A stretch of DNA of 62,832 nucleotides, the filler included, from Stramenopiles sp. TOSAG23-6 (taxonomy: Eukaryota): the NCBI GenBank assembly GCA_900128565.1. It is 35 parts of 35 records of this genome, joined end to end, with 100 filler letters (N's around TTAATTAATTAA, not from the genome) between each part and the next. Parts side by side here need not be neighbours in the genome. Positions count along the whole stretch, not along the records: positions 45,059 to 46,752 come from LT638701.1; 34 more parts are not named here. One strand, 5' to 3'. Under the pieces are notes generated by a model, which was not told where the DNA came from, did no database searches, and saw nothing but the letters and a program-made list of their open reading frames with translations. Below, one piece after another: positions 1-62,832 of this stretch. Each line of letters starts with the position of its first letter. Positions within the stretch are counted from its first letter, which is position 1. The translations under genes were made by a program, and so were the position numbers.

Positions 1-50
1 CAAAATTTCGTACGAAAAAAAATTCGAATTTGAAAAAAAATAAAACATAC

Positions 51-1710
51 ATGCAACCTATATATAGTTTCGAGAAGAAATGAATTATTGGAGTTGCGAG
101 GAGCATATTCTACCGCCTTTCGAAAATGAGATAAACAAGATGATAGAGAAGAACCAAGTTTTCCTAAAGTTTTTCCAATCATAAAATGAATATGAGAACG
201 TCTTTCACAGTATTTAGACGATGGTTGATTATTCAAAAGTATTAGAGCTTTTTTGTATTGTTCCAAAGCCATTTTAGCAACATTGTAACAATTTCCTCCA
301 GTCAAATCTCCGGCATACTCATCAATTCTCAGAGGATTAGTTATTAAAGCCGAATTATTTGAACTTTCAAGACTTTCAAGATATCCTGATTCCTCTGCCG
401 ATTCGTTTGATTTATTAAGAGCATTTAGATGTAAATTTATAACTTTCATTGTAGTATCATACGTTTTCAAAATAGGTGACGTATTTGAACTTTGTAATCG
501 ACTATAAAGCAAATCACCNATAGTTTCGACCAATCTAGCGCACGAAATATTTCCTAATGCATCAAAAGCATTTTCAAATGTCCCAGCTTTCTCCGGATGA
601 TTAATACATTTTAATGCCATTTTGAAACAACGCATAGCACAATGCCAACTTTTTGTAGCTGTCCATGAACTATGTTGGAATTCAGAGACATCAAGCCCTT
701 CAGGAATTTCAATGTATGTATTTTTATCATCAATATATTTTGAAAATAACAATGTATTTTTTGATCCTTTCATATTCTGCAAAGATTGAAATATTTTCTC
801 CGTCGGTAGGTCTTTTATATTTACTTCATTAATGGATACCAAATACATGTATCGTGAAAAAATATTTTTTTTTTTTTGGTTCAAACAAAAATCGTTAGAT
901 ACAAAATTTTTTATGAAAAAAATAAATTTGAAATTCACGATGAAAANGTACATGCCTACTTTAATAACTTGATCAGTAATTTGTAGAGGTTCTTCACTAA
1001 ATCCACTAACTAATGCACCATAGTGACACCCTTCATTACTAGTATACGCTGGTCTAAATGCTATGCCAATTGGACCTGCATCTACAATAACCGTTACACT
1101 ATTATCTATACTATTTAATGCCAAAGGTTTTTCTGGGCAAAATTTTGAGTACATGTATTTTGGAAAAATATTTCAAAAAAAAATCTAAAAAGAATTGTTA
1201 GGTACGAAATTTCGTATGAAAAAAAANAAANTAGAAATTCGGATAAAACGTACATAATTTCACGATCTATACAGAAATGAAATATTTCTCGAGCACGGCA
1301 ACCTGCTAAATACCAAGATTTATATCTATAGGGATTATACCTTATATCAAAATGGTATAGTAATTTAAGTTCTTCCAAAATACTTAAATAATCTTGTAAA
1401 GACGTCAAATCCGAATTTTTTAGAGTAGGAAATCCTTTTTTGCTTGCAACAAGATTATATAAATCACAATGTGTTCTATATAATGACTTATTAAAACGAT
1501 CACTCGAGCAATCACTTGATGACGAATCAACAAATTCTGGAACGAATTTATATTTATACATATCATACGTATCTCTATTTGTAACAGAAGCATCAGACTC
1601 ACTAGACGTAAAATATATACTTTTCCCACTACACAACCAGTCACCTACGGGATCTTCTGTACAAATTTCGTCACTTACGGAATCATCTGTACAAATTTTC
1701 ACTGTATCAT
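51..1710 (-). CDS. CABIN1/Hir3-like TPR protein (partial; introns 847-951 and 1153-1253) with a PDZ-like insert
   Basis: The spliced translation has FDIRYNPYRYKSWYLAG, AMRCFKMAL, HIHFMIGKTLGK and LETIYRLH in the same order as the CABIN1/Hir3 motifs. Confidence 0.65.
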
Positions 1711-1810
1711 NNNNNNNNNNNNNNNNNNNNNNNNNNNNNNNNNNNNNNNNNNNNTTAATTAATTAANNNNNNNNNNNNNNNNNNNNNNNNNNNNNNNNNN
1801 NNNNNNNNNN
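1711..1810. other. Artificial contig spacer (N44-TTAATTAATTAA-N44), repeated about every 1.8 kb through the window
   Basis: An identical 12-mer with stops in all six frames, flanked by N runs, separates unrelated gene fragments. ORF tails such as 'LIN' are artefacts of it. Confidence 0.97.
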
Positions 1811-3518
1811 TTAATGTTTTGGCTCGAGCTGGAATTCCAAATGAATTGGGTGCCCATTACCGTAACCCTGGTTGGTGGCCTTATCTAGCTTTTATACGTG
1901 ATGACGTTTTTTTAAAATATGATCAGAGGGCGTATATGACTGGACCTCGCCGACATGAAAAATGGGAGGTTGTAGCTCTTTCATTATCAGCCATGCAAGA
2001 AATTCTTGTTTCGTATGCTGTGGATCCTCAATCACCTAAATTTCTCGATGATTTCCAAGAATTATTTTTTGTTGATCCTAGACGTGGATCAACGCGACAA
2101 CCAAAGGCAAAAAGCGCTCCTTTTATACTTCTTCGGGATCTCCTTTCAGGCGGAGCACTTTTACGAACAATCATGGGTGTTTTAATCCATGCCGAGGAAG
2201 ATCTTCGTGCCGAGTTAGGTGGCGAGAGTGGCCCTGGAAAGAATGGAATGACTGCTGATCGTCAACAAGATGTTACTGGAACAGGTATAAATAGCACACG
2301 TGTAAATAACGACCATATTGAAGGTGGCGGTGGTGATAAGTTATACGTCGGTGAAGAGTTGCAACTTTTATATAAAGGTTTGTGGGTTGATGCTGTAGTA
2401 GATAGTTTAGCATTTGAAGGCGATCATAGAAGAGGTGAAGATAATGGTGGATACGTTCGAATTCGTCGATTACACGTCGAGGCTAGTGCTGATGATATAT
2501 ATTATGATGAACATCATCGTGACCGTCATGAAGGTGGCTCGGGTTATTATGGAAACACGCTTGATCGACACGGTAGTGATCGTGATGGTACCATAGATGA
2601 CATAAGAGTACGAGACCCTGCCATGGAATATGTCAAAGTTCGTCATATTCCTCAACGATTGCGACGGTGGAAATGGCAGCCATGGCGTCGTAGGGCCGTA
2701 CAAAAAGCATTACAAATATTGGATACAGTATTGATGAAACAACAGCTCTTTTTAGATCAAAGCAGAAACTCTCCAGTATACGACTCGAGTGATGTGAGAC
2801 CTCTCCACAAGATACTACAACCTGAACATATAATGGCGATTGCAGATCTTATTCATTACAATAATGATCCTACCTCCACCATTCCATTACTCTCAGCTCG
2901 TATTTTGTTTCGATTATCAAAAGAACGCATTAATATGCATATGATCATTAGTGCCCAAGGATTATCAGGAAGTACAAATGATCTTGTTCTTGGATACGCT
3001 GATGTTCTGGCACAAGGTGCCCAACGTCCACCCGCTGTTGCAATTCATATTTCAGATCCGACTCTTGCAGGGTACTTTGAAGGGACTGATCATGCAGGTA
3101 GTGTTGCGGCTGGAGGAAATGTTGACCGAGATCACGAATCACGAAATCATGAATTGGAAGCTGTGGTTCAAACGCGTACTAGATTACAAAGAACTATAAT
3201 AGAGTTGTTACTTTTGAACTTTCACCAACCTGCACCGAATTTGTCACATGTGTTGCTTGGCTTGAAAGGACCAATCGATAATGGTCGAATGGAGTTGGAT
3301 AGATCTCATCCACGGACGTGTTTGCATGTAGTTGCATTGCTTTTAGAAGATACTGGTCTTGCATTTCGTGATCCACAATTGGCAGAAAGTTGTGCTCAGT
3401 TACTCTATGAAATGTGTTCAAATCGTGCCACAGCTCATTGTACGAGCCGATTTCTTCGACATTATAGGCATACTAACTACTTCGCTATGCAATTGAGTCG
3501 TATTCCTAAATACATTAC
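1811..3518 (+). CDS. NUP205: Nucleoporin Nup205/Nup192 (internal fragment)
   Basis: PYLAFIRDDVFLKYDQRAY...EKWEV, PAPNLSHVLLG and PRTCLH match Nup205 blocks. Confidence 0.85.
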
Positions 3519-3618
3519 NNNNNNNNNNNNNNNNNNNNNNNNNNNNNNNNNNNNNNNNNNNNTTAATTAATTAANNNNNNNNNNNNNNNNNNNNNNNNNN
3601 NNNNNNNNNNNNNNNNNN

Positions 3619-3753
3619 CAAGAATTCAAAAAACAGGGTATTTTCAGCGCCTTGAACCTTGCTCGATTCACCCGCAATAAACACACTTATACCTGCGTTA
3701 GCAAGGGAAGCTAACGCCATCAACAGCACACATCTCCACGTAAATGCCACCAT
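3619..3753 (-). CDS. N-terminus of a secreted protein
   Basis: MVAFTWRCVLLMALASLANA is signal-peptide-like; truncated by the contig end. Confidence 0.4.
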
Positions 3754-4120
3754 GTTCGCTCGGAGGGTCTTGCGGACGATTGTTGCAACCCTGGTCACTA
3801 TTATTCTTCCCACAGTTCAAAATTGAAACGGCGAGATAGAAAGTTTTGAAAGAAGGCAGCGTTACGTCACCAGAACCTCGGGGACTTCCACCTTGGGTGT
3901 GTTAATCAAATGCAGAAACGAAGACTAAATGCAAATAAATTCCGTATGACTGTATATAATCTTGCCTATTTGTTTTCTTAACTGTGTTTATTGAATACGG
4001 AATCGTTTCTATATTTTGGATTTATATTTACAGTATACCATGGAATAATCAAACTCACAAAAACAACTATTCACAAAATCAACAAAATATTTTATTATTA
4101 TTTTTTATTATTATTATTAG

Positions 4121-4560
4121 TAGAGAAGAATAGAGAGGGAGGACGGAGGGAGGGAGGACGGAAGAGGAAGGATGAAAGAAGAAAGAAGAAAGAAGAAAGA
4201 AAGAAGAAAGAAAGAGAAGAGGCTTTTTTTTGTTTTATATTCCTTCTTCTTACTGTACTGTATTATTATTATTTTTATTTTAAATTATAGTTTGTGATAA
4301 TAGCGCTAACTGGAGGAGTGTGTTATTGTACTTTCTAGTTTATATTTTGTATTCTACTATATCCCTACCTATCTGTACATTTACTTATAAGAATAGGGTT
4401 TTAAAACTATTATAAAGAGTAGAGAAAGAAGAAGAAGAAGAATGAGAGGTTTGTTTTCTATAAATCTCTAATAAAATATAAATATCTCATCTCCTCTCCG
4501 TCTTCCTTCTTCCTCCTTCCTTCCTTCCTTCCTTCCTTCCTTCCTCCCCTTCTTCTTCTC
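4121..4560. repeat. GA/TC-rich and TAT low-complexity microsatellites
   Basis: Runs of AAGAAAG, CTTC and TAT in intergenic DNA. Confidence 0.7.
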
Positions 4561-4866
4561 ACTTTTTCTCGTCGTTGGAATGAGCCGCCGCCGTGGTGTG
4601 TTGTTACCAAGGTAGAAGTAAAAAAATATAATAGTTCTTATTAAATTATTATTGCGAATTGATTTTCTTGTTTTAACATGTACAGAATTATTACCTCCAA
4701 ATGTAAACGAAGAGAAGTAAAGTATACGTGTGTGTGGTAAACTGTTTGTTCCTGTGGATTGGTCAAGGTTGTGGGTAACTGTTTCGTTTTTTGCCAAAGC
4801 ATTCTCTTTTAAAGAAAGAGCGAACGTTGGTGTTTCTTCGCGTGCCCCCCAGCCAGCCAGCCAGCC

Positions 4867-5326
4867 ATGAGGCCCTCCCTTTTCCTGGAGCTTGTGTTGG
4901 TGCTTGCTTTGGGTTTTCTGGGGGTTATTTACGTTCGGGCAGACGCCTCTCGAGATATTGTCCCGACGTTGTCTACCACAAACCAATACATTGTGTCATT
5001 TCACGACTATCACGACGTCGATCGCCACGAGACTATTCTTGCGGGCATACTAGGCTCTCAGAGCAACGGGGCGTGGCAGCACGTTCCAAGAAAGAACTTG
5101 GCAACCAAAGCCTTCCCCAGCGATTTTGCTTTGGTGTTTCTCGGGAGGTTGGAATCGCAGGCAAAGAAGTTGCTGGCGCACCACATCGTGAAACGGGTCT
5201 CGGCCGAACAAAAGTATTCGGGAAAACCCGCTGCCCCGCAGCACAAAAATAGACGAGCGCAGTTCGGGAGGGCCTCCCTTGGCCTGTCGTGGTCCCGTTC
5301 CGTGAGAGACGGCGCGACGGCAGGGG
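4867..5326 (+). CDS. MBTPS1: Site-1 protease (SKI-1/S1P) signal peptide and prodomain, 5' fragment
   Basis: YIVSFHDY, WQHVPRKN, FPSDFALV and HHIVKRVSAEQK match the S1P prodomain. Confidence 0.8.
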
Positions 5327-5699
5327 NNNNNNNNNNNNNNNNNNNNNNNNNNNNNNNNNNNNNNNNNNNNTTAATTAATTAANNNNNNNNNNNNNNNNNN
5401 NNNNNNNNNNNNNNNNNNNNNNNNNNTCTTGCAAATTGAAGAAAAAATCACTTAGGTACGGAATTTGGTACAAAAAAAAAAGAAAGAAAATCGAATTTTT
5501 TGGCCAAAGAGGTCCAACCGACAGGATTGCAAGTTACCGGGATTTATCAGAATTAATTTTTTTCAAAAATATTGATGTGCACACAAAATTTAAACCATTC
5601 ATTGGTCACTGATCTGATCATCAGAGTCGAACTGGTACCACTAGCTATTATTATAGCGCGACGAACTTTACAGTTTTTCACTACGGGCATAGTTTGAAA

Positions 5700-7047
5700 A
5701 TGGGCGGGTTTGCATCATTGTATCGTATAACATATAACATTGGTTGTGCTTTAGGTTGGGGATACATTGGTTTCCTACTCGTAAACTTATATCAAGCTGA
5801 TGGCTCATTTGCGAATGGAGATAAAGTGCATTATGCTATCTGGCCCACACTTCGCGTTGTTCAAACTGCAGCTATTCTTGAGATTTTTCATTCACTTATT
5901 GGAATGGTACGGTCTCCTATTGTTCCAGTTTTTCTACAAGTTTCATCTCGCCTGATATGTATCTGGATCACGTTATACAATTCACCAGCAGCGCAGGATC
6001 ATTGGTCTCTGGCGTTAATGGTTGGCAGCTGGTCTGTCGTGGAAGTACCTCGTTATCTTTTCTATGCAGCAAATGAAATTACCAAAGGCGGCACTGAAAA
6101 CGTGTGGTTTCCTCTTTTCTGGATAAGGTACTCCGCTTTCATCTTGTTATATCCTTCAGGGATTACTGGAGAGATGGTACAAATGTTGGTTAGTTTTCCT
6201 TATTTTATATCCGAGTTTGACAACCCAAAAAACAAGTTAATCGCTTTTATTTACCGTTTTATAGGTATTCTGTTTGTATCCTATTTTTTCCTGGGACCAT
6301 TTATGATACTTAATATGTGGAGTAATAGAAAACGTGCGTTTCAAAAACGAAATTCTTCTAACTCCACTTCAAACACTTCTCGAACTCCTGTAAAAGGCAT
6401 CGTGTGGCCGGTGACGAATAAAATTACTGGCGCTCGAAGTACGATGTATACGAATCAAGCAATATTTGCTGCTAGTTTGAAAGGCTTGGATGATTATCTT
6501 GGCGATTTAATTCTCCACGAGAAAAATTGGAGGAAAAACTACATCAAATATATGTATGTTTTATTTTTTTTTTTAAACAAAAAAATCGATTTTTTTTCGT
6601 ACGAAATTTTGTACCTAACGACTTTTTTTTGAAATATTTTTCCAAAATATATGAACGATTGTGTACGTCTTAGTCTTACCAGTGAAAGTCATGCACTACA
6701 AATTGCCAAGCAAGGCCTGGAAGCAGCCCATAAATTATTCCAATTTCAGCCTGAACATACTGCTGAAATGGAATCAGTGTCATTTGCTGAAGTCATGAAA
6801 ACTGATGCGCTTAAGAACAACCAAATATTTCTAACGGGAAATATCATTGGACAACAAGATAAACCAAAACATTTTGGGTTGGAGATTCCTTGTATGTTTT
6901 CATTGTTACTTAAAAAAGATATATTTCATAGTAAATTTTGTACCTAACGAATTTTTTTTGAGTATTCTTTCATAATACATACGAACAGGGAGCTTCAGGA
7001 AAGCCTTATAACCTATACCAAGACAAATCTCATCCATTGAGAGGAAT
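5700..7047 (+). CDS. HACD: Very-long-chain 3-hydroxyacyl-CoA dehydratase (PTPLA/PHS1) with a long C-terminal extra domain; introns 6554-6652 and 6892-6980; partial
   Basis: QTAAILEIFH, LQVSSR, EVPRY and WIRYSAFILLYPSGITGE are PTPLA motifs. The frame continues past the usual C-terminus. Confidence 0.85.
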
Positions 7048-7288
7048 GTATGTTTTTTTTTTCAAATTCCAATTTTTGTTTCGTACGAAATTTTGTACCT
7101 AACGAATTTTTTTTTGAAATATTTTTCCAAAATNNNNNNNNNNNNNNNNNNNNNNNNNNNNNNNNNNNNNNNNNNNNTTAATTAATTAANNNNNNNNNNN
7201 NNNNNNNNNNNNNNNNNNNNNNNNNNNNNNNNNGTACAAAATTTCGTACGAAAAATAAATTCGAAATTGAAACAAAAATAAAACATAC

Positions 7289-8179
7289 CCTTCTTCTTGC
7301 TCTTTGTATCATCCATAATTCCCTTCGCTCTCTCTCTGCTATTTCTTTGTTTGTTTCTTTACGAAATGTCTGTTTTTTAAAAGTAAGATTATTTCTTCTT
7401 GGGCGATTACCGGATTTCTTCGAACGACTTTTTAATTTTTTTTCCAAGATTTTTAATTTTTCACGAGCAGCTTCTTCTTTAGCTTCTTTAGCTTTTTTTG
7501 CTTCGTTTTTATTTGACACTTTCTTTTTATTACGAATATTATTTTCATGAACTATAGTTGTATATGGTTGTAATTGATTCATTCGTAATCCATTTCCTTC
7601 AATGCCCAGATCTACAGTTCGATCTTCAAGGTTTTCTATAGTAGATTTTATTTTTTCTGATAATTTTGTGTAACAAACATCAAAAGTCCCATCTTCAACT
7701 ATTTCTACAATAGTACATTTTGTCCAACATTGTCCTGTATATGCAAACTCATTACTCTCTACAATATCACCTACACGAAAATCCCAAAACTGTCTTACTT
7801 CTTTAGAATGTTTGTCGAATTCTTCGTCTCCATCTTCATACTTTATATCATACCTATACTCTCTATTTCCTATCTTTTTAGCTCTCAGAATTTTACCTCG
7901 AAACCAATCATTTCCACCGGCATATAAACCAACTATATTGTCGCCCTTTGTGTAATGATCTTTGCATAAGAGGCGTTTTTCTTTCGCCTGGATAGTCTCT
8001 TCGAGATCGTCAAGTACATTTCTAGGGCGAATGAACGAATTTTGAACGCCTTCCTCTTGGTCACCATCCTCATAGGTTAAAGTAAATGTACCATTCGCAT
8101 GAACCATTGTCACTCGCGCACTAAACCAGACTCCATTCCCACCATAATTTCCATCCACTGCATCTCCAAGCTGAAACAT
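7289..8179 (-). CDS. Multi-Tudor/Agenet domain protein (5' part)
   Basis: Three GDxV...W..xxI...F/Y.x.YEDGD.E-type repeats. Confidence 0.75.
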
Positions 8180-8480
8180 AATACATACAGCCGTTTAGTT
8201 TGAAGATACTACGTATAGTAGTCTTCTTTACATCAACAGAATCTTTTGACTGGGCACAGGTACCGGGTATCATACGCATGGAAAAAGAAGAAAAAATGTG
8301 ATGATATAATTTAAAACTCTGGAATGAATTTAAGTTGGATGATTTTGAAAACATAAAATATAGATGTTAAATAGTATACAGAATAATAATAATCAACATT
8401 ACAAATCAAATAAAATAGTATAGCTTTATATTCAAGAAGAGATTACACAATCAATCTAGGCTGCCAATAATTATACAATA

Positions 8481-8939
8481 TTATGGAAACGATTCATCTA
8501 TAACTGCTTCTGCCATTCGTATTATTTGATGTTGTGTTCTTTTCAATCGAGCTGAAGCATGAAGTATTGGGCTGAAAGGGGGGTTATATATTATAGTATA
8601 ACTTTTGCCTGCATTTAATGCAGTTTTCACTGCTGCCAAAACAATTTCTAAATCATCCTTCATTTCATCTGAAGCATACTGCAAAGCATGGCCCTCTTTT
8701 TTCACTGCTGCCATAACAATTTCTAAATTATTCTTCATTTCATCGGAAGCATACTGCAAAGCATAACCATGCTTTTTCACTGCTGCCATAACAATTTCTA
8801 AATTATTCTTCATTTCATCTGAAGCATACTCCAAAGCATGGCCATTATTTTTCACTGATGCCATAACAACTTTAAAGTTATTCTTCATTTCATCTGAAGC
8901 ATACTGCAAAACATCACCATCATTTTTCACTGCTGCCAT
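8481..8939 (-). CDS. DUF4116-type 25-aa repeat protein, C-terminus
   Basis: Tandem AVKxxGxALQYASDEMKNNLEIVM repeats (75-bp units). Confidence 0.85.
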   Translation of the reverse strand: MAAVKNDGDVLQYASDEMKNNFKVVMASVKNNGHALEYASDEMKNNLEIVMAAVKKHGYALQYASDEMKNNLEIVMAAVKKEGHALQYASDEMKDDLEIVLAAVKTALNAGKSYTIIYNPPFSPILHASARLKRTQHQIIRMAEAVIDESFP

Positions 8940-9039
8940 NNNNNNNNNNNNNNNNNNNNNNNNNNNNNNNNNNNNNNNNNNNNTTAATTAATTAANNNNN
9001 NNNNNNNNNNNNNNNNNNNNNNNNNNNNNNNNNNNNNNN

Positions 9040-9070
<31 letters not shown>

Positions 9071-9202
9071 TACGAAATTTTGTACCTAACAAAAAAAAAT
9101 ATAAAAATATTTTTTTTTTTTTCAATTTCGAATTTGTTTTTTTTGTACGAAATTTTGTACCTAACAAAAACAAATATAAAAATATATTTTTTCACAATAC
9201 AT

Positions 9203-10175
9203 ATTGCTTCAAGACAAGAAATTTTGTCATATACTGGTCATATTGTGTTTGAACCAAAAGATACAAAAAATACAAAAAATACAAAAAATACAAAAAATAC
9301 AAAAAATACTGAAAATAAAATGACAATTCAGAGTATTTCATTTGTAGAACGTATCCATGTGGCATCGACTATACCAAATAATTCACGAAGGACTTGTACG
9401 TTTTTATTATGAATTTCTATTTTTTTTTTTTCATACGAAATTTTGTACCTAACAAAAAAATTTATGATTTTTTTGAAGATTTTTTTAAGATTTCTTTTTT
9501 TTTCAAAGTGTTTATTCTATTTTCACAATGAATGACTCACAAAAAAATAATAAATTTGACTTATTTTTCCAAAATACAGTAGTACCATTACGTAAATATT
9601 GTGGTAGTGATTATAATGATAATTCATCAACTATTATTTTAGCAATGCCACCAAAATATTCACAACAATCAAAAGTGTTAGGGGTATCATCAAAATCATC
9701 AAATATAGAAAAATCTATACCAAAACCAAATTCAATATTGAATAATGATCCAATTACAAATGAAATTTTTATGAATGTATGTTTTATTTTTTTACAAAAA
9801 AATCAATTTTTTTTTTCGTACGAAATTTTGTACCTAACGATTTTTTTTTTGAAATATTTTTACAAAATACATGTTTCTTCTGATATTTTATCTTTTGGTA
9901 AATATTCAAAGAATAAAACAATTCAAAATAAAAAATCAAAAAATAATGTATATGATATGAAGAAAGAATTAACGGTTTTACAAGACAATTTAAATAATGA
10001 AATTGAAAAAACAAAAAAATGGAAAAAAATTGTAAATGAAATTTTTCAATTTTCAGTGAATGAAAATTTTCCAACACAAAAAAATAGAAATAATATTGAT
10101 GAAATTGATATAAAACGTAAACAACAAAGTGAAAGTCAGCAAAATTCGTCTCGTACAAAAAGATTAAAATTGTAA
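9203..10175 (+). CDS. Unknown protein, 3' exons (introns 9396-9579 and 9777-9872)
   Basis: The frame is continuous after removing the family introns; stop codon at 10173-10175. Confidence 0.55.
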
Positions 10176-10359
10176 AAATAAATTATTATTTAAAAAATTT
10201 CAAATTTGTGAATTTTTTCAATTTCTTTAAAATGTTTCGTTACCAGGTACCCTTTTTTTTCAAATTTTTATGAATTTTATTTTACACTTTTTCAAGTTTT
10301 CGACAAATAAAATAAAATATACTTGTTGTTTCTCTTGTTTATAAAAAAATAATCTAGAG

Positions 10360-10745
10360 ATGATGCAACAAGAAATACCTGACGATTTACTATGCCCTAT
10401 TACACATGAATTATTCAAGGATCCTGTGTTTGTTGCGGATGGTCATACGTATGAACGATCTGCAATTTTGCGCCACTTTCAAACAAAAAGTACGTCACCT
10501 TATACAAATGAAGTGTTGCCGCATTTAAATCTTGTGCCAAACTGTCTTTGTAAATCACGATGTATGGAATGGAAGCAACAACAAGATAATAAAACAACTG
10601 ATGTTGATGCATTATTATGGAAATGTTTTCAAGGGAAAAATTCAACAGACATTATAAAGGCTATTACACAAATGATTGAGTTGGTCACAGAGTCTGATTC
10701 TTGTACTCTTCAAATGTCAAGTCTTGATAAGTTGAAATCAGTTTT
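10360..10745 (+). CDS. U-box E3 ligase protein, N-terminus
   Basis: IPDDLLCPITHELFKDPVFVADGHTYERSAI is the U-box signature. Confidence 0.9.
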
Positions 10746-10933
10746 NNNNNNNNNNNNNNNNNNNNNNNNNNNNNNNNNNNNNNNNNNNNTTAATTAATTA
10801 ANNNNNNNNNNNNNNNNNNNNNNNNNNNNNNNNNNNNNNNNNNNNTATTTCAAAAAAAATCTAAAAAAAATCGTTAGGTACAAAATTTCGTACGAAAAAA
10901 AAATCGAATTTGAAGAAAAAATATAAAACATAC

Positions 10934-12351
10934 ATGACCTAAACGTTTCCCCGTAGCTTTGTCTCTTTCTATAATATTAGCTGCAATGTCTATTGGCTTT
11001 GTACTCGAAAAATTATCTGCGATTGAAGCAAAAACAGCAGCAGAAGTGTGAAAACATATAAAGCGAACAACTGGAAGCCAACTACGTCTGCATGTATTTT
11101 GGAAAAATATCTTTTTTTTTTTGAAATATTTTTTTTAGGTACAAATTTTGGTACAAAAAAAAATCGAAATTTGAATTTTGAAATTTGAAATCAAAGATGA
11201 AATGAGAGATGAAAAAATACATGCCCAATGTAAGCAATTATCACCTGAGGAATCTTGTTTCGTGACATCAGCACCACATTCTACTAGAATTTTGATAATT
11301 TTTAATCTGTCATTCATATATCCAATATGTATTTTGGGAAATATATAAAATGTTTTTGATTTTTTTTATTAGATACAACACTTTTGAAATACCTACAAAA
11401 AAAAATCGTAAAGTACAAAATTCCGTACGAAAAAAACATACATTATTGCGACAAGCTTCAATGACCGGCGTAGTTCTTGAGTTGACAGAGTCTGTGACAT
11501 GTATTTTGAAAAAATATTTCAAAAAAAAAAATAATTTTTGTTAGGTACAAATTTTTTATAAAAAAATAAATTCGAAATTGAAAAAAAAAAACATACATTA
11601 ACAAATCGTTCAACTCTTGCCTCTCCATGATGTCGTCGCACATAGCTGATAAGATATTCAATTAATTCTACATGACCATACAACGCAGCATAATGAAGTA
11701 ATGTGTTTCCGCCATCATGCAGTGTGAAAAAATATTTAACAAAACAAAATTCGTCAAAAAATTCGTTAGGTACAAAATTTCGTACGAAAAAAATTAATGA
11801 AAACGTACATGTTCATTGTGACTAAAAATGGAAAAACGATGAGTTTCTATAAACGTCTCGACTGCCCCTGTATCGCCACATACTGCAGCTTCAAAGCAAT
11901 CTTTGTAATGTTGCTTATATCCTAGTTGCTTCGATGTTCGAGTCTCTTCTTTTTTAGTCTGTCCTTCACGAATAATTTTTAATCTATTCATAATCAAGTC
12001 AGAATCTGATTGAATAACAGTTGAAAAATTCCAAACATCTTTTGCACGGTCAAGTCTATTTAGACAACGTTTTGTATATCCACTATATCGTTTGTGACCG
12101 TACATTTCATTTGCTTTTGCTCTGTCCATTTTCCATGCTTTCATTTGAGCTTCTTCAAAGCGTTTCATTCGACCTGCACGAATCTCTTGGAGGTTGATTT
12201 CATTATCTTTATTGATATCAAAATCTTTAACATCATCAGCGCTAATGTTTAACTTTGCTCCCTTTTCAGTTTTTTTTGACTTTTTCGATTTCCATGATCT
12301 TTCTGTCATATGAGAGAAAGACGTTTCAGCATTAATCTTGGCGTCTTCCAT
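10934..12351 (-). CDS. Ankyrin repeat protein (introns 11092-11220, 11327-11441, 11499-11596, 11717-11808)
   Basis: Splicing gives GNTLLHYAALYGH, TTPVIEAC and GDNCLHWACRRS. All four introns end in AT. Confidence 0.85.
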
Positions 12352-12486
12352 TCTTACAATAATTAAGATAACTAAAAAAGGAATTGTTGGATTATCCCTT
12401 TTTTTTTTTTTTTGACTGAGTAACGACAGTTACGCGCTCTCTCTCTCTCTCTCTCTCTGATAAATTTGAGCAGGTTTGTTCAAAAA

Positions 12487-12551
12487 AGCTGAAAGAAGCT
12501 TGAAAGAAGCTTGAAAGAAGCTTGAAAGAAGCTTGAAAGAAGCTTGAAAGA
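12487..12551. repeat. 11-bp tandem repeat (GAAAGAAGCTT)n
   Basis: About five copies running into the contig end. Confidence 0.85.
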
Positions 12552-12651
12552 NNNNNNNNNNNNNNNNNNNNNNNNNNNNNNNNNNNNNNNNNNNNTTAAT
12601 TAATTAANNNNNNNNNNNNNNNNNNNNNNNNNNNNNNNNNNNNNNNNNNNN

Positions 12652-13068
12652 ATTAACAACGTCATAACTCACATTGAAAATCGGTTGTATCTCACTTTTG
12701 TTAAAGAGCTCTTCTTTTCGAACAGCTTCTTCTTTGTAGGATCTAGTTCTTTTTACTGCTGCTCCTTTTCTATCATGTTGACGCACACTTTCTTCAAATT
12801 CACACAATTCTTCATGTGCATTATACTGAAGCTGTGGTACTATACGCACTAGACACTCGCGGAATTTAAATGGTGTCCCGCCAATTTCTGTGAGCGGACT
12901 AATATTAAGACTGTCGTTAGTCATGCCTTCTGCTGACAACAAACCTACGGCATCATCTTCAGTGTATAGAAAAATCAAATCTCCAAACTTAAGAGTGTCT
13001 ACTTCATCAATACCCTCAATTGGCATGACATTCTCGACATTATCTGCCATACTTTCAACTAAAGGCAA
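12652..13068 (-). CDS. IP3 receptor/RyR-family channel, N-terminal suppressor domain
   Basis: LKFGDLIFLY...GLLSAEG...PFKFRECLVRIVPQLQYNA resembles the ITPR N-terminus. Confidence 0.7.
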
Positions 13069-13400
13069 TATGCCAGCTTTGATAGAATTAGTAGGTCAAT
13101 TAGTAGTATTCCTCAAATCACGTTAAAGATAACGTTATTTGTAACTTCCAAAATTCAAAATTGACCGCCGGTGAGTACCGGGTAACCAAGCAAAGGAACA
13201 GATTGTATGTTATTTTCTTTTGCAAAAGCCACCAATAAAACTAAAAGCGTTTATAGTTCATGGCAAAATAAATTCTACAATATACTACGTAGCTACTAGC
13301 TATTGAAAATTTGAAAATTATTTGTAAAGAATGAAATCCAAATTAAAAAAAATCCAAATGAAAAAACATCCAAATTAAAAAAAAAATTAACTTAAATAAA

Positions 13401-14279
13401 TCAGTTTGTTTTTTTATTATGCGTCCTATCAAGCTTTGTTCCATGCCCTCGAAAAACTTTAATCATTCCCATTGTCAATTTGAAAAACCACCAAGACGAT
13501 AAAAGGAACAAANNNNNNNNNNNNNNNNNNNNNNNNNNNNNNNNNAACCAAAATTCAAATTGAGTAATGTTACGCCATTCAGCTGAAGCAAATCCTTTGG
13601 ACGCTTTTTGAATGAGGATATCTCTCCGCCAAAGATAATACCACAAAGGAAAGAGAATAATGCGAAATATAATGAAAAATACCCAAAGAATCACTCCATT
13701 AAAGGTATAGAGAATACCAATTTTTTTTTTTAGCCTTTCGCCAAATGCTTTTCCTCCCGACACCTTACAGAGATATAATATGTTCAAAGGTATATTTGTA
13801 ATTTCACACATGCCAGCAAGACTAGCCCAAAAGTGTAGTCGACCAAAGTACATTCCACCGCCATATGCTATAATTGAAAAGAAATGGTGTCCTACGAGTG
13901 GGATCTTCGCGACGAATGGTTCATCTTTAGAAAGTTCAAAAAAGGTTTGTACTAAGTTATGTGATACATATAACTGGGAAAACATATACGAATGGTTCGT
14001 TAGACCAAACCATCTCATATCACTTGTTCCAGAAAGATTTATCACCGAACTCAAAGCGAGAAGCCACAACAACGAAGCCATAGGTATACATAAAAAATCT
14101 AAAGCAAACTCACCACGCTTACGTGTCTCTACATCAGCTGGAGTAAATAGAGTTTTAATTATGTACAACACTAAAAATTCAACTACAGCAAGGATGAGAA
14201 TTTCAATGATCAGACTCTCAGTTGATTGCTTCGTAGATATAGAACTTGATAGGAATGTCCATCCAGTATTTTCCATCAT
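13401..14279 (-). CDS. TLC (TRAM/LAG1/CLN8) domain membrane protein
   Basis: HH motif, EITNIPLN, NGVILWVFFIIFRI and multiple transmembrane segments. Confidence 0.85.
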   Translation of the reverse strand: MMENTGWTFLSSSISTKQSTESLIIEILILAVVEFLVLYIIKTLFTPADVETRKRGEFALDFLCIPMASLLWLLALSSVINLSGTSDMRWFGLTNHSYMFSQLYVSHNLVQTFFELSKDEPFVAKIPLVGHHFFSIIAYGGGMYFGRLHFWASLAGMCEITNIPLNILYLCKVSGGKAFGERLKKKIGILYTFNGVILWVFFIIFRIILFPLWYYLWRRDILIQKASKGFASAEWRNITQFEFWXXXXXXXXXXXXLFLLSSWWFFKLTMGMIKVFRGHGTKLDRTHNKKTN

Positions 14280-14457
14280 TTAGTGGGTTGTTTTGGTAAT
14301 ATGACTTTTAATAAACTTAATAAACTACGTTTACAAATCGAGATATTTTGATTTTGGNNNNNNNNNNNNNNNNNNNNNNNNNNNNNNNNNNNNNNNNNNN
14401 NTTAATTAATTAANNNNNNNNNNNNNNNNNNNNNNNNNNNNNNNNNNNNNNNNNNNN

Positions 14458-16163
14458 TTCTAAGATTTCAACTGCAAAGAAAGCCAATGTAATGAGTACA
14501 TGGAGAGCGACGCTCGTTTTAGCTGATAAAGTTGACTTTTTTGTAAATGGCCGGTGGGTCGAGGCACAAATTATAGAAGCCGGTGAAAACTCGCATAGTT
14601 TGAAGTTACGGTATCTCCGAATCGGTGGAATATCCGAATTAGATTTTTCGGAGGAGACGGTAGAAAGAACTTCCCTGAACATTGCTCCTCTTGGAACATG
14701 TTCTAGAGTGAATCCTGATTTTGCATTTGAACATTTTCTATCTTCGTATCAGAATTCTTTCAAGTCTTCGCAGTCGATACTCAATGCTAATAAAGTTGGT
14801 GGTGTTGGCAGTGGTCATGTAAATGCAGTTTTGGCATCAGAAAGTGTTATGTTAATGCGCTTGTTACTCCGCTCTGATGCTTGTAATGGTTGGTATAAAC
14901 CTGCTGTAAAAGCTGTAAGTAAAGGACTCGAAGATGTCACTGATCTTATATCTAAATCTTGTAATTACGTGGAAGGTTCAAAATCTGCAGAGACAGATGA
15001 AAGTAAAAAAAGCAAAGCAGCATTTAGAAACGAATCGTCTTCAGCAGAAAGAGCAATCATTGCAATCGGTTCAGCTGCATTAGCCATTCTTGGCGGAAAT
15101 AATGATTGCATTCGTGTTGGTGGCAGAGTTCAACTTTTGAGTGCTGATGGCTTTTCTTTGGCTGCTGCAGCATGTGGAACTGTTCTCCGTTATACTCGTT
15201 CAAGTTCAACTGCAACAGTTGTATTCGGAGAGATGGACGATTTGTCGGGTACAAATACTAGCGAATTTGTTCCTCAAGAAATTCCAGTCAAATTATTAGC
15301 TCCAATGGATGAAGTCTTACCACCAAATATTATATTGCATCATTTTGAATCTTCAACTAAATCAATTCCAGATGACAAAATGCCCCCTCCTATACCTGGT
15401 TCGGATTCAATGTCGAATTTGCCAAGTGATAACCATCCACATTGTGGAGAGACACCTACAGAAACCTCCCCAACAACAAGCACAATTTCAGATGTCAACG
15501 CTGTGCATTTTAATGGTGTTCTGATTCGAACGTTACAGGCAGTTCTGAATCTTCCTCGTGATGCGACAGCATATGCATCAGACACATCGTTATGGATGTC
15601 ATCATTTCACACAAGTGTACGTCTTCAAAAGTGAAAAAATATTTTTTATTTATACTATCCAAAATAATTGTACCTAACAAAATATTTGAATGTAAAACTT
15701 TCACAATATATGCTCTGAGAGTGTTATCTATCCTAGCTTCGAAACGTTCAAGTGCCCAAGCTATTGTTTCGTCGGGCCTTTTACCAGCTCTATATGAAAC
15801 ATCGTTAATGCCATTACCATNNNNNNNNNNNNNNNNNNNNNNNNNNNNNNNNNNNNNNNNTGAACGTCGCTCACAAATTATATCAGAAATATTATTAGAA
15901 TGTGCTCACCCTGATGGATTTCTATTTCTTGGCCCTCGCGCCGAAGACAACGGTCCGGGCAGTGTTGCATATAAAGCTCGCCAAGCTGAAGCAATGGCAA
16001 AACGAAAGGCTGAAAGCGAAGAAGAAATTCGAAAAAATAATCAGGCGAAACAACTTCAAGAAATTACTGGATACGCTTTTAGTATGGAGTATGCGCGAAA
16101 AGCTATGGAAATGAGTGCTGGTAATATAAATCGTGCATGTGAATATTTGTATTCTGGTCAAGT
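14458..16163 (+). CDS. HERC/HECTD4-like giant ubiquitin ligase fragment with a UBA domain (intron 15617-15711)
   Basis: AALAILGG..IRVGGRV block, and a UBA-like C-terminal segment QEITGY...ARKAMEMSAGNINRACEYL. Confidence 0.55.
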
Positions 16164-16318
16164 NNNNNNNNNNNNNNNNNNNNNNNNNNNNNNNNNNNNN
16201 NNNNNNNTTAATTAATTAANNNNNNNNNNNNNNNNNNNNNNNNNNNNNNNNNNNNNNNNNNNNCGTACGAAATTTTGTACCTAACGAATTTTTTTTGAAA
16301 TATTTTTCCAAAATACAT

Positions 16319-17412
16319 GTAGATCACCCCATAGGCCGAATCCAATTGGTTTAAGTCTTTGTCAGATTGACAGTATCGATGCAAAAAATAATACTGTGAA
16401 TCTTTCTGGGATAGATCTTTTGGATGGCACACCAGTGATAGATATAAAACCATACTTGACATCTGATATAATAGAGAGTAATTTTCAAATTTCATTTTTG
16501 AATGCATTAATTTTTTTCATCAAAAATATTTTGTACCTAACGGTTTTTTTACACCAGCAAAAAAACAATATTTTTCACAATATATAGGTACGTGTCCCAG
16601 ACTGGATTAAACCACAGACATGCCAAAAAATGCTTAATGTGCATTTTTCTAAGAATGCCAAAGAGGGTATAAAGACAATATCTTCAATTTTTTCCAAATT
16701 CTATCAAAGTGAGAATAAAACGAAACAAAATTCTTCTACACATTTCAAGTTTTTCCCCTTTGAAGATGTTGCAACTGTAGAACGTAGTATTGAACAGTTG
16801 CTTCAACTAAACCCAGCAAGAGGTGTTGATCCTTTAAGCCCGAGAGCGCAAGCATGTATGTTTTAATTTTTTTTTCAATTTTGAATTTATTTTTCGTACG
16901 AAATTTTGTACCTAACAATTTTTTTTCGAAATATTTTTCCAAAATACATCTTTAGTATCAAAAGGACAAGATACAAAACAACCAAAAGAATTAATGGGAA
17001 AATCATGGCTTGGTCCATATATTATTGAGGTTGGTGGACTTTCAGTCCGATTTTGGAAGAATGTACATTTCCCCTAACCCTAACCTTAATTTCGAATTTA
17101 TTTAACTATTTATTCATGGAAATTTTTGTCCTCACGATTTTTTTTATTACATTTTTCAAATTTTTTTTTCACACAACAAATGAAGAGGATATTTTGCAAA
17201 GGACCTTATGTGATAGTTTCAATACTGAGATAGCTGTGAGTATTTCATGCAGTGCGAAAGAAAATACTAAAGAAAATACTAAAGAAAATACTAAAGAAAA
17301 GAGGAAAGAAAATACTAAAGAAAATACTAAAGAAAATACTAATGAAAATTCAGGTTCTGTATTTGTAGAAGACATACAACCCAATAGTACTCTTTTGAAA
17401 GAAATAATGTAG
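16319..17412 (+). CDS. TRMO: tRNA (adenine37-N6)-methyltransferase TrmO/TsaA, 3' part (introns 16478-16585, 16856-16949, ~17063-17181)
   Basis: RSPHRPNPIGLS, GIDLLDGTPVIDIKPY and RVPDW motifs. Confidence 0.88.
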
Positions 17413-17485
17413 ACAAATTTGATAGTGTTGTATAATTTATAAACAAATTTATTAGGGTTTAGGGTTAGGGTTAGGTATAATTACT

Positions 17486-17902
17486 TTACTTTGACTTTGC
17501 ATTATTTGAATCCACTGTACGTGCAGTTCGAGCAGTGGATAATGCTTTCACTTTAGCTTTTGTTTTTTCTAACTCGATCTTAGCTTGAACTTCTTGTTGT
17601 TCCATTGTAGGTTTTGCAATCTCAAGGGGAATGTATTTTGGAAAAATATTTCAAAAAAAAAAACTTAAATTCGTTAGGTACAAAATTTCGTACGAAAAAA
17701 AAATTCGAAATTGAAAAAAAATAAAAACACACATTCCATTTTCCAAATTTTCTAAACGTTGTTTTTCTTTCAACCGATCTTTCTCTACAAGTTGCATAAA
17801 TGGCATTTTATCAACAATTTCTTTAGTACAACAATTCAACAATTTCATCTCAAATAGCAATTTCACATTTGGAGGAATATTTGGTGGATATCCGCGACGA
17901 CC
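17486..17902 (-). CDS. FKBP-type peptidyl-prolyl isomerase, C-terminus (intron 17631-17732)
   Basis: GRRGYPPNIPPNVKLLFEMKLL. Confidence 0.8.
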
Positions 17903-18068
17903 ATGCATTATTAAAAAATATTTCAAAAAAAAAACTAAAATTTGTTAGGTACAAAATTTCGTACGAAANNNNNNNNNNNNNNNNNNNNNNNNNNNNNNNN
18001 NNNNNNNNNNNNTTAATTAATTAANNNNNNNNNNNNNNNNNNNNNNNNNNNNNNNNNNNNNNNNNNNN

Positions 18069-18867
18069 AGGTATTAATGGTTAGAGCCTGTATAATTTGG
18101 TGTGTTATGCGTTCATCTTCAACTGTATTAGAGTCTAAATTATTACGTCATATAATGTTTATCATCTTACGCGAAATTGAAGCATATAATGAAAAAAGAC
18201 AAATTCGTGGATTATTGGCTTTGTCGTATATCATTAAATGTATTACACCAACTGAATTGATCTGGCATTCGCATTTACTAATTGACATTCTCCTGCGAGG
18301 AATTTCATCAAGAGATGTACGTTTTCATTATGAATTTCTGTCTACTCTATTGAAATCATTCCCATTACTTCCTACAAATAATGAAGGAAATATTATGAAA
18401 ATAGCCTTTCTAAATGGAATTTCAAAATTAGTTCATACATTAGGTATTGAAAGTATTCAGTATTTTTCAATTCTTTTTCCAATTTTATCTGAAATGGCTA
18501 CTTTGCCATTATGTATATTTGATCAAGATTGGAAGAAAAATGATTACAACAAAGAAACATCGTCTATTTTTCAAATTAGAATTTCGGCCTTGATTGCTTT
18601 TGAAACATTGATTACATCAACATGGCCTCGAATAATGAATCATTTATCGCATCAGAGAAAGATTCTTACTGTTGTTGTGTCTGCATACACATCTTCACCC
18701 AGACAATGGGTGCGTGGTNNNNNNNNNNNNNNNNNNNNNNNNNNNNNNNNNNNNNNNNNNNNNNNNNNNNNNNNNNNNNNNNNNNNNNNNNNNNNNNNNN
18801 NNNNNNNNNNNNTTTAAGTGATGCAAATTTGAATGAGTTATTAAGAAAATTGAAGAATTATAAATGA
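18069..18867 (+). CDS. TTI2: TELO2-interacting protein 2-like, C-terminal part
   Basis: HEAT-like helices with LGIESIQYFSILFPIL and LITSTWPRI. Confidence 0.6.
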
Positions 18868-19075
18868 GTGTAGATGTGCAATGTCACTTAGCTATCATAT
18901 TGGTAAATGTAGATTTTGAAAATATCAATGATATCATCTTCATTTTTTTAGTATAATTTTATATTTTGAAATATAGCTTTTAAAAGAAAAAAGAATAAAT
19001 TTTAAAAATACTAAGAGTACTTCAAAACTTTTAATAAAGGTTCAAAATAGATCATATATATATATATGTATAATA

Positions 19076-19773
19076 TCAAGCAAGGGCTTCAATATTAGCA
19101 CAATCGTTTCCAGAATATCCAGCGAAGCAGACACATTGTCCAGTTGAATAGTCACACATCCCTCGACCTGAGCAATCTCGACCTTTTGAATTTNNNNNNN
19201 NNNNNNNNNNNNNNNNNNNNNNNNNNNNNNNNNNNNNNNNNNNNNNNNNNNNNNNNNNNNNNNNNNNNNNNNNNNNNNNNNNNNNNNNNNNNNNNNNNNN
19301 NNNNNNNNNNNNNNNNNNNNNNNNNNNNNNNNNNNNNNNNNNNNNNNNNNNNNNNNNNNNNNNNNNNNNNNNNNNNNNNNNNNNNNNNNNNNNNNNNNNN
19401 NNNNNNNNNNNNNNNNNNNNCATTTACCAGTATCTCTGTCGCACTCTCCAGCATCGGAACATTCAACGTCGTCAATGTGGCTTGAAATCTTTGTTTTTAT
19501 GATACGATATGAATCTGTTACAGCTAAACGCCTTCGACCATTATCCTCAGTTTTACTCAGTCGTCGTGCTACATTCTCGCCATCGTTGTTACAATTTTCG
19601 AGTAATGTATCAGGGTCTGGTACCCAGGGAGTACATTCGTGAGTGTCGGTGTCACACGTGTGCTTGTAGCAAGTTCCAGAAGTTGAATCTGATGCAACAA
19701 CCCCTTGTGTCCAAGAAATTCCGCGAGGGCAAGTGTGCAATGAGCAATCAGCGCCAGTCAAATATACGGTTTG
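19076..19773 (-). CDS. Redundant copy of the mastigoneme EGF gene at 31215-32122
   Basis: About 18815-19750 is the reverse complement of about 31448-32385. Confidence 0.85.
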
Positions 19774-19960
19774 NNNNNNNNNNNNNNNNNNNNNNNNNNN
19801 NNNNNNNNNNNNNNNNNTTAATTAATTAANNNNNNNNNNNNNNNNNNNNNNNNNNNNNNNNNNNNNNNNNNNNAATATTTCAAAAAAAAAAACTAAAATT
19901 TGTTAGGTACAAAATTTCGTACGAAAACAAAATTCGAATTTGAAAAAAAGTAAAACATAC

Positions 19961-21577
19961 ACCTGTGGAACAGATATTTTCAGCACACGCTCTATTACAT
20001 GTATTGTGAAAAATGTAGAAATTCGAAATTGGTCAAATAATTTGTACTCTTTTACATGTTCAATTCATGATGAAAATATACATTTCAAAAAAAAAATCTT
20101 TTTTGTTTTTTAAAAGAAAATCTCACATGAAAAAAAAATAGGGTTAGGGTTTGTACACTTCATGATGAAAACATACATGAAACACAGATATTGCAATTTG
20201 AGACGCCACCTCTGAAGATGGTATTTTTTCTTGCAACAAAGATGGATCTCTAATTATATCTGACACCACAGTAGTATTAGTTGTGAGAGCAAATAATTGA
20301 GCATACATTTCCTGTCCCGCAAGTCCAGCCACTCCAAATTGGCCATCCTTCAAAGAATCTCCAATAACGCCGTCGACATGGATTATAAAAAAATATTTAA
20401 AAAAAAACTTAAATTTGTTAGGTACAAAATTTCGTATGAAAAAAAACAATTTCGAAATTAAAAAAAATGAAAACGTACATACACTACAGATGATTTTAGA
20501 TCTGGAAGTACCCATTGTGCGGCCATGGATATAATTAGCAATGAGAAAAAAACAAGCTCAGCACAACGGCGAAGAAGCCAACCTCTTCTAATGCGTTTTG
20601 TTCTAGGATCTATATTCTGGGAAAATATTTCAAAATTTTCAAAATGTTTTGTTAAGTACAAAATTTTCTATCAAAAAAAAAAATCCAAATTGAAATGAAA
20701 ACACATACATTGTAATTCATATACTAAAGTTGGAACTGCCATAAAATAATAAAGTTCAGAAATTGATAAATTTTCAGGCCATTTGACAACTTTCCTATCT
20801 TGGCAATCAATATTTAACACATTCTTTATTTTGTTCATTTGTGGTGATTTTTTTCTCGTACCGCCTCTTTCTCCGTTAGGGTTAGGGTTAGGGATTTGAA
20901 TGTCTCTAGAATAATCTGTAGGTAAGGATTCATTATTATTAGAATCATCAGGATATTCAGATCCTTCAATAATCGGAGAAAATACAGGTGAACTCCGATC
21001 ATTTTGTTGTGTCGATGCATTCGTACCAAATTTTGTTCCTGAAAAAGTACTCTTTGACATTTTTGTGCCAGATATTTGTTTAGGGTTAGGGCTTTTAACG
21101 TCAACTGTAGTAGTTTGAGTTCGAAGCTCCCAATTCACATGAGCATAGGATATTAATTTGAAAAATGAGCACATGACACACATCATCAGCAACGCACTTT
21201 TCGCAGGGTGCGGAGCTAGAACAGTTACATAGTAGCAGGGGACGCAAAGTGATCCAGCACAATTAGTAAAATTTAACAAAAAAATTATAAACTCTGGGAG
21301 GAGATGCCTAGCAGCGATACATTCAATCAGAAGAGCTAATAGTATATTTACATTTTGGCACATGAGTAAGTTTAGCATCGGCCAATATGTAAAGAATTCA
21401 ACGCTTACAATTGGAGACTGTGGAATACCTATGACAATACCATATTTTAGGAAGTTTTCAACAACAAGACGCGAGTGTGTGATACACATAATAATTGCAA
21501 TTAAATTCATCACTCCACGGAATGAATTTTCCGGGGCCGTTGAAGACAACAAAGAAGCACGAACACGATCCGACGGT
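19961..21577 (-). CDS. DGAT1: Diacylglycerol O-acyltransferase 1 (MBOAT), partial; introns 19999-20176, 20378-20478, 20610-20708
   Basis: SLLSS, RLVVENFLKYG, KLISYAHVN, PTLVYELQYPRT and ERVLKISVP. Confidence 0.92.
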
Positions 21578-21678
21578 NNNNNNNNNNNNNNNNNNNNNNN
21601 NNNNNNNNNNNNNNNNNNNNNTTAATTAATTAANNNNNNNNNNNNNNNNNNNNNNNNNNNNNNNNNNNNNNNNNNNNT

Positions 21679-22089
21679 GAAATTTCTCTTTTTAACCAAA
21701 AGCATCTGGATGACTTTATAAATAAAGCAAACTTTCGTAAAACAGCACCGATTATTCTTAAAAAACATGTAGTAAATAAAAACATTGGGAACCAGAAAAA
21801 GAATAAAGACGAAAATGAAGGATTTTGGGTTGGAGTAACAAGTCATAGCAATGAGATAAATAGAATATGTAGCATGGAGAAAGACAAAATGGGACTTCTG
21901 GAATTGGAAGTGCCAAATATCGATTCATATCATGTTTATGTAACTTGTCTATCTGGTTGTTGCAAACAGGAACTTGGGATCAAAACAGATCAATGTAATA
22001 ATTGGAAAGAAGAAACAAAATATGTTGATAAAGAAAATACTTTCTATAAAATTAAAATCATTCAAGATGGTATATGGATAAGAATGTAA
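21679..22089 (+). CDS. Unknown protein, C-terminal fragment
   Basis: Open frame from the contig start to the stop at 22089. Confidence 0.4.
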   Translation, partial: EISLFNQKHLDDFINKANFRKTAPIILKKHVVNKNIGNQKKNKDENEGFWVGVTSHSNEINRICSMEKDKMGLLELEVPNIDSYHVYVTCLSGCCKQELGIKTDQCNNWKEETKYVDKENTFYKIKIIQDGIWIRM

Positions 22090-22210
22090 ATGAAATAAAT
22101 TAATACAAAAATATATTTTTAATTTTTTTATATATACTAGGAATTTAAAATTGAATTCCTTTAATATCAATAATATATAGAGACGAAGCTAATTTTAAGC
22201 TATTTGGAGC

Positions 22211-23380
22211 TTAATGTGGAGGTGGAGGGGGGATTTCGTCATCATCACTTTCATAAGCTTGAGAAATCATTTCTGATACTGTGAGTCCTCTTGAAGCAAC
22301 CCTTTTATTATATGCTGGATACCTATTATAACCAATGGTTGCATGTCCAGTGGAATCTAGTTGCATTGACAATTGATCGTTTGATGTAGTAACTAGTTGC
22401 TCAGGTGTAAACAGAGAATTTACATCTATATTTGATTGGTATTTCACCACTTTTTTAACTGAGTTATTAGCCTTCTTCATTTTTCTCTGCCTTTGCATTG
22501 CAGCTTTTCGCAAAGCCGGTGTAATTATACTGCGAGTCCTTTCTGGAAATTCATCATATTGTCGCATTGCTGGCGGAGGAGCAACTAGTTCTTGTTGATC
22601 TCGAAGCATTTCAGAGCGAACTTTTGATTCAAGGGATAAAGACAGCTTCTTAATCCTTTGGTCATCTGCATTTTTCCTATTTACTCGAATCTCGTCGTTT
22701 CCTTGAAGTGTCTGTACAATAGACCGTAACTGAAATGCATTCATATCTTTCAGGTCCATCAAAGGCACAATGTGTGGAGAATTGACTTTCAGAAGACGAT
22801 CACGTAAACAATGAATTCCTCTTTTTTTCATTTCTGTTTGAAGAGAAAATGTCCCTCTTGACCGGCTAATTGTATTAGCTAAATTGTTATCAACGACGTA
22901 TATTGCAACCCATCCCATATCGTGTACATTATCACTCATTACTAATGCACCATCAAAATCATTCAATAGCTCACGAATAGCCTTAATTCTCTTCTGTGCT
23001 ATAGAATTCAACTTTCCGAGAGCTCCAGATTTTAACATTTCAAATTGTTTGGATACTTTTGATTTTGTGGCTTTGTTTGATATACTTGAATAAACAACTC
23101 CAGAAACAGATAAAGTGTGAGAATAATCAGCATGTATCAATTTTGGCCATACCCCACGCGTCTGGGTCCCAAAATTCATTTCAGTTGGATATAAAGATAC
23201 GTATTGAGTAAGATCAAAATTCTTGTTGTTGCTAAGTCTCTCCGTAAATCCCTTAATACAGCCGAGAAGTCCCCACCCAAATATTCGATTATTTTGTGTG
23301 ATTACAAGAGTATGCCGATATCCGCATGCAATTTGAGTTACTTTCCACATTTTCATTCGACTCACTAATGTAGGAATAAG
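22211..23380 (-). CDS. RCC1-repeat protein, C-terminal part
   Basis: VTQIACGYRHTLVIT...IFGWG. Confidence 0.75.
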   Translation of the reverse strand, partial: LIPTLVSRMKMWKVTQIACGYRHTLVITQNNRIFGWGLLGCIKGFTERLSNNKNFDLTQYVSLYPTEMNFGTQTRGVWPKLIHADYSHTLSVSGVVYSSISNKATKSKVSKQFEMLKSGALGKLNSIAQKRIKAIRELLNDFDGALVMSDNVHDMGWVAIYVVDNNLANTISRSRGTFSLQTEMKKRGIHCLRDRLLKVNSPHIVPLMDLKDMNAFQLRSIVQTLQGNDEIRVNRKNADDQRIKKLSLSLESKVRSEMLRDQQELVAPPPAMRQYDEFPERTRSIITPALRKAAMQRQRKMKKANNSVKKVVKYQSNIDVNSLFTPEQLVTTSNDQLSMQLDSTGHATIGYNRYPAYNKRVASRGLTVSEMISQAYESDDDEIPPPPPH

Positions 23381-23480
23381 NNNNNNNNNNNNNNNNNNNN
23401 NNNNNNNNNNNNNNNNNNNNNNNNTTAATTAATTAANNNNNNNNNNNNNNNNNNNNNNNNNNNNNNNNNNNNNNNNNNNN

Positions 23481-23545
23481 TGACAATGTTGATGTCCATC
23501 GACATATATAATGAAAAAATATTTTTCATTTGAAATTGGTCAAAA

Positions 23546-23576
<31 letters not shown>

Positions 23577-24192
23577 GTTTAGGTACGAAATTTTCTATGA
23601 AAAAAAAAAAAATTAAATTTAAATTTAAATTTAAATTTAAAATTCATGATGAAACACGTACATGAGGTGATGGACATCCTACTACAGTATGAAACCATTG
23701 TAACTGCATTTTTGCCTCACATGCTGCTTCTGAAGGAACAATTTGATTTAATGTACATGCTGTTATAAAGTCTTTCTTTCCTCGAAATGTTCTCTTTATA
23801 TTTGAAGAAGTTGAACAAGTTGATTGTGTTGTATTCACCATGCCAGTCACAATATCAGTGCAATTAACTGGAGCAAGTAAAGAAGGAATTTCTTCTGGTG
23901 AGCTCAAAGGAACACCTTCAGATAAGTTAAGGTGTAAGCCAACTCTGTGTAATAAACCCTCAGACCGTGCAATTGATATAGCTTCCATTGCATATGGTGC
24001 TCCTGCCATAATCGACGTTGCTGTACAGATACCGTCTTTCATGGCCTTTATAATACCTAGGGTTCGTTCCATACTTATACCGAAATCATCAGCTGTGATG
24101 ATAACTAAAGGTTTCATCTCCGACTTATTTGTGTTCAACTGTGATACGGTTTTCATTTCTTTAGTGTCAATTGATGATCCAATAACATTCAT
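23481..24192 (-). CDS. YDJC: YdjC/ChbG carbohydrate deacetylase, 5' part
   Basis: ITADDFG, VGLHLNLSEG and the spliced HVDGHQH. Confidence 0.9.
23504..23661 (-). mobile_element. Introner copy, GT...AT (158 nt)
   Basis: Removal restores the YdjC catalytic motif SPH-VDGHQH. An identical copy is at 36104-36261. Confidence 0.85.
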
Positions 24193-24612
24193 TATTGAAA
24201 CTTGACGCTTTGGTGTATACTACACGATCGAAATGTGTGACAAATTACTCTCTATACCTTTTTACTTTATTCTCTCTCTAAGTAATAGGTACAATATGCT
24301 GTCGTACACAATAGTAGTATCATTCGAGATGAAACTGGGTGTTGTGTATCACGAAGTACTACAATCACTGACGAATAGGAATTTCTTTACTAGCTACTAC
24401 TAGTTGGTAATTTCCGTCTAGATATAATGATGATCTAGATCTACTTCTAATCTATAATTCTTCGTCTTTGAACTTGTTTTGAAAAATCGAAAAATGAAAA
24501 ATGAAATAAATCGAAAAAAAGTAACTGTTTTACAAACTATATCTTCTTGCTGGGCACAATACTTAGCCTATAAGTTAGTATTTAGATTATTTATTTATGT
24601 ACGAATGAATCA

Positions 24613-25142
24613 ATGATAGAGAGTTATCAAGAGTTTAAAACTAGCCATGAGGAGGAGACACAGAAGGATTTGCTTTATTGTAACCAAGCAGATAGTGCGT
24701 CAAGAACAAAAGTATCAACAATACAAAATATACAAAATAATTTCCCCAATGAAAAACTTGAAAAAAAATATTTCACACCTAATGAAAAAAAGCATTTTTA
24801 TCCATGTTCTACCTCATCCTCATCTGAAGCCGAAGATATTCTTTCAATTGGATCATCCAATACACAGAAACAACTGAGAACTAGTACAAATGTCGCATGG
24901 CAAAATTTTCAAAATAAAAGAAAAATAACTCGTTCTAGAGGCATCTCGACTTTTCGTGAAAGAGCAGACGTAGCAATTGGTGCAGCAACAAGTCTTCGTG
25001 ATAAAGCGCGTGTAGGCGCGAAAGATTCTTTTGATGTAGCAATAGGTGCAGCAAAGTTAGGAGCAAAAGGGACTATTGGTGCTGCCCGTATGACCATCAA
25101 AACAACACGTGGCGCAGCTAAATTAGGTGCAAAAGGGACAAT
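24613..25142 (+). CDS. Unknown protein, first exon
   Basis: ORF from ATG to a family donor site; contains GAAKLGAKGT repeats. Confidence 0.55.
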
Positions 25143-25283
25143 GTATGTTTTNTTTTTTTNCATTTTTTTNTTNGTTTTNATACNNNNNNNNNNNNNNNNN
25201 NNNNNNNNNNNNNNNNNNNNNNNNNNNTTAATTAATTAANNNNNNNNNNNNNNNNNNNNNNNNNNNNNNNNNNNNNNNNNNNN

Positions 25284-26985
25284 CTTGAAATTATCAAGTA
25301 TATTATGATCAAAGTTGTCAAATTAGGTAATTATGGTGGTAAAACTGGTGTAACAATAACAGCATACAGAGAAGCTATCTCTAAACTTGGTGTACAAATG
25401 CCATTTACTGTGAAAAGACTATTTGATTTTTTCAAACAGAAATTCACCACTAAAAACACAAATGGATTTTCAAAACTTAGTAATGATGCTAAAAACGCTG
25501 TCACAGAAATTCGTTCAAAATTGGATACCCCTCAACCACCAATATACACAAATGACAATGTTGTGAACATAGATCAACCTATTGATCTAAACAATGCTGA
25601 ACATAAAGACTATATTTCTCAAGTGATTAGTATAATATGTTGTCTTACACTTTATGAAAGGAATGGTCCTCTACCAAGACATTATAAATATGCTATTGAA
25701 TATATTGAAAAATCAGGCATTCAACCACTATTCAAACAAGGACAACTGTATCAAAAGTTCAAACATGCATTCAAAGAGAGATCACCAACAGTATTTGATA
25801 ATCTAGCTGGACATGCTAGAGATGCAGTTATTTGTATTCGTAGAGGTATGCTGGGAAGAATTGATTCAGAAAATGAAGATCATAAAAAGGCTTTGAGTAT
25901 TATCTTTGAATTTATCAACAAATTTCGTAAAATGCCAAAAGATGGACCAGAAGTACAACACTATCAGAGATATCTTGGTCATCCCAATGTGAAGATGAAA
26001 ATGAAGAAAGCTGGAGTGAATTGGAGTGCAAAATATTTATTTTTATACTTTCATGAATATTTCAAAGCTAATGACACATCAATATTTAGTAACCTATCCC
26101 TACCTGCATGGTTTGCTGTTGAAGAAATATTTAAGAAAATGGATGATAATAATAATAATAACTCTAATGATGACTCAATTTCATCTGAAAGTTTACACAG
26201 TGATGGTGAAAGTAAAAGTGATTCTAATAATAATTGTAATGATACACCACTTGCATTTAGAAGTGATTGTGAAAGTAAGAATAATAATAACTCTAATGAT
26301 GACTCAATTTCATCTGAAAGTAAACACAGTGATGATGGTGAAAGTAAAAGTGATTCTAATAATAATTCTAATGATACACCACTACTCAGTCCTGAAGCTT
26401 GGGAATTTATTGACAATATAATGAATACATTTCATGGTGATTCTGATGAAGATGAAGCAATTGGTTATCATGGAGATGCTTTGGGTACTATATTTCAACT
26501 GATCAACAAAGAATGTAAAATAACAAAAGATGGACCACAATTACATCACTATGAGAAGTTTGTTAATCTTTCTAATGTGCATTGGCTAATGAAGGAAGCT
26601 GGAGTTATGTGGAGTGCAGCAGATTTATTTTCATATTTTCATGTACATTTCAAAAATAGGAACATATCAATATTTAGAAAGCTCTTGTCTAGGGGTTATC
26701 AACAAGATCATGTTCGAGAAATATTTGATAAAATGGATAATGATAATAATAATAGTGATGGTGATGGTGATGATGATGGTCCACCACCACTTGTACCAAT
26801 GATTGATGATAGTGATAGTGATGGTGATGATGATGATGATGGTCCACCACCACTTGTACCAATGATTGATGATGAGTCTTGTAATAATAATAATAATTCA
26901 GATGATACATCATATGCATTTGAAAGTGATGGTGAAAGTAAAAATAATAATAATAGTAATTCTGATGCACCAGTATCTCCTTTAA
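25284..26985 (+). CDS. Intronless protein with about four copies of an ~80-aa helical domain and N/D/S-rich linkers
   Basis: Open frame across the whole contig with visible internal repeats. Confidence 0.7.
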
Positions 26986-27389
26986 NNNNNNNNNNNNNNN
27001 NNNNNNNNNNNNNNNNNNNNNNNNNNNNNTTAATTAATTAANNNNNNNNNNNNNNNNNNNNNNNNNNNNNNNNNNNNNNNNNNNNATTTATAACGCTGTC
27101 ACAGTGTTCTTCAATTACTACACAAGGGTCTTCTTCTAGTCTAAAGATAATACTTTTTTTGTTGGGCATATCTAGCATGACAGGAACTTGTAAATCATTC
27201 CTTGGCTTGCTCTTTTGCCGTCGGGCAACGGAAAGCCTTGTTGTTAGAACAATACATAGAAATACACTGAAATCGAATGGAATTATTATCATTGTACATT
27301 GTAATATAACACTCTGCGTTCCTACAGCCGTGTTTTTGGTGATGATTCTAAAAAAAAAACAGTCAGTAAACTGCTTAGAAAAAATTTAA

Positions 27390-28626
27390 TCTCATGGGGA
27401 TTTTGCAAATGCACGTAATCATCTCGACCGTTCCTTAGACATATTTTCAGGGATGCCGTCTAGTGTGGAAAGTAAATATATGGTAAATGCCGTAAAGCGA
27501 CGTATAGTTGGGGTTTGTGAAATGATAGGCGATGTAGCAGAAGGTGAAAGGTTGTTGCTTGAGATTCTTTCTTCGGAGCTCGGAAGCGAGGAAGAATATC
27601 TTATGAAACGCTGCATATCCCGCCTTTATATTCAACAAAATAGACCAAGTGAAGCTCTCAAATATCTTTCGAAAATGTCAGACGTTGAGTTAGATTCCAC
27701 TGTTGACAGGGTTAGTGCTAGAGTAGAAGATCTTATTTTACTTGGTATAGTTAATAGTATGGATTGATGAGGCAGAGAAATATTTTGATACTGCCACTAA
27801 TCTTATCAAGGACAATAAGGACAAAAATACTTTAAAAAGTTTGTTGATATTATCAAGAGTTAACCGTGGTGCAAGTCTGTGGCTAACAAATTCTGTTTGT
27901 GATAGTAACTCCAATGAAAAGATGAGTAACGAGCATCGTATAGCAATATTAGAAGAAGCGAAAAAGTGTTACGAAGATGCATGTACTTGTCTTGGTATTG
28001 AATATCCTGGTAGAGATAATATTTCTACTGATTTAGGTGGAAGTAATATTTCTACTGATTCCCGAATGGTATCTTCTTTATTAACTAGTCTAGGACATAT
28101 ATGTTACTCCATGAATTATTTAGATGAAGCAAGGTTTTATCTTGAGTCAGCATTACGTCATACATCTAATAAGAAAGAGATTGCCGAGAATAAAAAAAAT
28201 ACAGTGAATGTTTTACACGGTTATGACGATGATGTACGACTTGGCTTATTACTAACACATTTAGCTACACTTAGCCATATGGAAGAAAAAGCTGTCACGG
28301 CCGAGGGTTTATATAGAAGTGCATTGGATTATTTTGCTCGTAGTTCTTTGAATACAACAAATACAATTTCTAATTCTTCCAATACAACTGATGCCCAATT
28401 AATTCAACATCGCCAATTGTCACCAATGTTTCAATGGGCTCATGCATTCGCTCTTGATGGATATTCAAAATTATTAAACGATTGGGAAAATAGAGGTCCT
28501 GAGGGTAAGTCATACGCTGAGAAATCTGAAAGTATAATGAATCATTTACATCAAGGATCAGAAAGCCACGCGTTAATAACTCCACATGTTATGCTGAGTG
28601 GTTGGTCACCCTTTTATCAAGAGTAA
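27390..28626 (+). pseudogene. TPR-like gene with a frameshift near 27765 and an in-frame stop at 27387
   Basis: LLLGIVNSM continues as DEAEKYFDTA in another frame; TPR-like helices throughout. Confidence 0.5.
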
Positions 28627-28691
28627 AAATTTATAAGACAATTATTGAAATTTAATTAATAATAAATCAACAGTTTTACAGTATTTCACAC

Positions 28692-28786
28692 TTATGAAAA
28701 AACTTCCTCATCTTCAACTGTCGTTGAATGTAATCGTTCGATTGCAGCCTTTATAGTGTTTCCATCCTTTGGATCCAAATCTAACG
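28692..28786 (-). CDS. C-terminal tail of a TPR-like protein
   Basis: LDLDPKDGNTIKAAIERL...stop. Confidence 0.4.
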
Positions 28787-28942
28787 NNNNNNNNNNNNNN
28801 NNNNNNNNNNNNNNNNNNNNNNNNNNNNNNTTAATTAATTAANNNNNNNNNNNNNNNNNNNNNNNNNNNNNNNNNNNNNNNNNNNNATTTTGTACCTAAC
28901 AAATTTAAGTTTTTTTTTTTGAAATATTTTTCCAAAATACAT

Positions 28943-30093
28943 ATGTACGAGACTCAGGAACACCTTCTTCGATTCATTTTTCAACCGACCATATATTTAG
29001 TGGGTGGAGTGATGGTCGGATTCGCTGTCATAACTCAGCCGGTGGAGATTTATTGTGGTTTATTAATGAGGCTCATGTATGTTTTATTTTTTTTCAAATT
29101 CGAATTGTTTTTTCATACGAAATTTTGTACCTAACGATATTTTTTTGAAATATTTTTCCAAAATACATAAAGTTTCTAGAAATGGCGCAGTCAGTGCCTT
29201 GAAGCTTAGCAACAACAGCAAATTTCTATTATCGGGAGGTGTATGTTTTATATGAATTTCTAATTTAATTTTTTTTTCATACGAGATTTCGTACCTAACA
29301 AATTTTAGTTTTTTTTTTTGAAATATTTTTCACAATACGTGAGAGTGGTGCTGTTAGGGTTTGGGACGTGAGAACTAAGGAACTAGTATCTCATTTGAAA
29401 GAGCACAAGTCCAAAGTATCACAAATATGTCTCTATGACGATGACGTCCACTGTTTAACATGTAGTCAAGACCGTTCATTCCTCTGTTGGGATCTTCGGG
29501 AAGAAAAGCGGATTGCAAGTCATGTTCAACGCACTGGAGGTATCAATGCGGTAGCTCTTTCCCGAGACCAAACATGTATGTTTTATTTTTTTTTTACAAA
29601 AAAATCGAATTTATTTTTCATACGAAATTTTGTACCTAACAATTTTTTTTAGATTTTTTTTGAAATATTGTTCCAAAATACACATATAGTTACTTGTGGC
29701 AAGGAAAGAATGATTACATTCTGGGATTTGAGAGATCCTACACCTGCTAAAACTATATCGCCAGCCCATGATGGTGAAGGGACATGTATAGCCATGCTCC
29801 ACAACAGTGATCATATTTTTGCTACTGGCGGAAGTGACCAAATTGTAAAACTTTGGGATGCAAGGACTGGAAAGGTTATAACGGAAGGGTATGTTTTCAT
29901 CATGAATTTCAAATTTAGTTTTTTTTTTTCATACGAAATTTTGTACCTAACGAATTTTTTTTGAAATATTTTTTTACAATACGGATTAGGGCATTCGGGG
30001 TGCATAAATGACGTACAATTTTCACCAGACGATAAGCAACTACTCTCTGTTGGGGATGATGGAAATATATTTATCTGGAACTTTTATTTGTAA
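28943..30093 (+). CDS. WD40 protein, CFAP52/WDR16-like, 3' part (four complete introns)
   Basis: SGWSDGRIR, LKEHK, ATGGSDQIVKLWD and GHSGCINDVQFSPDDKQLLSVGDDGNIFIW. Confidence 0.8.
29077..29168 (+). mobile_element. Introner copy, GT...AT (92 nt)
   Basis: GCT CAT|GTATGT...CCTAAC...AAAATACAT|AAA GTT gives EAH-KVSRNG in the WD40 gene. There is no AG after the branch point. Confidence 0.88.
29241..29340 (+). mobile_element. Introner copy, GT...GT (100 nt)
   Basis: GGA GGT|GTATGT...CAATACGT|GAG AGT restores the WD40 motif LLSGG-ESGAVRVWD. Confidence 0.88.
29889..29984 (+). mobile_element. Introner copy, GT...GG (96 nt)
   Basis: GAA GG|GTATGT...CAATACGG|A TTA GGG CAT restores EGLGHSGCINDVQFSPD. 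Confidence 0.86.
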
Positions 30094-30144
30094 TTTTGCA
30101 AAAAATAAAAAAAATTAGACTTTGGAAAAAATACAAACTTCAAC

Positions 30145-30586
30145 AAATCTTTATTGATTGTTTTCAAGTTAATTTTTTGCTTTTAAATCTTTATTGATTG
30201 TTTTCAAGTTAATTTTTTGCTTTTAAATCTTTATTGATTGTTTTCAAGTTAATTTTTTGCTTTTAAATCTTTATTGATTGTTTTCAAGTTAATTTTTTGC
30301 TTTTAAATCTTTATTGATTGTTTTCAAGTTAATTTTTTGCTTTTAAATCTTTATTGATTGTTTTCAAGTTAATTTTTTGCTTTTAAATCTTTATTGATTG
30401 TTTTCAAGTTAATTTTTTGCTTTTAAATCTTTATTGATTGTTTTCAAGTTAATTTTTTGCTTTTAAATCTTTATTGATTGTTTTCAAGTTAATTTTTTGC
30501 TTTTAAATCTTTATTGATTGTTTTCAAGTTAATTTTTTGCTTTTAAATCTTTATTGATTGTTTTCAAGTTAATTTTTTGCTTTTAA
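30145..30586. repeat. 40-bp tandem satellite AAATCTTTATTGATTGTTTTCAAGTTAATTTTTTGCTTTT, about 11 copies
   Basis: Near-perfect head-to-tail units with no spacers. Confidence 0.95.
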
Positions 30587-30686
30587 NNNNNNNNNNNNNN
30601 NNNNNNNNNNNNNNNNNNNNNNNNNNNNNNTTAATTAATTAANNNNNNNNNNNNNNNNNNNNNNNNNNNNNNNNNNNNNNNNNNNN

Positions 30687-30884
30687 ATTGAGATCTCCTT
30701 GAGGAGTGTCAATAAAGGCATGGGAAAAGTGACACGAACGCTCAGAACAATCCGCACCCATAAAATTTCGATAGCATTCACACGCAGAATACGCGTTGCA
30801 TGTTCCATTACCATTACAGTCGTTTGGACACTTTGCGGAAGCAACGCCAAGGTATACAAGAAAGAGGAATAGTTGAATCTTCAT
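30687..30884 (-). CDS. Tubular mastigoneme protein (Sig1/Ocm1 family), N-terminus
   Basis: Signal peptide followed by CPNDCNGNGTC...GADCSERSCHFSHAFIDTPQGDLN. Confidence 0.8.
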
Positions 30885-31214
30885 TATGCAAAAATTAAAT
30901 CGAAGATGTAAAGATATAAACTCTTTAGAAAACGAAAAAAAGAAAATTACCGTTGGACAAAAAGATCCGTTGGATTGGGATTCGGAGATTATTTTTGGCC
31001 AATTGAAATGCGCAGTTCTGTTTTGTACCAAAATTTAGTACAATGAAGAAGGGTTGCCATCAGAATTCGTAAAAAGTCATTTTCCGTTACACGAAATTGA
31101 ATTCCAAAAATTCCAAAAAAATAAGCTCCAACGGCTAGTCAAAAGCAACGTAACCTTACTGTACACTTCACACTGGTTGAATACCCCGTTTCTTGAAAAA
31201 GAAATCTCTTCATT

Positions 31215-32122
31215 ATGTTGAAGCTCACTGTGTTTATTTTATTCTTTCTTTGTTCTGATATTGAGGCAGTTTGTCCGAATTCATGCTCGGGTCATGGTAA
31301 ATGTGATGCTCAGGATATTTGTACTTGCTTTAACGAAGGAAAGCCACTTTACTTTACAAAAGATTACGACCCAACAGCTGGAAATCAGCCTCATTATGAC
31401 AACTATGGTTCTGCAAATGTACCGATGAAAAAACGTTGGACTGGTGCTGATTGCTCATTGCACACTTGCCCTCGCGGAATTTCTTGGACACAAGGGGTTG
31501 TTGCATCAGATTCAACTTCTGGAACTTGCTACAAGCACACGTGTGACACCGACACTCACGAATGTACTCCCTGGGTACCAGACCCTGATACATTACTCGA
31601 AAATTGTAACAACGATGGCGAGAATGTAGCACGACGACTGAGTAAAACTGAGGATAATGGTCGAAGGCGTTTAGCTGTAACAGATTCATATCGTATCATA
31701 AAAACAAAGATTTCAAGCCACATTGACGACGTTGAATGTTCCGATGCTGGAGAGTGCGACAGAGATACTGGTAAATGNNNNNNNNNNNNNNNNNNNNNNN
31801 NNNNNNNNNNNNNNNNNNNNNNNNNNNNNNNNNNNNNNNNNNNNNNNNNNNNNNNNNNNNNNNNNNNNNNNNNNNNNNNNNNNNNNNNNNNNNNNNNNNN
31901 NNNNNNNNNNNNNNNNNNNNNNNNNNNNNNNNNNNNNNNNNNNNNNNNNNNNNNNNNNNNNNNNNNNNNNNNNNNNNNNNNNNNNNNNNNNNNNNNNNNN
32001 NNNNAAATTCAAAAGGTCGAGATTGCTCAGGTCGAGGGATGTGTGACTATTCAACTGGACAATGTGTCTGCTTCGCTGGATATTCTGGAAACGATTGTGC
32101 TAATATTGAAGCCCTTGCTTGA
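31215..32122 (+). CDS. Tubular mastigoneme-family EGF/tenascin-repeat protein (Sig/Ocm short paralog)
   Basis: Signal peptide, [42 protein letters not shown] and [14 protein letters not shown]. Confidence 0.8.
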
Positions 32123-32896
32123 TATTATACATATATATATATATGATCTATTTTGAACCTTTATTAAAAGTTTTGAAGTACTCTTAGTATTTTTAAAATT
32201 TATTCTTTTTTCTTTTAAAAGCTATATTTCAAAATATAAAATTATACTAAAAAAATGAAGATGATATCATTGATATTTTCAAAATCTACATTTACCAATA
32301 TGATAGCTAAGTGACATTGCACATCTACACTCATTTATAATTCTTCAATTTTCTTAATAACTCATTCAAATTTGCATCACTTAAANNNNNNNNNNNNNNN
32401 NNNNNNNNNNNNNNNNNNNNNNNNNNNNNTTAATTAATTAANNNNNNNNNNNNNNNNNNNNNNNNNNNNNNNNNNNNNNNNNNNNAGCAGCCATCTTGAG
32501 TCATTTTAATAAAGAGAGCAGCCATCTTGAGTCATTTTACAGGTATAGTTGCGGATAGTATATATATATCCACTTTCCTCTCTCTCTGCTAGTGAAATTT
32601 CCGTTCTTCAAAAAAAATTTAACGTATAAGAAACTGTCAAAATGATGATACAAACCTGTCGAAAAAATATTAATAAAGATTTTGATTTTTATTTTGTACT
32701 GAAAATTTGTACTTAAATTTTTGTCGCATTTTGTATTGAGATTTTGTCGGAGATTGAATCGCGTTGAATCGATCAATCCCCCGACAATTTGAACGTCAGG
32801 TTGATCACTAACAGTCAGCCACTCAATCGGTAATACTGTTGATTATATCTAAATAAACTAAATAAAAGACGAGAAAGTTCTAATATTTAACCAAAT

Positions 32897-34183
32897 ATGT
32901 TAAACTTCGTAAACTTCAACAGGAAATCCCCGAAACGTCCATTAGGTCCGCCCAGTTTAAATCGTNNNNNNNNNNNNNNNNNNNNNNNNNNNNNNNGGTA
33001 AAGACCCAAAGAAGTCCAGGGAAGTTGAAGGTGCGGTTGTTGCGGGTGCGGGTGGTGCGGGTCCAGCACCAGATAATGAATCCCCTTCATCTATTAGGGA
33101 TATCAATAGAGGGATCCCATTGTCTCCCGCAATTGCTAACAACGTATCATTTCGGACGGCTTCGCGGTTTGCGGAAGAAGATGTATGTTTATATTATAAA
33201 TTTCAGTTTTCATATGTCGAACACTGGTTTTGTACCTAACAAAAAAAAAGTTGAAATATTTTCTCACAATATATGAAACTAACCCTAAACGTAAATTGTT
33301 TTCACCGTTTGATGCCAACTCAGATGATTGGTCATCAATTAAAATGGATTTGGATGCATCACGCACCATTTCGACCATTTCGACGGGANNNNNNNNNNNN
33401 NNNNNNNNNNNNNNNNNNNNNNNNNNNNNNNNNNNNNNNNNNNNNNNNNNNNNNNNNNNNNNNNNNNNNNNNNNNNNNNNNNNNNNNNNNNNNNNNNNNN
33501 NNNNNNNNNNNNNNNNNNNNNNNNNNNNNNNNNNNNNNNNNNNNNNNNNNNNNNNNNNNNNNNNNNNNNNNNNNNNNNNNNNNNNNNNNNNNNNNNNNNN
33601 NNNNNNNNNNNNNNNNNNNNNNNNNNNNNNNNNATTTCGACCATTTCGGGAAAAATTGAAGACGTACGTGTTCATATTCTGGAATGTTTTTTTTTTCATA
33701 CGAAAATTTGTACCTAACGGAAAAAATGAAATATTTTTTCACAATATATGATGGTGGGGAATATTTTCACGATTATGTTATTTTTAATGGAAGAAAATAC
33801 ATTGGTGAAGGAGTGGCCGTTAATGGTGAAAAATGGGTGAGCTTGGAAAGTTTTGAGAAAATTTTTTCAAATTCTGGAATAAGNNNNNNNNNNNNNNNNN
33901 NNNNNNNNNNNNNNNNNNNNNNNNNNNNNNNNNATTTCGACCATTTCGGGAAAAATTGAAGACGTACGTGTTCATATTCTGGAATGTTTTTTTTTTCATA
34001 CGAAAATTTGTACCTAACGGAAAAAATGAAATATTTTTTCACAATATATGATGGTGGGGAATATTTTCACGATTATGTTATTTTTAATGGAAGAAAATAC
34101 ATTGGTGAAGGAGTGGCCGTTAATGGTGAAAAATGGGTGAGCTTGGAAAGTTTTGAGAAAATTTTTTCAAATTCTGGAATAAG
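32897..34183 (+). CDS. Unknown low-complexity protein (introns 33183-33274 and 33664-33749)
   Basis: Frames join across the family introns; large N gaps limit certainty. Confidence 0.4.
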
Positions 34184-34340
34184 NNNNNNNNNNNNNNNNN
34201 NNNNNNNNNNNNNNNNNNNNNNNNNNNTTAATTAATTAANNNNNNNNNNNNNNNNNNNNNNNNNNNNNNNNNNNNNNNNNNNNTAGGTACAAAATTTCGT
34301 ACGAAAAAAAAATTGGAATTTGAAAAAAAATAAAACATCC

Positions 34341-34982
34341 ACAATCCATTTGTGGCCCACAACAAGTTGCCGCAATTGCGAGGAAATCTTTCTGGTGATT
34401 TTCGGAGTGTGTTGTAAGTATTTCCTCATCAGTAGCTTCTCGAGATGGCACACGTACGCATCGGGAAAGAAGCTTAGATTCAGTCAAATGTTGATAAATA
34501 GCTTTAACTCGATTTGGCCTTTCAGGATGTTCGGATGGTGGGAATGAAGAATTGCGCTGTGTCTCCTTGTGAAGACACATTCTCTGATCATATGACCATA
34601 ATGTTCGTCTAGATATCTTCGATTTTTGAAGATGACCTTGCAAAATGGGATAATGGTCTGCTTCGATCAAACCAATTCCTTGAAGTGGTGTTCGTGACGT
34701 GGCCGCAGAAAGGGTACCAAACTGTCTTGGTGTACCACAATAATCACATTTTATCTCTCTACTTGAAGAAATTAATACACCAAAACCATGCTGAAATTTC
34801 ACATACTTTGGCTGGAGACAAACTGTGCAGACATAACTGTGCCGAAGGGCCAACTCGACGACTCGTTGCTGTCGCGCATCAGGAAAGTCATGACCAGTTT
34901 GCATAAACACAGAGTCATCTTCGTCATCATCACTCTCAGAGGGCCTACCACGTAGATGAATATTAGTCTCTACATCTGACAT
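34341..34982 (-). CDS. Class II histone deacetylase, 5' part, with an N-terminal CxxC...CxxC finger
   Basis: YDQRMCLH, HPERPNRV and REATDEEILTTHS. Confidence 0.85.
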
Positions 34983-35331
34983 TTCAAATTAACGATTTTC
35001 CGCACAAAATTAATCAGGAAATGAAAAGTCTGATACCACGGATACAGACTAACAGACTGTATAATATAAGAAGTGTGAGTCTGACAGAAGTGAAAAGTGA
35101 CACGTGGTAAAAAAATCAAAATTAAAATTTCAAAAAAATTGCCATCAATCAAGTCAAAATGACGATAAAAATTTAATATGACACCGAGCGCTGGATCGAC
35201 GTATTATAAATATATTATATAGAGTTGCCCTATAATTGAAGTAGTTTGTTGCGACCTCCGTTATCATTACATATTATATGCCTAGCAAATTGCTTATTAT
35301 ACGGAATATTTGTATAGTAAGATAATTCTAA

Positions 35332-35949
35332 ATGGAAAAGTTGAAACCTAGACGGCACAGTTCAGCGCCTACTAGTAGTACCGCAAAATCTAAACCTGCA
35401 AATTGGCTTGATAACAGCGAAGATAGTGACGAAATAGATTCATTTGAAACCCACAAACTTTCTACCAATTATGATAAGCTATCACATGTACAAGATATTT
35501 CTTCAGATATGCCGACTGCATCCAGAACACAGAGCATTAGCACTTTAGCATCTTCCAATAGTATTCGAAGTACAGAAAATCGTCAGGTTTCATCAATACT
35601 GCAAGCAGCGTTCAAAGGAAATTTATCTATATTAGATAATACTTCACCAACAATGAACAGAAGAAGACCTATAAGAACGTCATCAACGAGCAGTAATGCT
35701 TCAGCTCTTTTACAGGCAGCTCTAGAAAATTCAAGAACTGCATCTATAGAAAAGCCAGGTACCGGGAAACTTCATGCCCTACTTGTCGGTGTCAATCAAT
35801 ATTGTGACCCTAGTATTGAAGATTTGAGACGGGCCGTACCTGACGCTTTAGGAGCTAGAAATCTTCTGTGTCGTGGTGCTTCAGTTGGATTGGTCAAATG
35901 TTTGTGTACAGCAGAATCTGCTTTCAGCTCTTCATATAAGCATTGGTAT
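35332..35949 (+). CDS. Protein with the start of a caspase-like (peptidase C14) domain
   Basis: LHALLVGVNQY...DLRRAVPDA follows a low-complexity N-terminus. Confidence 0.55.
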
Positions 35950-36080
35950 GTATGTTTTATTGTTTTTCAATTTCGATTTTNNNNNNNNNNNNNNNNNNNN
36001 NNNNNNNNNNNNNNNNNNNNNNNNTTAATTAATTAANNNNNNNNNNNNNNNNNNNNNNNNNNNNNNNNNNNNNNNNNNNN

Positions 36081-36145
36081 TGACAATGTTGATGTCCATC
36101 GACATATATAATGAAAAAATATTTTTCATTTGAAATTGGTCAAAA

Positions 36146-36176
<31 letters not shown>

Positions 36177-36792
36177 GTTTAGGTACGAAATTTTCTATGA
36201 AAAAAAAAAAAATTAAATTTAAATTTAAATTTAAATTTAAAATTCATGATGAAACACGTACATGAGGTGATGGACATCCTACTACAGTATGAAACCATTG
36301 TAACTGCATTTTTGCCTCACATGCTGCTTCTGAAGGAACAATTTGATTTAATGTACATGCTGTTATAAAGTCTTTCTTTCCTCGAAATGTTCTCTTTATA
36401 TTTGAAGAAGTTGAACAAGTTGATTGTGTTGTATTCACCATGCCAGTCACAATATCAGTGCAATTAACTGGAGCAAGTAAAGAAGGAATTTCTTCTGGTG
36501 AGCTCAAAGGAACACCTTCAGATAAGTTAAGGTGTAAGCCAACTCTGTGTAATAAACCCTCAGACCGTGCAATTGATATAGCTTCCATTGCATATGGTGC
36601 TCCTGCCATAATCGACGTTGCTGTACAGATACCGTCTTTCATGGCCTTTATAATACCTAGGGTTCGTTCCATACTTATACCGAAATCATCAGCTGTGATG
36701 ATAACTAAAGGTTTCATCTCCGACTTATTTGTGTTCAACTGTGATACGGTTTTCATTTCTTTAGTGTCAATTGATGATCCAATAACATTCAT
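36081..36792 (-). CDS. YDJC: YdjC deacetylase, second assembly copy or allele
   Basis: Same protein as 23481-24192. Confidence 0.88.
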
Positions 36793-37206
36793 TATTGAAA
36801 CTTGACGCTTTGGTGTATACTACACGATCGAAATGTGTGACAAATTACTCTCTATACCTTTTTACTTTATTCTCTCTCTAAGTAATAGGTACAATATGCT
36901 GTCGTACACAATAGTAGTATCATTCGAGATGAAACTGGGTGTTGTGTATCACTAAGTACTACAATCACTGACGAATAGGAATTTCTTTACTAGCTACTAC
37001 TTGTTGGTAATTTACCGTAGATACAAACAGTAATAATTCTTCGTCTTTTTGAAGTTTGAACTTGTTGTTTTGAAAAATCGAAAAATGAAATGAAATCGAA
37101 AAAAAGAAAAAAAAGTAACTGTTTTACAAACTTCTTGCTGGGCACAATACTAAACTAAAGCCTATAAGTTAGTATTTAGATTATTTATTTATGTGCGAAT
37201 GAATCA

Positions 37207-37736
37207 ATGATTGAGAGTTATCAAGAGTTTAAAACTAGCCATGAGGAGGAGACACAGAAGGATTTGCTTTATTGTAACCAAGCAGATAGTGCGTCAAGAA
37301 CAAAAGTATCAACAATACAAAATATACAAAATAATTTCCCCAATGAAAAACTTGAAAAAAAATATTTCACACCTAATGAAAAAAAGCATTTTTATCCATG
37401 TTCTACCTCATCCTCATCTGAAGCCGAAGATATTCTTTCAATTGGATCATCCAATACACAGAAACAACTGAGAACTAGTACAAATGTCGCATGGCAAAAT
37501 TTTCAAAATAAAAGAAAAATAACTCGTTCTAGAGGCATCTCGACTTTTCGTGAAAGAGCAGACGTAGCAATTGGTGCAGCAACAAGTCTTCGTGATAAAG
37601 CGCGTGTAGGCGCGAAAGATTCTTTTGATGTAGCAATAGGTGCAGCAAAGTTAGGAGCAAAAGGGACTATTGGTGCTGCCCGTATGACCATCAAAACAAC
37701 ACGTGGCGCAGCTAAATTAGGTGCAAAAGGGACAAT
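37207..37736 (+). CDS. Second copy or allele of the unknown gene at 24613
   Basis: Identical protein; one synonymous ATA/ATT change in codon 2. Confidence 0.55.
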
Positions 37737-37986
37737 GTATGTTTTNTTTTTTTNCATTTTTTTNTTNGTTTTNATACNNNNNNNNNNNNNNNNNNNNNNN
37801 NNNNNNNNNNNNNNNNNNNNNTTAATTAATTAANNNNNNNNNNNNNNNNNNNNNNNNNNNNNNNNNNNNNNNNNNNNAATCTTTTGTATTAAACCAAAAA
37901 AAAAGAAAAAAAAAAAAAAAATTTTTTTCATAGATAATTTTGTACCTAACAAAAATATAAAAAAAATATATTTTTTCACAATAAAT

Positions 37987-39507
37987 GCCTATGCATTTTT
38001 TTCAAAAGAAGATGATCCCGATGGATCAAAATCAGCTGCGCGTACAAAAGAATTTTGTGAATCTAATATTGATCAAATTCTTTCACGTTCATCTCGCGTT
38101 GTCACTCATGAAGGAAATGCTGTACGTTCAAAGCGTTAATTTCACTTTAAAAATTAATTTTTTTTTTTCTTTTTAAAAATTATTTTTTTTTTTTTTTTTT
38201 TTTTAAAAATTTAAAAATTTTTTTTTTTTTTTTTTTTGAAAAATAATTTCGTATATACCTAACAAAATATTTAAAAAAAAATTTAAAAATATTTTTCCAA
38301 AATAAATGTTGGTGGTGGATTCTCAAAAGCAACATTTGTTAGTGATGCTGCAGGTAGTGAAGAAACTGTTGATATAAATGACCCAGATTTTTGGTCAAAA
38401 GTTGTTGGTTTACCTGAAGTTGAAGAAAATCAATATTTAGATCCTTCAGAACGTCGACGAGGTCGAAAACGAATTGATTATTCTGAAAAAGGTCAAGAAG
38501 TTGTACGTTTTTTAATTTCTAATGTTTGATCAAAAATATTTTTTTCATAGTAAATTTTGTACCTAACAAAAAAAATTTTAAAAATTTAAAATTTTTTTTT
38601 TTAAAAATTTGAAATATTTTCAATAATATATGATATTTATTCTGGTTCTGGTTCGGATTCAAGCGATGATAATGATAATCATAATCATCATACTATTGAT
38701 GAAGATATAGACGATCGATTTTGTCCAAATGAAGAAAGAAATAAAAATCATAAAAATTTGGTACAAAAAACAAGAACAAAAAAATCAAATAAAAAAAAAA
38801 CGATACCGTTGTTATCAATTTCTGATCCTTGGTCCGAAGACGAATTAATGAGAGGTTTAAAAATGATTGGATTTGTTCAATGTGGTAGTGGAGAATCTCT
38901 TGCCTCTTGGCGTAATTGTAAAAATTTTATATCTAGAGGTCGAGGTAGAACAAATCGTTCCTATGATGTTTGTTTTCAAAATTGAATTTTTTTTTTTTTT
39001 TTGGTTTTCATACGAAATTTTGTACCTAAACAAAAAAAATTTTTTTTTTTTTCAAAACATTTCGTATCTAACATTTTTTTTTTTACCAAAACATTTTCGT
39101 ACAATACATTCTATTGCATTATTATATTGTGCTGTTGTACGTTCATGTGCTGTTGCTGTCTTGGCGCATGTATGTTTTATTTAATTTTTTACAAAAAAAT
39201 CGAATTTTTTTTTTTTTTTTGGTTTTCGTACGAAATTTTGTACGTAACAAATTTTCAAAATTTTTTTTTGAAATATTTTTCCAAAATACATGAAAGAGAT
39301 TTAGCATTATATGATGCAGCACAAAAAACAACATCTAATGTGAATTCTATATTACAACAAAATCAAAATAATCCTGAAAATCCTGAAAATCAACAAAATA
39401 ATAGAATTTCTTCTAGTGTTCATTTCAAAATTAATGAATTTTACAATACGATTGATGAAGTTGATCGTAGTCAAGATATTCAAAAATTAATGACTATGAC
39501 GTCACAT
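37987..39507 (+). CDS. CHD6-9-like chromatin remodeller, region after the helicase domain (four complete introns)
   Basis: AYAFF...EFCESNIDQILSR, FSKATF and VDINDPDFWSK. Confidence 0.8.
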
Positions 39508-39673
39508 GTATGTTTTATTTTTTTTTTTTTTTACAAAAAAATCGAATTTTTTTTTCGTACGAAATTTTGTACCNNNNNNNNNNNNNNNNNNNNNNNNNNN
39601 NNNNNNNNNNNNNNNNNTTAATTAATTAANNNNNNNNNNNNNNNNNNNNNNNNNNNNNNNNNNNNNNNNNNNN

Positions 39674-41313
39674 ACCATATATTAGTATACTGATTTGGTT
39701 GATACTTCCTAATTACAATTGGGTGGGGTACAGGTAACAAACCTACCATTGTAGAATTTTCCAAAAACTCCCTCACGCTATCTTCATCAGCTGTAAGCAA
39801 GTTATCATGGCATCGAAGTTTTATTTGAGGTTCAAGATAGCGAAGAGCTCTCAAGATAGGATCCAAAGATAACTTTGATTTCCAACTCTGAAACCATTCT
39901 TCTGTTGGTTTAAATTTAGCTGATTCTTTTACTTCAGAAGATGAACTTGTCAATTTTGACGAAGCAGTCTGATCATTTTTGTCATTGGAGTCTTTTATCT
40001 GTGGAAGTTTCAAATTTTGAAGTTCTTCAAAACGAGATTTTCGACATAATATTGCGTATATTAAATGTATTTTGGAAAAATATTTGAAAAAAAAATCGTT
40101 AGGTACAAAATATGCAGATTGCCTTGATATTGATACTGAATAATATTATTAAATGTATCAACTAAAAAAAACAAATACTGATGTGCTCCACTCAATCGAA
40201 AAAGAAATACGGAGGATGAAAATATCTCAAAAAGTCCGAGTAATTTCATACTACTAACTTTCGATAAGGATTTTGTATAAGCAGAGATGTTACTTATAAT
40301 AGTAAGTAAACAAGAATGCAAGATTTTGAGTTTTTTTGAGCCATTTACAATTATTTTGTGAAATACTTGTACCAAAAGATCTGCGTGATTTCCTTCAAAT
40401 AATGCAAAAGTATTCAACACTGAAGATGCATTAAGACAAGATTTGTTTAAAGCAACACCAAACCCACGTTTTCCAGACAAAAGTAACAATATAAAAGTAC
40501 ATATATGAATCTCTCCTAAAGATGAGGGACTGTTTCTTCCAGTTGCCATAATATGCGCAATAGGCAAAACAATCTTTGAAATATCCTCAAATTGTAAAAT
40601 ATAAGTTAAAAAAACTGAATTACAATCTAATAATTTCCACAATAAAGTCAAAATTTCTTGATGACATTCAATTTTTTTTGTACTATTTGGTAAGTATGTG
40701 TTAACAGACTCATGGACGTTATTCAACAAAGTAGCAATACCATTATAAATGAAATGCATATCCGCAGTTTGGTGGATATTACTCAATAATTGTAAATATA
40801 AATTATTCTGCTTTGATGATTTTGTTATTGCTTTCACGAAATCTTCTCCATTGCTATCCTGTTGCATTTTTGTATTTTCACTTTTAGAAATATCTACTTT
40901 ATCTTCACTCAATTCAATTCCTGCCTTTTCTACTTCTTCATTTGTTTTAAATGTAGCATTTAATTGAGATTCATCCGATATACTTCCAACTGGTTTGAAA
41001 TCAAGTAATGCGAGGAGAGCTTGCAAAGATGAATCTACCAATGGTTCGCGATAATCTGTCATTAAAGAATTTGAGTACGGGACAAAATTATATGGATTGT
41101 ATGTGCAAATTGTATTTAAAAGTGAAGTAAATACAGTAGCAACTCTAGGACAATCAACAGATGTAAAGATATTTAACCAACGATTATTTTTAGTGGTATA
41201 TCCAGTAGGCTTTGAATACAAACAATTCGAACAACAAATCATAATCAAGCGTAAAACTTCAGACCGATTTTCATCAAATTGGGCTCGTTCAACAGGTGAA
41301 ATATTCGGAAATC
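39674..41313 (-). CDS. HID1: HID1 (dymeclin family), partial, locally disrupted at about 40045-40111
   Basis: CTFILLLLSGKRGFGVALN, FNNIIQYQYQGN and GLLPVPHPIVIRKYQPN. Confidence 0.9.
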
Positions 41314-41469
41314 GAGTATTTTGGAAAAATATTTCAAAAAAAAAAAACTTAAATTTGTTAGGTACAAAANNNNNNNNNNNNNNNNNNNNNNNNNNNNNNN
41401 NNNNNNNNNNNNNTTAATTAATTAANNNNNNNNNNNNNNNNNNNNNNNNNNNNNNNNNNNNNNNNNNNN

Positions 41470-43102
41470 CTGTATGGGTTGTCACTGAGTTCATGGATGC
41501 TGGTTCAATAAAAGATTTGATGGAGCCTAAACCTATAGAAGAAAGATTTGTAAAAATCATAATGCGAGAGCTTCTCCGAGGTCTTTGTTATCTTCATGCT
41601 GACCGCAAACTTCATCGAGATGTCAAGGCTTCCAATATTCTTGTATCCTCTGAAGGTGAAATTCGTCTTTCTGATTTTGGTGTGGCAACACAATTTGCAT
41701 TTGGTAGTCGCTCGCGAGCAACTTTTGCACGTTTTCATTTTTTTTCAAATTCGATTTTTTTTTTGGTTTCGTACCACCTGAAATTATTGATGGTAAAGCG
41801 TATGATGAAAAAGCTGATATATGGTCACTTGGTATATCAGCTATAGAAATGGCGACTGGATTTCCACCTCATGCATCTGCTCATGCAAAACGAGTTCTCT
41901 ATTTAGTATCAAAACAACCTGCCCCGTCATTAGATGGACGTTTTCATGATGAATTTCAAATTTTTTTTTTTTGATTTTTTTTATACGAAATTCCGTACCT
42001 AACGATTTTTTTTCAAAAATATTTTTGTACAAAACATGGCCCTTTTTCACGATCTTTTAAAGATTTCGTCAGCTGTTGTTTGTCCAAAGATCCTACAAAG
42101 AGATCAACTGCTGCTGAACTATTGACGCATCGTTTCTTACAATCAGCAGAACCGAATAGTGTATTGTTTCATCATGAATTTTAAATTTATTTTTTTTTTG
42201 TATGAAAATTTTTTTTTTTTTTTTTTTTTTTTTATAAAATTTTTTTTTTTTTTTTTTTTTTTGAGTGTTTAACAAATTTCGAATTTGACATATATTTTTG
42301 CAATACTTGTTCTTCGATTATTAGTTTCCAGGTACCAGAAATATAAACGGAATTCTTCTAGTGAATTGAATTCAGCGCTTGGCAATACGTTAAAAAATAA
42401 AAATAAAATCTCAAGTTATGACAAGGATGAAAGTAATATGACAAAAAATATAGGAAGGGATGTATGTTTTATTTTTTTTCAATTTTGAATTTTTTTTTCG
42501 TACGAAATTTTGTACCTAACATTTTTTTTTAGATCTTTTTTGAAATATTTTTCCAAAATACATGCCGAACGATACAGTGGAGTAGAAGATGTAAACTGGA
42601 ATTTTACTCTTGTACGGTTTCATCCATTTAAAGTTTCGAATTTATATTTTTGTAAAAATTTTTTTTTTTTTAAGTTTCGAATTTATTTTTTTGTAAAAAA
42701 ATTTTTTTTTTTTAAGTTTCGAATTTATTTTTTTGTAAGTTTTTTTTTTTTTTTGTACCTCACGATTTTTGTTTTACAAAAGAAAAAATATTTTTTCACA
42801 ATACATGTAGCTCCGAGAGAGATAAAAAGTTCTTCTAGCGACGTAGATGATCAAAGCTTCAATGATTCAACCTCCCAACTACGAAAGTGTCAGGCTGTCT
42901 GTTTTATTTTTTTCAATTTCGAAACTATTTTTTTTTTTTTGGTTTTCGTACGAAATTTTGTATCTAACAAAAAAACATTTTAAATATTTTTTCACGATAA
43001 ATGTCCTCAGTGATATAGCGAACCTCAACAAAGCACTTGCTGTACAAGCAGATACTAGAAATGAAGCAAAAAAAATGAATGCATCAAAACATCGACGTAT
43101 CC
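41470..43102 (+). CDS. STE20/GCK-III-like Ser/Thr kinase, partial
   Basis: HRDVKASNIL, DFGVATQ, PEII, YDEKADIWSLGISAIEMATG and FKDFVSCCL. Confidence 0.88.
41936..42037 (+). mobile_element. Introner copy, GG...AT (102 nt)
   Basis: TTA GAT|GGACGT...AAAACAT|GGC CCT restores the kinase segment APSLD-GPFSRSFKDFV. Confidence 0.8.
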
Positions 43103-43264
43103 GTACATTTTCATTATGAATTTCAAATTTATTTTTTTTTCGTACGAAATTTTGTACCTAACAANNNNNNNNNNNNNNNNNNNNNNNNNNNNNNNNNNNN
43201 NNNNNNNNTTAATTAATTAANNNNNNNNNNNNNNNNNNNNNNNNNNNNNNNNNNNNNNNNNNNN

Positions 43265-43710
43265 ACTCTGATAATGATGTGAAAATATTGAATCAAAACT
43301 CTGATAATGATGTGAAAATANTGAATCAAGAACATCCTGGGACCAATATTCACCAATTAATACTAGGTATCAATGATTTGACAATATTAACGGCTCGCGC
43401 TGATCCAAAGTTGATAGAAATTTTACATTATTTTGGTGTTTTAGTTTTTTCTTCAAATATATCGAAAGCGTTTAATGAAAATAGAAAGTTAAAAACTGAG
43501 GACGAGGCAGCAATTCGTGCGGCAACTGTTGTTGCCTGTGATAAGATTATTCAAGAAATTAATGATGTAATGCCTAAAAGTGAACATATTTGTGCAATAC
43601 AATTAGATGAAATATTACGAAATAATTTTGAGAGTTTTACTTGTCAAGATAATGATCCGAAAAAAGTTGATTGTTCGAGTATTATTAATAAGAAAACTTT
43701 GCATTTTTAA
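43265..43710 (+). CDS. Queuosine salvage protein (DUF2419)-like C-terminus, divergent
   Basis: ADPKLIEILHYFGVLVFS...EAAIRAATVVAC...AIQLD pattern. Confidence 0.5.
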
Positions 43711-43788
43711 TAAACATCAAAAGGTACTGAAAAATAATAAAATATGAGCTTAAACTTAACATGAATTTTATCAATCAAAACATCTGAA

Positions 43789-44905
43789 TTACTGTCCAAT
43801 TACCGCAGAGCATTGATGTAAGCTAAACATGAATTTTTCAACTTTAATGTTTTCATCCTTTCCATCCGCTTCGGCGCGAGCCATCTCAATAACACTAAGA
43901 ACAAGTTTAATGGGAAGACCGTGACCATATGCAGGAAGATACGACTCATGTACTGCATTGGCAATCTTTTTAATTTCCTCTGGAGGAATTTTGGTTAGTT
44001 TACTCAGGACATCGCAAATATCATTTGGTTCCGTAACTGTTGGAATCGACATAGATCTGTGAAAAACTTTATTAAAACCTAAATTCTCTAATGCATGCGG
44101 TACTGAAGTTGTACCAATTACAAGCAATTTTCTGCCCTCTGCACTTGGTGCTTGGCGGCAGAGTACTAGCAATGCATTCACCATGTCAGAACTAAATCGA
44201 GGACCCATTGGGATATATTCAATAAGTCTTTCAATGTCGTCCAACACAATGACGGATTTTGGTGTCTTATATGCATCATTAAATATTGTATGTATTTTTC
44301 GTACTTTATTAGCAACAGACAAACCTACAAGATCTCCAGGTGTAATCATCTTGATATAAGGAAATCGCGATTCATGAGCTGTAAATGCTGAAATCGCTGT
44401 TTTTCCACAACCTGGGGGCCCGTACAATAAAACAGACATCATCTCGGTTGTTGATTTTTCAGCACTCATTTGTCGCATTATAGTGCTCAAACTACCACGT
44501 AGACTCATTGTAAATTCTCCCTCGACACCATTAGGATAATGTCGCTCTAAAGTCTCTTTCTGGACACCAAATCGAGGTTTCATCGTTTTCATCGCTTTTT
44601 GAAAATGAGCAGAAGTGACACGAACTTCGTCAAACTCAACATCTTTTCTTCGCATGTATTTTGGAAAAATATTTCAAAAAAAATCGTTAGGTAAAAAAAA
44701 ATTTCGTACGAAAAAAAAAAACGAAATTAAAAAAAAATAAAACATACATCATTGTCACAGGGTCAATTAAACTTTTTACTGCAAATGCTGTTGCCATGCG
44801 ACAAAGCCCCTCTAGCTCTGCACCGCTGTAATTTTTTGTCACAGATGCTAGTTGTTCTATATTCACATCATCAGCTAGTGTACCATTATCACGCATTCCT
44901 TGGGT
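43789..44905 (-). CDS. NSF: Vesicle-fusing ATPase NSF/Sec18, 3' part (intron 44654-44747)
   Basis: TKNYSGAELEGL, D2 Walker A GPPGCGKT, DAYK, DDIERLIEY and GPRFS. Confidence 0.93.
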
Positions 44906-45111
44906 ATGTATTTTGGAAAAATATTTCAAAAAAAAAAACTTAAATTTGTTAGGTACAANNNNNNNNNNNNNNNNNNNNNNNNNNNNNNNNNNNNNNNNNN
45001 NNTTAATTAATTAANNNNNNNNNNNNNNNNNNNNNNNNNNNNNNNNNNNNNNNNNNNNTGTACCTAACAAATTTTAGTTTTTTTTTTTTGAAATATTTTT
45101 CCAAAATACAT

Positions 45112-46667
45112 GTCTGTGATCCACCCGTCATAGAGAAAATAGACAATATTGCTAACACTAACTCTAACCAGGGATTGTCAAGTACAAAATTTGGTATGAA
45201 AAATACACCAGCTCTATCGGATTACACTAAAGTTACTTTTATTCCAGATGTAAGTTTTATTTTTTTTTTTACAAAAAAATCGAATGTTTTTTCGTACGAA
45301 ATTTTGTACCTAAAAAATTTAAGTTTTTTTTTTGAAATATTTTTCCAAAATACATCTATCAAGATTTGGAGTAAACAAATTTCCAAATGGAATGTTAGAC
45401 TTGTTGAAAAAAAGAGTTTGGGATATTGCTGGTTGTACACCAAATATTTCTGTTTATTTGAATGGTGTTGCTGTTGGTATTCCACAAAAATCTGGTATTG
45501 GATTTAGTAATTTCGGAGAGTACGCATCACTATATGATAGAAAATTGAATTCTTCATCAAGTGAAGAAAAGAAAATTGAAAAATCTGCATCATTGGTATT
45601 TGCAAAACTCAACAAAAATTGGGAAATTGCGGTAACTGCATCTTCATCATCATCATTACCATCAAGTCATTTTTCTCATGTGAGTTTTCATGATGAATTT
45701 CAAATTTTTTTTTTCGTACGAAATTTTGTACCTAACCAATTTCGAATTTAATTTTTTTTACAATACATGTGAGTTTTGTCAATAAAATGGCATCATTACG
45801 TGGAGGTACTCATGTCACAGCAATCGCCGATCTCGTATGTAAACCAATTGCTGATGCGATTAATGTATGTTTTTTTTTTTTTTTACAAAAAAATCGAATT
45901 GTTTTTTCGTACGAAATTTCGTACCTAACGTTTTTTTTTTTGAAATATTTTTCCAAAATACATAAAAAACATACAGATTTACGAATTACTCCGGGTGCAG
46001 TTCGACAAAATTTGAAATTATTTGTAAATGCAAAAGTAGCAAATCCATCATTCGATAGTCAATCAAAAGAAATGCTTACAACAAAACTTTCAGCATTAAA
46101 TATCCCAAAACTGTCACCAAAAGTTGTATGGTTTATTTTTTCAATTTCGAACTTTTTTTTTTTTTCATTTTTTTTGTCTATTTTTTTTTCAAATTTTTGT
46201 ATAATTTTTTTCAAATTTTTTTTTCATACGAAATTTTGTACCTAACAAATTGTACAAAAAAAAATATTTTTTCACAATATATGTTTCCAATATTATCTCA
46301 AAATCGAATATTGTGGAAACAACTATTTTTGCAGCAAAATCTCGTCAGAAGGCAATGCTATACAAAAAAACAAAAGTTTCAAAAAATCGAATGTTAACCA
46401 TACCTAAATTATCCGATGCTAATCTTGCAGGGGGTCGTCGTAGTAGTGAATGTACACTGATTTTGACGGAAGGTGATTCAGCAAAAGCACGTTTTCATTT
46501 CAATGTTTTGTCAAAAAAAATTTTTTTGGTAGAAAATTTCGTACCTAACATTTTTTTTTTTTTGAAATATTTTTTCACAATACTTGCGCTTGCCGTCTCT
46601 GGTTTATCAGTCATAGGTAGGGATACGTATGGTGTATTTCCTCTAAAGGGAAAATTATTAAATGTAC
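45112..46667 (+). CDS. TOP2: DNA topoisomerase II, ATPase-transducer-TOPRIM fragment (five complete introns)
   Basis: FIPDLSRF, SFVN...GGTHV, NPSFDSQSKE, KLSDAN, TEGDSAKALA and FPLKGKLLNV. Confidence 0.95.
46487..46585 (+). mobile_element. Introner copy, GC...TT (99 nt)
   Basis: GCA AAA|GCACGT...CAATACTT|GCG CTT restores the TOP2 TOPRIM motif EGDSAK-ALAVSGL. Confidence 0.85.
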
Positions 46668-46852
46668 GTACGTTTTCATTATGAATTTCAAATTTATTTT
46701 TTTTTTTTCGTACGAAATTTTGTACCTAACAAATTTCGAATTTAATTTTTTTNNNNNNNNNNNNNNNNNNNNNNNNNNNNNNNNNNNNNNNNNNNNTTAA
46801 TTAATTAANNNNNNNNNNNNNNNNNNNNNNNNNNNNNNNNNNNNNNNNNNNN

Positions 46853-47830
46853 AAAGAAAATGATATTGGTGAAAATATACCATGTCTTCGACGTTATGTA
46901 TCTGTATTTTCCGCAAAGTTGCGAAGTTTTGAAGATAAAACTGAACAAAACAAATTCATATTACAAAAAATTGCCGAGAAAAGGTTTCGAAAATCTTGGG
47001 ATGATCTCTCAAAAGATGAAAAAGATGAATCTATGATATGCTACGGAAAAAAATCTTCGCCAAGTGGTATTTGCTTTATCGCGTTCAAGGATGCTAGAAA
47101 TAACACAGGTCTCAAACCTCCGGTACCCATTATTGGCGGTGTTCGCTACATGATGTTTCAATCAATGAATATGAATAAACATTCTGATATTAATTGCAAC
47201 AAGGAAACAATTGTATCACCTGCGGATCAGATGAATGCATTTGAAAAAGCAGTTGCTGAAGAAAATACGACGAACCCTTTAACTTATAACATTATCAATT
47301 CTAAATTAGATAATTTAGCTTGTCGTAATAATACTGATGATATAAGTACCAATAGTAGTCTGAATGGTGGAAATGAACAGTTACAAAATAAGACGACTAT
47401 TAAAATTTGTGCACCAGGGCTAGTTTCAACTGGAGACAAAAGAAGTTTTAGCCCAAAATCGGAAAGTTTTTTCAGTGAACTGGATAACACATACGGAAAT
47501 CGACGACCTGCACGACTGCAGCATTACAAAAAGGGTAACAATACAGTAATCTATGAAACAGATATCAATTCTTGTACTTTTCATTATCAATGGAGTGGTC
47601 TCCAAGATGGATATGAACATGAAGTTGTAAATGGAAATTTCAATGGTATTCGTGTACTAAAAGCTGGAAGAGAAATCCCAATGGAATTTATGTTACGTTC
47701 TCTGTATAATCCTGAGCTTCAACGTCAACTCTGCTGGGGGAACCATGAAAATGGAAAGAGTAGTTTCATTGAGAAATTACCTTTAACTTTAAAAGTTCAA
47801 ATTCGGATAAACAAAAAGTTGTCGACATAA
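46853..47830 (+). CDS. Unknown protein fragment
   Basis: Open frame of more than 300 codons; no motif recognised with confidence. Confidence 0.55.
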   Translation, partial: KENDIGENIPCLRRYVSVFSAKLRSFEDKTEQNKFILQKIAEKRFRKSWDDLSKDEKDESMICYGKKSSPSGICFIAFKDARNNTGLKPPVPIIGGVRYMMFQSMNMNKHSDINCNKETIVSPADQMNAFEKAVAEENTTNPLTYNIINSKLDNLACRNNTDDISTNSSLNGGNEQLQNKTTIKICAPGLVSTGDKRSFSPKSESFFSELDNTYGNRRPARLQHYKKGNNTVIYETDINSCTFHYQWSGLQDGYEHEVVNGNFNGIRVLKAGREIPMEFMLRSLYNPELQRQLCWGNHENGKSSFIEKLPLTLKVQIRINKKLST

Positions 47831-48645
47831 TTCAAGAGAATATTTCTGAATTAAACAAAAGCATTTTCGATATAAATCTATTCAAATTAGGGTTACTCAT
47901 GAATCCAAAGAAACTTGTAGAACCTTCATCTACTGCTAAAAGCACAAGACGTAAAAATACAAGACTGCAAAGTAATAAAAATCTCGAGGATCATTCAAAC
48001 GCTTCTAATACATTGCACAATATACAAGAAATGACCAGATTTGGTAATACTAAACTGAGTCAAATGAAANNNNNNNNNNNNNNNNNNNNNNNNNNNNNNN
48101 NNNNNNNNNNNNNNNNNNNNNNNNNNNNNNNNNNNNNNNNNNNNNNNNNNNNNNNNNNNNNNNNNNNNNNNNNNNNNNNNNNNNNNNNNNNNNNNNNNNN
48201 NNNNNNNNNNNNNNNNNNNNNNNNNNNNNNNNNNNNNNNNNNNNNNNNNNNNNNNNNNNNNNNNACCTGTTCCATATGTACCACCTAATGGTAAACATGT
48301 ATATGAAGGAAAAAATGAAAGATTTTTGAATTTCGGGCCACCCGGGCCAAACCAATTTCAGACAGGCGAACAATCAACACTTGTCACGAAATCGCCAGTC
48401 GAATGTTTACGAATTAAAAACAAAGCGTGTAAAGCTATCACAATTCTTATCCAAAAGAAATATACTGAGTTAGCTTTCTTGCCAGTACCATGTAGGAAAA
48501 ATGTTCATGGTAAACTGGAGAACATCATTTATTCACACATGTTCTNNNNNNNNNNNNNNNNNNNNNNNNNNNNNNNNNNNNNNNNNNNNTTAATTAATTA
48601 ANNNNNNNNNNNNNNNNNNNNNNNNNNNNNNNNNNNNNNNNNNNN

Positions 48646-50335
48646 ATCAGAAGCATCTTGGTCTCGAGATATCAATGTATTTCAAATGTCTGTGAATGCA
48701 ATGCCAGATGCTTGGGTTGTTGTATCGATTGCATTATCTGTAGAAGGTCATTTAGTAATTTCCCGTATTCAATCAGGTCATTCGACCGTTCTTGTTAGTA
48801 TAAATGTGGATTCGCATATAGTAAATGCGTTGAAAGAACTTGATTCTATTATTAAATCACAGGATGATACTACAACTGTATCACAAGCTGAAGCTGAATT
48901 ATGGAGTAATCGCGATAAAGATCGTTGGTGGTTAGAGCGCCGCGAACAAGATGAGAGAGTTTTGAAAATGTTACGTGATATCGAAAATAGCTGTCTTGGG
49001 ATATGGAAAGGAATGCTGATGGGCGAAATAATAGACCAAGAATTACTAAAATCAATATCTGCACCTATAAAGGAACTATCATTGCGTTTAAAACTTACGA
49101 ATCGCCAGCAAAGACTTATATATATACTTGTTTCGTCTGCGACAGTCAATGAAGAAAATAATACGATTGAATTACTTCGAAAAGCTGTAATTTCAATATT
49201 GAGTGATGAACGACTAGTGCATGTACGCGACGATGAAACTTATAAACAAGGATGTAAAAGTGTCGATCATTCTGCTGTAGAAGCCATCGTATTATTAATA
49301 CAAGTTTTGCAGGAAAAATGTAACAAATATATTTGTGATAAAAAACAGAACACAAAAATACGCGGAAAAAAATCTGGAAAAAGCAAAACACTGAAAGTAC
49401 CTCGAAGTTCAGTAGCTGAATTGACTGCTTCTTTTGGTCGTCTTAAAGTTGTTGACTTGCGTAAAAAGCTTTGTGAACGTGGATTAACAAAAACTGGACG
49501 AAAATCAGAACTTGTGTCTCGACTAGCTACTGCTGTAGCAACTCAAGTAATCCCTCTGAAAAAGAGTCGCAGTTCTAGTAATTATTATGAGGACGATAAG
49601 TTTAGAAAAGAAATTGATAGCGAAGAAGATAATAATGAAAAATATACTAATATTGATGGAAAATCAAAAACACTACATAAATCCTCCATAGATCGTAACC
49701 ATGTTATACTTGTACTCGATGAAACTTTGCAACGTCTTCCATGGGAAAGCCTCTCATGTGTTATTGGCCAGCCTATAAGCCGAATGCCGGCACTTCAATT
49801 TATTTTTCATCGCGTTTTGCAAAATACTTCAAATGAGAGTATAACGACGGGTAGTATAAAAGATTGTTCTCATGATGTAGCAAGAGTGTCTGCTGCCCGT
49901 GCTACATATACCGATGATAAACTAGTTTGTAATGCACCCTCGGCTTCGTGGCCCAAATCAGCAAATGCAAAATGCGGAAAATTTCTTCTTAATCCAAGTG
50001 GTACATTACCTGATTCAGAGCGACGTTTAAATGCTAATGTATTTGATGCACTCAAGACAAGTTATAACTGGGAGGGAACTTCGGGGAAACCACCCAGTGA
50101 AGAAGAGTATAATAGTATGCTCGAAAATTCATCAATATTTGTTTATTGTGGTCATAATGCTGGAGAACGATGGATGCCCTCGCGAAAAGTCCTGAAACTT
50201 TCAAAATGTCCTACAACGCTTCTAATGGGATGCTCTAGTGGACGTTTACGATGCGATGGAGATTTTGGCCCACATGGCACTGCTATTTCATATCTGGCTG
50301 CAGGTGCACCAGCAGTGGCTGCAACATTATGGGAT
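48646..50335 (+). CDS. ESP1: Separase (peptidase C50) C-terminal region with an inserted SAP domain
   Basis: WWLERREQD, LVLDETLQRLPWES, ISRMP, LNPSG, and the catalytic FVYCGHNAG and LMGCSSG. Confidence 0.93.
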
Positions 50336-50435
50336 NNNNNNNNNNNNNNNNNNNNNNNNNNNNNNNNNNNNNNNNNNNNTTAATTAATTAANNNNNNNNN
50401 NNNNNNNNNNNNNNNNNNNNNNNNNNNNNNNNNNN

Positions 50436-51171
50436 AGAAGAGGAGACAAGACTATCTGCTGTAGTGGAACCATTTGATGATACTGTTGATAAAAATGTAC
50501 CACCTGTAGTATCAAATAGTAGTAGTAGTGGAAAAAAACGGAAATCAAATTCATCATCATCTAATAGTGTAGTGAAACGTCAAAAAATAGAAAATAAAGG
50601 TGCACAGAATTTATTTGAACTTGGTTATGCAAAGATCAATGGTACTGACTTTCAGACTAAGGATGAAGAGACTGGAGAACTAATGATTGGATCTGCAGCT
50701 ATTGCTGGATTTCCAATGGCTATTGCGTGTTGTACATATTATGGTTGGAATGGTTATGAAATGGATAATGAAAAAGCATTTAAAATGTTTATGGATAATA
50801 GTGATTATAGTTATGCTCAACTTGAACTTGGTTATTGTTATTTTGGTGGTGATGGTGCTGCTGTAGACTTTGAAGAAGCTTTCAAGTGGTATACTAAATC
50901 GGCTAATGCTGGAAATAGTGAAGGACAATATGAACTTGGTTGTTGTTATTTAATTGGTAGTGGTGTTGATGCAGACTATGAAGAAGCTTTCAAGTGGTTG
51001 ACTAAATCGGCTAATGCAGGAAATAGTCAAGGACAATATAGTCTTGGTAATTGCTATTTTAGTGGTGAAGGTGTTGCTGTAGACAAAAAAGAAGCTTTCA
51101 AGTGGTATACCAAAGCTGCTAATGCTGGCCATTTTAATGCAAAAAATACGCTTGATAATAATGAATTTTAA
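50436..51171 (+). CDS. Sel1-repeat protein, C-terminus
   Basis: Three to four QYxLGxCYxxGxGVxxDxEEAFKWYTKSA repeats. Confidence 0.92.
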
Positions 51172-51613
51172 ATGTATTTGTTGTATCTATTTTTAGGTTA
51201 AAATATTTTCTGAAAAAAACAAAGAAATGAAAAAAATTGTAAATGAAATTTTTCAATTTTCAGTGAATGAAAATTTTCCATTACAAAAAAATAGAAATAA
51301 TATTGATGAAATTGATCTAAAACGTAAACGACAAAGTAAAACTCATAAACATTCGTTTGGTACAGAATTACGGAATTTGGTACTAAAAAATTTATTGTAA
51401 AAATAAATTGTTGAAAAAATTTCAAATGTTTTTATTTTTATTTCGAATTTATGAAATCGTTACCGTTACCAGGTAATATTTTGACATGCATGCATCAAAA
51501 ATCGAAATCAAATCTATCACAAAAAAATGAAAAATTTATTTCATAAAAAAATCTCACGTTCGACGAATAAAATAAAATAGTGTTTTTCTTGCTATAAAAT
51601 CTAGTAAGAGATA

Positions 51614-52123
51614 ATGCCACAGGATGATGCACCGAGTAATCTAATATGTCCTATTACCCAAGAGTTATTCAAAGATCCGGTTGTTGCTGCGGATGGTCAC
51701 ACGTATGAGCGAGTTGCAATTTTACAACACTTTGGTACAAAAAATACGTCGCCTTTAACAAATGAAGTGTTGCCGCATTTAAACCTTGTGACAAATTTTC
51801 ATTGTAAATCTCAATGTTTGGAATGGAAACAACAACAAGATAATAAAACCACTGATGTTAATTTATTCTTGTTGAAATGCTTCCAAGCGAAAGATTCAGC
51901 AGACATTATTAAGGCTATTACACAAATGATTGAGTTGGTCTCAGAGGCTGATTCATGCATTCTTCAAATGTCAAGTCTTGATAAGTTAAAGTCAGTTTTT
52001 ATAGGGGGAAATAATTATTCAAAAGAAGTTGCATCTGCATTGGATACGCTACAAGTGATGTGTAAAGAGAAAAATGATAAAGGATTTCAAAAACTTGTTA
52101 AAATAAGAGAAATGAGAAAAGTC
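51614..52123 (+). CDS. U-box protein, N-terminus; paralog of the gene at 10360
   Basis: LICPITQELFKDPVVAADGHTYER; highly similar to the 10360 ORF. Confidence 0.9.
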
Positions 52124-52282
52124 NNNNNNNNNNNNNNNNNNNNNNNNNNNNNNNNNNNNNNNNNNNNTTAATTAATTAANNNNNNNNNNNNNNNNNNNNN
52201 NNNNNNNNNNNNNNNNNNNNNNNAGAGATAGAGAGAGATTAACTAAATTGATATAATATTTCAATAATACTTCTAGGTACAT

Positions 52283-53911
52283 ATGGTACTTCCTACATTA
52301 CCACCAGTTGGAGTGATTCCCCTGGAAGATAAAGCATTACCTACTGAAAATCTTCCACCCAGTGAAAGAAGCTCCATTGCTTGCTGCCGGCTGCGACACA
52401 GTAACTTAGATGTGACTCAAATTAGAGACCGATTGCTTACATTGCATATAGATGGCAATATTTGGGATGCTAATAAACAAGCATCCAATTTATATGTTCC
52501 TCGTCCATATCACGATAAGTTAGGCATTGGTAACGTATGCTTCATTTATTGTGACGATGCTGCTCAGAATTGTTATCGCTTTCCTTGGTTTTTAGAATGG
52601 AAAGAAGAATTAGAAAGTATATTTAAGCAAATAGGAGTATCATCGGAACAAGTAATTCGATGCGTATTTGCATGCCTTCCTGCAGGTGTAACAATCCCCG
52701 TTCATCATGATTCTGGACGTTGGGTTGAAGTGGCTCATCGAATTCACGTTCCACTCGTCACCAATCCTGGCGTAACATTTTTTGCAGGTGCTGATGAAGC
52801 TTCTCTAGAGGAATATCATTTACCTGTAGGTACATGTGTAGAGTTAAATAATCATGCCAAGCATAAAGTTATTAATAATGGTGCTTCTGGGGAAAATATT
52901 GATAATCGAAGAGTCCATTTAATATTTGACTACTTAGATTTAGATTGTAGAATTCCCACAATACCCCACCAGTTACCTACAATACAACTTGATCCAAATT
53001 CAAAGATAGTCCGCCACAGACGTCATATCGAGGTATTAACAGAAGATAGAGGTACGATCGCTCCAATAGTTAAACTAGCGAAATGGAAAGAATTAAAATA
53101 TTTTGTGATTATTGGTGCTCAAAAATGTGGTACAAGTTCGGTATATCACTATATATGTCAACATCCTTCAGTAGTAAAAGCGAGGACTAAAGAAACACAT
53201 TTTTTTGATTGGGGTTGGCCAGAGAACCCATCGAATAAATCTAAACCCCAAAATCTTTCTAAGAAACAAATCAAATTATGTGAAAATCTCCTTGGAAAGA
53301 TTAAACAAAACAAGAAAAATGTAAAAAAAGAAAAAAAGAAAAACTTAAATCCCAATATAAAAAATCAAAAAAGCACTGAAAAAAAATCATCAAGTTTAAA
53401 AAGTTTATCGCCATCATCCCTGATTGAGTCTAGCCCTTCTGCTTTAAAAATAATACGTGCAAAATATGCTCTTTCAGCATTAGATATGCCACAATTATTG
53501 AACCATATATCTGTATGTTTTTATCATTAGTTTCATTTTTTTTGTACATACTTTTNNNNNNNNNNNNNNNNNNNNNNNNNNNNNNNNNNNNNNNNNNNNN
53601 NNNNNNNNNNNNNNNNNNNNNNNNNNNNNNNNNNNNNNNNNNNNNNNNNNNNNNNNNNNNNNNNAATAACTTCGTCTTCATCATTGTTATGCCACAGGCT
53701 AGAGTTATTATGGTAGTTAGAGATCCCGTTGCCAGAGCTTGGTCACATTTCCATATGATGAAAGGAACTGATGAAGAGAAAGAATCGCGCAATTCTTCAA
53801 CGAACGATGCCATAATGAAGACTTCATCTTTTGTTGACGTTATACTTTCTGATTTGAAAGATCTTGCATGTTGTGGTGTGTCCAATTCATCTTCAACCGT
53901 TGCCAATATAG
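52283..53911 (+). CDS. Asp/Asn beta-hydroxylase-like 2OG-Fe(II) domain fused to a sulfotransferase domain
   Basis: HHDSG, RIHVPL, ELNNHAKH and RVHLIFD, then IIGAQKCGTSS, KETHFFD and RDPVARAWSHF. Confidence 0.85.
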
Positions 53912-54109
53912 NNNNNNNNNNNNNNNNNNNNNNNNNNNNNNNNNNNNNNNNNNNNTTAATTAATTAANNNNNNNNNNNNNNNNNNNNNNNNNNNNNNNNN
54001 NNNNNNNNNNNTTTTCCGGTAAAAAAAAAATCGAATTTTTTTTTCGTACGAAATTTTGTACCTAACCAATTTTTTTAGTTTTTTTTTGAAATATTTTTCC
54101 AAAATACAG

Positions 54110-55633
54110 GATTATTACAAGCAATGCGTGGATTATCTTTTGGCAGACATTATTGGCATTTAAAAGTCGTTCGCTCTGGTTCAACTGGAATCTGCGTAGG
54201 GGTAACTGATGGCTCTGAAGGATCAACTTTAAATGGTGTATTAGGCTCCGACTGTCATGGGTGGGGAGTTACGTCACAGGCAATGAAAATTCATAATGGA
54301 AAGTTTGAACGTTTTGGTATTCCATTTGAAGATGGTTCACATTTAATAGTGGTACTTGAGTTAGGTAAACGAACAAAGTATAATAACCCTAACCATAATT
54401 ATAATACGAAAGATACAAAACAAAATGTAGATAATGATATACAATATAATCGTGGGACTCTCTCTCTAATCGTTGATGGCGTTCATTTAGGAGTCGTGTT
54501 CGATAATATGTTACCCACATTTGCTTCAAAATCAAATTCTGGTAATGGTAAACAAATTTCATATGAAAATTCATATGAAATGTGTGCTCCTCAACTTTTC
54601 CCAGCAGTTTCATTGTCTAGTGGGGCAGAAGTTTGGATCAAAGGTCATGTATGTTTTATTTTTTTTTTAAGAAAAAAATCGAATTTATTTTTCGTACGAA
54701 ATTTTGTACCTAACAAATTTTTAAAGATTTTTTTGAAATATTTTTACAAAATACATGTTTTTGAGAGCGATGACGTCATTTCGTCTCGAAGAACAGAGGC
54801 AGCCAGAGCATTGGAGCGTCATCTGAAAGAACTTCGACAAAAATTAAGAAATAATACAGACCCAGTGGCACAATTATCGATAATGCACGTTTTATATGAA
54901 TTTCTAATTTATTTCCAAATTTTTTTTTTCATACGAAATTTCGTACCTAACAAATTTTTAAATTTTTTTTTTGAAATATTTTGTCAAATATATGCGTAAA
55001 CTTGGAGCAACATTATCACGACGACGTTTGCCTGCACGAGTCCCCGTAGATCCTTTGCAGATGGAACGAGATTTATGTACGTTTTTCATCATAAATTGTT
55101 GTTTCTACATTTGTTTTTTCATACGAAATTTTGTACCTAACCAAAACAAAATTTATTTGTGAAAAAAAAAAAAATATTTTTTCTCATTACATGTCGAGAA
55201 AATATCATTGTGAATGGTACGGTAGTGGGGGAACATTTGGCAGACCATCGCGGGATATCTGACTTAAAGTACAAACTGAGTGATCAAATTATAAATACAC
55301 TTCGTAGTGGCGGTAATAGTCAGAAATATTTGCCTAACCCTACAAACCCTAATAGTTTGGAACAATGGTCTTTAGAATTAGTTGATTGGGCTTTACAAGC
55401 CGCTACTCGTACGGTTTCTGGTGGTGATTCTTATTTTGCAATTTTTAGTTTATATGATGATCCTGATGTGGTTGTAACTCCTGCGCACAATGTGTCTAAT
55501 CCTCTGACTAGCATTGACATTACTGAAGATGGGATCGTTGTGCGTACCTATAATTTATATGACGTAGTTAAAAGAAGTTCATCTATGAGTGATCATGTGC
55601 ACAGTGGTTCTGATGTTCTTCGATTTGAGACAG
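54110..55633 (+). CDS. SPRY-domain protein (introns 54649-54755, 54885-54993, 55077-55192)
   Basis: GRHYWHLKV, ICVGV, GTLSLIVDGVHLGVVF and LFPAVSL. Confidence 0.75.
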
Positions 55634-55797
55634 GTATGTTTTTTTTTTTCAATTTTTTATCTAAATATTTTTTTTCGTACGAAATTTTGTACCTAACNNN
55701 NNNNNNNNNNNNNNNNNNNNNNNNNNNNNNNNNNNNNNNNNTTAATTAATTAANNNNNNNNNNNNNNNNNNNNNNNNNNNNNNNNNNNNNNNNNNNN

Positions 55798-57315
55798 TCG
55801 AACCACTTCGACAGGCCTTTCAGGGGAGTAATGCATCTAAGCTTCCAGTGGCGTTTAAGGTAGTTGGTATGGGAAAAGATGTAGTAGAACGTGAGAAGCA
55901 ATTTCAAACAGCTGCAAATTCTATCAAAACTTCGGGTGAGGGAAAACGCGTCGCAGTTTTAACTAAGGAACTAAAGTACCTTACTATTGGTACTCATGCG
56001 ACAGAATGGATGGATTCTCTCTCAAAGCTAGATGGTGTTGAGCAGGTAAATGCTAGTGGTGGATTCGCTTTAATGTTTTGTCAAAAAGATTCGACAGAAT
56101 TAAGTTGCATAAAAAAAGCCGCCTTCATTACTGGCCGGTTAATGAAGTTTGCTCTTGTACCAGAAATGGAAACTGTTGTTGATGAAGGTAAAAAAGTTAC
56201 ACATGAGGCTCTTGCTGAAAAAACAGAAGCTCTACTTCAAAACCCTGAAAAAATTCGCGCTAAATACGACGTCGACGATGTTGAAGCTACAGTTCAACCT
56301 ATCATTCAAAGTGGTGGTCGATACAGTGTCAAAGCTTCCGCTCAAAGCTCTGAAGAAACAATGAAATATGACATCATTCTTGCTACATTAGGAGTTCGCT
56401 ACAATAATTATTGTGCTTCACAAACTCGCACATATTTTATTGATCCGACAAAAGAACAAAAAAGTGTATATTCGATTATTTTAGAGACATATCAATCCTG
56501 TCTTGGGGCTCTTCAACCTGGCAAACCTCTAAGTGCTGTACGTGATGCAGCGTTGAATACATTAAAAAACTCTTCCCGTCCTGATTTAGCTAATTATTTA
56601 AGTAAGACGTGTACGTTTCAATTATATTGTTCAAATGTATTTGTTTATCAAAAAAAATGCAAATTATAGTGACATATCTAACAATTTTTCATTTTTTTAA
56701 ATTTTCTTTTACATTATATGTGGACATTCTATGGGTCTTGAAATGCGAGAATCAATATCATTGAACAGTAAAAATCATTTACAGGCTCGTTCAGGTATGG
56801 CTTTTGATTTGCGTCTTTCCTTAGAAAATATTCCACACGAGAGTAAAACAAGTGACGATGGTGCACGTTCTTTATCTTCGTATACAATTCTAATCGCTGA
56901 TACAATCATTCTTGAGGATAGTATTAATGATAAGACGGGAACATTTGCTATCCCTGTATCAAAAGCATCAAAATTATGGAAAAGTGTAGCTTATTTTCTA
57001 GATGGTGAAGATGATGATGATAGTGAAGACGAATCTGCAAAATCAAAACCTGAGAAAGGAAAATCAAAAATGGTCAATGGTGCAATACCTTCTATCTCAT
57101 CCGTGCGTGCGAGAACACGTGGTCAGGAATACGCAAATAGCGCGTCTGCATTAGCAAATAAAGCGGAAGCAAATAAAAGAGATGAAAGACAACAAGCCAT
57201 CATGCGCGCAAAAATGGAAGCAGCAAATAAAAAACGAGATGAAGCATTTGTCGATACAAAGTTTAAAGATGGTGCTGCCCGTGCTTTTACTCAAAAAATC
57301 AAAGCATATGATAAT
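55798..57315 (+). CDS. SPT16: FACT complex subunit Spt16, partial (intron 56611-56719)
   Basis: PIIQSGGRY, LGVRYNNYC, RTYFIDPT, MGLEMRE and IADT. Confidence 0.9.
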
Positions 57316-57592
57316 GTATATTTTATTTTTATTAAAAAGAGAAATACAATGGATCCCATTACAACACCTATCGATATCGGAAAAATTAAAAAATCACATT
57401 TCATTCATTATCATGAATCAGTTACCATAATGTAATATACAAAAAATGTATACATATACATGAAAACATCATCAATAATCANNNNNNNNNNNNNNNNNNN
57501 NNNNNNNNNNNNNNNNNNNNNNNNNTTAATTAATTAANNNNNNNNNNNNNNNNNNNNNNNNNNNNNNNNNNNNNNNNNNNNCCAAAATACAT

Positions 57593-59265
57593 ATCCACCG
57601 ATCCTCGCCATCTTCAGTTTTCTAGTCATAATATTCGATGTTATACTCATGAGCAGAATTCTCAACATGATTCGATTGGTGTTCGTTCAGCAGGTAATTC
57701 TCCTGTTTCTACTCAATTGGGTCATGTACGTTTTTCTTTCAATTTTTTTTCTACATTTTTGTTTTCGTACGAAATTTTGTACCTAACAATCTTTCAAATT
57801 TTACAAAAAAAAAATATTTTCCAAAAATTACATCGTCCTTTGATTCGTTCAGCAGGTAATTCTCCTGTTTCTACTCAATTGGGTCATCGACGTTTTTCTT
57901 TTTCTCATGAATTCGAAAGTACATCCAACGTCAACAATGATAATAATATCGATGATACTTTTAAAACTCCACGTAGAAGTCCACCTGGATTTAATTGTTC
58001 TATTTCACCTAATTCTAAATCTTGTGGACACCCAGGTCGTATTTTTTTTTTTTTCAATTTTTATTTTATTTAATTTGTTTTTCGTACGAAATTATGTACC
58101 TAACAAATTTTTTTAGATTTTTTTTTGAAATATTTTTTCACAATATATGTTGTGTTTGTGATAGTTTCTGTATCAATAATGGTATGAAACAAAAAAATGG
58201 AAATGAATTATTTGGAGATGTGTATGTTTTTCATCATGAATTTTAAATTGTTTTTTAATACGAAATTTTGTACCTAACAAAAAAAACCAAAACTTTTTTT
58301 TTTTATGTTTTTCATCATGAATTTTAAATTTTATTTTTTTTCATACGAAATTTCGTATCTAAANTTTTTTTTTTNGAAATATGTTTTCTTTTCACAATAT
58401 ATGAATTATTCACCTTTTCCGAAATATCGTAGTTTATCCGATGAGATATCTGTTGATTCAAATGTAAAAACTGTGAAAAAAACCTGTACAAAGTTAAAAT
58501 CTTGTGCAGTGCCGTGGGTACCTTCGTTACACATGAAGCAGCGAGAAGAAAAAAGTCGTTGGACCGTAGCTGACAAATCCATAGATAGGTGTATGTTTTA
58601 TTTGTTTTTTGTATGAATTTTTTTTTTTGGTTTCGTACGAAATTTTGTACCTAACAAAATTTTTTTTTTTTTGTTTTTTGTATGAATTTTTTTTTTGGTT
58701 TCGTACGAAATTTTGTACCTAACAAATTTTTTTTTTTTTTTTGAAATATTTTTCCAAAATACATCAGGATCGTACAATATTTTCAAAGATTCGTGTCTTT
58801 TACATGATGTACGTTTTCATTTCATTTCAATTTTTTTTTGAAATATTTTTTTTTTTTGGTTTTCATACGAAATTTTGTACCTAACATTTTTTTTGAAATA
58901 TTTTTTCATAATTCATGTTACTTCTGTTGAAGAATTGTCTAATTCGAATAATTCGTCTTTATTTTCTAAAGTATTTGAGAATAGTTTCCCCATGGAAAAA
59001 TTTTCTACGAAACAATTTTTTAATTATAATGATACTATTCTTAGTCAATTGAATATGGAATCCAAAAAATCCAAAAAATCACATGGACCGATAGGTGCCG
59101 AAAGAGGTGCAATTGTACTGGCTAATGTATGTTTTTTTTTTTTTTTTTTTTTTTACCGAAAAAAAAAAAAATCGATTTTTTTTTTTTTTTTTTTTTTCGT
59201 ACGAAATTTTGTACCTAAAAAATTTTTTTTTTCAAATATTTTTCCAAAACACGTAGGATTGGTCA
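57593..59265 (+). CDS. Unknown intron-dense gene (at least six family introns)
   Basis: Short exons separated by family introns; no recognised domain. Confidence 0.5.
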
Positions 59266-59365
59266 NNNNNNNNNNNNNNNNNNNNNNNNNNNNNNNNNNN
59301 NNNNNNNNNTTAATTAATTAANNNNNNNNNNNNNNNNNNNNNNNNNNNNNNNNNNNNNNNNNNNN

Positions 59366-60749
59366 GTTTTGAAACCATTTAAAAGTGAAAGCTGCGAAAA
59401 GAAATTTCTAACCATTGTTGGTAAAGTTGGTATCAACTCTCCATCTTTTAAAATTCGACACTTTGGAAACATATCATAACCATCTTTCCCTTTCACTAAA
59501 TATTCCTTTGTAGCAAGCGAGTATTTCCTATCGAAAGAGAAAGGTATACATTCCCCATTATAAGTTTCAAGGTAAAGTGAATTCTTATCAATTCGATTAC
59601 CTGGAGGCTTTTCACCATTGAACGAAAATCGAATCCCAGATAAACATGGAAATCTGCCTTCTTTTTTGGGATATTGTGATACACCATTTTCAAGAGCATC
59701 ATAAAGCATCTGACCTGAAGTTTCAATTAAACACATTTCATCACACATTGGCAGGAGTGAAACTAATTGTCTTAATTTGATCAATCCTGTTGGAATGATA
59801 CAATCCGCTCGTAATGTTCCTGAATTCAGTAATGCAACATCAGCATTCAGATTGCTTCTCATTATATCAGTTACAAAATTACCAATATTTGTTTCCTTTG
59901 TACGAATTGAAGAAAAACGACAATCAAGATCTGTCGCACTTTCCCCGATTACTTTCTCAAGACTTGCACCTAAAACTTTTGAAAATCGCTCAACAATTTC
60001 GACCATCGTTTTATCTTCTTCGAATTGAATGACAGAAAAGCTTCGAAAATCTGTGCCAGATTTTACAATTGCACAATTGACACTGTTCAGAGTTGTTGGC
60101 AAAGTAAGTGAATCATCATGATCATGACCTCCAAGAATTAAATCAATACAATCTCCAGCTTCACAAGCAAGCTTTTCATCATTTGGTTTCCGCATATGCG
60201 TTAATGCAATAACAAAGTTACAACCTTTTGTACGCAATTCAGTAGATAAACGCCTTGCACAGTCAACAAAATCTTCATATATTATATCCTCATTTTCTAC
60301 TGTTGCAAGTGTTTCCATCCATTCCCATTCAACAAGTCCAATCACGCCAATTTTATTCTCCCCACGCTCAACAACGTAATGTACCATACCATTTGCAAGT
60401 GGCAGCATTGTTGGTTTGTAAACAACATTTGAAATAAGCCAAGGAAAAGTACATTGACTTGCAATATTTTCCAAATGTTCACAACCGAAATCAAAGTCAT
60501 GATTGCCGTAGCAAGCAACATCGATTTCTAATGAATTCAATACAGGAATCATTTGTTTTCCTTTTGTCACTGAGGATATTATCGATGGGTTCAAACAATC
60601 ACCAGAGAAAAAAAGTAATGGTTTAGGTTCACCTTTTGACTTTGCATCTTCTCGAACAGAATTTACAGCTGTTAAAAAACGAGAAGCACCACCACAAGGA
60701 TCTTTCTGTCGAGCTTCAATGTTATAGACATCATTGAAATGAATAATTC
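59366..60749 (-). CDS. 5'-nucleotidase family (metallophosphoesterase plus C-terminal domain)
   Basis: HFNDVYN, FSGD, GNHDFD, ALTHMR, GGHDH, ETNIGN and NSGTLR. Confidence 0.92.
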
Positions 60750-61199
60750 NNNNNNNNNNNNNNNNNNNNNNNNNNNNNNNNNNNNNNNNNNNNNNNNNNN
60801 NNNNNNNNNNNNNNNNNNNNNNNTTTGTGGGTGGCAAATTACTACCCGGTATAAATCTCGGGAAAAATAACAGTTTCGAATTTTGGAGAATTTTTTTGCT
60901 AAGTTTTTTTTTTAGAGAAGTCGTATATTTACAACGTACTAAAGTAAATTTAAGTACATCCCATTACCTAGCTAGTGCAGTGAGTATTTCCCTTAGGCAT
61001 ATTTTTTTATAGTATATTTCACATTTTACCTAATCTTTTAAAGACAGTTNNNNNNNNNNNNNNNNNNNNNNNNNNNNNNNNNNNNNNNNNNNNTTAATTA
61101 ATTAANNNNNNNNNNNNNNNNNNNNNNNNNNNNNNNNNNNNNNNNNNNNCGAAATTTTGTACCTAACAAATTTCGAATTTAATTTTTTTTACAATACAT

Positions 61200-62737
61200 G
61201 TGGGATGGATTATTAAAGTGCAACTTTCATTGATGGCTCTATTAACGTGTGCTATATTATCAGTTATTATAGGAAGTTTTTTTCCAAATTTGAATGGAAC
61301 ACATCCTGGATTTGTAGGCTGGAGTGGTGAAGTAGTGAAGCAGATACCTGAATGGGAAGAAGGCACAATTGTACATGTATGTTTTATTTTTTTTTTGTTT
61401 TCGAAAAAAAAAAAATCGAATATATTTTTTTCAAAAATTTTTGTACCTAACAAATTTAGGTTTTTTTTTTAAATATTTTTCCAGAATACATCCTGCAGTC
61501 GAATATTCTCGTAATAATTTCATTGCAAATCTCTGGCCCGAATTTACATCTTATAAACCTGATCAAAATGGTGTTGTTAAGAAATATGATTTTTTCACTC
61601 TGCTGTCGATATTTTTCCCAGCTGTTACTGGGATTACTGCGGGCTGCAACATATCTGGATTGTATGTTTTATCTTTTTTTTTACAAAAAAATCGATTTTT
61701 TTTTCGTACGAAATTTTGTACCTAACAAATTTAAGTTTTTTTTTTTTTGAAATATTTTTCCAAAATATATATATTGCTACATTTTCTTCTGCACTTGCGT
61801 CTATTGTAGGAGCTCCACAGTTACTCTGTGCTGTTGCAAAAGATGATTTGATACCACAACTTCAATACTTTGCTACGACCCATGTTCGCCAGGGGAAAAC
61901 ATTCAAACGTTGTCCTTTCGTCGATGGTTTAACACCAATATTTTGTCAATTATGGAGACAGTATCTTTTGGAAACTGTCACCGATGCACCTCAGAATGAC
62001 AAGGAAGCATTACACGTCTTGCGTAATATTTGGGTTATGCCAGAATACGAAGTAAGAGCTCGCGCACGAACAGCTGGAGTTGATGTCCCACCTCCAGGAC
62101 AACTTGATGGCCCTGAAGGTTCAGATAGAGCTCGTCGAGCTTTAGCTCAGCGGGTGTACACGGCGATACTTAATCAAGCTTCAAATAGTCATGAAGTTAA
62201 ATTTGCTGAATTTTTGTCGTATTTAAGTCGAGAATTATCGGCTATCGACGTTGGAGCAACAGGACAAGTATCTGTTGCAAACCTAATTCACGTATTGTCC
62301 GATGTTTCCGATTACGAATCAGAGTCAATTCGTGAAATAGCAAAAGCTGTAAACAGTTCTGATTTGATACGTTTATTATTGAATAGGAGAGTCGAAGATC
62401 TCGATGTTGATTTAACTACGCTTAACTACGGAATAGTTCATAAAAGTGGTGATCCAGTTCGAGCATACTTCTTTGCGTATTTAGTAGCTGCTTGCGGTAT
62501 TTGTATTGGTGATGTTAATGCCGTTGCGCCACTCATATCAATAATCTTCATGATGACGTATAGTCTTATTAATTACTCGTGCTTCAGACAGGATAAATCT
62601 GCAAATGCTGGTTGGCGTCCAAGTTTTAAATATTTTAATGCTGAACTGTCCATGTTTGGTGCGATGGTATGTATAGTGGTGATGTTTATCTTTTCAAGAG
62701 CAATAGCATTATGTTGCTTAATAGGTATGAGTGCAAT
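61200..62737 (+). CDS. SLC12 cation-chloride cotransporter, partial, with a large loop insertion
   Basis: FFPAVTGITAGCNISG, ATFSSALASIVGAP, NAVAPLIS and GWRPSFKYFN. Confidence 0.9.
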
Positions 62738-62832
62738 GTATGTTTTATTTTTTTTTTTACCAAAAAATCGAATTGTTTTTTTTCGTACGAAATTTTGTAC
62801 CTAACAAATTTTAGTTTTTTTTTTGAAATATT

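Follow-up and report, generated by a model that had tools for sequence, protein, structure and literature searches.

The window analysed here, a stretch of 62,832 nucleotides from Stramenopiles sp. TOSAG23-6, comprises 35 contigs of 1,683-1,710 bases, arranged in order of length, rather than a single locus, and each spacer between them consists of 44 N, TTAATTAATTAA and a further 44 N. The region at 847-1253, on the first of these contigs, is bounded by the 3' end of one minus-strand copy of a repeated intron (951→847) and by the 5' end of the following copy (1253→1153). The two copies interrupt a single gene, which also contains part of a third copy, and the features of this gene are as follows.

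847..951, minus strand (read 951→847): intron copy 1, 105 nt, nhmmer E 1.3e-10; with the copy removed, the flanking frames (73 and 281 codons) join in frame
943..951, minus strand: 5' splice-site motif of copy 1, GTACNTTTT, read from the sequence
894..912, minus strand: core box of copy 1, with the branch-site-like TATCTAAC at its end, located by motif match
847..858, minus strand: 3' tail of copy 1, ...CACGATACAT, with AT rather than AG as its last two bases
952..1152, minus strand: exon of 201 nt between copies 1 and 2; once the copies are removed, its open frame runs on into the exons on either side
1153..1253, minus strand (read 1253→1153): intron copy 2, 101 nt, nhmmer E 5.6e-15
1153..1253, minus strand: layout of copy 2, GTACGTTTT ... 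core at 1215→1197 ... CCAAAATACAT
1..50, minus strand (read 50→1): third copy in the same gene, 5' part only, cut by the start of the window; nhmmer match to model positions 1-52
844..849, partner at 949-954, no strand assigned: flank repeat of 6 nt, TACATG on the plus strand
1149..1154, partner at 1250-1255, no strand assigned: flank repeat of 6 nt, GTACAT on the plus strand

The length of copy 2 (101 nt) is not a multiple of three, and its flanking frames of 152 and 383 codons fit together only after it has been removed. Copy 1 (105 nt) is open in frame within the longest frame, so that for this copy by itself removal is inferred from family membership. A homologue search with the middle exon (952..1152) returned no relatives, and the gene as a whole gave one weak match that lies far from the junctions; both junctions are therefore placed by reading frames.

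Window DNA is AT-rich (25-40% G+C) and its contigs carry ordinary eukaryotic genes (topoisomerase II, NSF, dymeclin/Hid1, PTPLA, WD40, kinases and U-box proteins). The host appears to be a marine protist whose proteins most resemble stramenopile ones; the D2 part of NSF, for example, shows approximately 41% identity with diatom and other stramenopile proteins. Word matches to window DNA are present in seawater metagenomes and metatranscriptomes and also in small runs of one organism. A search of the window against Rfam gave no matches.

Following a motif search, we built a profile from 34 clean copies of the intron and used it to search the window with nhmmer at a threshold of E<1e-3. The profile matches 75 positions that together cover 6,255 of the 58,498 non-N bases (10.7%), and 21 of the 35 contigs contain at least one match. 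Copies range in length from 86 to 184 nt, although most fall between 90 and 130 nt, and their pairwise identity has a median of 77% (561 pairs). The closest pairs, located in unrelated genes, are 93-95% identical over the whole length of the copy, including the conserved internal boxes common to the copies. The sequence-only reading of the element as an introner is supported, in that it forms a high-copy intron family of this kind. Contig ends lie in or adjoin a copy in 21 of 70 cases, which indicates that these repeats probably broke the assembly.

The copies share a common plan. Each starts with GTAYGTTTT, followed by an A/T-rich arm that occurs in two variants, and then by a core, TTTCGTACGAAATTTTGTACCTAAC, which contains the perfect palindrome TTCGTACGAA. 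The core runs into the branch-site-like TACCTAAC (CTAAC) and then into T runs forming a T-rich tract, and the copy closes with a terminal motif, AAAATACAT or CACAATAYAT, the end being either GAAATATTTTTCCAAAATACAT or TTTTCACAATAYAT. Some copies contain internal tandem duplications, such as the 68-nt unit at 58599/58667. A diverged intron at 56611-56719 is missed by the profile and has the same plan (GTACGT...CTAAC...ATTATAT|G).

Boundaries were fixed by coordinates for 47 complete copies, each taken to start at the G of its GTAYGT-like motif and to finish two bases beyond its ATAC-like motif. Under this rule the first two bases are GT in 44 copies, GC in two and GG in one, and the 5' consensus is well kept further in, with G at +5 in 42/47 and T at +6 in 46/47. 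The CTAAC-like box lies 30-52 nt from the end in 37/47 copies and is followed by T runs, which on sequence evidence makes it a candidate branch site. Almost all known spliceosomal introns end in AG. The last two bases of the present copies are AT in 40, AG in two, GT in two, and AC, GG and TT in one each, so that the end expected of U2-type introns is found in only 2/47. An AG is present between the branch box and the 3' end in 17/47 copies, and splicing at the first such inner AG would lead to a stop within 50 codons in 13 of these 17, which argues that the 3' site is not set as the first AG after the branch point. The departure from the AG rule noted in the sequence-only reading is therefore real, but its description of the acceptor rules as relaxed does not fit: the acceptor has changed rather than loosened, being AT in 85% of copies. 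What emerges is an introner-like family of introns that start with GT and have a non-AG acceptor, for the most part AT. We know of no precedent for an AU acceptor on introns with a normal GU start.

Thirty copies have unambiguous flanking frames. In 28 of them the frames are continuous after removal of the copy, where one third would be expected by chance, and the boundary rule leaves the other two (38968-39109 and 40178-40065) one base out of frame. Among the 28 in-frame copies, 15 have a length that is not a multiple of three, nine contain an in-frame stop and four can be read through. Exact excision, from the G of GTAYGT to the last T, is thus shown to be needed to restore the reading frame. 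Splicing of the copies at the RNA level is suggested by their signals, orientation, reading frames and homology.

Homology is most informative on the contig that encodes topoisomerase II (45059-46752), one exon of which shares 77% identity with the full-length protein of a relative (P0124). Copies and related features on this contig are listed below.

45250..45355, plus strand: intron copy of 106 nt, GTAAGT...ACAT; the junction PD|LSRFG is as in P0124
45680..45768, plus strand: intron copy of 89 nt between 12-nt repeats; the junction SH|VSFVN is as in the relative
45865..45963, plus strand: intron copy of 99 nt; exact 33-residue gap in tblastn against P0124
46126..46282, plus strand: intron copy of 157 nt, GTATGG...ATAT
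46487..46585, plus strand: intron copy of 99 nt, GCACGT...ACTT; exact 33-residue gap in tblastn against P0124
45160..45207, minus strand: antisense core-like fragment within an exon; nhmmer E 1e-4, model positions 30-66

Removal of the copies as introns is accordingly supported by frame (28/30) and by homology, with two exact 33-codon gaps. The junction at 46487-46585 reads GDSAK|ALAVSG after removal, and the relatives P0124 and P0125 likewise have GDSAK at this place (GDSAKALAMSG and GDSAKTLAVAG). As the flanks of this copy are unlike each other, the match to GDSAK fixes the position of the boundary and excludes a shift by two. At the level of sequence, we regard the topoisomerase II alignment as independent proof of exact removal. 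The public gene model for this contig (P0123) translates intron sequence in two places and, at one junction, uses a shifted GT...AG pair that deletes residues which the relative has. The fragment at 45160-45207 is the sole antisense match to the profile, and the protein of the relative is shorter at that place.

Four public seawater runs from other studies (one DNA and three RNA) were compared with the topoisomerase II contig only. Its intron parts are matched by 7,966 contigs from the DNA run and by 1,404 and 1,047 contigs from two of the RNA runs, whereas its exons have almost no cover in the same runs. A poly-A selected library is among the RNA libraries rich in intron copies. No RNA-run contig joins two topoisomerase II exons, exon cover being next to nil in the three RNA runs, and the RNA-run contigs that align to this contig carry unspliced intron-exon junctions; in record 21 of X7, for example, exon sequence continues 23 nt into the intron at 46126. 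Such unspliced copies could be pre-mRNA, DNA carried over into the RNA libraries, or the product of inefficient removal. Joints listed among the run contigs link intron copies to each other and were set aside as repeat artefacts or other loci. An exact-pattern scan of metagenome contigs found one further copy with the same junctions, at a single locus (contig L001); the same scan of viral contigs found none. Single-cell amplification or assembly chimerism as the source of the insertions is ruled out, since these insertions are in frame and runs from other studies contain the family as well.

The exon sequences that border the copies are strongly biased. Upstream exons end in AT in 31/47 copies, with A at -2 in 33/47 and T at -1 in 41/47, and downstream exons start with G in 28/47 and with GT in 13/47, as had been noticed, which gives a strong AT|G(T) exon context. 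The third base of the downstream exon shows no pull towards the A of the intron, GTA being found in 2/13. The sequence-only reading held that the last two bases of the intron usually copy the last two of the upstream exon, and as a count this stands, the two dinucleotides being identical in 30/47 copies. Random pairing of 5' and 3' junctions from different copies nevertheless gives an expectation of 26.7 (one-sided p=0.033), and in 28 of the 47 copies both dinucleotides are AT. Only the 19 copies in which at least one side is not AT are informative about copying; 17 of these do not match, and the two that do are the following.

29241..29340, plus strand: copy whose upstream exon and intron both end in GT
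29889..29984, plus strand: copy whose upstream exon and intron both end in GG

Most of the identity between the dinucleotides is accounted for by two separate AT consensuses. The further suggestion that a target-site duplication supplies the acceptor is not supported as it stands. Among the 16 copies in which the upstream exon does not end in AT, the intron end is still AT in 11; the terminal AT thus acts as a part of the element or as a splice signal and not as a copy of the target. The exonic AT behaves as a target or context preference.

Longer repeats do exist at some junctions. Both copies at 847-1253 have the extended flank repeats ascribed to them (6 nt each), and the reported 12-nt repeat at 45677 and 45766 was located at 45677-45688 and 45766-45777. 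Copy-specific repeats, taken as left and right matches summed, also exceed chance, at 3.0 nt per copy against 2.5 nt when pairings are permuted (p=5e-5). The excess is carried by few copies, namely 12 nt at 45677/45766 (copy 45680), 8-9 nt at 6546/6645 (copy 6554), 6 nt at each of the 847-1253 copies and 5 nt at 61377. Repeat length varies from 0 to 12 nt without a fixed value, a pattern that would be more in keeping with integration guided by microhomology than with a transposase of fixed stagger. In the copy at 45680..45768 the 5' site, GTGAGTTTT, is the start of the conserved downstream exon (coding for VSF) rather than the GTAYGTTTT of the family, so that in this case part of the target has truly been duplicated and now serves as the donor. 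Target-site duplication in the family as a whole is unproven.

Weakly inverted ends had also been described. They are present in the consensus as GTAT...ATAC, 4 nt in length or 6 nt with the AT flank, but they do not co-vary: the 15 copies that start with GTAC show no matching change at the 3' end and keep A at -6. RNA folds were calculated for eight copies, in five of which the ends are paired in the minimum-energy structure, and a 6-bp hairpin forms in the core of some; none of the eight folds exceeds shuffled sequence in stability (z from -1.4 to +0.6). Relative to the flanking frames, the 75 profile matches comprise 49 in sense orientation, one in antisense and 25 that are unclear. The statement that the window lacks a transposase holds, as a scan of 115 of the 117 stop-to-stop frames of at least 90 aa gave no transposase or reverse-transcriptase family, the other two being duplicates of scanned ones. 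Given that the inverted ends are only 4 nt, that repeat length varies and that 49 copies are sense against one antisense, the DNA-transposon nature of the family is unproven, as are terminal inverted repeats and a transposase.

The reading that we favour, at a probability of approximately 0.6, is that of a very abundant introner of ~90-130 nt in nuclear genes, removed by U2-type splicing with an AU acceptor and spread as a mobile sequence into AT|G(T) sites. Each copy brings its own splicing signals, comprising a yeast-like GTAYGTTTT, the palindromic box TTCGTACGAA, which can form a small hairpin, then TACCTAAC, a T-rich tract and the terminal motif. The U2-type spliceosome of the lineage would remove the copies, accepting AU and, less often, AG, GU, GG, UU or AC as the 3' end, with the site presumably set by the ...AAUAY-NN context. 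The family would multiply as mobile DNA, or through an intron-derived intermediate, into AT|G(T) sites, and a short and variable stretch of the target, usually 2-4 nt and sometimes 6-12 nt, would become repeated at both junctions. Copies inserted in the wrong orientation would be lost, as they could not be spliced.

The alternative that carries most weight, though we consider it doubtful, accepts the family as real but attributes the flank identity to an exonic AT|G context combined with a separate YAT consensus at the 3' end, rather than to target-site duplication. Spread would then need no staggered cut and might occur, for instance, by reverse splicing of excised introns into junction-like sites in transcripts that are subsequently copied to DNA. 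The mismatches in 17/19 informative copies, the AT end retained in 11/16 copies with a non-AT exon and the small excess of 30 over 26.7 all agree with this, as do the ratio of 49 sense copies to one antisense, the lack of a fixed repeat length and inverted ends that do not co-vary. It does not account for copy-specific repeats above the level of permuted pairings (p=5e-5), and reverse splicing of an intact intron cannot yield the 12-nt case at 45677/45766, where exonic GTGAGTTTT replaces the family GTAYGTTTT. The antisense core fragment within an exon also tells against it, and the internal tandem duplications in copies point to events at the level of DNA. A different alternative would leave the acceptor rule untouched by placing each boundary two bases further left, giving AT...AC introns (ATGTATGT...ATAC) of a known spliceosomal class. 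In 28/47 copies both placements give the same mRNA, such that reading frames cannot discriminate between them; the shifted placement at 46487-46585, however, would produce GDSAI, against GDSAK in both P0124 and P0125. With this placement, moreover, a perfect GTAYGT at +3 would go unused, and the 5' dinucleotide would vary (AT, TT, GT, GG and others). U12 introns have an ATATCC-like start, not GTAYGT, and typically have their branch box 10-26 nt from the 3' end; the 30-52 nt found in 37/47 copies lies beyond this distance. Taken together, these points make AT...AC introns very improbable.

We give equally little credence to the idea that the copies are cut from DNA rather than from RNA, in the manner of the internal eliminated sequences of ciliates. 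The copies are indeed short, AT-rich and precisely bounded, they interrupt genes and have short end repeats, and DNA-level excision would suit the lack of exon-exon joins in RNA-run contigs with exon cover next to nil. Against it, the copies bear every spliceosomal-type signal (GTAYGT, TACCTAAC and a T tract), lie almost only in sense orientation and are plentiful in contigs from RNA libraries, one of them poly-A selected, and the flanks are not TA, the boundaries being AT|GT and AT|G. It is just as hard to view the copies as ordinary old introns that resemble each other only through long and strict splicing signals of the genome. The diverged intron at 56611-56719, which escapes the profile while sharing the plan, speaks for such a view; against it stand 93-95% identity over whole copies in unrelated genes, shared internal boxes that splicing does not need, assembly breaks at copies and thousands of contigs from other samples that match intron parts.

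The yeast-type U2 intron has the consensus GTATGT ... TACTAAC ... YAG. The 5' site and branch box of the present family are near to this, but the 3' end is YAT instead of YAG and the inner AGs are not used.

The present family falls within the working definition of introners. The introners of Micromonas and Aureococcus are described as short non-autonomous DNA transposons that have become introns (PMC11282704). In common with the present family, they are short introns that occur in hundreds to thousands of near-identical copies at unrelated positions, without coding capacity of their own, with short repeats at the junctions and co-oriented with genes (PMC11282704). According to the same account they have GT-AG ends, a duplication of fixed length (3 nt in Micromonas) and clear inverted ends (PMC11282704), whereas the present family has an AT end in 40/47 copies, repeats of 0-12 nt and inverted ends of 4 nt. 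The elements reported from Amoebophrya A25 and A120 are likewise repeated introns of a marine protist that escape the GT-AG rule, with short direct repeats over their boundaries and no transposase nearby (PMC7789003). In that report they are characterised by inverted repeats of 8-20 nt that form a hairpin and by the lack of preferred terminal dinucleotides (PMC7789003); the present family shows a strong preference for GT and AT and has a branch box, its terminal pairing is limited to 4 bp and there is no significant fold.

Non-AG 3' ends also occur genome-wide in the tunicate Fritillaria borealis, as AG-AC and AG-AT introns (PMC11282704, PMC13326754). These introns are thought to derive from miniature transposons, and the tunicate processes them with a modified U2-type machinery whose U2AF paralogues are divergent (PMC11282704, PMC13326754). 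As described, the 5' end in Fritillaria is non-canonical too, in contrast to the present family, in which the 5' site is a textbook GTAYGT and the departure is restricted to the 3' end. The nonconventional and intermediate introns of euglenids similarly possess non-canonical borders, repeats resembling target-site duplications and ends that can pair, and the intermediate class keeps a GT start (PMC11282704). Euglenid introns depend on a defined pairing between +4..+6 and -8..-6 and have no pyrimidine tract, unlike the present copies, which have a branch box and T tract and a 4-bp GUAU/AUAC pairing that does not co-vary. We found no description of GT...AT introners in stramenopiles in the literature searched, and term searches of the main texts of several papers on uncultured marine stramenopile genomes returned no remark on unusual introns. 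A recent introner survey states that it discarded families whose sites were mainly non-canonical, except where RNA alignments gave confirmation in an annotated genome (PMC12130899), and on that account a family such as this one would be hidden from it.

The few lineages that break the AG rule (Fritillaria, Amoebophrya and the euglenids) provide the main view of the limits of the spliceosome and of introns made by transposons. It is possible, and we put this forward only tentatively, that the major spliceosome of a stramenopile-like lineage switched its usual 3' dinucleotide from AG to AU while keeping textbook 5' and branch sites, and did so jointly with an invasive introner whose AT-flanked insertion makes the acceptor. 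If this is true, the combination of normal 5' and branch sites with an AT acceptor would isolate the 3' step of splicing, and it would become testable which part has changed, whether U2AF, Prp8 or Slu7, or the way in which the first base of the intron pairs with its last. A mobile element would, in that event, have altered a letter of the splicing code for the majority of the introns in a genome. The repeats also explain the fragmented assembly, and since P0123 translates intron sequence and uses shifted GT-AG pairs, protein predictions made under standard rules for such assemblies are likely to be wrong at many junctions. The interest of a GT...AT intron family is real if RNA data confirm the acceptor.

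The window comprises 35 contigs of 1,683-1,710 bases each, ordered from longest to shortest and separated by spacers made up of 44 N, TTAATTAATTAA and a further 44 N (e.g. 1711-1810 and 3519-3618). Since it is a chain of contigs joined by spacers, genes that lie next to each other in the window do not adjoin in the genome. Exact duplicates occur among the contigs or parts of contigs (23381-23680 is identical to 35981-36280, and 33664-33749 to 33964-34049), and these were entered only once in the statistics. A TPR gene on the plus strand has two long open frames that overlap at 27740-27770; the frame changes there and no intron-like sequence separates them, which probably reflects an indel in the assembly. 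A 40-nt unit also forms a tandem array at 30065-30666, with approximately 15 copies, the majority of which are identical.

Four further features concern atypical family sequences, other repeats and an intron outside the recognised family:

41727-41774, plus strand: half copy, 5' half only (GCACGTTTTC...GGTTTCGTAC), in a kinase gene
45160-45207, minus strand: antisense fragment resembling the intron core, inside a topoisomerase II exon
17072-17089, 17459-17476, 20876-20893, 21080-21091 and others, and also in L001, a metagenome contig carrying one further family copy; either strand: short telomere-like repeats (two to three units of TTAGGG)
56611-56719, plus strand: intron missed by the family profile, in an M24 peptidase gene

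The half copy in the kinase gene possesses neither branch box nor tail and adjoins sequence reading GFVPPEII, and the reading frames on its two sides differ. The antisense fragment is part of a segment of roughly 20 residues missing from P0124, the topoisomerase II protein of a relative, and may represent an antisense insertion that has survived as coding sequence. The interstitial telomere-like repeats gave 10 matches when both strands were considered, compared with 0.11 expected. One of them immediately follows the 5' site of an intron resembling the family (approximately 17066-17183), and in L001 the repeat is present as an inverted pair, CCCTAA...TTAGGG.

At 45111-45113/45248, joints are observed in which the tail of one intron is fused to the head of the next, whereby the 135-nt exon is skipped. 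They are represented by 31 contigs in three rows from the public DNA run X3 and by 2 contigs from the public RNA run X7, although the sides of these joints are shorter than 31 nt and the evidence is therefore weak. The joints could derive from other loci with tiny exons, from tandem copies or from circle junctions.

In P0123, the public gene model for the topoisomerase II contig (45059-46752), the deposited coding sequence includes translated intron sequence and relies on a GT...AG pair that is shifted. Many junctions in the gene models of this assembly are probably incorrect.

The intron in the M24 peptidase gene follows the plan of the family, GTACGTTTC...ATCTAAC...ATTATAT|G. Because this intron shares that plan while remaining unseen by the profile, the AT end may hold for every intron in the genome, beyond the recognisable family.

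What the first reader, a model, noticed from the sequence alone, without database searches (positions are those of the whole stretch)
16478..16587. Available AG dinucleotides are skipped
Seen: in TrmO the frame-restoring end is CACAATATAT|AG GTA. Using the AG 2 nt downstream with the GT donor causes a frameshift to a TAA and loses RVPDW. Introns 29241-29340 and 29576-29683 contain TTTTAG shortly after the branch motif; using the first would frameshift, and using either would add poly-T sequence to conserved WD repeats. Inference: scanning to the first AG does not operate here.
Basis: partly seen in the sequence, partly recalled or inferred. Interest (0 to 1): 0.7.

Follow-up and report, generated by a model that had tools for sequence, protein, structure and literature searches.

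The report
Introns that bypass available AG acceptors
In a marine protist, a large family of short introns appears to be cut at a fixed sequence box, mostly ending in AT, even when a normal AG acceptor lies nearby, and the organism's U1 splicing RNA has changed to match these introns.

Summary
Observation confirmed. Homologues place the TrmO intron at 16478-16585 (GT..AT) and four WD40-gene introns ending in AT, GT, AC and GG; every nearby AG breaks the frame or fits worse. Better evidence is a missed CCAG at +17 in TrmO, and 13 introns with an AG at least 14 nt out: motif end in frame in 11, the AG usable in 1. AG is not depleted after the branch box. Not seen in the earlier notes I was shown: (1) an RNA contig joins one family intron elsewhere in the genome with no AG in any register; (2) the only U1 snRNA found carries three changes that complement the family donor. 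Ordinary GT-AG introns coexist, and one is spliced in the same RNA data. The named junctions were not tested in RNA. The scan had noted the AT-ending family many times on other pieces of this genome. Closest known: Fritillaria non-canonical U2 introns.

The parts
16319..16477 (+). TrmO-like exon upstream of the intron (ends ...DIKPYLTSDIIE); it starts GTAG, so an AG 4 nt past the previous intron end is also not used
   Evidence: Pfam TrmO_N E 2e-17; sequence
16478..16585 (+). TrmO intron, 108 nt, GT..AT
   Evidence: best of all GT/GC donor x acceptor pairs by homologue profile and by KPY-to-W spacing; shifts of -1 to -3 give a stop
16534..16541 (+). branch-like box TACCTAAC, inferred branch A at 16540
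   Evidence: branching not shown
   Evidence: use leads to a stop with either donor
16567..16583 (+). 3' end box (family consensus AATATTTTTYCAMAATAY), followed by the two last intron bases
   Evidence: logo of 159 strict introns; frame test
16586..16587 (+). AG 2 nt past the inferred acceptor, read as exon
   Evidence: frameshift to TAA with the GT donor
16586..16855 (+). TrmO-like downstream exon (VRVPDW...)
16856..16949 (+). next family intron, GT..AT, next AG at +6
   Evidence: motif call
17631..17732 (-). family intron GT..AT with an AG at +10 from the branch A
   Evidence: motif call
29077..29168 (+). WD40 (CFAP52-like, name recalled) intron, GT..AT; AGs at +4, +11 and +22 all break the frame
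   Evidence: alignment to P0001
29241..29340 (+). WD40 intron, GT..GT; AG ending at 29308 (+10) frameshifts, AG ending at 29343 deletes a residue
29576..29683 (+). WD40 intron, GT..AC; only the GT register gives Tyr (Phe in P0001); AG ending at 29652 (+13) truncates, AG ending at 29689 deletes two residues
29889..29984 (+). WD40 intron, GT..GG; AG at +5 breaks the frame
46487..46585 (+). topoisomerase II intron, GC..TT; fixes the register, because shifts upstream lose the Lys of EGDSAK

Best explanation
These are introns removed by the major (U2-type) spliceosome whose 3' splice site is set by an extended sequence box, not by the first AG. A modified U1 snRNA (A2, G5, A9 in place of U2, U5, C9) pairs with the family donor CAU/GUAYGUUU; U6 and U2 engage the donor and the UACCUAAC branch box. 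A factor, most likely the divergent U2AF65-like protein and possibly without U2AF35, binds the ~17-nt box AAUAUUUUUYCAMAAUAY and presents the second base after it for exon ligation. The -3 pyrimidine and -2 A are mostly kept; -1 is usually U, and AG is accepted only when it falls at that position. AGs upstream or downstream are ignored. The family probably spread as a small mobile element that left a 2-base duplication and favoured AT sites, and U1 then adapted. Shown: intron ends by homology and frame, one RNA junction, the U1 gene sequence, no AG depletion. Inferred: U1 pairing in vivo, the branch A, the box-reading factor, the mobile origin and the order of events.
For: Ends of 159 strict family introns: AT 121, TT 14, GT 8, AG 5, AC 4, other 7; the last two bases were left out of the scoring matrix. 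Frame from an independent codon model: motif end in frame in 95 of 103 testable; first AG after the branch usable in 28 of 100; AG within 10 nt downstream in frame in 12 of 42 against 41 of 42 for the motif end. 38 of 159 carry an AG between branch box and end, 17 of 159 at 14 nt or more; AG per 100 nt is 0.64 before the branch, 0.76 after it and 0.51 beyond +14, Fisher p 0.49 for both comparisons. Branch-to-end distance is 29-52 nt in 157 of 159, so it is not a fixed ruler from the branch. RNA: a run X4 contig matches 356 nt of exon without a difference and continues with the 12 bases of the upstream exon, skipping L199:2465-2560; none of the six equivalent registers ends in AG and the AG at +7 is not used. 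U1 is in a U5-U2-U1-U4 cluster and its three changes face donor positions +7 (T 99%), +4 (C/T 96%) and -1 (T 87%); it pairs better than the Rfam-consensus 5' end with 159 of 159 donors, mean 9.5 against 7.1 pairs. U2, U5 loop 1, the U6 ACAGAGA box and Prp8 residues 1351-1650 look ordinary.
Against: No RNA junction shows an upstream AG being passed. The one clear family junction is a single contig with a 12-base overhang, plus one contig in X3 inferred from its end point and length; a strain lacking the insertion would give the same contig. 8 of 103 strict and 22 of 133 loose introns fail the frame test; those inspected were mostly visible mis-calls, and one (L066) fits an AG 2 nt before the motif end. 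At a gamma-tubulin intron (L038) the GT register replaces Met304 of the human protein by Lys, and a cut 2 nt upstream would keep it. Three of seven ordinary GT-AG donors pair much better with a standard U1 than with the one found, so an unassembled standard U1 is possible. U1 scored 54.1 bits, below the Rfam cut-off of 69.5, and its expression is not shown. Nothing ties the U2AF65-like protein to the box. The failure to find U2AF35 is weak, because the assembly is incomplete.
Confidence: 0.7

Rival explanations
1. Ordinary scanning is leaky but still works: close AGs are bypassed as in mammals, distant AGs are used in a share of transcripts that are then degraded, and the non-AG end is only a fallback.
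For: 23 of 42 AGs between branch and end lie at +9 to +15 or closer to the branch (most at +10 and +13), inside the known bypass zone. AG is below its base-composition expectation after the branch (42 against 107). The spliceosome does use AG in ordinary introns.
Against: AG is equally low before the branch (34 against 77), so there is no zone effect. 17 of 159 introns keep an AG at 14 nt or more, and in 12 of 13 testable cases it is unusable. Less consensus-like copies do not gain AG ends (2 of 43 against 3 of 77).
Confidence: 0.1
2. The intron ends pair with each other (GTAT...ATAC inverted repeat), and this RNA structure positions the acceptor, as proposed for euglenid non-conventional introns, with or without the spliceosome.
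For: The consensus ends are near-perfect reverse complements over about 7 bases including the flanking AT (logos).
Against: No covariation: +4 is C in 63 of the pairs listed, yet -6 stays A in 59 of them. U1 matches the donor, which points to the spliceosome. Donor +1 to +6 must be free for U6 and the 3' splice site (10.1101/212811, section 4).
Confidence: 0.08
3. The true cut lies 2 nt upstream at both ends (NN...AC, AT-AC-like, minor spliceosome), so the AG question is misframed.
For: In 106 of 159 introns the flanking dinucleotides are equal and the registers give the same mRNA. The gamma-tubulin intron keeps a conserved Met only in this register.
Against: The RNA junction excludes the -2 register; so do TrmO (stop), topoisomerase II (Lys lost) and intron 29576 (His for Tyr/Phe). 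Donor and branch spacing are not U12-like; no U12 or U6atac hit (inconclusive alone). Nearby AGs would be skipped in this reading too.
Confidence: 0.05
4. The elements are not spliced: they are polymorphic DNA insertions or assembly chimeras, and the intron-less RNA contig comes from a strain with an empty site.
For: Some contigs are joined differently at the same intron (L038 against L039). Runs X1 and X2 hold hundreds of contigs with unspliced family sequence. The joined form could not be checked in DNA runs.
Against: Essential single genes (topoisomerase II, gamma-tubulin) carry several copies each with conserved exons; 206 copies were called in about 0.98 Mb of overlapping sequence; U1 matches their donors; the RNA exon pieces are 99-100% identical to G000.
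Confidence: 0.04

Closest known systems
Non-canonical U2-type introns of Fritillaria borealis / F. pellucida (PMC13326754: abstract, section 21, first part of section 26 read)
   Same: 3' AT is the commonest end (34% and 44% there); a YAY triplet stands before the donor and at the intron end; a minority of GT-AG introns persists; a transposon origin is proposed (PMC11282704, passages).
   Different: There the commonest classes start with AG and the two U1 versions have identical 5' ends, with U2AF1/U2AF2 duplicated. Here donors are mostly GT, U1 has three matching changes, one divergent U2AF65-like gene and no U2AF35 were found, the 3' box is a long fixed motif, and the host is an unrelated protist.
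Entamoeba and Mastigamoeba donor sites with co-evolved U1 snRNA (bioRxiv 10.1101/2022.06.08.495308: abstract, section 14 read)
   Same: The U1 5' end is changed to full complementarity with an atypical donor.
   Different: The changes described there face intronic positions (ACAAAC for ACUUAC); here one change (C9A) faces the last exon base, and the acceptor has lost AG. The sections read report no loss of AG.
Introners that carry the 5' splice site and take the 3' site from the target-site duplication (Chrysochromulina sp. in PMC9860276, passages read)
   Same: Many similar copies; the donor lies inside the element; the last two bases often copy the exon end (14 non-AT matches against 2.5 expected); short inverted ends.
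   Different: In the passages read the co-opted site is AG; here it is AT or other dinucleotides, which needs a changed spliceosome. Copies are diverged and no transposase or empty site was shown.
First-AG scanning / AG exclusion zone of mammalian U2 introns (PMC1431707, passages read)
   Same: AGs within about 12-15 nt of the branch can be bypassed there too.
   Different: Here AGs beyond that zone are tolerated and no exclusion zone is seen.

Membership tests
U2-type (major) spliceosomal intron | GT/GC donor complementary to U1 and to the U6 ACAGAGA box | tested here: met
   complementary to this genome's U1, mean 9.5 of 11 pairs; the caller allowed only GT/GC donors
U2-type (major) spliceosomal intron | branch box able to pair with U2 GUAGUA | tested here: inconclusive
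   TACCTAAC nearly invariant and U2 ordinary; full pairing needs one extra bulged C; no lariat data
U2-type (major) spliceosomal intron | 3' YAG at the first suitable AG after the branch | tested here: not met
   AG end in 5 of 159; first AG usable in 28 of 100
U2-type (major) spliceosomal intron | U1, U2, U4, U5, U6, Prp8, Slu7 and U2AF present | tested here: inconclusive
   five snRNAs, Prp8, Slu7 and a U2AF65-like gene found; U2AF35 not found
U12-type (minor) intron | RTATCCTT donor and a branch box close to the 3' end (consensus recalled) | tested here: not met
   donor GTAYGTTTT; branch 29-52 nt from the end
U12-type (minor) intron | U12 and U6atac snRNAs in the genome | tested here: inconclusive
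   no hit, but the assembly is incomplete and the search had no positive control
Introner / MITE-derived intron | many similar copies at unrelated sites | tested here: met
   206 called copies; 43 in the window
Introner / MITE-derived intron | site-specific target-site duplication | tested here: met
   14 non-AT 2-base matches; permutation mean 2.5, maximum 9 in 10,000; 53 of 159 copies have unequal flanks
Introner / MITE-derived intron | terminal inverted repeats of 6 bases or more | tested here: inconclusive
   4 bases inside the element, about 7 with the flanks; no covariation
Introner / MITE-derived intron | empty sites in close relatives and a mobilising transposase | not tested
   P0001 is an uninterrupted relative but may be a transcript; no transposase search was run
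Fritillaria-type non-canonical introns | YAY at the 3' end and before the donor, with canonical introns as a minority | tested here: met
   -3 Y 98%, -2 A 83%, -1 T 91%; exon end AT in 106 of 159; seven GT-AG introns by hand; their share could not be measured
Fritillaria-type non-canonical introns | duplicated U2AF subunits with an unchanged U1 5' end | tested here: not met
   U1 5' end changed; no duplication seen in an incomplete assembly

The most novel reading that the evidence does not exclude
This lineage has re-coded the major spliceosome's junction rule from AG/GT...AG to AT/GT...AT. Its only U1 has been rebuilt for an invading intron family, U2AF35 is lost, and a motif-reading factor rather than AG recognition places the 3' splice site, so AG is merely one tolerated ending. 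It would be a natural case of AG-independent, scanning-free exon ligation with an unchanged Prp8 and U6 core.
Probability: 0.3. Interest if true: 0.9.

Novelty: new variant of a known kind. Interest (0 to 1): 0.75.

Why it matters
The yeast P-complex structure explains the AG rule by pairing of G(-1) with the first intron G and of A(-2) with the branch A (10.1101/212811). A genome in which most called introns end in U, keep A(-2), and tolerate AGs between branch and acceptor, with an ordinary Prp8 alpha-finger region, gives a natural test of which parts of AG selection are chemical need and which are imposed by U2AF and scanning. The U1 change opposite the last exon base suggests that the splicing machinery adapted to an invading intron family, a different route from the one reported in Fritillaria. 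In practice, gene finders that force AG will mis-splice these genes.

Tried and rejected
RNA on the finding's own junctions: not obtained; the single read-laying went to a 10-kb stretch of G000:C100 chosen for having more introns in better-expressed genes. In that laying no listed contig spans the family introns in Rab2 (6799-6897), the other two urocanase introns, or 402-494, which says nothing about them; the listed joints in table 5 are repeat cross-matches. A genome-wide count of ordinary GT-AG introns by word scan failed: control words scored as often as GTAAG. A standard U1: the 11-base pattern gave 7 matches against 10 for the control and none lay in a U1; a DNA search with the U1 found only its two identical copies. 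U2AF35: none of 17 CCCH matches; the one motif-pattern hit lies in another frame of an unrelated gene; a UHM-region candidate on C1280 was an unrelated RRM protein. Relatives with the same introns: nine metagenome loci at 61-72% identity in the WD40 exon held no branch box. A ruler from the branch point: rejected, distances span 29-52 nt. Prp8 change at the 3'-site contacts: not seen in residues 1351-1650; the RNaseH domain and Prp18 were not examined. Taxonomy beyond 'probably a stramenopile' was not reached (the atlas hit scored 0.87, a lead only). Literature: nine searches ran; the five aimed at a protist or stramenopile GT-AT system listed no such report. The library lacks most subscription papers, including Henriet 2019, and no supplements were read; intron tables in the supplements of PMC9860276 might include this organism.

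Full report
Setting. The window is a chain of contigs of about 1.7 kb joined by N-flanked linkers, cut from a 21-Mb, AT-rich eukaryotic assembly, G000. Mastigoneme-like genes and oomycete-type WD40 homologues suggest a stramenopile (a lead, not a placement). Seawater metatranscriptomes hold its sequence. The box TACCTAAC occurs 60 times in the window against a mean of 2.3 in 50 shuffles, nearly always inside a ~100-base element that starts GTAYGTTTT and ends with a T-rich box followed by ATAC and two more bases.

The observation. For TrmO I joined both possible GT/GC donors (16478, 16504) to every acceptor from 16545 to 16611 and scored the products against 120 homologues. GT16478-AT16585 scored highest (114.7 bits) and puts the conserved W 13 residues after KPY, as in 64 of 120 homologues. 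The profile alone does not separate it from an end at 16588 (114.5); the family box does. The AG at 16587 gives a stop after 58 residues with the GT donor; with the GC donor it is in frame but adds eight residues (111.3; W at 21). For the WD40 gene, an 87%-identical relative (P0001) gives the best alignment with ends at 29168 (AT), 29340 (GT), 29683 (AC) and 29984 (GG). The AGs at 29308 and 29652 truncate the product to 89 and 150 residues; the in-frame AGs at 29343 and 29689 delete one and two residues and score lower (1112 and 1113 against 1128).

How far the examples carry. In mammals AGs closer than 12-15 nt to the branch can be bypassed during scanning (PMC1431707, passages). The two WD40 AGs are at +10 and +13, so they do not by themselves refute scanning. 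I therefore tested the family. From about 0.98 Mb of own-genome sequence with overlaps, de-duplicated by flanks, a matrix-based caller found 206 copies, 159 under strict scores. The caller allowed only GT/GC donors and did not score the last two intron bases or the exon bases. Strict ends: AT 121, TT 14, GT 8, AG 5, AC 4, other 7. Reading frames on each side were assigned with a codon model from long ORFs. Of 103 testable strict introns, 95 are in frame at the motif end; among the 100 with non-AG ends, the first AG after the branch is usable in 28. In the loose set the figures are 111 of 133 and 36 of 130. Where an AG lies 14 nt or more from the branch A, the motif end is in frame in 11 of 13 and the AG is usable in 1 of 13 (strict: 8 of 9 and 0 of 9). 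AG density does not fall after the branch: 0.64 per 100 nt before it, 0.76 after, 0.51 beyond +14 (p 0.49 each).

RNA. Seven RNA runs held small shares of the window. Four were laid on G000:C100:5001-15000 (L199). Exon pieces of 150-356 nt with 0-3 differences show the organism or a very close strain in all four. One X4 contig matches 2110-2465 and continues with 12 bases that are the end of the upstream urocanase exon, skipping the 96-base family intron 2465-2560 on the minus strand. Six registers give this product; none ends in AG, the -2 register is excluded, and the AG 7 nt into the exon is not used. An X3 contig (another study) stops at 2460 with 38 unlisted bases left, which fits the same junction given a 4-base repeat; this is inferred. 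An X4 contig also spans the ordinary GT-AG intron of a Rab gene in the same stretch. This intron has no AG between branch and end, so passing of an upstream AG still rests on homology and frame. Contigs give no counts, and a strain without the insertion is not excluded.

The machinery. U5, U2, U1 and U4 lie in one cluster and U6 elsewhere. U2's branch-pairing region, U5 loop 1 and the U6 ACAGAGA box match the Rfam consensus. U1 begins AAACGUACAUG where the consensus has AUACUUACCUG: changes at positions 2, 5 and 9, which face donor positions +7, +4 and -1, where the family has T 99%, C/T 96% and T 87%. The exon base was not part of the caller. This U1 pairs better than the consensus with all 159 donors and supports the GT register, as do TrmO, topoisomerase II and intron 29576. 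No second U1 was found. Against over-reading: the match is below Rfam's cut-off (54.1 against 69.5 bits), three of seven ordinary donors would pair better with a standard U1, and the assembly is incomplete (12 proteasome-subunit matches on 9 contigs; 14 genes expected, recalled). Prp8 residues 1351-1650 are almost identical to human, including the alpha-finger stretch. Slu7 is present. The U2AF65-like gene has two RRM1-like domains and a UHM-like domain. U2AF35, which reads the AG directly (PMC7505975, passages), was not found.

Two classes. Ordinary GT-AG introns occur in proteasome, Rab and cathepsin genes, twice in the same Rab gene as a family intron. So AG is used when it is the signal of that class or falls at the box-defined position. 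Their share could not be measured. A cathepsin intron without the family core also seems to end in AT with AGs on both sides out of frame, and AT and GA donors occur.

Origin. The last two intron bases copy a non-AT exon end in 14 cases against 2.5 expected, as for a 2-base target duplication, and the element ends GTAT...ATAC. Where flanks differ, AT is more often on the intron side (29 against 14, p 0.03), which suggests that AT is the preferred acceptor. Mobility itself was not shown.

Comparison and novelty. It works most like the non-canonical U2 introns of Fritillaria (3' AT, YAY at both junctions, a canonical minority) but differs in donor, in U1 and in the U2AF complement. U1 co-variation has a precedent in Entamoeba. 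Five literature searches aimed at such a protist system found none. The scan's earlier notes describe the AT-ending family on other pieces of this genome many times; these are unchecked AI notes and are not counted as support. None of the notes I was shown reports an RNA junction or the U1 change. Verdict: observation confirmed; interpretation right for this family but argued from weak examples; new variant of a known kind; interest 0.75.

Noticed in passing
G000:C1146:9-645 (L031), duplicated on C6122: U5, U2, U1 and U4 snRNA genes lie head to tail in about 640 bases with spacers of 2-23 bases.
   Followed up: partly
L199:3469-3565 minus strand (urocanase); L201 near 8700-8800 (small GTPase): Family introns whose donors appear to start with AT and GA; the urocanase one also has an out-of-frame AG 11 nt after the branch.
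   Followed up: partly
L221 about 5023-5117 (cathepsin): An intron without the family core that appears to need a GT..AT cut, next to an ordinary GT-AG intron in the same gene.
   Followed up: partly
L038:1036-1133 minus strand (gamma-tubulin): The GT register gives Lys where human gamma-tubulin has Met304, and the upstream residues are two longer than in the human protein as recalled; possibly a different donor or a mis-join.
   Followed up: partly
L199 intron bins, runs X1 and X2: 984 and 966 contigs were laid, mostly on family intron sequence at summed depth in the thousands, against 55 and 10 in X3 and X4 at similar exon depth: retained or excised introns, or DNA in those libraries.
   Followed up: no
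L146:1108-3060 minus strand: The U2AF65-like protein has two RRM1-like domains instead of RRM1 plus RRM2.
   Followed up: partly
window 17072-17083, 17452-17470, 20876-20893, 21079-21091; also L045, L053: Short telomere-like TTAGGG runs inside introns, spacers and coding sequence.
   Followed up: no
window 19042-19821 and 31197-32156; 23644-25239 and 36244-37833; 33660-34235: Near-identical gene pieces occur on two contigs, and one exon-plus-intron unit is repeated; alleles or assembly redundancy.
   Followed up: no
window 30150-30586: Tandem repeat of a 33-base unit downstream of the WD40 gene.
   Followed up: no
window 9083-9200, 58591-58764; L053, L055: Some family introns hold two branch boxes in tandem, as from internal duplication or nested insertion.
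   Followed up: no
L038 against L039-L041: The same gamma-tubulin exon and intron continue into different sequence on different contigs, so some contigs are mis-joined at the repeat.
   Followed up: no

What the first reader, a model, noticed from the sequence alone, without database searches (positions are those of the whole stretch)
28943..30093. Window-wide intron system that appears not to need a 3' AG (GT-AT, GT-GT, GT-GG, GT-AC, GC-TT)
Seen: four consecutive introns of this WD40 gene share a GTATGT donor and a TACCTAAC branch-like motif. To keep the WD motifs in frame they must end in AT (29168), GT (29340), AC (29683) and GG (29984). Across the window about 60 copies have a visible 3' end; I found only three ending in AG (9579, 20610, 54109), and most end in AT. 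Known: U2 spliceosomal introns are almost universally GY-AG. U12 AT-AC introns have an ATATCCTT donor, which is absent here. Abundant non-canonical introns are known from a few lineages such as Fritillaria, Amoebophrya and euglenids. Inference: this stramenopile-like organism may define the 3' splice site by the AATAY motif plus 2 nt, or by structure or distance, rather than by AG. That implies an altered spliceosome. I am not aware of this being described in stramenopiles.
Basis: partly seen in the sequence, partly recalled or inferred. Interest (0 to 1): 0.95.

Follow-up and report, generated by a model that had tools for sequence, protein, structure and literature searches.

The report
Transposon-like introns spliced without AG
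A marine protist related to stramenopiles carries very many copies of a roughly 100-base mobile-element-like insert inside its genes, and its messenger RNA lacks them, cut out at a fixed point that almost never ends in the near-universal AG signal.

Summary
Observation confirmed. The window is 35 short contigs joined by linkers. It holds 75 copies of one ~90-125-nt element: GTAYGTTTT..., core TTTCGTACGAAATTTTGTACCTAAC, T-run, ...AAATAC plus 2 nt.

The third junction (GT..AC, no positional ambiguity) appears in three RNA runs from two studies. It is absent from a DNA run whose contigs bridge the exon/insert borders.

Window-wide, removing "GT... to ATAC+2" keeps the reading frame in 26 of 27 decidable copies. 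Topoisomerase II and SPT16 homologues confirm three more junctions, one an unambiguous GC..TT.

Of 53 visible 3' ends, 44 are AT and 2 are AG. AG dinucleotides just upstream and downstream are ignored.

Best reading: introner-type, transposon-derived introns. They carry their own 5' site and a CTAAC branch-like box, and their 3' cut is set 2 nt past a conserved terminal box, not by AG. Spliceosome involvement is inferred, not shown.

Closest known are the MITE-derived non-canonical introns of Fritillaria and the Amoebophrya introners. I found no report for stramenopiles. This is a new variant of a known kind, of high interest.

The parts
28887..28942 (+). 3' part of an element copy cut by the contig start; ends ...AAAATAC+AT at 28942
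   Evidence: nhmmer hit, profile positions 51-102; sequence
28943..29076 (+). WD40 gene exon (partial gene; phase-0 end ...GAG GCT CAT)
   Evidence: sequence; DNA contigs X1 records 1-4 cover it and record 4 bridges into the insert
29077..29168 (+). Intron 1, element copy, 92 nt, GTATGT...ATAC+AT. The same product results if shifted by -1 to -3, so it can also be read AT..AC
   Evidence: nhmmer 6.6e-17. X4 record 11 resumes at 29166 after 48 unlisted letters that fit 29026-29073 by length
29169..29240 (+). WD40 exon, 72 nt
   Evidence: X4 record 11 positions 49-121
29241..29340 (+). Intron 2, element copy, 100 nt, GTATGT...ATAC+GT (equivalently 29239-29338, GT..AC). An internal TTTTAG is not used
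   Evidence: X4 record 11: 29238 joined to 29339 with no letters between. X8 record 23 has 16 loose letters before 29339 that equal the end of the previous exon
29341..29575 (+). WD40 exon, 235 nt; Pfam WD40 29.9 bits (cut-off 27)
29576..29683 (+). Intron 3, element copy, 108 nt, GTATGT...ATAC+AC, with unambiguous borders (upstream flank AT differs from terminal AC). The internal TTTTAG and the AG 6 nt downstream are not used
   Evidence: joint 29575->29684, 'both' = 0, in X4, X6 and X8; 0 contigs in DNA run X1
29684..29888 (+). WD40 exon, 205 nt; Pfam WD40 27.2 bits
29889..29984 (+). Intron 4, element copy, 96 nt, GTATGT...ATAC+GG (equivalently 29887-29982, GG..AC). No AG from -50 to +11 would keep the frame
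   Evidence: X4 record 11 has 30 unlisted letters after 29886 that fit 29983-30012 by length, and X4 record 14 ends exactly at 29983. The junction itself was not displayed
29985..30093 (+). Last WD40 exon, ending with stop TAA (30091-30093); Pfam WD40 37.2 bits, entering the repeat at profile position 9
46126..46282 (+). Topoisomerase II intron, GTATGG...ATAT+AT, 157 nt. The flanking exons abut at yeast Top2 residues 386|387
46487..46585 (+). Topoisomerase II intron, GCACGT...ATAC+TT, 99 nt, with flank AA differing from terminal TT. The exons abut at ...EGDSAK|ALAVSG (human TOP2A 466|467; yeast 454|455). A cut shifted by -2 would replace the conserved K
56611..56719 (+). SPT16 intron, a diverged copy missed by the profile (GTACGT...ATATCTAAC...ATTAT+AT), 109 nt. 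Codon C354 of a 64%-identical homologue is split T|GT
20610..20708 (-). One of three copies whose '+2' dinucleotide happens to be AG (...AGAATAT+AG)

Best explanation
The inserts are one high-copy family of short, non-autonomous, transposon-like elements ('introners') that sit in the sense orientation inside protein-coding exons of an uncultured-type marine protist with stramenopile affinities. Each copy carries a yeast-like 5' splice site (GTAYGT), a branch-like CTAAC box inside a very conserved 25-nt core, a U-run, and a conserved 3' box ...C(A/C)AAATAC. Each copy is removed from the pre-mRNA from its first G to exactly 2 nt past the ATAC. Those 2 nt are AT in about 8 of 10 copies, but also GT, GG, AC, TT, TC or AG, and they often repeat the 2 nt before the element, like a 2-bp target-site duplication. 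Removal therefore restores the uninterrupted coding sequence.

Shown: the inserts are present in DNA and precisely absent from polyA RNA, the 3' border is not AG, and nearby AGs are ignored.

Inferred: the cutting is done by a U2-type spliceosome that uses the element's own 5' site and branch box. Its choice of 3' site is set by the terminal box through a bound factor or RNA, acting as a 2-nt ruler, rather than by reading AG.
For: Repeat family:
- 56 exact GTACCTAAC against 0.14 expected; 52 matches to the 25-nt core against 0 expected.
- 75 profile hits.

RNA:
- The 591-nt contig X4 record 11 joins 29238|29339 and 29575|29684 with no extra letters.
- Joint 29575->29684 (GT..AC, 'both' = 0, sides 203-204 nt) is in 3 RNA runs from 2 studies and in 0 contigs of DNA run X1.
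- X1 records 4, 6, 7 and 8 bridge the exon/insert borders.
- X1 record 6 has two other letters in 29313-29500, where table 3 lists for X1 the variants 29382G and 29427T, which the spliced contigs of X6 and X8 also show. So the spliced RNA is not from an intron-less allele.

Frame test:
- Of 37 near-full copies, 27 have decidable flanking frames, and 26 of 27 stay in frame at ATAC+2 (p = 7e-12 against 1/3).
- Only 9 of 27 have any in-frame AG from -50 to +11, one of them being the +2 site itself.

Homology:
- Top2 exon ends abut at 386|387 and 454|455 in yeast numbering, and human K466|A467.
- SPT16 C354 is split T|GT.

Splice-signal-like constraint: +1 G in 48 of 49, +2 T in 45 of 49, +5 G in 48 of 49, +6 T in 49 of 49. 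The variant hexamers are the classical GTAAGT, GTGAGT and GCACGT.

Orientation: 40 sense, 1 antisense, 34 undecidable, of 75.

3' ends: AT 44, AG 2, of 53.
Against: - Direct RNA evidence covers only this one gene and comes from assembled contigs, not raw reads. The junction letters of introns 1 and 4 were not displayed and are inferred from record lengths.
- Nothing shows a lariat or any spliceosome part. GTAYGT and CTAAC could be conserved simply because the copies are young relatives or because a transposase needs them.
- In 13 of 39 copies an AG lies between CTAAC and the 3' end and is passed over. A TTTTAG 10-13 nt after the CTAAC A in introns 2 and 3 is odd for a conventional branch-then-first-AG search.
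- The 2-bp target duplication is weakly supported. Flank and end agree in 23 of 36 copies, mostly AT/AT. Only 2 informative non-AT pairs match (GT/GT, GG/GG), and at least 8 pairs differ.
- One of 27 decidable copies (61662) is out of frame, though its upstream frame call is doubtful.
- The window is the short-contig tail of an assembly, with 17 of 70 contig ends lying inside a copy. The density here (1.3 per kb) overstates the genome-wide density.
- The lineage is known only from best hits.
Confidence: 0.72

Rival explanations
1. Spliceosome-independent RNA excision. A structure- or sequence-guided endonuclease plus a ligase removes the element with one copy of the flanking dinucleotide. This is what has been proposed for the euglenid nonconventional introns, and as an open question for Amoebophrya introners.
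For: No AG is needed and nearby AGs are ignored. The ends are short inverted repeats (GTAT...ATAC), and the two cuts are staggered by 2 nt relative to them. The 25-nt core with a perfect 12-nt palindrome is conserved far beyond what a branch site needs.
Against: RNAalifold gives no consensus structure (0.0). The 5' end pairs with the 3' end in only 13 of 28 single folds, and +4 C (16 of 49) is not compensated at -6 (A in 48 of 52). A symmetric hairpin signal should work in both orientations, yet 40 of 41 decidable copies are sense. The 5' variants are exactly the classical donor variants, and a U-run precedes the 3' box.
Confidence: 0.14
2. DNA-level elimination (IES-like precise excision) in the transcribed nuclei, so that the RNA is simply copied from insert-free DNA.
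For: Removing 'element plus one copy of the flanking repeat' is also the signature of precise transposon or IES excision.
Against: The assembly and the independent DNA run X1 hold the inserts joined to exons (records 4, 6, 7, 8) at depths like those of exon-only contigs (3-7). X1 has 0 contigs with the joined form. RNA runs also hold some insert-exon contigs (X4 record 13). Long open reading frames under the standard code and diatom-like best hits do not suggest a ciliate.
Confidence: 0.04
3. The 'spliced' contigs come from strains whose genes never received the inserts (presence/absence polymorphism), not from splicing.
For: The data are metatranscriptomes of mixed natural populations. The RNA contigs differ from the window at 1-2 sites.
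Against: The variants at 29382 and 29427 are listed for X1, X6 and X8 alike, and X1 record 6 (29313-29500), which still carries the 3' part of insert 2, has two other letters. No insert-free DNA contig was seen. Four of four inserts would have to be absent together. The 26 of 27 in-frame result shows the copies are tolerated inside the reading frames of many genes of this assembly.
Confidence: 0.03
4. Conventional GT-AG or U12-type AT-AC splicing with wrongly placed borders.
For: For introns 1-3 an in-frame GT...AG alternative can be drawn by shifting borders by 3-6 nt. AT-flanked copies can formally be read AT..AC.
Against: The RNA contigs resume at 29166, 29339 and 29684, not after the AGs at 29172, 29343 or 29689. 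Intron 4 has no in-frame AG. Intron 3 (GT..AC) and the Top2 intron (GC..TT) are unambiguous. The U12 donor RTATCCTT occurs once against 4.4 expected, and not at a copy. The branch-like box lies 32-52 nt from the end, not 10-20 (the U12 distance is recalled).
Confidence: 0.03

Closest known systems
Non-canonical, MITE-derived introns of the larvacean tunicate Fritillaria borealis and relatives (Henriet et al. 2019, not read; Soo et al. 2026, PMC13326754, abstract and sections 4 and 21 read; review PMC11282704, section 6 read)
   Same: Transposon-like copies in species-specific positions. The intron's 3' end is made of the duplicated target triplet. 3' AT and AC are commoner than AG (3' AT in 34% of F. 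borealis and 44% of F. pellucida introns). A YAY triplet forms the last three bases, and here the last triplet is YAY in 43 of 53 copies. A uridine tract is kept. Removal in Fritillaria is by the U2-type spliceosome.
   Different: A different kingdom-level lineage: a protist with diatom-like best hits, not an animal. Here the 5' end is a canonical, yeast-like GTAYGT, whereas the main Fritillaria classes start with AG. The duplicated stretch looks like 2 nt, not 3. A single family dominates. A U2AF duplication or a changed snRNA m6A pattern could not be examined.
Introner elements with non-canonical borders in the parasitic dinoflagellate Amoebophrya A25/A120 (PMC7789003, passages read)
   Same: Marine protist. 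More than 60% non-GT-AG introns. Repeated intron families with inverted repeats and short direct repeats that overlap the borders, so the exact borders are ambiguous.
   Different: Amoebophrya elements have 8-20-nt inverted repeats predicted to form hairpins, 3-5-nt direct repeats and no common terminal dinucleotides at either end. Here the 5' GT is nearly invariant, the inverted repeat is about 4-9 nt, and no consensus fold exists.
Canonical introners of Micromonas pusilla, Aureococcus anophagefferens and other algae (as summarised in PMC11282704 and PMC12130899, passages read)
   Same: Short non-autonomous DNA-transposon-like elements that bring one splice site and are spliced out of genes. 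Aureococcus is a stramenopile.
   Different: Those elements are spliced GT-AG, with the second site formed in the target duplication. The survey pipeline accepted only AG or AC as 3' sites (PMC12130899, methods passage), so a GT-AT family would not have been catalogued.
Nonconventional introns of euglenids (review PMC11282704, section 6; PMC12501133, search listing only)
   Same: Non-GT-AG borders, TSD-like repeats at the junctions, and a suspected MITE origin.
   Different: Euglenid introns lack a pyrimidine tract, depend on a stable end-to-end helix (+4 to +6 with -8 to -6), and leave as circles. Here there is a U-run, GT plus CTAAC signals, and no supported helix.
U12-type and U2-type AT-AC introns
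   Same: Most copies can formally be written AT...AC because of the AT flank.
   Different: There is no /RTATCCTT donor. The branch-like box is far from the 3' end. The unambiguous cases are GT..AC and GC..TT.

Membership tests
Introner / transposon-derived intron family | Many near-identical introns in unrelated genes | tested here: met
   75 profile hits spread over most of the 35 contigs. Host genes include a WD40 protein, topoisomerase II, NSF and an SLC12-like transporter; SPT16 carries a diverged copy that the profile missed
Introner / transposon-derived intron family | Copies are removed from mRNA so that the reading frame is restored | tested here: met
   RNA contigs for 4 copies; 26 of 27 in frame; exact homologue junctions for 3 more
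Introner / transposon-derived intron family | Terminal inverted repeats and target-site duplication of a DNA transposon | tested here: inconclusive
   Ends are GTAT(G)TTTT / AAAATAC, about 4-9 nt. Flank equals terminal dinucleotide in 23 of 36 copies, but mostly AT/AT. Two informative matches (GT/GT, GG/GG) stand against at least 8 mismatches
Introner / transposon-derived intron family | Autonomous partner with a transposase; insertion polymorphism | not testable with these tools
   No whole genome is held. The core was not found in the metagenome contig collection
U2-type GT-AG spliceosomal intron | 5' GT (GTRNGT-like donor) | tested here: met
   +1 G in 48 of 49, +2 T in 45 of 49; exceptions are GC and GG
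U2-type GT-AG spliceosomal intron | Branch consensus CTRAY upstream of the 3' site | tested here: inconclusive
   A CTAAC motif lies 32-52 nt from the end in 39 of 39 copies examined. Its use as a branch point was not testable
U2-type GT-AG spliceosomal intron | 3' terminal AG | tested here: not met
   AG in 2 of 53 ends, plus one more read by eye; AT in 44 of 53. RNA shows GT..AC
U2-type GT-AG spliceosomal intron | Lariat formation; dependence on snRNPs | not testable with these tools
No snRNA lies in the window
U12-type (minor) intron | /RTATCCTT donor and a TCCTTAAC branch site 10-20 nt from the 3' end (consensus recalled) | tested here: not met
   1 RTATCCTT in the window against 4.4 expected, and not at a copy. 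The branch-like box is 32-52 nt from the end
Fritillaria-type non-canonical introns | YAY triplet as the last three intron bases and often before the 5' site (PMC13326754, section 21) | tested here: met
   Last triplet is YAY in 43 of 53 copies; upstream exon triplet is YAY in 20 of 52
Fritillaria-type non-canonical introns | Non-canonical 5' end (AG/..) as the main classes; tunicate host; duplicated divergent U2AF | tested here: not met
   The 5' end is GT. The best named hits are diatoms, not animals. U2AF was not testable
Amoebophrya-type or euglenid-type structure-defined introns | Stable pairing of the intron ends (8-20-nt inverted repeat, or the +4..+6 / -8..-6 helix) | tested here: not met
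   alifold energy 0.0 with no pairs; ends paired in 13 of 28 MFE folds; no compensation at +4/-6
Ciliate-type internal eliminated sequences | Absent from the bulk (somatic) DNA | tested here: not met
   DNA-run contigs bridge the exon/insert borders, and there are 0 joined DNA contigs

The most novel reading that the evidence does not exclude
Nearly all introns of this free-living marine stramenopile-like protist belong to this one transposon-derived class, and its splicing machinery no longer reads AG at all. The 3' cut would be set by a 2-nt ruler from an element-borne box, which implies a re-tooled 3'-site recognition step (U2AF, Prp8, Slu7 or Prp18, or a new factor). This would have evolved independently of tunicates and Amoebophrya, in an organism that keeps textbook 5' and branch signals.
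Probability: 0.4. Interest if true: 0.9.

Novelty: new variant of a known kind. Interest (0 to 1): 0.8.

Why it matters
The GT-AG rule is one of the most constant features of eukaryotic genes. Only a few lineages are known to break it on a large scale: Fritillaria, Amoebophrya and the euglenids.

This would add an independent case in a different supergroup, and a cleaner one. The 5' site and the branch-like box stay canonical, and only the 3' rule is changed. That isolates the question of how a 3' splice site can be chosen without AG.

There is also a practical side. Gene finders and introner surveys that accept only AG or AC acceptors would mis-annotate or miss most genes of such organisms. 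That matters for single-cell and metagenome-assembled genomes of uncultured marine protists.

Finally, it is a direct example of a mobile element that carries everything needed to be removed harmlessly from mRNA.

Tried and rejected
I then laid only the target contig, so RNA evidence exists for this one gene only.
- No whole genome is held. The snRNA, U2AF, Prp8, Slu7 and transposase searches could therefore not be done.
- The Rfam scan of the window gave 0 matches.
- Two exact-pattern scans of the metagenome contig collection with the 25-nt and 20-nt core found nothing. That is no evidence about distribution.
- Earlier-findings look-ups returned nothing for this genome or sequence. A word search gave only unrelated Ostreococcus notes.
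- My first ORF test with 60-nt flanks was not discriminating, because several frames were open. I replaced it with longest-frame tests.
- Automatic detection of the 3' end by a short motif mis-placed several ends. I replaced it with alignment and profile coordinates. One copy (57726) still needed a manual shift, and 54887 is probably off by 1-2 nt.
- The protein atlas look-up gave only bacterial M24 peptidase clusters, of no use for taxonomy. The cluster look-up gave no organism names.
- A heuristic search for conventional, non-family introns (adjacent ORFs without a copy between them) gave 46 mostly spurious candidates. The two I read (27330-27830, 47700-47900) showed no clear intron. So I cannot say whether ordinary GT-AG introns exist in this organism.
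- In the Pfam call, my reference for the first exon was one base out of frame, so its blank result means nothing.
I draw nothing from them.
Full report
**What the window is.** The 62,832 bases are not one locus. They are 35 contigs of 1,683-1,710 bases, sorted by length and joined by N44-TTAATTAATTAA-N44 linkers. The finding lies in the contig 28887-30586. This means 'window-wide' amounts to a sample of about 35 unlinked places in one assembly. It also means the sample is biased towards repeat-broken contigs: 17 of 70 contig ends lie inside a copy of the element described below.

**The observation.** The four inserts are at 29077-29168, 29241-29340, 29576-29683 and 29889-29984. Each starts GTATGT, holds GTACCTAAC, and ends ...ATAC followed by AT, GT, AC and GG.
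- GTACCTAAC occurs 56 times in the window, against 0.14 expected from shuffles. The 25-nt core TTTCATACGAAATTTTGTACCTAAC occurs 52 times with up to 3 mismatches, against 0 expected.
- A profile built from 28 full copies finds 75 copies (E < 1e-3) in 58,498 non-N bases.
- Of 53 copies with a visible 3' end, 44 end in AT, 2 in AG, 2 in GT, and one each in AC, GG, TC, TT and TG. One more AG-ending copy (end 9579) has a long tail outside the profile hit and was read by eye.

**RNA evidence.** One search for public runs found polyA metatranscriptomes and DNA metagenomes from seawater that hold this gene. I laid three RNA runs (X4 and X6 from one study, X8 from another) and the best DNA holder (X1) on 28887-30130.
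- RNA contig X4 record 11 (591 nt) lies on 29166-29238, 29339-29575 and 29684-29886, with consecutive record positions, so nothing lies between the pieces.
- Its first 48 and last 30 letters were not listed. Their lengths fit exon 1 from 29026 (just after a variant site at 29025) and exon 5 up to 30012 (just before a variant site at 30013): 48 + 73 + 237 + 203 + 30 = 591.
- X8 record 23 carries 16 loose letters before 29339 that equal the end of the preceding exon.
- The joint 29575->29684 (108 skipped, GT..AC, no positional ambiguity, 203-204 nt on the shorter side) is present in all three RNA runs and in no contig of the DNA run.
- The DNA run has contigs that bridge exon 1/insert 1, insert 2/exon 3, insert 3/exon 4/insert 4 and insert 4/exon 5 (records 4, 6, 7, 8).
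- The DNA contig covering the end of insert 2 (X1 record 6) has two other letters, in the stretch where table 3 lists the variants 29382 and 29427 for X1 and for the spliced RNA contigs of X6 and X8. That argues against intron-less alleles as the source of the RNA.
- The RNA contigs do not use the AGs 4, 3 and 6 nt downstream of inserts 1-3, nor the TTTTAG inside inserts 2 and 3.

**Border ambiguity.** The last 2-3 nt of inserts 1, 2 and 4 repeat the upstream flank, so their borders can slide: GT..AT or AT..AC, GT..GT or GT..AC, GT..GG or GG..AC. Insert 3 cannot slide, because its flank AT differs from its end AC. That fixes the rule: cut before GTATGT and 2 nt after ATAC.

**Evidence beyond this gene.**
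- Frame test. For 37 near-full copies I asked whether cutting from the first G to ATAC+2 joins the dominant reading frames on both sides. 27 copies had decidable frames and 26 of them are in frame (p = 7e-12 against one third). Only 9 of 27 have any in-frame AG between -50 and +11, and one of those is the +2 site itself. An earlier version of the test on 30 copies gave 20 of 22. The single exception (61662) has two long open upstream frames.
- Topoisomerase II (contig 45059-46752, seven copies). The separately translated exons abut in the numbering of solved structures. 46125|46283 corresponds to yeast Top2 386|387. 46486|46586 corresponds to 454|455 (human ...EGDSAK466|A467LAVSG). The second of these introns is GCACGT...ATAC+TT with flank AA, so it is a second unambiguous case. 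A cut shifted by 2 would replace the conserved lysine. Two further Top2 junctions fit to within 1-5 residues in variable loops.
- SPT16. A diverged copy that the profile missed (56611-56719, GTACGT...ATATCTAAC...TAT+AT) splits codon C354 of a 64%-identical homologue as T|GT, with no residue lost or gained.

**Anatomy and constraint.**
- At the 5' end, +1 G is found in 48 of 49 copies, +2 T in 45 of 49, +3 A in 46 of 49, +4 T or C in 47 of 49, +5 G in 48 of 49, and +6 to +9 are T.
- The hexamers are GTATGT (19), GTACGT (9), GCACGT (2), and single GTAAGT, GTGAGT, GTGTGT, GTCTGT, GGACGT and others.
- At the 3' end the block TTTTT(C/T)C A(A/C)AATA(C/T) is conserved, followed by A (46 of 52) and T (46 of 52). 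The next exon base is G in 33 of 52.
- The exon before the copy ends in AT in most cases (-2 A in 35 of 49, -1 T in 42 of 49).
- The CTAAC adenosine lies 32-52 nt (median 37) from the 3' end. 13 of 39 copies have an unused AG in between.
- The terminal dinucleotide equals the upstream flank in 23 of 36 copies, but mostly as AT/AT. The two matching non-AT pairs (GT/GT, GG/GG) hint at a 2-bp target duplication, while at least eight pairs differ, always with AT kept at the intron end.
- Orientation relative to the flanking reading frames is sense in 40 copies, antisense in 1 and undecidable in 34, of 75.
- There is no consensus RNA structure (alifold 0.0). The 5' end pairs with the 3' end in 13 of 28 single folds, and +4 C is not compensated at -6.

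**What organism.** No genome is held and no RNA family matched.
- An NSF fragment finds, among its 120 best longer hits, eight rows with an organism name. All are diatoms, a diatom-bearing dinoflagellate or a xanthophyte, at 35-41% identity.
- An SPT16 fragment finds one unnamed EukProt protein at 64% identity; all other hits are at or below 39%.
- So this is a protist with stramenopile affinities and no close named relative. It is not a tunicate.
- Long reading frames under the standard code argue against a ciliate-type code.

**How it most likely works.**
- Shown: the inserts are in DNA and are precisely missing from polyA RNA. The 3' border is not AG. Neighbouring AGs are ignored. The border sits 2 nt after a conserved box.
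- Inferred: splicing is by a U2-type spliceosome that uses the element's GTAYGT and CTAAC. The reasons are the nearly invariant GT, the classical donor variants, the U-run, the sense-only orientation and the lack of a supporting structure.
- Inferred: the 3' site is fixed by the terminal box through a protein or RNA that reads it and sets the cut two positions on. Most copies keep A at -2 and a pyrimidine at -3 (CAT against the usual CAG), so the commonest change from the norm is only the last base. But CGT, CGG, CAC, CTT and CTC ends are also tolerated.
- The logic is that of other introners. Only an element that is removed together with one copy of its target duplication leaves the message unchanged.
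- Nothing here shows a lariat or any spliceosome component, so a spliceosome-independent pathway stays open (about 0.14). DNA-level excision, intron-less alleles and mis-drawn GT-AG or U12 introns are each unlikely, for the reasons given under rival explanations.

**Comparison with what is known.**
- The closest cases are the MITE-derived non-canonical introns of Fritillaria (PMC13326754, abstract and sections 4 and 21 read; review PMC11282704, section 6 read; the 2019 primary paper not read) and the Amoebophrya introners (PMC7789003, passages read).
- Shared with Fritillaria: the 3' end is built from the duplicated target, 3' AT and AC outnumber AG, and a YAY triplet ends the intron (here 43 of 53).
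- Different from Fritillaria: a canonical 5' GT instead of AG, an apparently 2-nt repeat, a protist host and one dominant family.
- Amoebophrya and euglenid introns rely on end-to-end helices, which are not supported here.
- Stramenopile introners described so far (Aureococcus, and a Parmales species in PMC12130899) are reported with canonical sites. That survey's curation accepted only AG and AC as 3' sites (methods passage read), so a GT-AT family would have been missed or discarded.

**Is it in print?** Seven full-text searches returned no paper describing non-AG introner-type introns in a stramenopile. Two genome papers on uncultured marine stramenopiles do not discuss the subject: 'splice' occurs 0 times and 'intron' twice in a methods context in PMC5778133, and 'intron' occurs 0 times in PMC8163842. 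Subscription papers and supplementary files were not visible, so prior description cannot be excluded.

**Verdict.** The 'altered spliceosome' is plausible but untested. I class it as a new variant of a known kind (transposon-derived non-canonical introns) in a new lineage, with a distinctive combination of canonical 5' and branch signals and a free 3' dinucleotide. Interest 0.8.

Noticed in passing
window 1-62832 (linkers, e.g. 28787-28886): The window is 35 contigs of 1,683-1,710 bases in descending length, joined by N44-TTAATTAATTAA-N44 linkers. 17 of 70 contig ends lie inside an element copy, so the assembly broke at this repeat.
   Followed up: yes
element core, e.g. 6595-6606 and 29111-29135: The most conserved part of the element is a 25-nt core that holds a perfect 12-nt palindrome (TTTCGTACGAAA) just before TTTTGTACCTAAC. 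This is far more than a branch site needs. It may be a binding site for a transposase or a splicing factor. Unexplained.
   Followed up: partly
30145-30586: A perfect tandem array (40-nt unit, 11.1 copies, 100% matches) starts about 50 nt after the WD40 stop codon and runs to the contig end.
   Followed up: partly
23481-25183 vs 36081-37777; 18069-19773 vs 30687-32385; 33664-33748 vs 33964-34048: Redundant contigs. One pair is 97% identical over its full length, another pair is 99-100% identical in reverse orientation, and one element copy with its flanks is duplicated within a contig. These look like haplotypes or assembly redundancy.
   Followed up: partly
9062-9201, 58626-58763, 58222-58401: Tandem or nested element copies (two cores in a row, or a second copy inside the tail of the first). 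These suggest insertion into existing copies or local duplication.
   Followed up: no
46487, 54885, 41936: Copies whose 5' dinucleotide is not GT: GCACGT twice and GGACGT once. All three sit in open reading frames. The 46487 copy is confirmed by topoisomerase II homology.
   Followed up: partly
28887-30130 in runs X1 and X4 (table 2): Summed contig depth over element bins is about 10,000 times that of the unique exons in the DNA run, but only about 10-70 times in the polyA RNA runs. The tool warns this is not a copy number, but it hints at thousands of copies in the genome.
   Followed up: no
1811-5326: Two contigs have 42% G+C against 24-40% in the others, and hold few or no element copies. 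They may come from another genomic compartment or another organism in the assembly.
   Followed up: no
around 17440-17480 (- strand) and 33270-33290: Short telomere-like CCCTAA/CCTAAC repeats lie next to element-like sequence.
   Followed up: no
27730-27770 and 47790-47830: Long same-strand reading frames change frame without any visible intron or element. These may be assembly frameshifts or real gene ends.
   Followed up: partly

What the first reader, a model, noticed from the sequence alone, without database searches (positions are those of the whole stretch)
46487..46585. TOP2 EGDSAK junction fixes the splice register
Seen: most junctions can slide by 2 nt because of flanking repeats, so an NN...AC reading is formally possible. 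Here the flanks differ (AA versus TT). GC...TT removal gives the conserved EGDSAK-ALAVSGL, whereas the upstream-shifted ...AC reading gives EGDSAI. The DGAT1 intron 20610-20708 likewise gives the conserved QYPRT only in the GT-start register. Inference: the donor is at G(T/C)AYGT and the intron ends 2 nt after AATAY, whatever those two bases are.
Basis: partly seen in the sequence, partly recalled or inferred. Interest (0 to 1): 0.8.

Follow-up and report, generated by a model that had tools for sequence, protein, structure and literature searches.

The report
Repeated introns that end without AG
A 99-base repeated insert in a marine protist's topoisomerase II gene is best read as an intron that starts at GCACGT and ends two bases past AATAC (TT, not AG), one of many sibling introns that ordinary gene models mis-splice.

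Summary
Window 46487-46585 is a 99-nt copy of a ~100-nt repeat found 76 times in the window. The repeat reads GTAYGTTTT..TTTCGTACGAAATTTTGTACCTAAC..AAATATTTTTCCAAAATAC+NN. Removing it joins ..LTEGDSAK to ALAVSGL... Sliding the cut 2 nt upstream gives Ile instead of Lys. Lys follows EGDSA in 120 of 120 TOP2 homologues, including the closest one (P0004: EGDSAKALAMSG).

I found four more junctions with unequal flanks: a second TOP2 intron, DGAT1, a WD40 gene and TrmO. All agree, so 5 of 5 tested junctions favour the GT-start register. In TrmO the upstream register creates a stop codon.

Caveats:
- At the TOP2 junction the cut can still slide +1 or +2 without changing the mRNA.
- The last two bases are not arbitrary: they are AT in 41 of 47 complete copies.
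- No RNA contig covered this junction. One cDNA-labelled contig shows exact removal of a sibling TOP2 intron.

A source label points to an uncultured MAST-3-type stramenopile. Its own gene model keeps part of this intron as protein. The papers I searched do not describe this family. The closest known case is the Fritillaria non-canonical introns.

The parts
46337..46486 (+). TOP2 exon ending ..TLILTEGDSAK (TOPRIM motif)
   Evidence: Translation. PDB search matches human TOP2A/B through the K. P0004 alignment.
46487..46585 (+). 99-nt intron, a member of the repeated family, in the GC..TT register (equivalent to CA..TG and AC..GC)
   Evidence: nhmmer hit 46487-46583, model positions 1-96, E 6e-12.
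46487..46492 (+). Donor GCACGT, a T-to-C variant of the family's GTAYGT
   Evidence: donors start GT in 44, GC in 2 and GG in 1 of 47. The second GC copy is at 54885.
46538..46549 (+). Branch-site-like block TTCGTACCTAAC
   Evidence: The distance from the branch A to the intron end is 32-52 nt in 44 of 47 copies.
46579..46585 (+). Terminal motif AATAC followed by the last two intron bases TT (AT in most copies)
46586..46667 (+). Next TOP2 exon, ALAVSGLSVIGRDTYGVFPLKGKLLNV, followed at 46668 by the next family copy (cut off by the contig end)
46126..46282 (+). Sibling TOP2 intron GTATGG..AATATAT with unequal flanks (TT versus AT); a second register test in the same gene
45250..45355 (+). Sibling TOP2 intron (AT|AT flanks). 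One cDNA-labelled contig skips exactly 106 nt here.
   Evidence: run X7, record 9: pieces 45215-45247 and 45354-45527 are contiguous in the record.
20610..20708 (-). DGAT1-like gene intron, GT..AG in the supported register (AT|AG flanks)
29576..29683 (+). WD40 gene intron, GT..AC in the supported register (AT|AC flanks)
16478..16585 (+). TrmO gene intron GTAATT..ATATAT (GA|AT flanks). Upstream registers give a stop codon.

Best explanation
The 99 nt are a spliceosomal (U2-type-like) intron from a very abundant family of mobile-element-like introns ('introners') in an uncultured marine stramenopile.

Shown here:
- The element carries a yeast-like donor at its first base (GTAYGT, here GCACGT).
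- It has an invariant branch-site-like block (TTTGTACCTAAC) 32-52 nt from its end, followed by T-runs.
- It has a conserved terminal motif, AAATATTTTTYCAMAATAY.
- Comparison with homologues places the 3' cut exactly two bases after AATAY.
- Those two bases are AT in 87% of copies, so the intron ends YAT rather than YAG. They often repeat the two exon bases before the donor.

Inferred:
- The element inserted with a 2-nt target duplication, or strongly prefers ..AT|G.. sites.
- This organism's spliceosome accepts a non-AG 3' end, and tolerates TT, AC, GT, GG and AG at those two positions and T, C or G at donor position 2.
- For TOP2 this gives mRNA ..GCA AAA|GCG CTT.., that is EGDSAK-ALAVSGL.
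For: Family and signals:
- 68 branch-block matches against 0.58 expected.
- 76 profile hits covering 5,963 of 58,498 non-N bases.
- Among 47 curated complete copies, G1 is 47/47, T2 44, A3 43, G5 42, T6 46. At the 3' end, positions -9 to -4 are 43-45/47, A-2 is 43 and T-1 is 44.
- Length classes mod 3 are 21/11/15 and phases 15/12/15, as expected for introns rather than coding inserts.
- 42 of 47 copies leave an open frame of 20 codons on both sides.

Exact removal:
- Splicing five TOP2 introns in this register gives one open frame of about 335 codons, colinear with P0004 (205/338 identical). Four junctions have no gap, and one has a 1-residue gap 3 residues away.
- Four WD40 junctions, including the GT|GT and GG|GG copies, are colinear with P0136 (201/255).

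Register: 5 of 5 testable unequal-flank junctions favour it.

RNA and DNA:
- Contig X7 record 9 joins 45247 to 45354 with 33 and 174 letters on the two sides.
- DNA-metagenome contigs X3 records 4 and 6 keep the exon-intron borders.

No base pairing brings the intron ends together. The consensus fold is -0.07 kcal/mol, with only 4 pairs, all in the internal palindrome.
Against: - No RNA contig covers the 46486|46586 junction, so the K codon rests on homology only.
- The one spliced contig comes from a run the tool flags 'RNA? (probably DNA)'. It could be an intron-less allele rather than mRNA.
- Where the flanks are equal (29/47 copies), mRNA cannot show which bonds are cut.
- A 3' end other than AG (46/47 copies) departs from a defining feature of U2-type introns.
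- No snRNA or splicing-factor gene is in the window (Rfam found nothing), so the machinery is untested.
- Evidence for a target duplication is thin: only two non-AT matching pairs, permutation p = 0.03. Several 5' flanks (CT, GA, TC, CA) differ from AT at both bases.
- Ten of the 18 unequal-flank junctions were not tested.
Confidence: 0.8

Rival explanations
1. AT-AC register. The family is cut 2 nt upstream at both ends (AT|GTATGT...AATAC|), giving AT..AC termini as in the known AT-AC intron class. The GT-start reading would then be an artefact of the 2-nt repeat.
For: In 27 of 47 copies (AT|AT) both readings give the same mRNA. AT..AC is a termini pair that spliceosomes are known to handle (recalled knowledge). 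Every copy then ends in TAC or TAT, a YAY triplet as in Fritillaria.
Against: At all 5 testable junctions the -2 register gives a non-conserved residue or a stop codon. In those copies the termini would be AA..AC, TT..AT, AT..AT, AT..AC (the WD40 copy, where the pair itself is met but H replaces the Y/F/V of the orthologues) and GA..AT. The conserved GTAYGT would sit 2 nt inside the intron, out of register with the usual U1/U6 pairing (inference). The branch-to-end distance of 32-52 nt does not fit U12-type introns (the U12 rule is recalled).
Confidence: 0.06
2. AT is a required 3' signal, and the TOP2 copy ending in TT is poorly spliced, spliced elsewhere, or sits in a damaged allele. The junction would then say little about the rule.
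For: AT ends 41 of 47 copies, and both bases are as conserved as the rest of the motif. There is no RNA cover of this junction. The assembly is a fragmentary set of ~1.7-kb contigs.
Against: The flanking TOP2 exons are intact and colinear with the orthologue. Other non-AT endings (AC, GT, GG, AG) lie in genes that are also colinear with orthologues. No alternative cut within ±3 nt gives anything other than K except the upstream shifts.
Confidence: 0.07
3. The 99 nt are kept and translated as a 33-residue insertion in TOPRIM, or partly kept as in the deposited gene model.
For: The element is in frame with no stop. The assembly's own model P0003 reads EGDSAKAQNFVPNIFFFLKYFFTILALAVSGL.
Against: 118 of 120 homologues continue directly after EGDSAK with a short conserved [ASTV]xA.. 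stretch. The two exceptions are P0003 itself and one other hit. The same element interrupts unrelated genes in all three phases, with lengths not restricted to multiples of 3. A sibling copy is absent from a cDNA-labelled contig.
Confidence: 0.02
4. The elements are removed at the DNA level, or are variably present insertions. The joined form would then be an empty site rather than a spliced RNA, or the copies would be assembly artefacts.
For: The run holding the joined contig is flagged 'probably DNA'. The flanks resemble a target duplication.
Against: An independent DNA metagenome (X3) holds the same exon-intron borders at 45945-46211 and 46260-46452. The donor, branch block and T-tract are what a spliceosome needs, not what a transposase needs. 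An empty-site allele would not remove the need to splice the filled alleles, which sit in genes such as TOP2.
Confidence: 0.04

Closest known systems
Non-canonical introns of Fritillariidae tunicates (F. borealis AG/AC and AG/AT; F. pellucida 3'AT in 44% of introns). Sources: Soo et al. 2026, PMC13326754 (sections 4 and 21 read); review PMC11282704 (passages read); Henriet et al. 2019 (not read, known only through these two)
   Same: Introns are thought to derive from small mobile elements. The 3' end is AT or AC inside a YAY triplet; here 39 of 47 copies end YAY by my count. The same triplet or dinucleotide often stands just upstream of the donor, read there as a target duplication that supplies the 3' splice site. 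Ambiguous borders have to be placed by rule.
   Different: Here the donor stays canonical and strong (GT in 44/47, GTAYGT), whereas F. borealis mostly starts AG. The repeat is 2 nt (AT) rather than TAC. A single ~100-nt family accounts for every intron seen in the genes checked. The host is a stramenopile protist, not a chordate, so any likeness is convergent. The U2AF duplication and snRNA m6A changes reported there could not be examined.
Introners of algae and other protists (Micromonas, Aureococcus, Chrysochromulina, Symbiodinium). Source: Gozashti et al. 2022, PMC9860276 (passages read, one supplementary table searched)
   Same: Hundreds of near-identical short introns sit in unrelated genes. 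The element brings one splice site and the other lies in or beside a short flanking repeat. Insertion plus splicing leaves mRNA length unchanged. Aquatic protist host.
   Different: Those families were found among annotated GY..AG introns, and their flanking repeat supplies an AG. Here the flanking repeat is AT and the 3' end is not AG, so a search based on annotated introns would miss the family. No clear terminal inverted repeat beyond GTA..TAC.
Non-canonical introner elements of Amoebophrya. Source: Farhat et al. 2021, PMC7789003 (passages read)
   Same: Repeated introns with direct repeats over the exon-intron borders and non-GT/AG termini, in a marine protist.
   Different: Amoebophrya elements have 8-20-nt inverted repeats that fold into a hairpin joining the ends, highly variable termini, and no U1 was found. 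Here there is no such pairing, and a strong U1-type donor and branch block are kept.
AT-AC introns (U12-type and rare U2-type); recalled knowledge
   Same: If the cut is slid 2 nt upstream, most copies would read AT..AC.
   Different: The register test rejects that reading. The donor is not ATATCC-like, and the branch block lies 32-52 nt from the end.

Membership tests
U2-type spliceosomal intron | 5' splice site complementary to U1/U6 (GTRNGT-like) | tested here: met
   G1 47/47, T2 44/47, A3 43/47, G5 42/47, T6 46/47. This copy is GCACGT.
U2-type spliceosomal intron | Branch-site consensus (yUnAy / TACTAAC-like) upstream of a pyrimidine tract | tested here: met
   GTACCTAAC is conserved in at least 90% of aligned copies. 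It lies 32-52 nt from the end in 44/47. T-runs follow it.
U2-type spliceosomal intron | 3' splice site YAG | tested here: not met
   The end is AG in 1 of 47 copies, AT in 41, and TT here.
U2-type spliceosomal intron | Removed from mRNA through a lariat | tested here: inconclusive
   One contig from a cDNA-labelled run skips a sibling intron exactly (X7 record 9). This junction is not covered. A lariat cannot be tested with these tools.
Introner (mobile-element-derived intron family) | Many similar copies as introns of unrelated genes, in sense orientation | tested here: met
   76 profile hits in TOP2, DGAT1-like, WD40, TrmO, kinase and other genes. 42/47 restore an open frame in the sense orientation.
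Introner (mobile-element-derived intron family) | Target-site duplication | tested here: inconclusive
   Both flank bases match in 29/47, but 27 of those are AT|AT. The two locus-specific matches (GT|GT, GG|GG) give permutation p = 0.03.
Introner (mobile-element-derived intron family) | Terminal inverted repeats | tested here: not met
   Only GTA..TAC at the tips. No consensus pairing of the ends.
Introner (mobile-element-derived intron family) | Recent gain: presence/absence between strains, or lineage-specific positions | not tested
   No orthologous genomic loci of close relatives were available. 0 family hits in 80 TOP2 loci of other organisms.
Fritillaria-type non-canonical introns | YAY as the last three intron bases, and often just upstream of the donor | tested here: met
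   39/47 copies end YAY. 16/47 have CAT or TAT upstream of the donor (my count). This copy ends CTT and is an exception.
Fritillaria-type non-canonical introns | Non-GT 5' end (AG) in the main classes; tunicate host with duplicated U2AF | tested here: not met
   The donor is GT in 44/47. The source label of P0003 and the best homologues point to a stramenopile. U2AF is not testable in this window.
U12-type / AT-AC intron | AT..AC termini with an ATATCC-like donor and a branch site 10-15 nt from the end (recalled definition) | tested here: not met
   The register test rejects the AT..AC cut. The donor is GTAYGT. The branch distance is 32-52 nt.

The most novel reading that the evidence does not exclude
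An uncultured MAST-3-type marine stramenopile has filled its genes (about one copy per 0.8 kb of this window) with a single ~100-nt introner whose 3' splice site is YAT rather than YAG. Its major spliceosome would then routinely splice GT..AT introns and tolerate other end dinucleotides. This would be an independent, protist counterpart of the Fritillaria case, so far hidden because GT-AG-based gene models translate pieces of the introns.
Probability: 0.55. Interest if true: 0.8.

Novelty: new variant of a known kind. Interest (0 to 1): 0.62.

Why it matters
1. Mechanism. A whole intron complement that ends in AT while keeping a textbook donor and branch site would give a second, unrelated system, besides Fritillaria, for asking how 3' splice sites are chosen without AG. 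The unequal-flank copies show how to fix the cut site from DNA alone.

2. Intron gain. The family looks like an element that brings its donor and branch site and leaves its 3' cut at the flank repeat. This extends the introner picture to non-AG ends, which surveys based on annotated GY-AG introns cannot see.

3. Practical use. The deposited protein model for this very gene (P0003) carries intron-derived residues (..AQNFVPNIFFFLKYFFTIL..). Reference proteomes of this lineage are therefore likely to be contaminated with such peptides, which affects phylogenomics and metatranscriptome mapping.

Tried and rejected
- RNA test of the junction. One search, on the TOP2 contig alone, gave no cover of 46313-46483 or 46598-46654 in runs X8, X9 and X7, so nothing can be said from RNA about this junction.
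- Same-species transcripts or loci in JGI metagenome contigs. The best of 80 loci is 80% identical over residues 16-50, so none is the same species. None of the 80 loci (380 kb) holds the family.
- Viral contigs scanned for a 23-nt family block: 0 matches.
- Rfam on the whole window: no family, so no snRNA to examine.
- RNA structure joining the intron ends: none, -0.07 kcal/mol. The 12-nt palindrome TTTCGTACGAAA shows no convincing covariation: 2 copies keep the fourth pair as U-A and 2 break it.
- First idea, a Fritillaria-like tunicate. It was prompted by the YAY/3'AT literature and an Atlas row 'commonest Chordata'. I dropped it when the identical protein P0003 carried a MAST-3-type label and the best full-length homologue was an unnamed EukProt protist entry with no taxon given.
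- Whole-genome scoring: no genome is held for this window.
- Earlier notes of this scan: none found.
Synonymous, so uninformative: 6892, 33664, 58591.
- Summed contig depths over the repeat (table 2) were not used as copy numbers, as the tool warns against it.

Full report
WHAT THE WINDOW IS. The 62,832-base window is not one locus. It holds 35 contigs of about 1.7 kb each, joined by N44-TTAATTAATTAA-N44 linkers. Two contig pairs are duplicates of each other. No whole genome is held. G+C is 25-40%. The finding lies in contig 45059-46752, which carries part of a topoisomerase II gene.

THE OBSERVATION. Bases 46487-46585 read GCACGTTTTCATT...TTCGTACCTAAC...GAAATATTTTTTCACAATACTT.
- The exon before them ends ..ECTLILTEGDSAK and the exon after them starts ALAVSGLSVIGRDTYGVFPLKGKLLNV.
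- The two exon bases before the element are AA, and the last two bases of the element are TT.
- Shifting both cuts gives L at -3, I at -2 and N at -1, and K at 0, +1, +2 and +3.
But shifts 0, +1 and +2 give the very same mRNA, because GC stands at both borders. This junction alone excludes only upstream registers.
- Keeping the 99 nt would be in frame with no stop.

THE FAMILY. The element is one of many.
- The 12-mer TTYGTACCTAAC occurs 68 times with at most 1 mismatch, against 0.58 expected.
- A profile built from 32 copies finds 76 hits, covering 5,963 of 58,498 non-N bases.
- I curated 47 complete, non-duplicate copies. Lengths are 86-186 nt (median 102).
- Donors are GTATGT in 21, GTACGT in 12, other GT-starts in 11, GCACGT in 2 and GGACGT in 1.
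- The distance from the branch block to the intron end is 32-52 nt in 44 of 47.
- At the 3' end, every position from -9 to -4 (apart from -8, which is A or C) holds one base in 43-45 of 47 copies. Position -3 is C in 31 and T in 13. Position -2 is A in 43 and -1 is T in 44.
- The end dinucleotide is AT in 41, GT in 2, and AG, AC, GG and TT in 1 each.
- The two exon bases before the donor are AT in 30. The first exon base after the intron is G in 30.
- Both flank bases match in 29 of 47 copies: 27 AT|AT, one GT|GT and one GG|GG. The two non-AT matches are reached in 3.2% of shuffles.
- Lengths fall in all classes mod 3 (21/11/15) and phases are even (15/12/15). 42 of 47 copies leave a frame open for 20 codons on both sides.
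- No consensus RNA structure joins the ends.

EXACT REMOVAL. Splicing the five complete TOP2 copies in the GT-start register gives one open frame of about 335 codons. It aligns with P0004, the best full-length homologue, at 205 of 338 columns. Four junctions have no gap and the fifth has a single 1-residue gap three residues away. The WD40 gene in contig 28887-30586 behaves the same way with P0136 (201/255) and P0137 (157/250). That includes the GT|GT and GG|GG copies. Every intron I could place in TOP2, the WD40 gene and the DGAT1-like gene is a family member.

THE REGISTER TEST. Eighteen of the 47 copies have unequal flanks. Three are synonymous under both registers (6892, 33664, 58591). Five could be tested, and one search gives the full shift table.
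1. TOP2 46487-46585: K against I. K follows EGDSA in 120 of the 120 listed hits and in 105 of 105 aligned full-length homologues. P0004 reads EGDSAKALAMSGVSVVG. There is a bias to note: the hits were ranked against a query that ends in K. The PDB search shows human TOP2A/B aligned through the K, while the yeast and a few other chains align only to the residue before it. K is therefore dominant, not universal.
2. TOP2 46126-46282 (TT|AT): V against D. The aligned column reads F 83, L 14, T 2 and A, I, C, M, W, E one each, with no D, among 105.
3. DGAT1-like 20708-20610 (AT|AG): Y against D. Among 13 hits, 9 hold the ..[YF]PRT.. motif, with Y in 4 and F in 5. The other 4 did not show it. Only shift 0 gives Y. 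In this register the copy is an ordinary GT..AG intron.
4. WD40 29576-29683 (AT|AC): Y against H. The two close orthologues have F and V. This is moderate support.
5. TrmO 16478-16585 (GA|AT): shifts -1 to -3 create a stop 7 residues after DIKPY. All 120 listed homologues continue for at least 12 residues (median 109), and many reach a ..VPDW.. motif like the one in the next exon here.

Taken together, shift 0 is the only register compatible with all five.

RNA AND DNA READS. Eleven public runs hold parts of the contig. I laid two RNA runs, one cDNA-labelled run and one DNA metagenome on it.
- None of the three RNA or cDNA-labelled runs covers the EGDSAK junction.
- Run X7, record 9 (207 letters), is contiguous across 45247|45354. 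It skips exactly the 106 nt of sibling intron 45250-45355 (drawn by the aligner in the slid position), with 33 and 174 letters on the two sides.
- The tool flags that run 'RNA? (probably DNA)'. The contig is therefore either spliced mRNA or an intron-less allele. Either way it confirms the unit 'element plus one flank copy'.
- It shares the variant 45507 G>C with a poly(A) RNA contig (X8, record 17).
- DNA contigs X3 records 4 and 6 keep exon-intron borders of TOP2 in an independent sample. The copies are therefore not assembly artefacts.

WHO IT IS. The only identical protein in the large database, P0003, carries a source label of the MAST-3 kind. The next hit is an unnamed protist protein at 80% identity. 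I take this only as a taxon-level hint: an uncultured marine stramenopile. P0003 reads ..EGDSAKAQNFVPNIFFFLKYFFTILALAVSGL... The deposited gene model therefore forced a GT..AG splice inside the element and translated the rest of it.

WHAT IS KNOWN.
- Soo et al. 2026 (PMC13326754; abstract, sections 4 and 21 and passages read) describe Fritillariidae introns. Their main classes are AG/AC and AG/AT, with a YAY triplet as the last three bases and often upstream of the donor. 3'AT ends 44% of F. pellucida introns. Ambiguous borders are placed by consensus rules.
- A review (PMC11282704, passages) says the exonic TAC before those introns is a target duplication that formed the 3' splice site.
- Gozashti et al. 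2022 (PMC9860276, passages) describe introners whose splice sites come from the element or from the duplication, among annotated introns. Their main text does not mention MAST or stramenopiles. One supplementary table lists unannotated single-cell stramenopile assemblies, and I saw no introner call for them. That file was cut when stored, so I cannot exclude one.
- Amoebophrya elements have hairpins and variable ends (PMC7789003, passages).
- Papers on MAST genomes do not discuss intron ends. PMC5778133 has 2 uses of 'intron' and none of 'splice', 'canonical' or 'transpos'. PMC8163842 and PMC12614181 do not use 'intron' in the main text.
- Further searches gave no description of this family. 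These searches cover open-access papers and bioRxiv only.

VERDICT. There are two corrections. This junction still allows a +1 or +2 slide. And the end dinucleotide is strongly AT, so the intron ends YAT rather than 'anything'. The larger point is that this organism appears to splice a huge introner family at non-AG ends. That is a new variant of what is known from Fritillaria and from introners. It awaits RNA proof.

Noticed in passing
P0003 (protein identical to the exon at window 46337-46486): The deposited gene model for this TOP2 fragment translates intron sequence (..EGDSAKAQNFVPNIFFFLKYFFTILALAVSGL.. and ..VVWFIFSISNFFFFSFFLSIFFSNF..). Reference proteomes of this lineage probably contain many such intron-derived peptides.
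   Followed up: partly
window 41936-42037 (+): A family copy with donor GGACGT (G at position 2) and AT|AT flanks, in a protein-kinase gene (the next exon matches Pkinase). Donor position 2 thus occurs as T, C or G.
   Followed up: partly
window 9062-9201, 38968-39109, 58222-58402, 58591-58764 (+): Composite introns that hold two partial or complete family copies in tandem, with two branch blocks. This suggests nested insertion or internal duplication.
   Followed up: no
window 17452-17470 and 20876-20893: Short telomere-like runs (TTAGGG / TTTAGGG, three units each) lie inside contigs. One is within an intron-like stretch of a minus-strand gene. The other is upstream in the DGAT1-like contig, where it reads as NPNPN in the open frame.
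   Followed up: no
window 18069-19773 vs 30687-32385, and 23481-25183 vs 36081-37777; also 33634-33883 vs 33934-34183: Duplicate contigs (one pair in reverse orientation) and a duplicated 250-nt block separated by N. Raw copy counts in the window are therefore slightly inflated. I counted duplicates once in the 47 curated copies.
   Followed up: yes
family consensus, e.g. window 45291-45302: A perfect 12-nt palindrome, TTTCGTACGAAA, lies just upstream of the branch block. A second subfamily has TTTCATACGAAA. There is no clear covariation. It could be a protein-binding site of the mobile element.
   Followed up: partly
window 16585-16600 (+): Right after the TrmO intron end (..ATATAT|) the exon begins AGGTACGTG. 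This looks like another donor, but it is read as coding (E-K-V-R-V-P-D-W) in the only open register.
   Followed up: partly
contig 45059-46752, runs X9 and X3: Contigs of an 'RNA other' metatranscriptome and of a seawater DNA metagenome pile up on the intron repeats but hardly on the exons. The family is therefore abundant in natural samples. Depths are summed over contigs and were not used as copy numbers.
   Followed up: no
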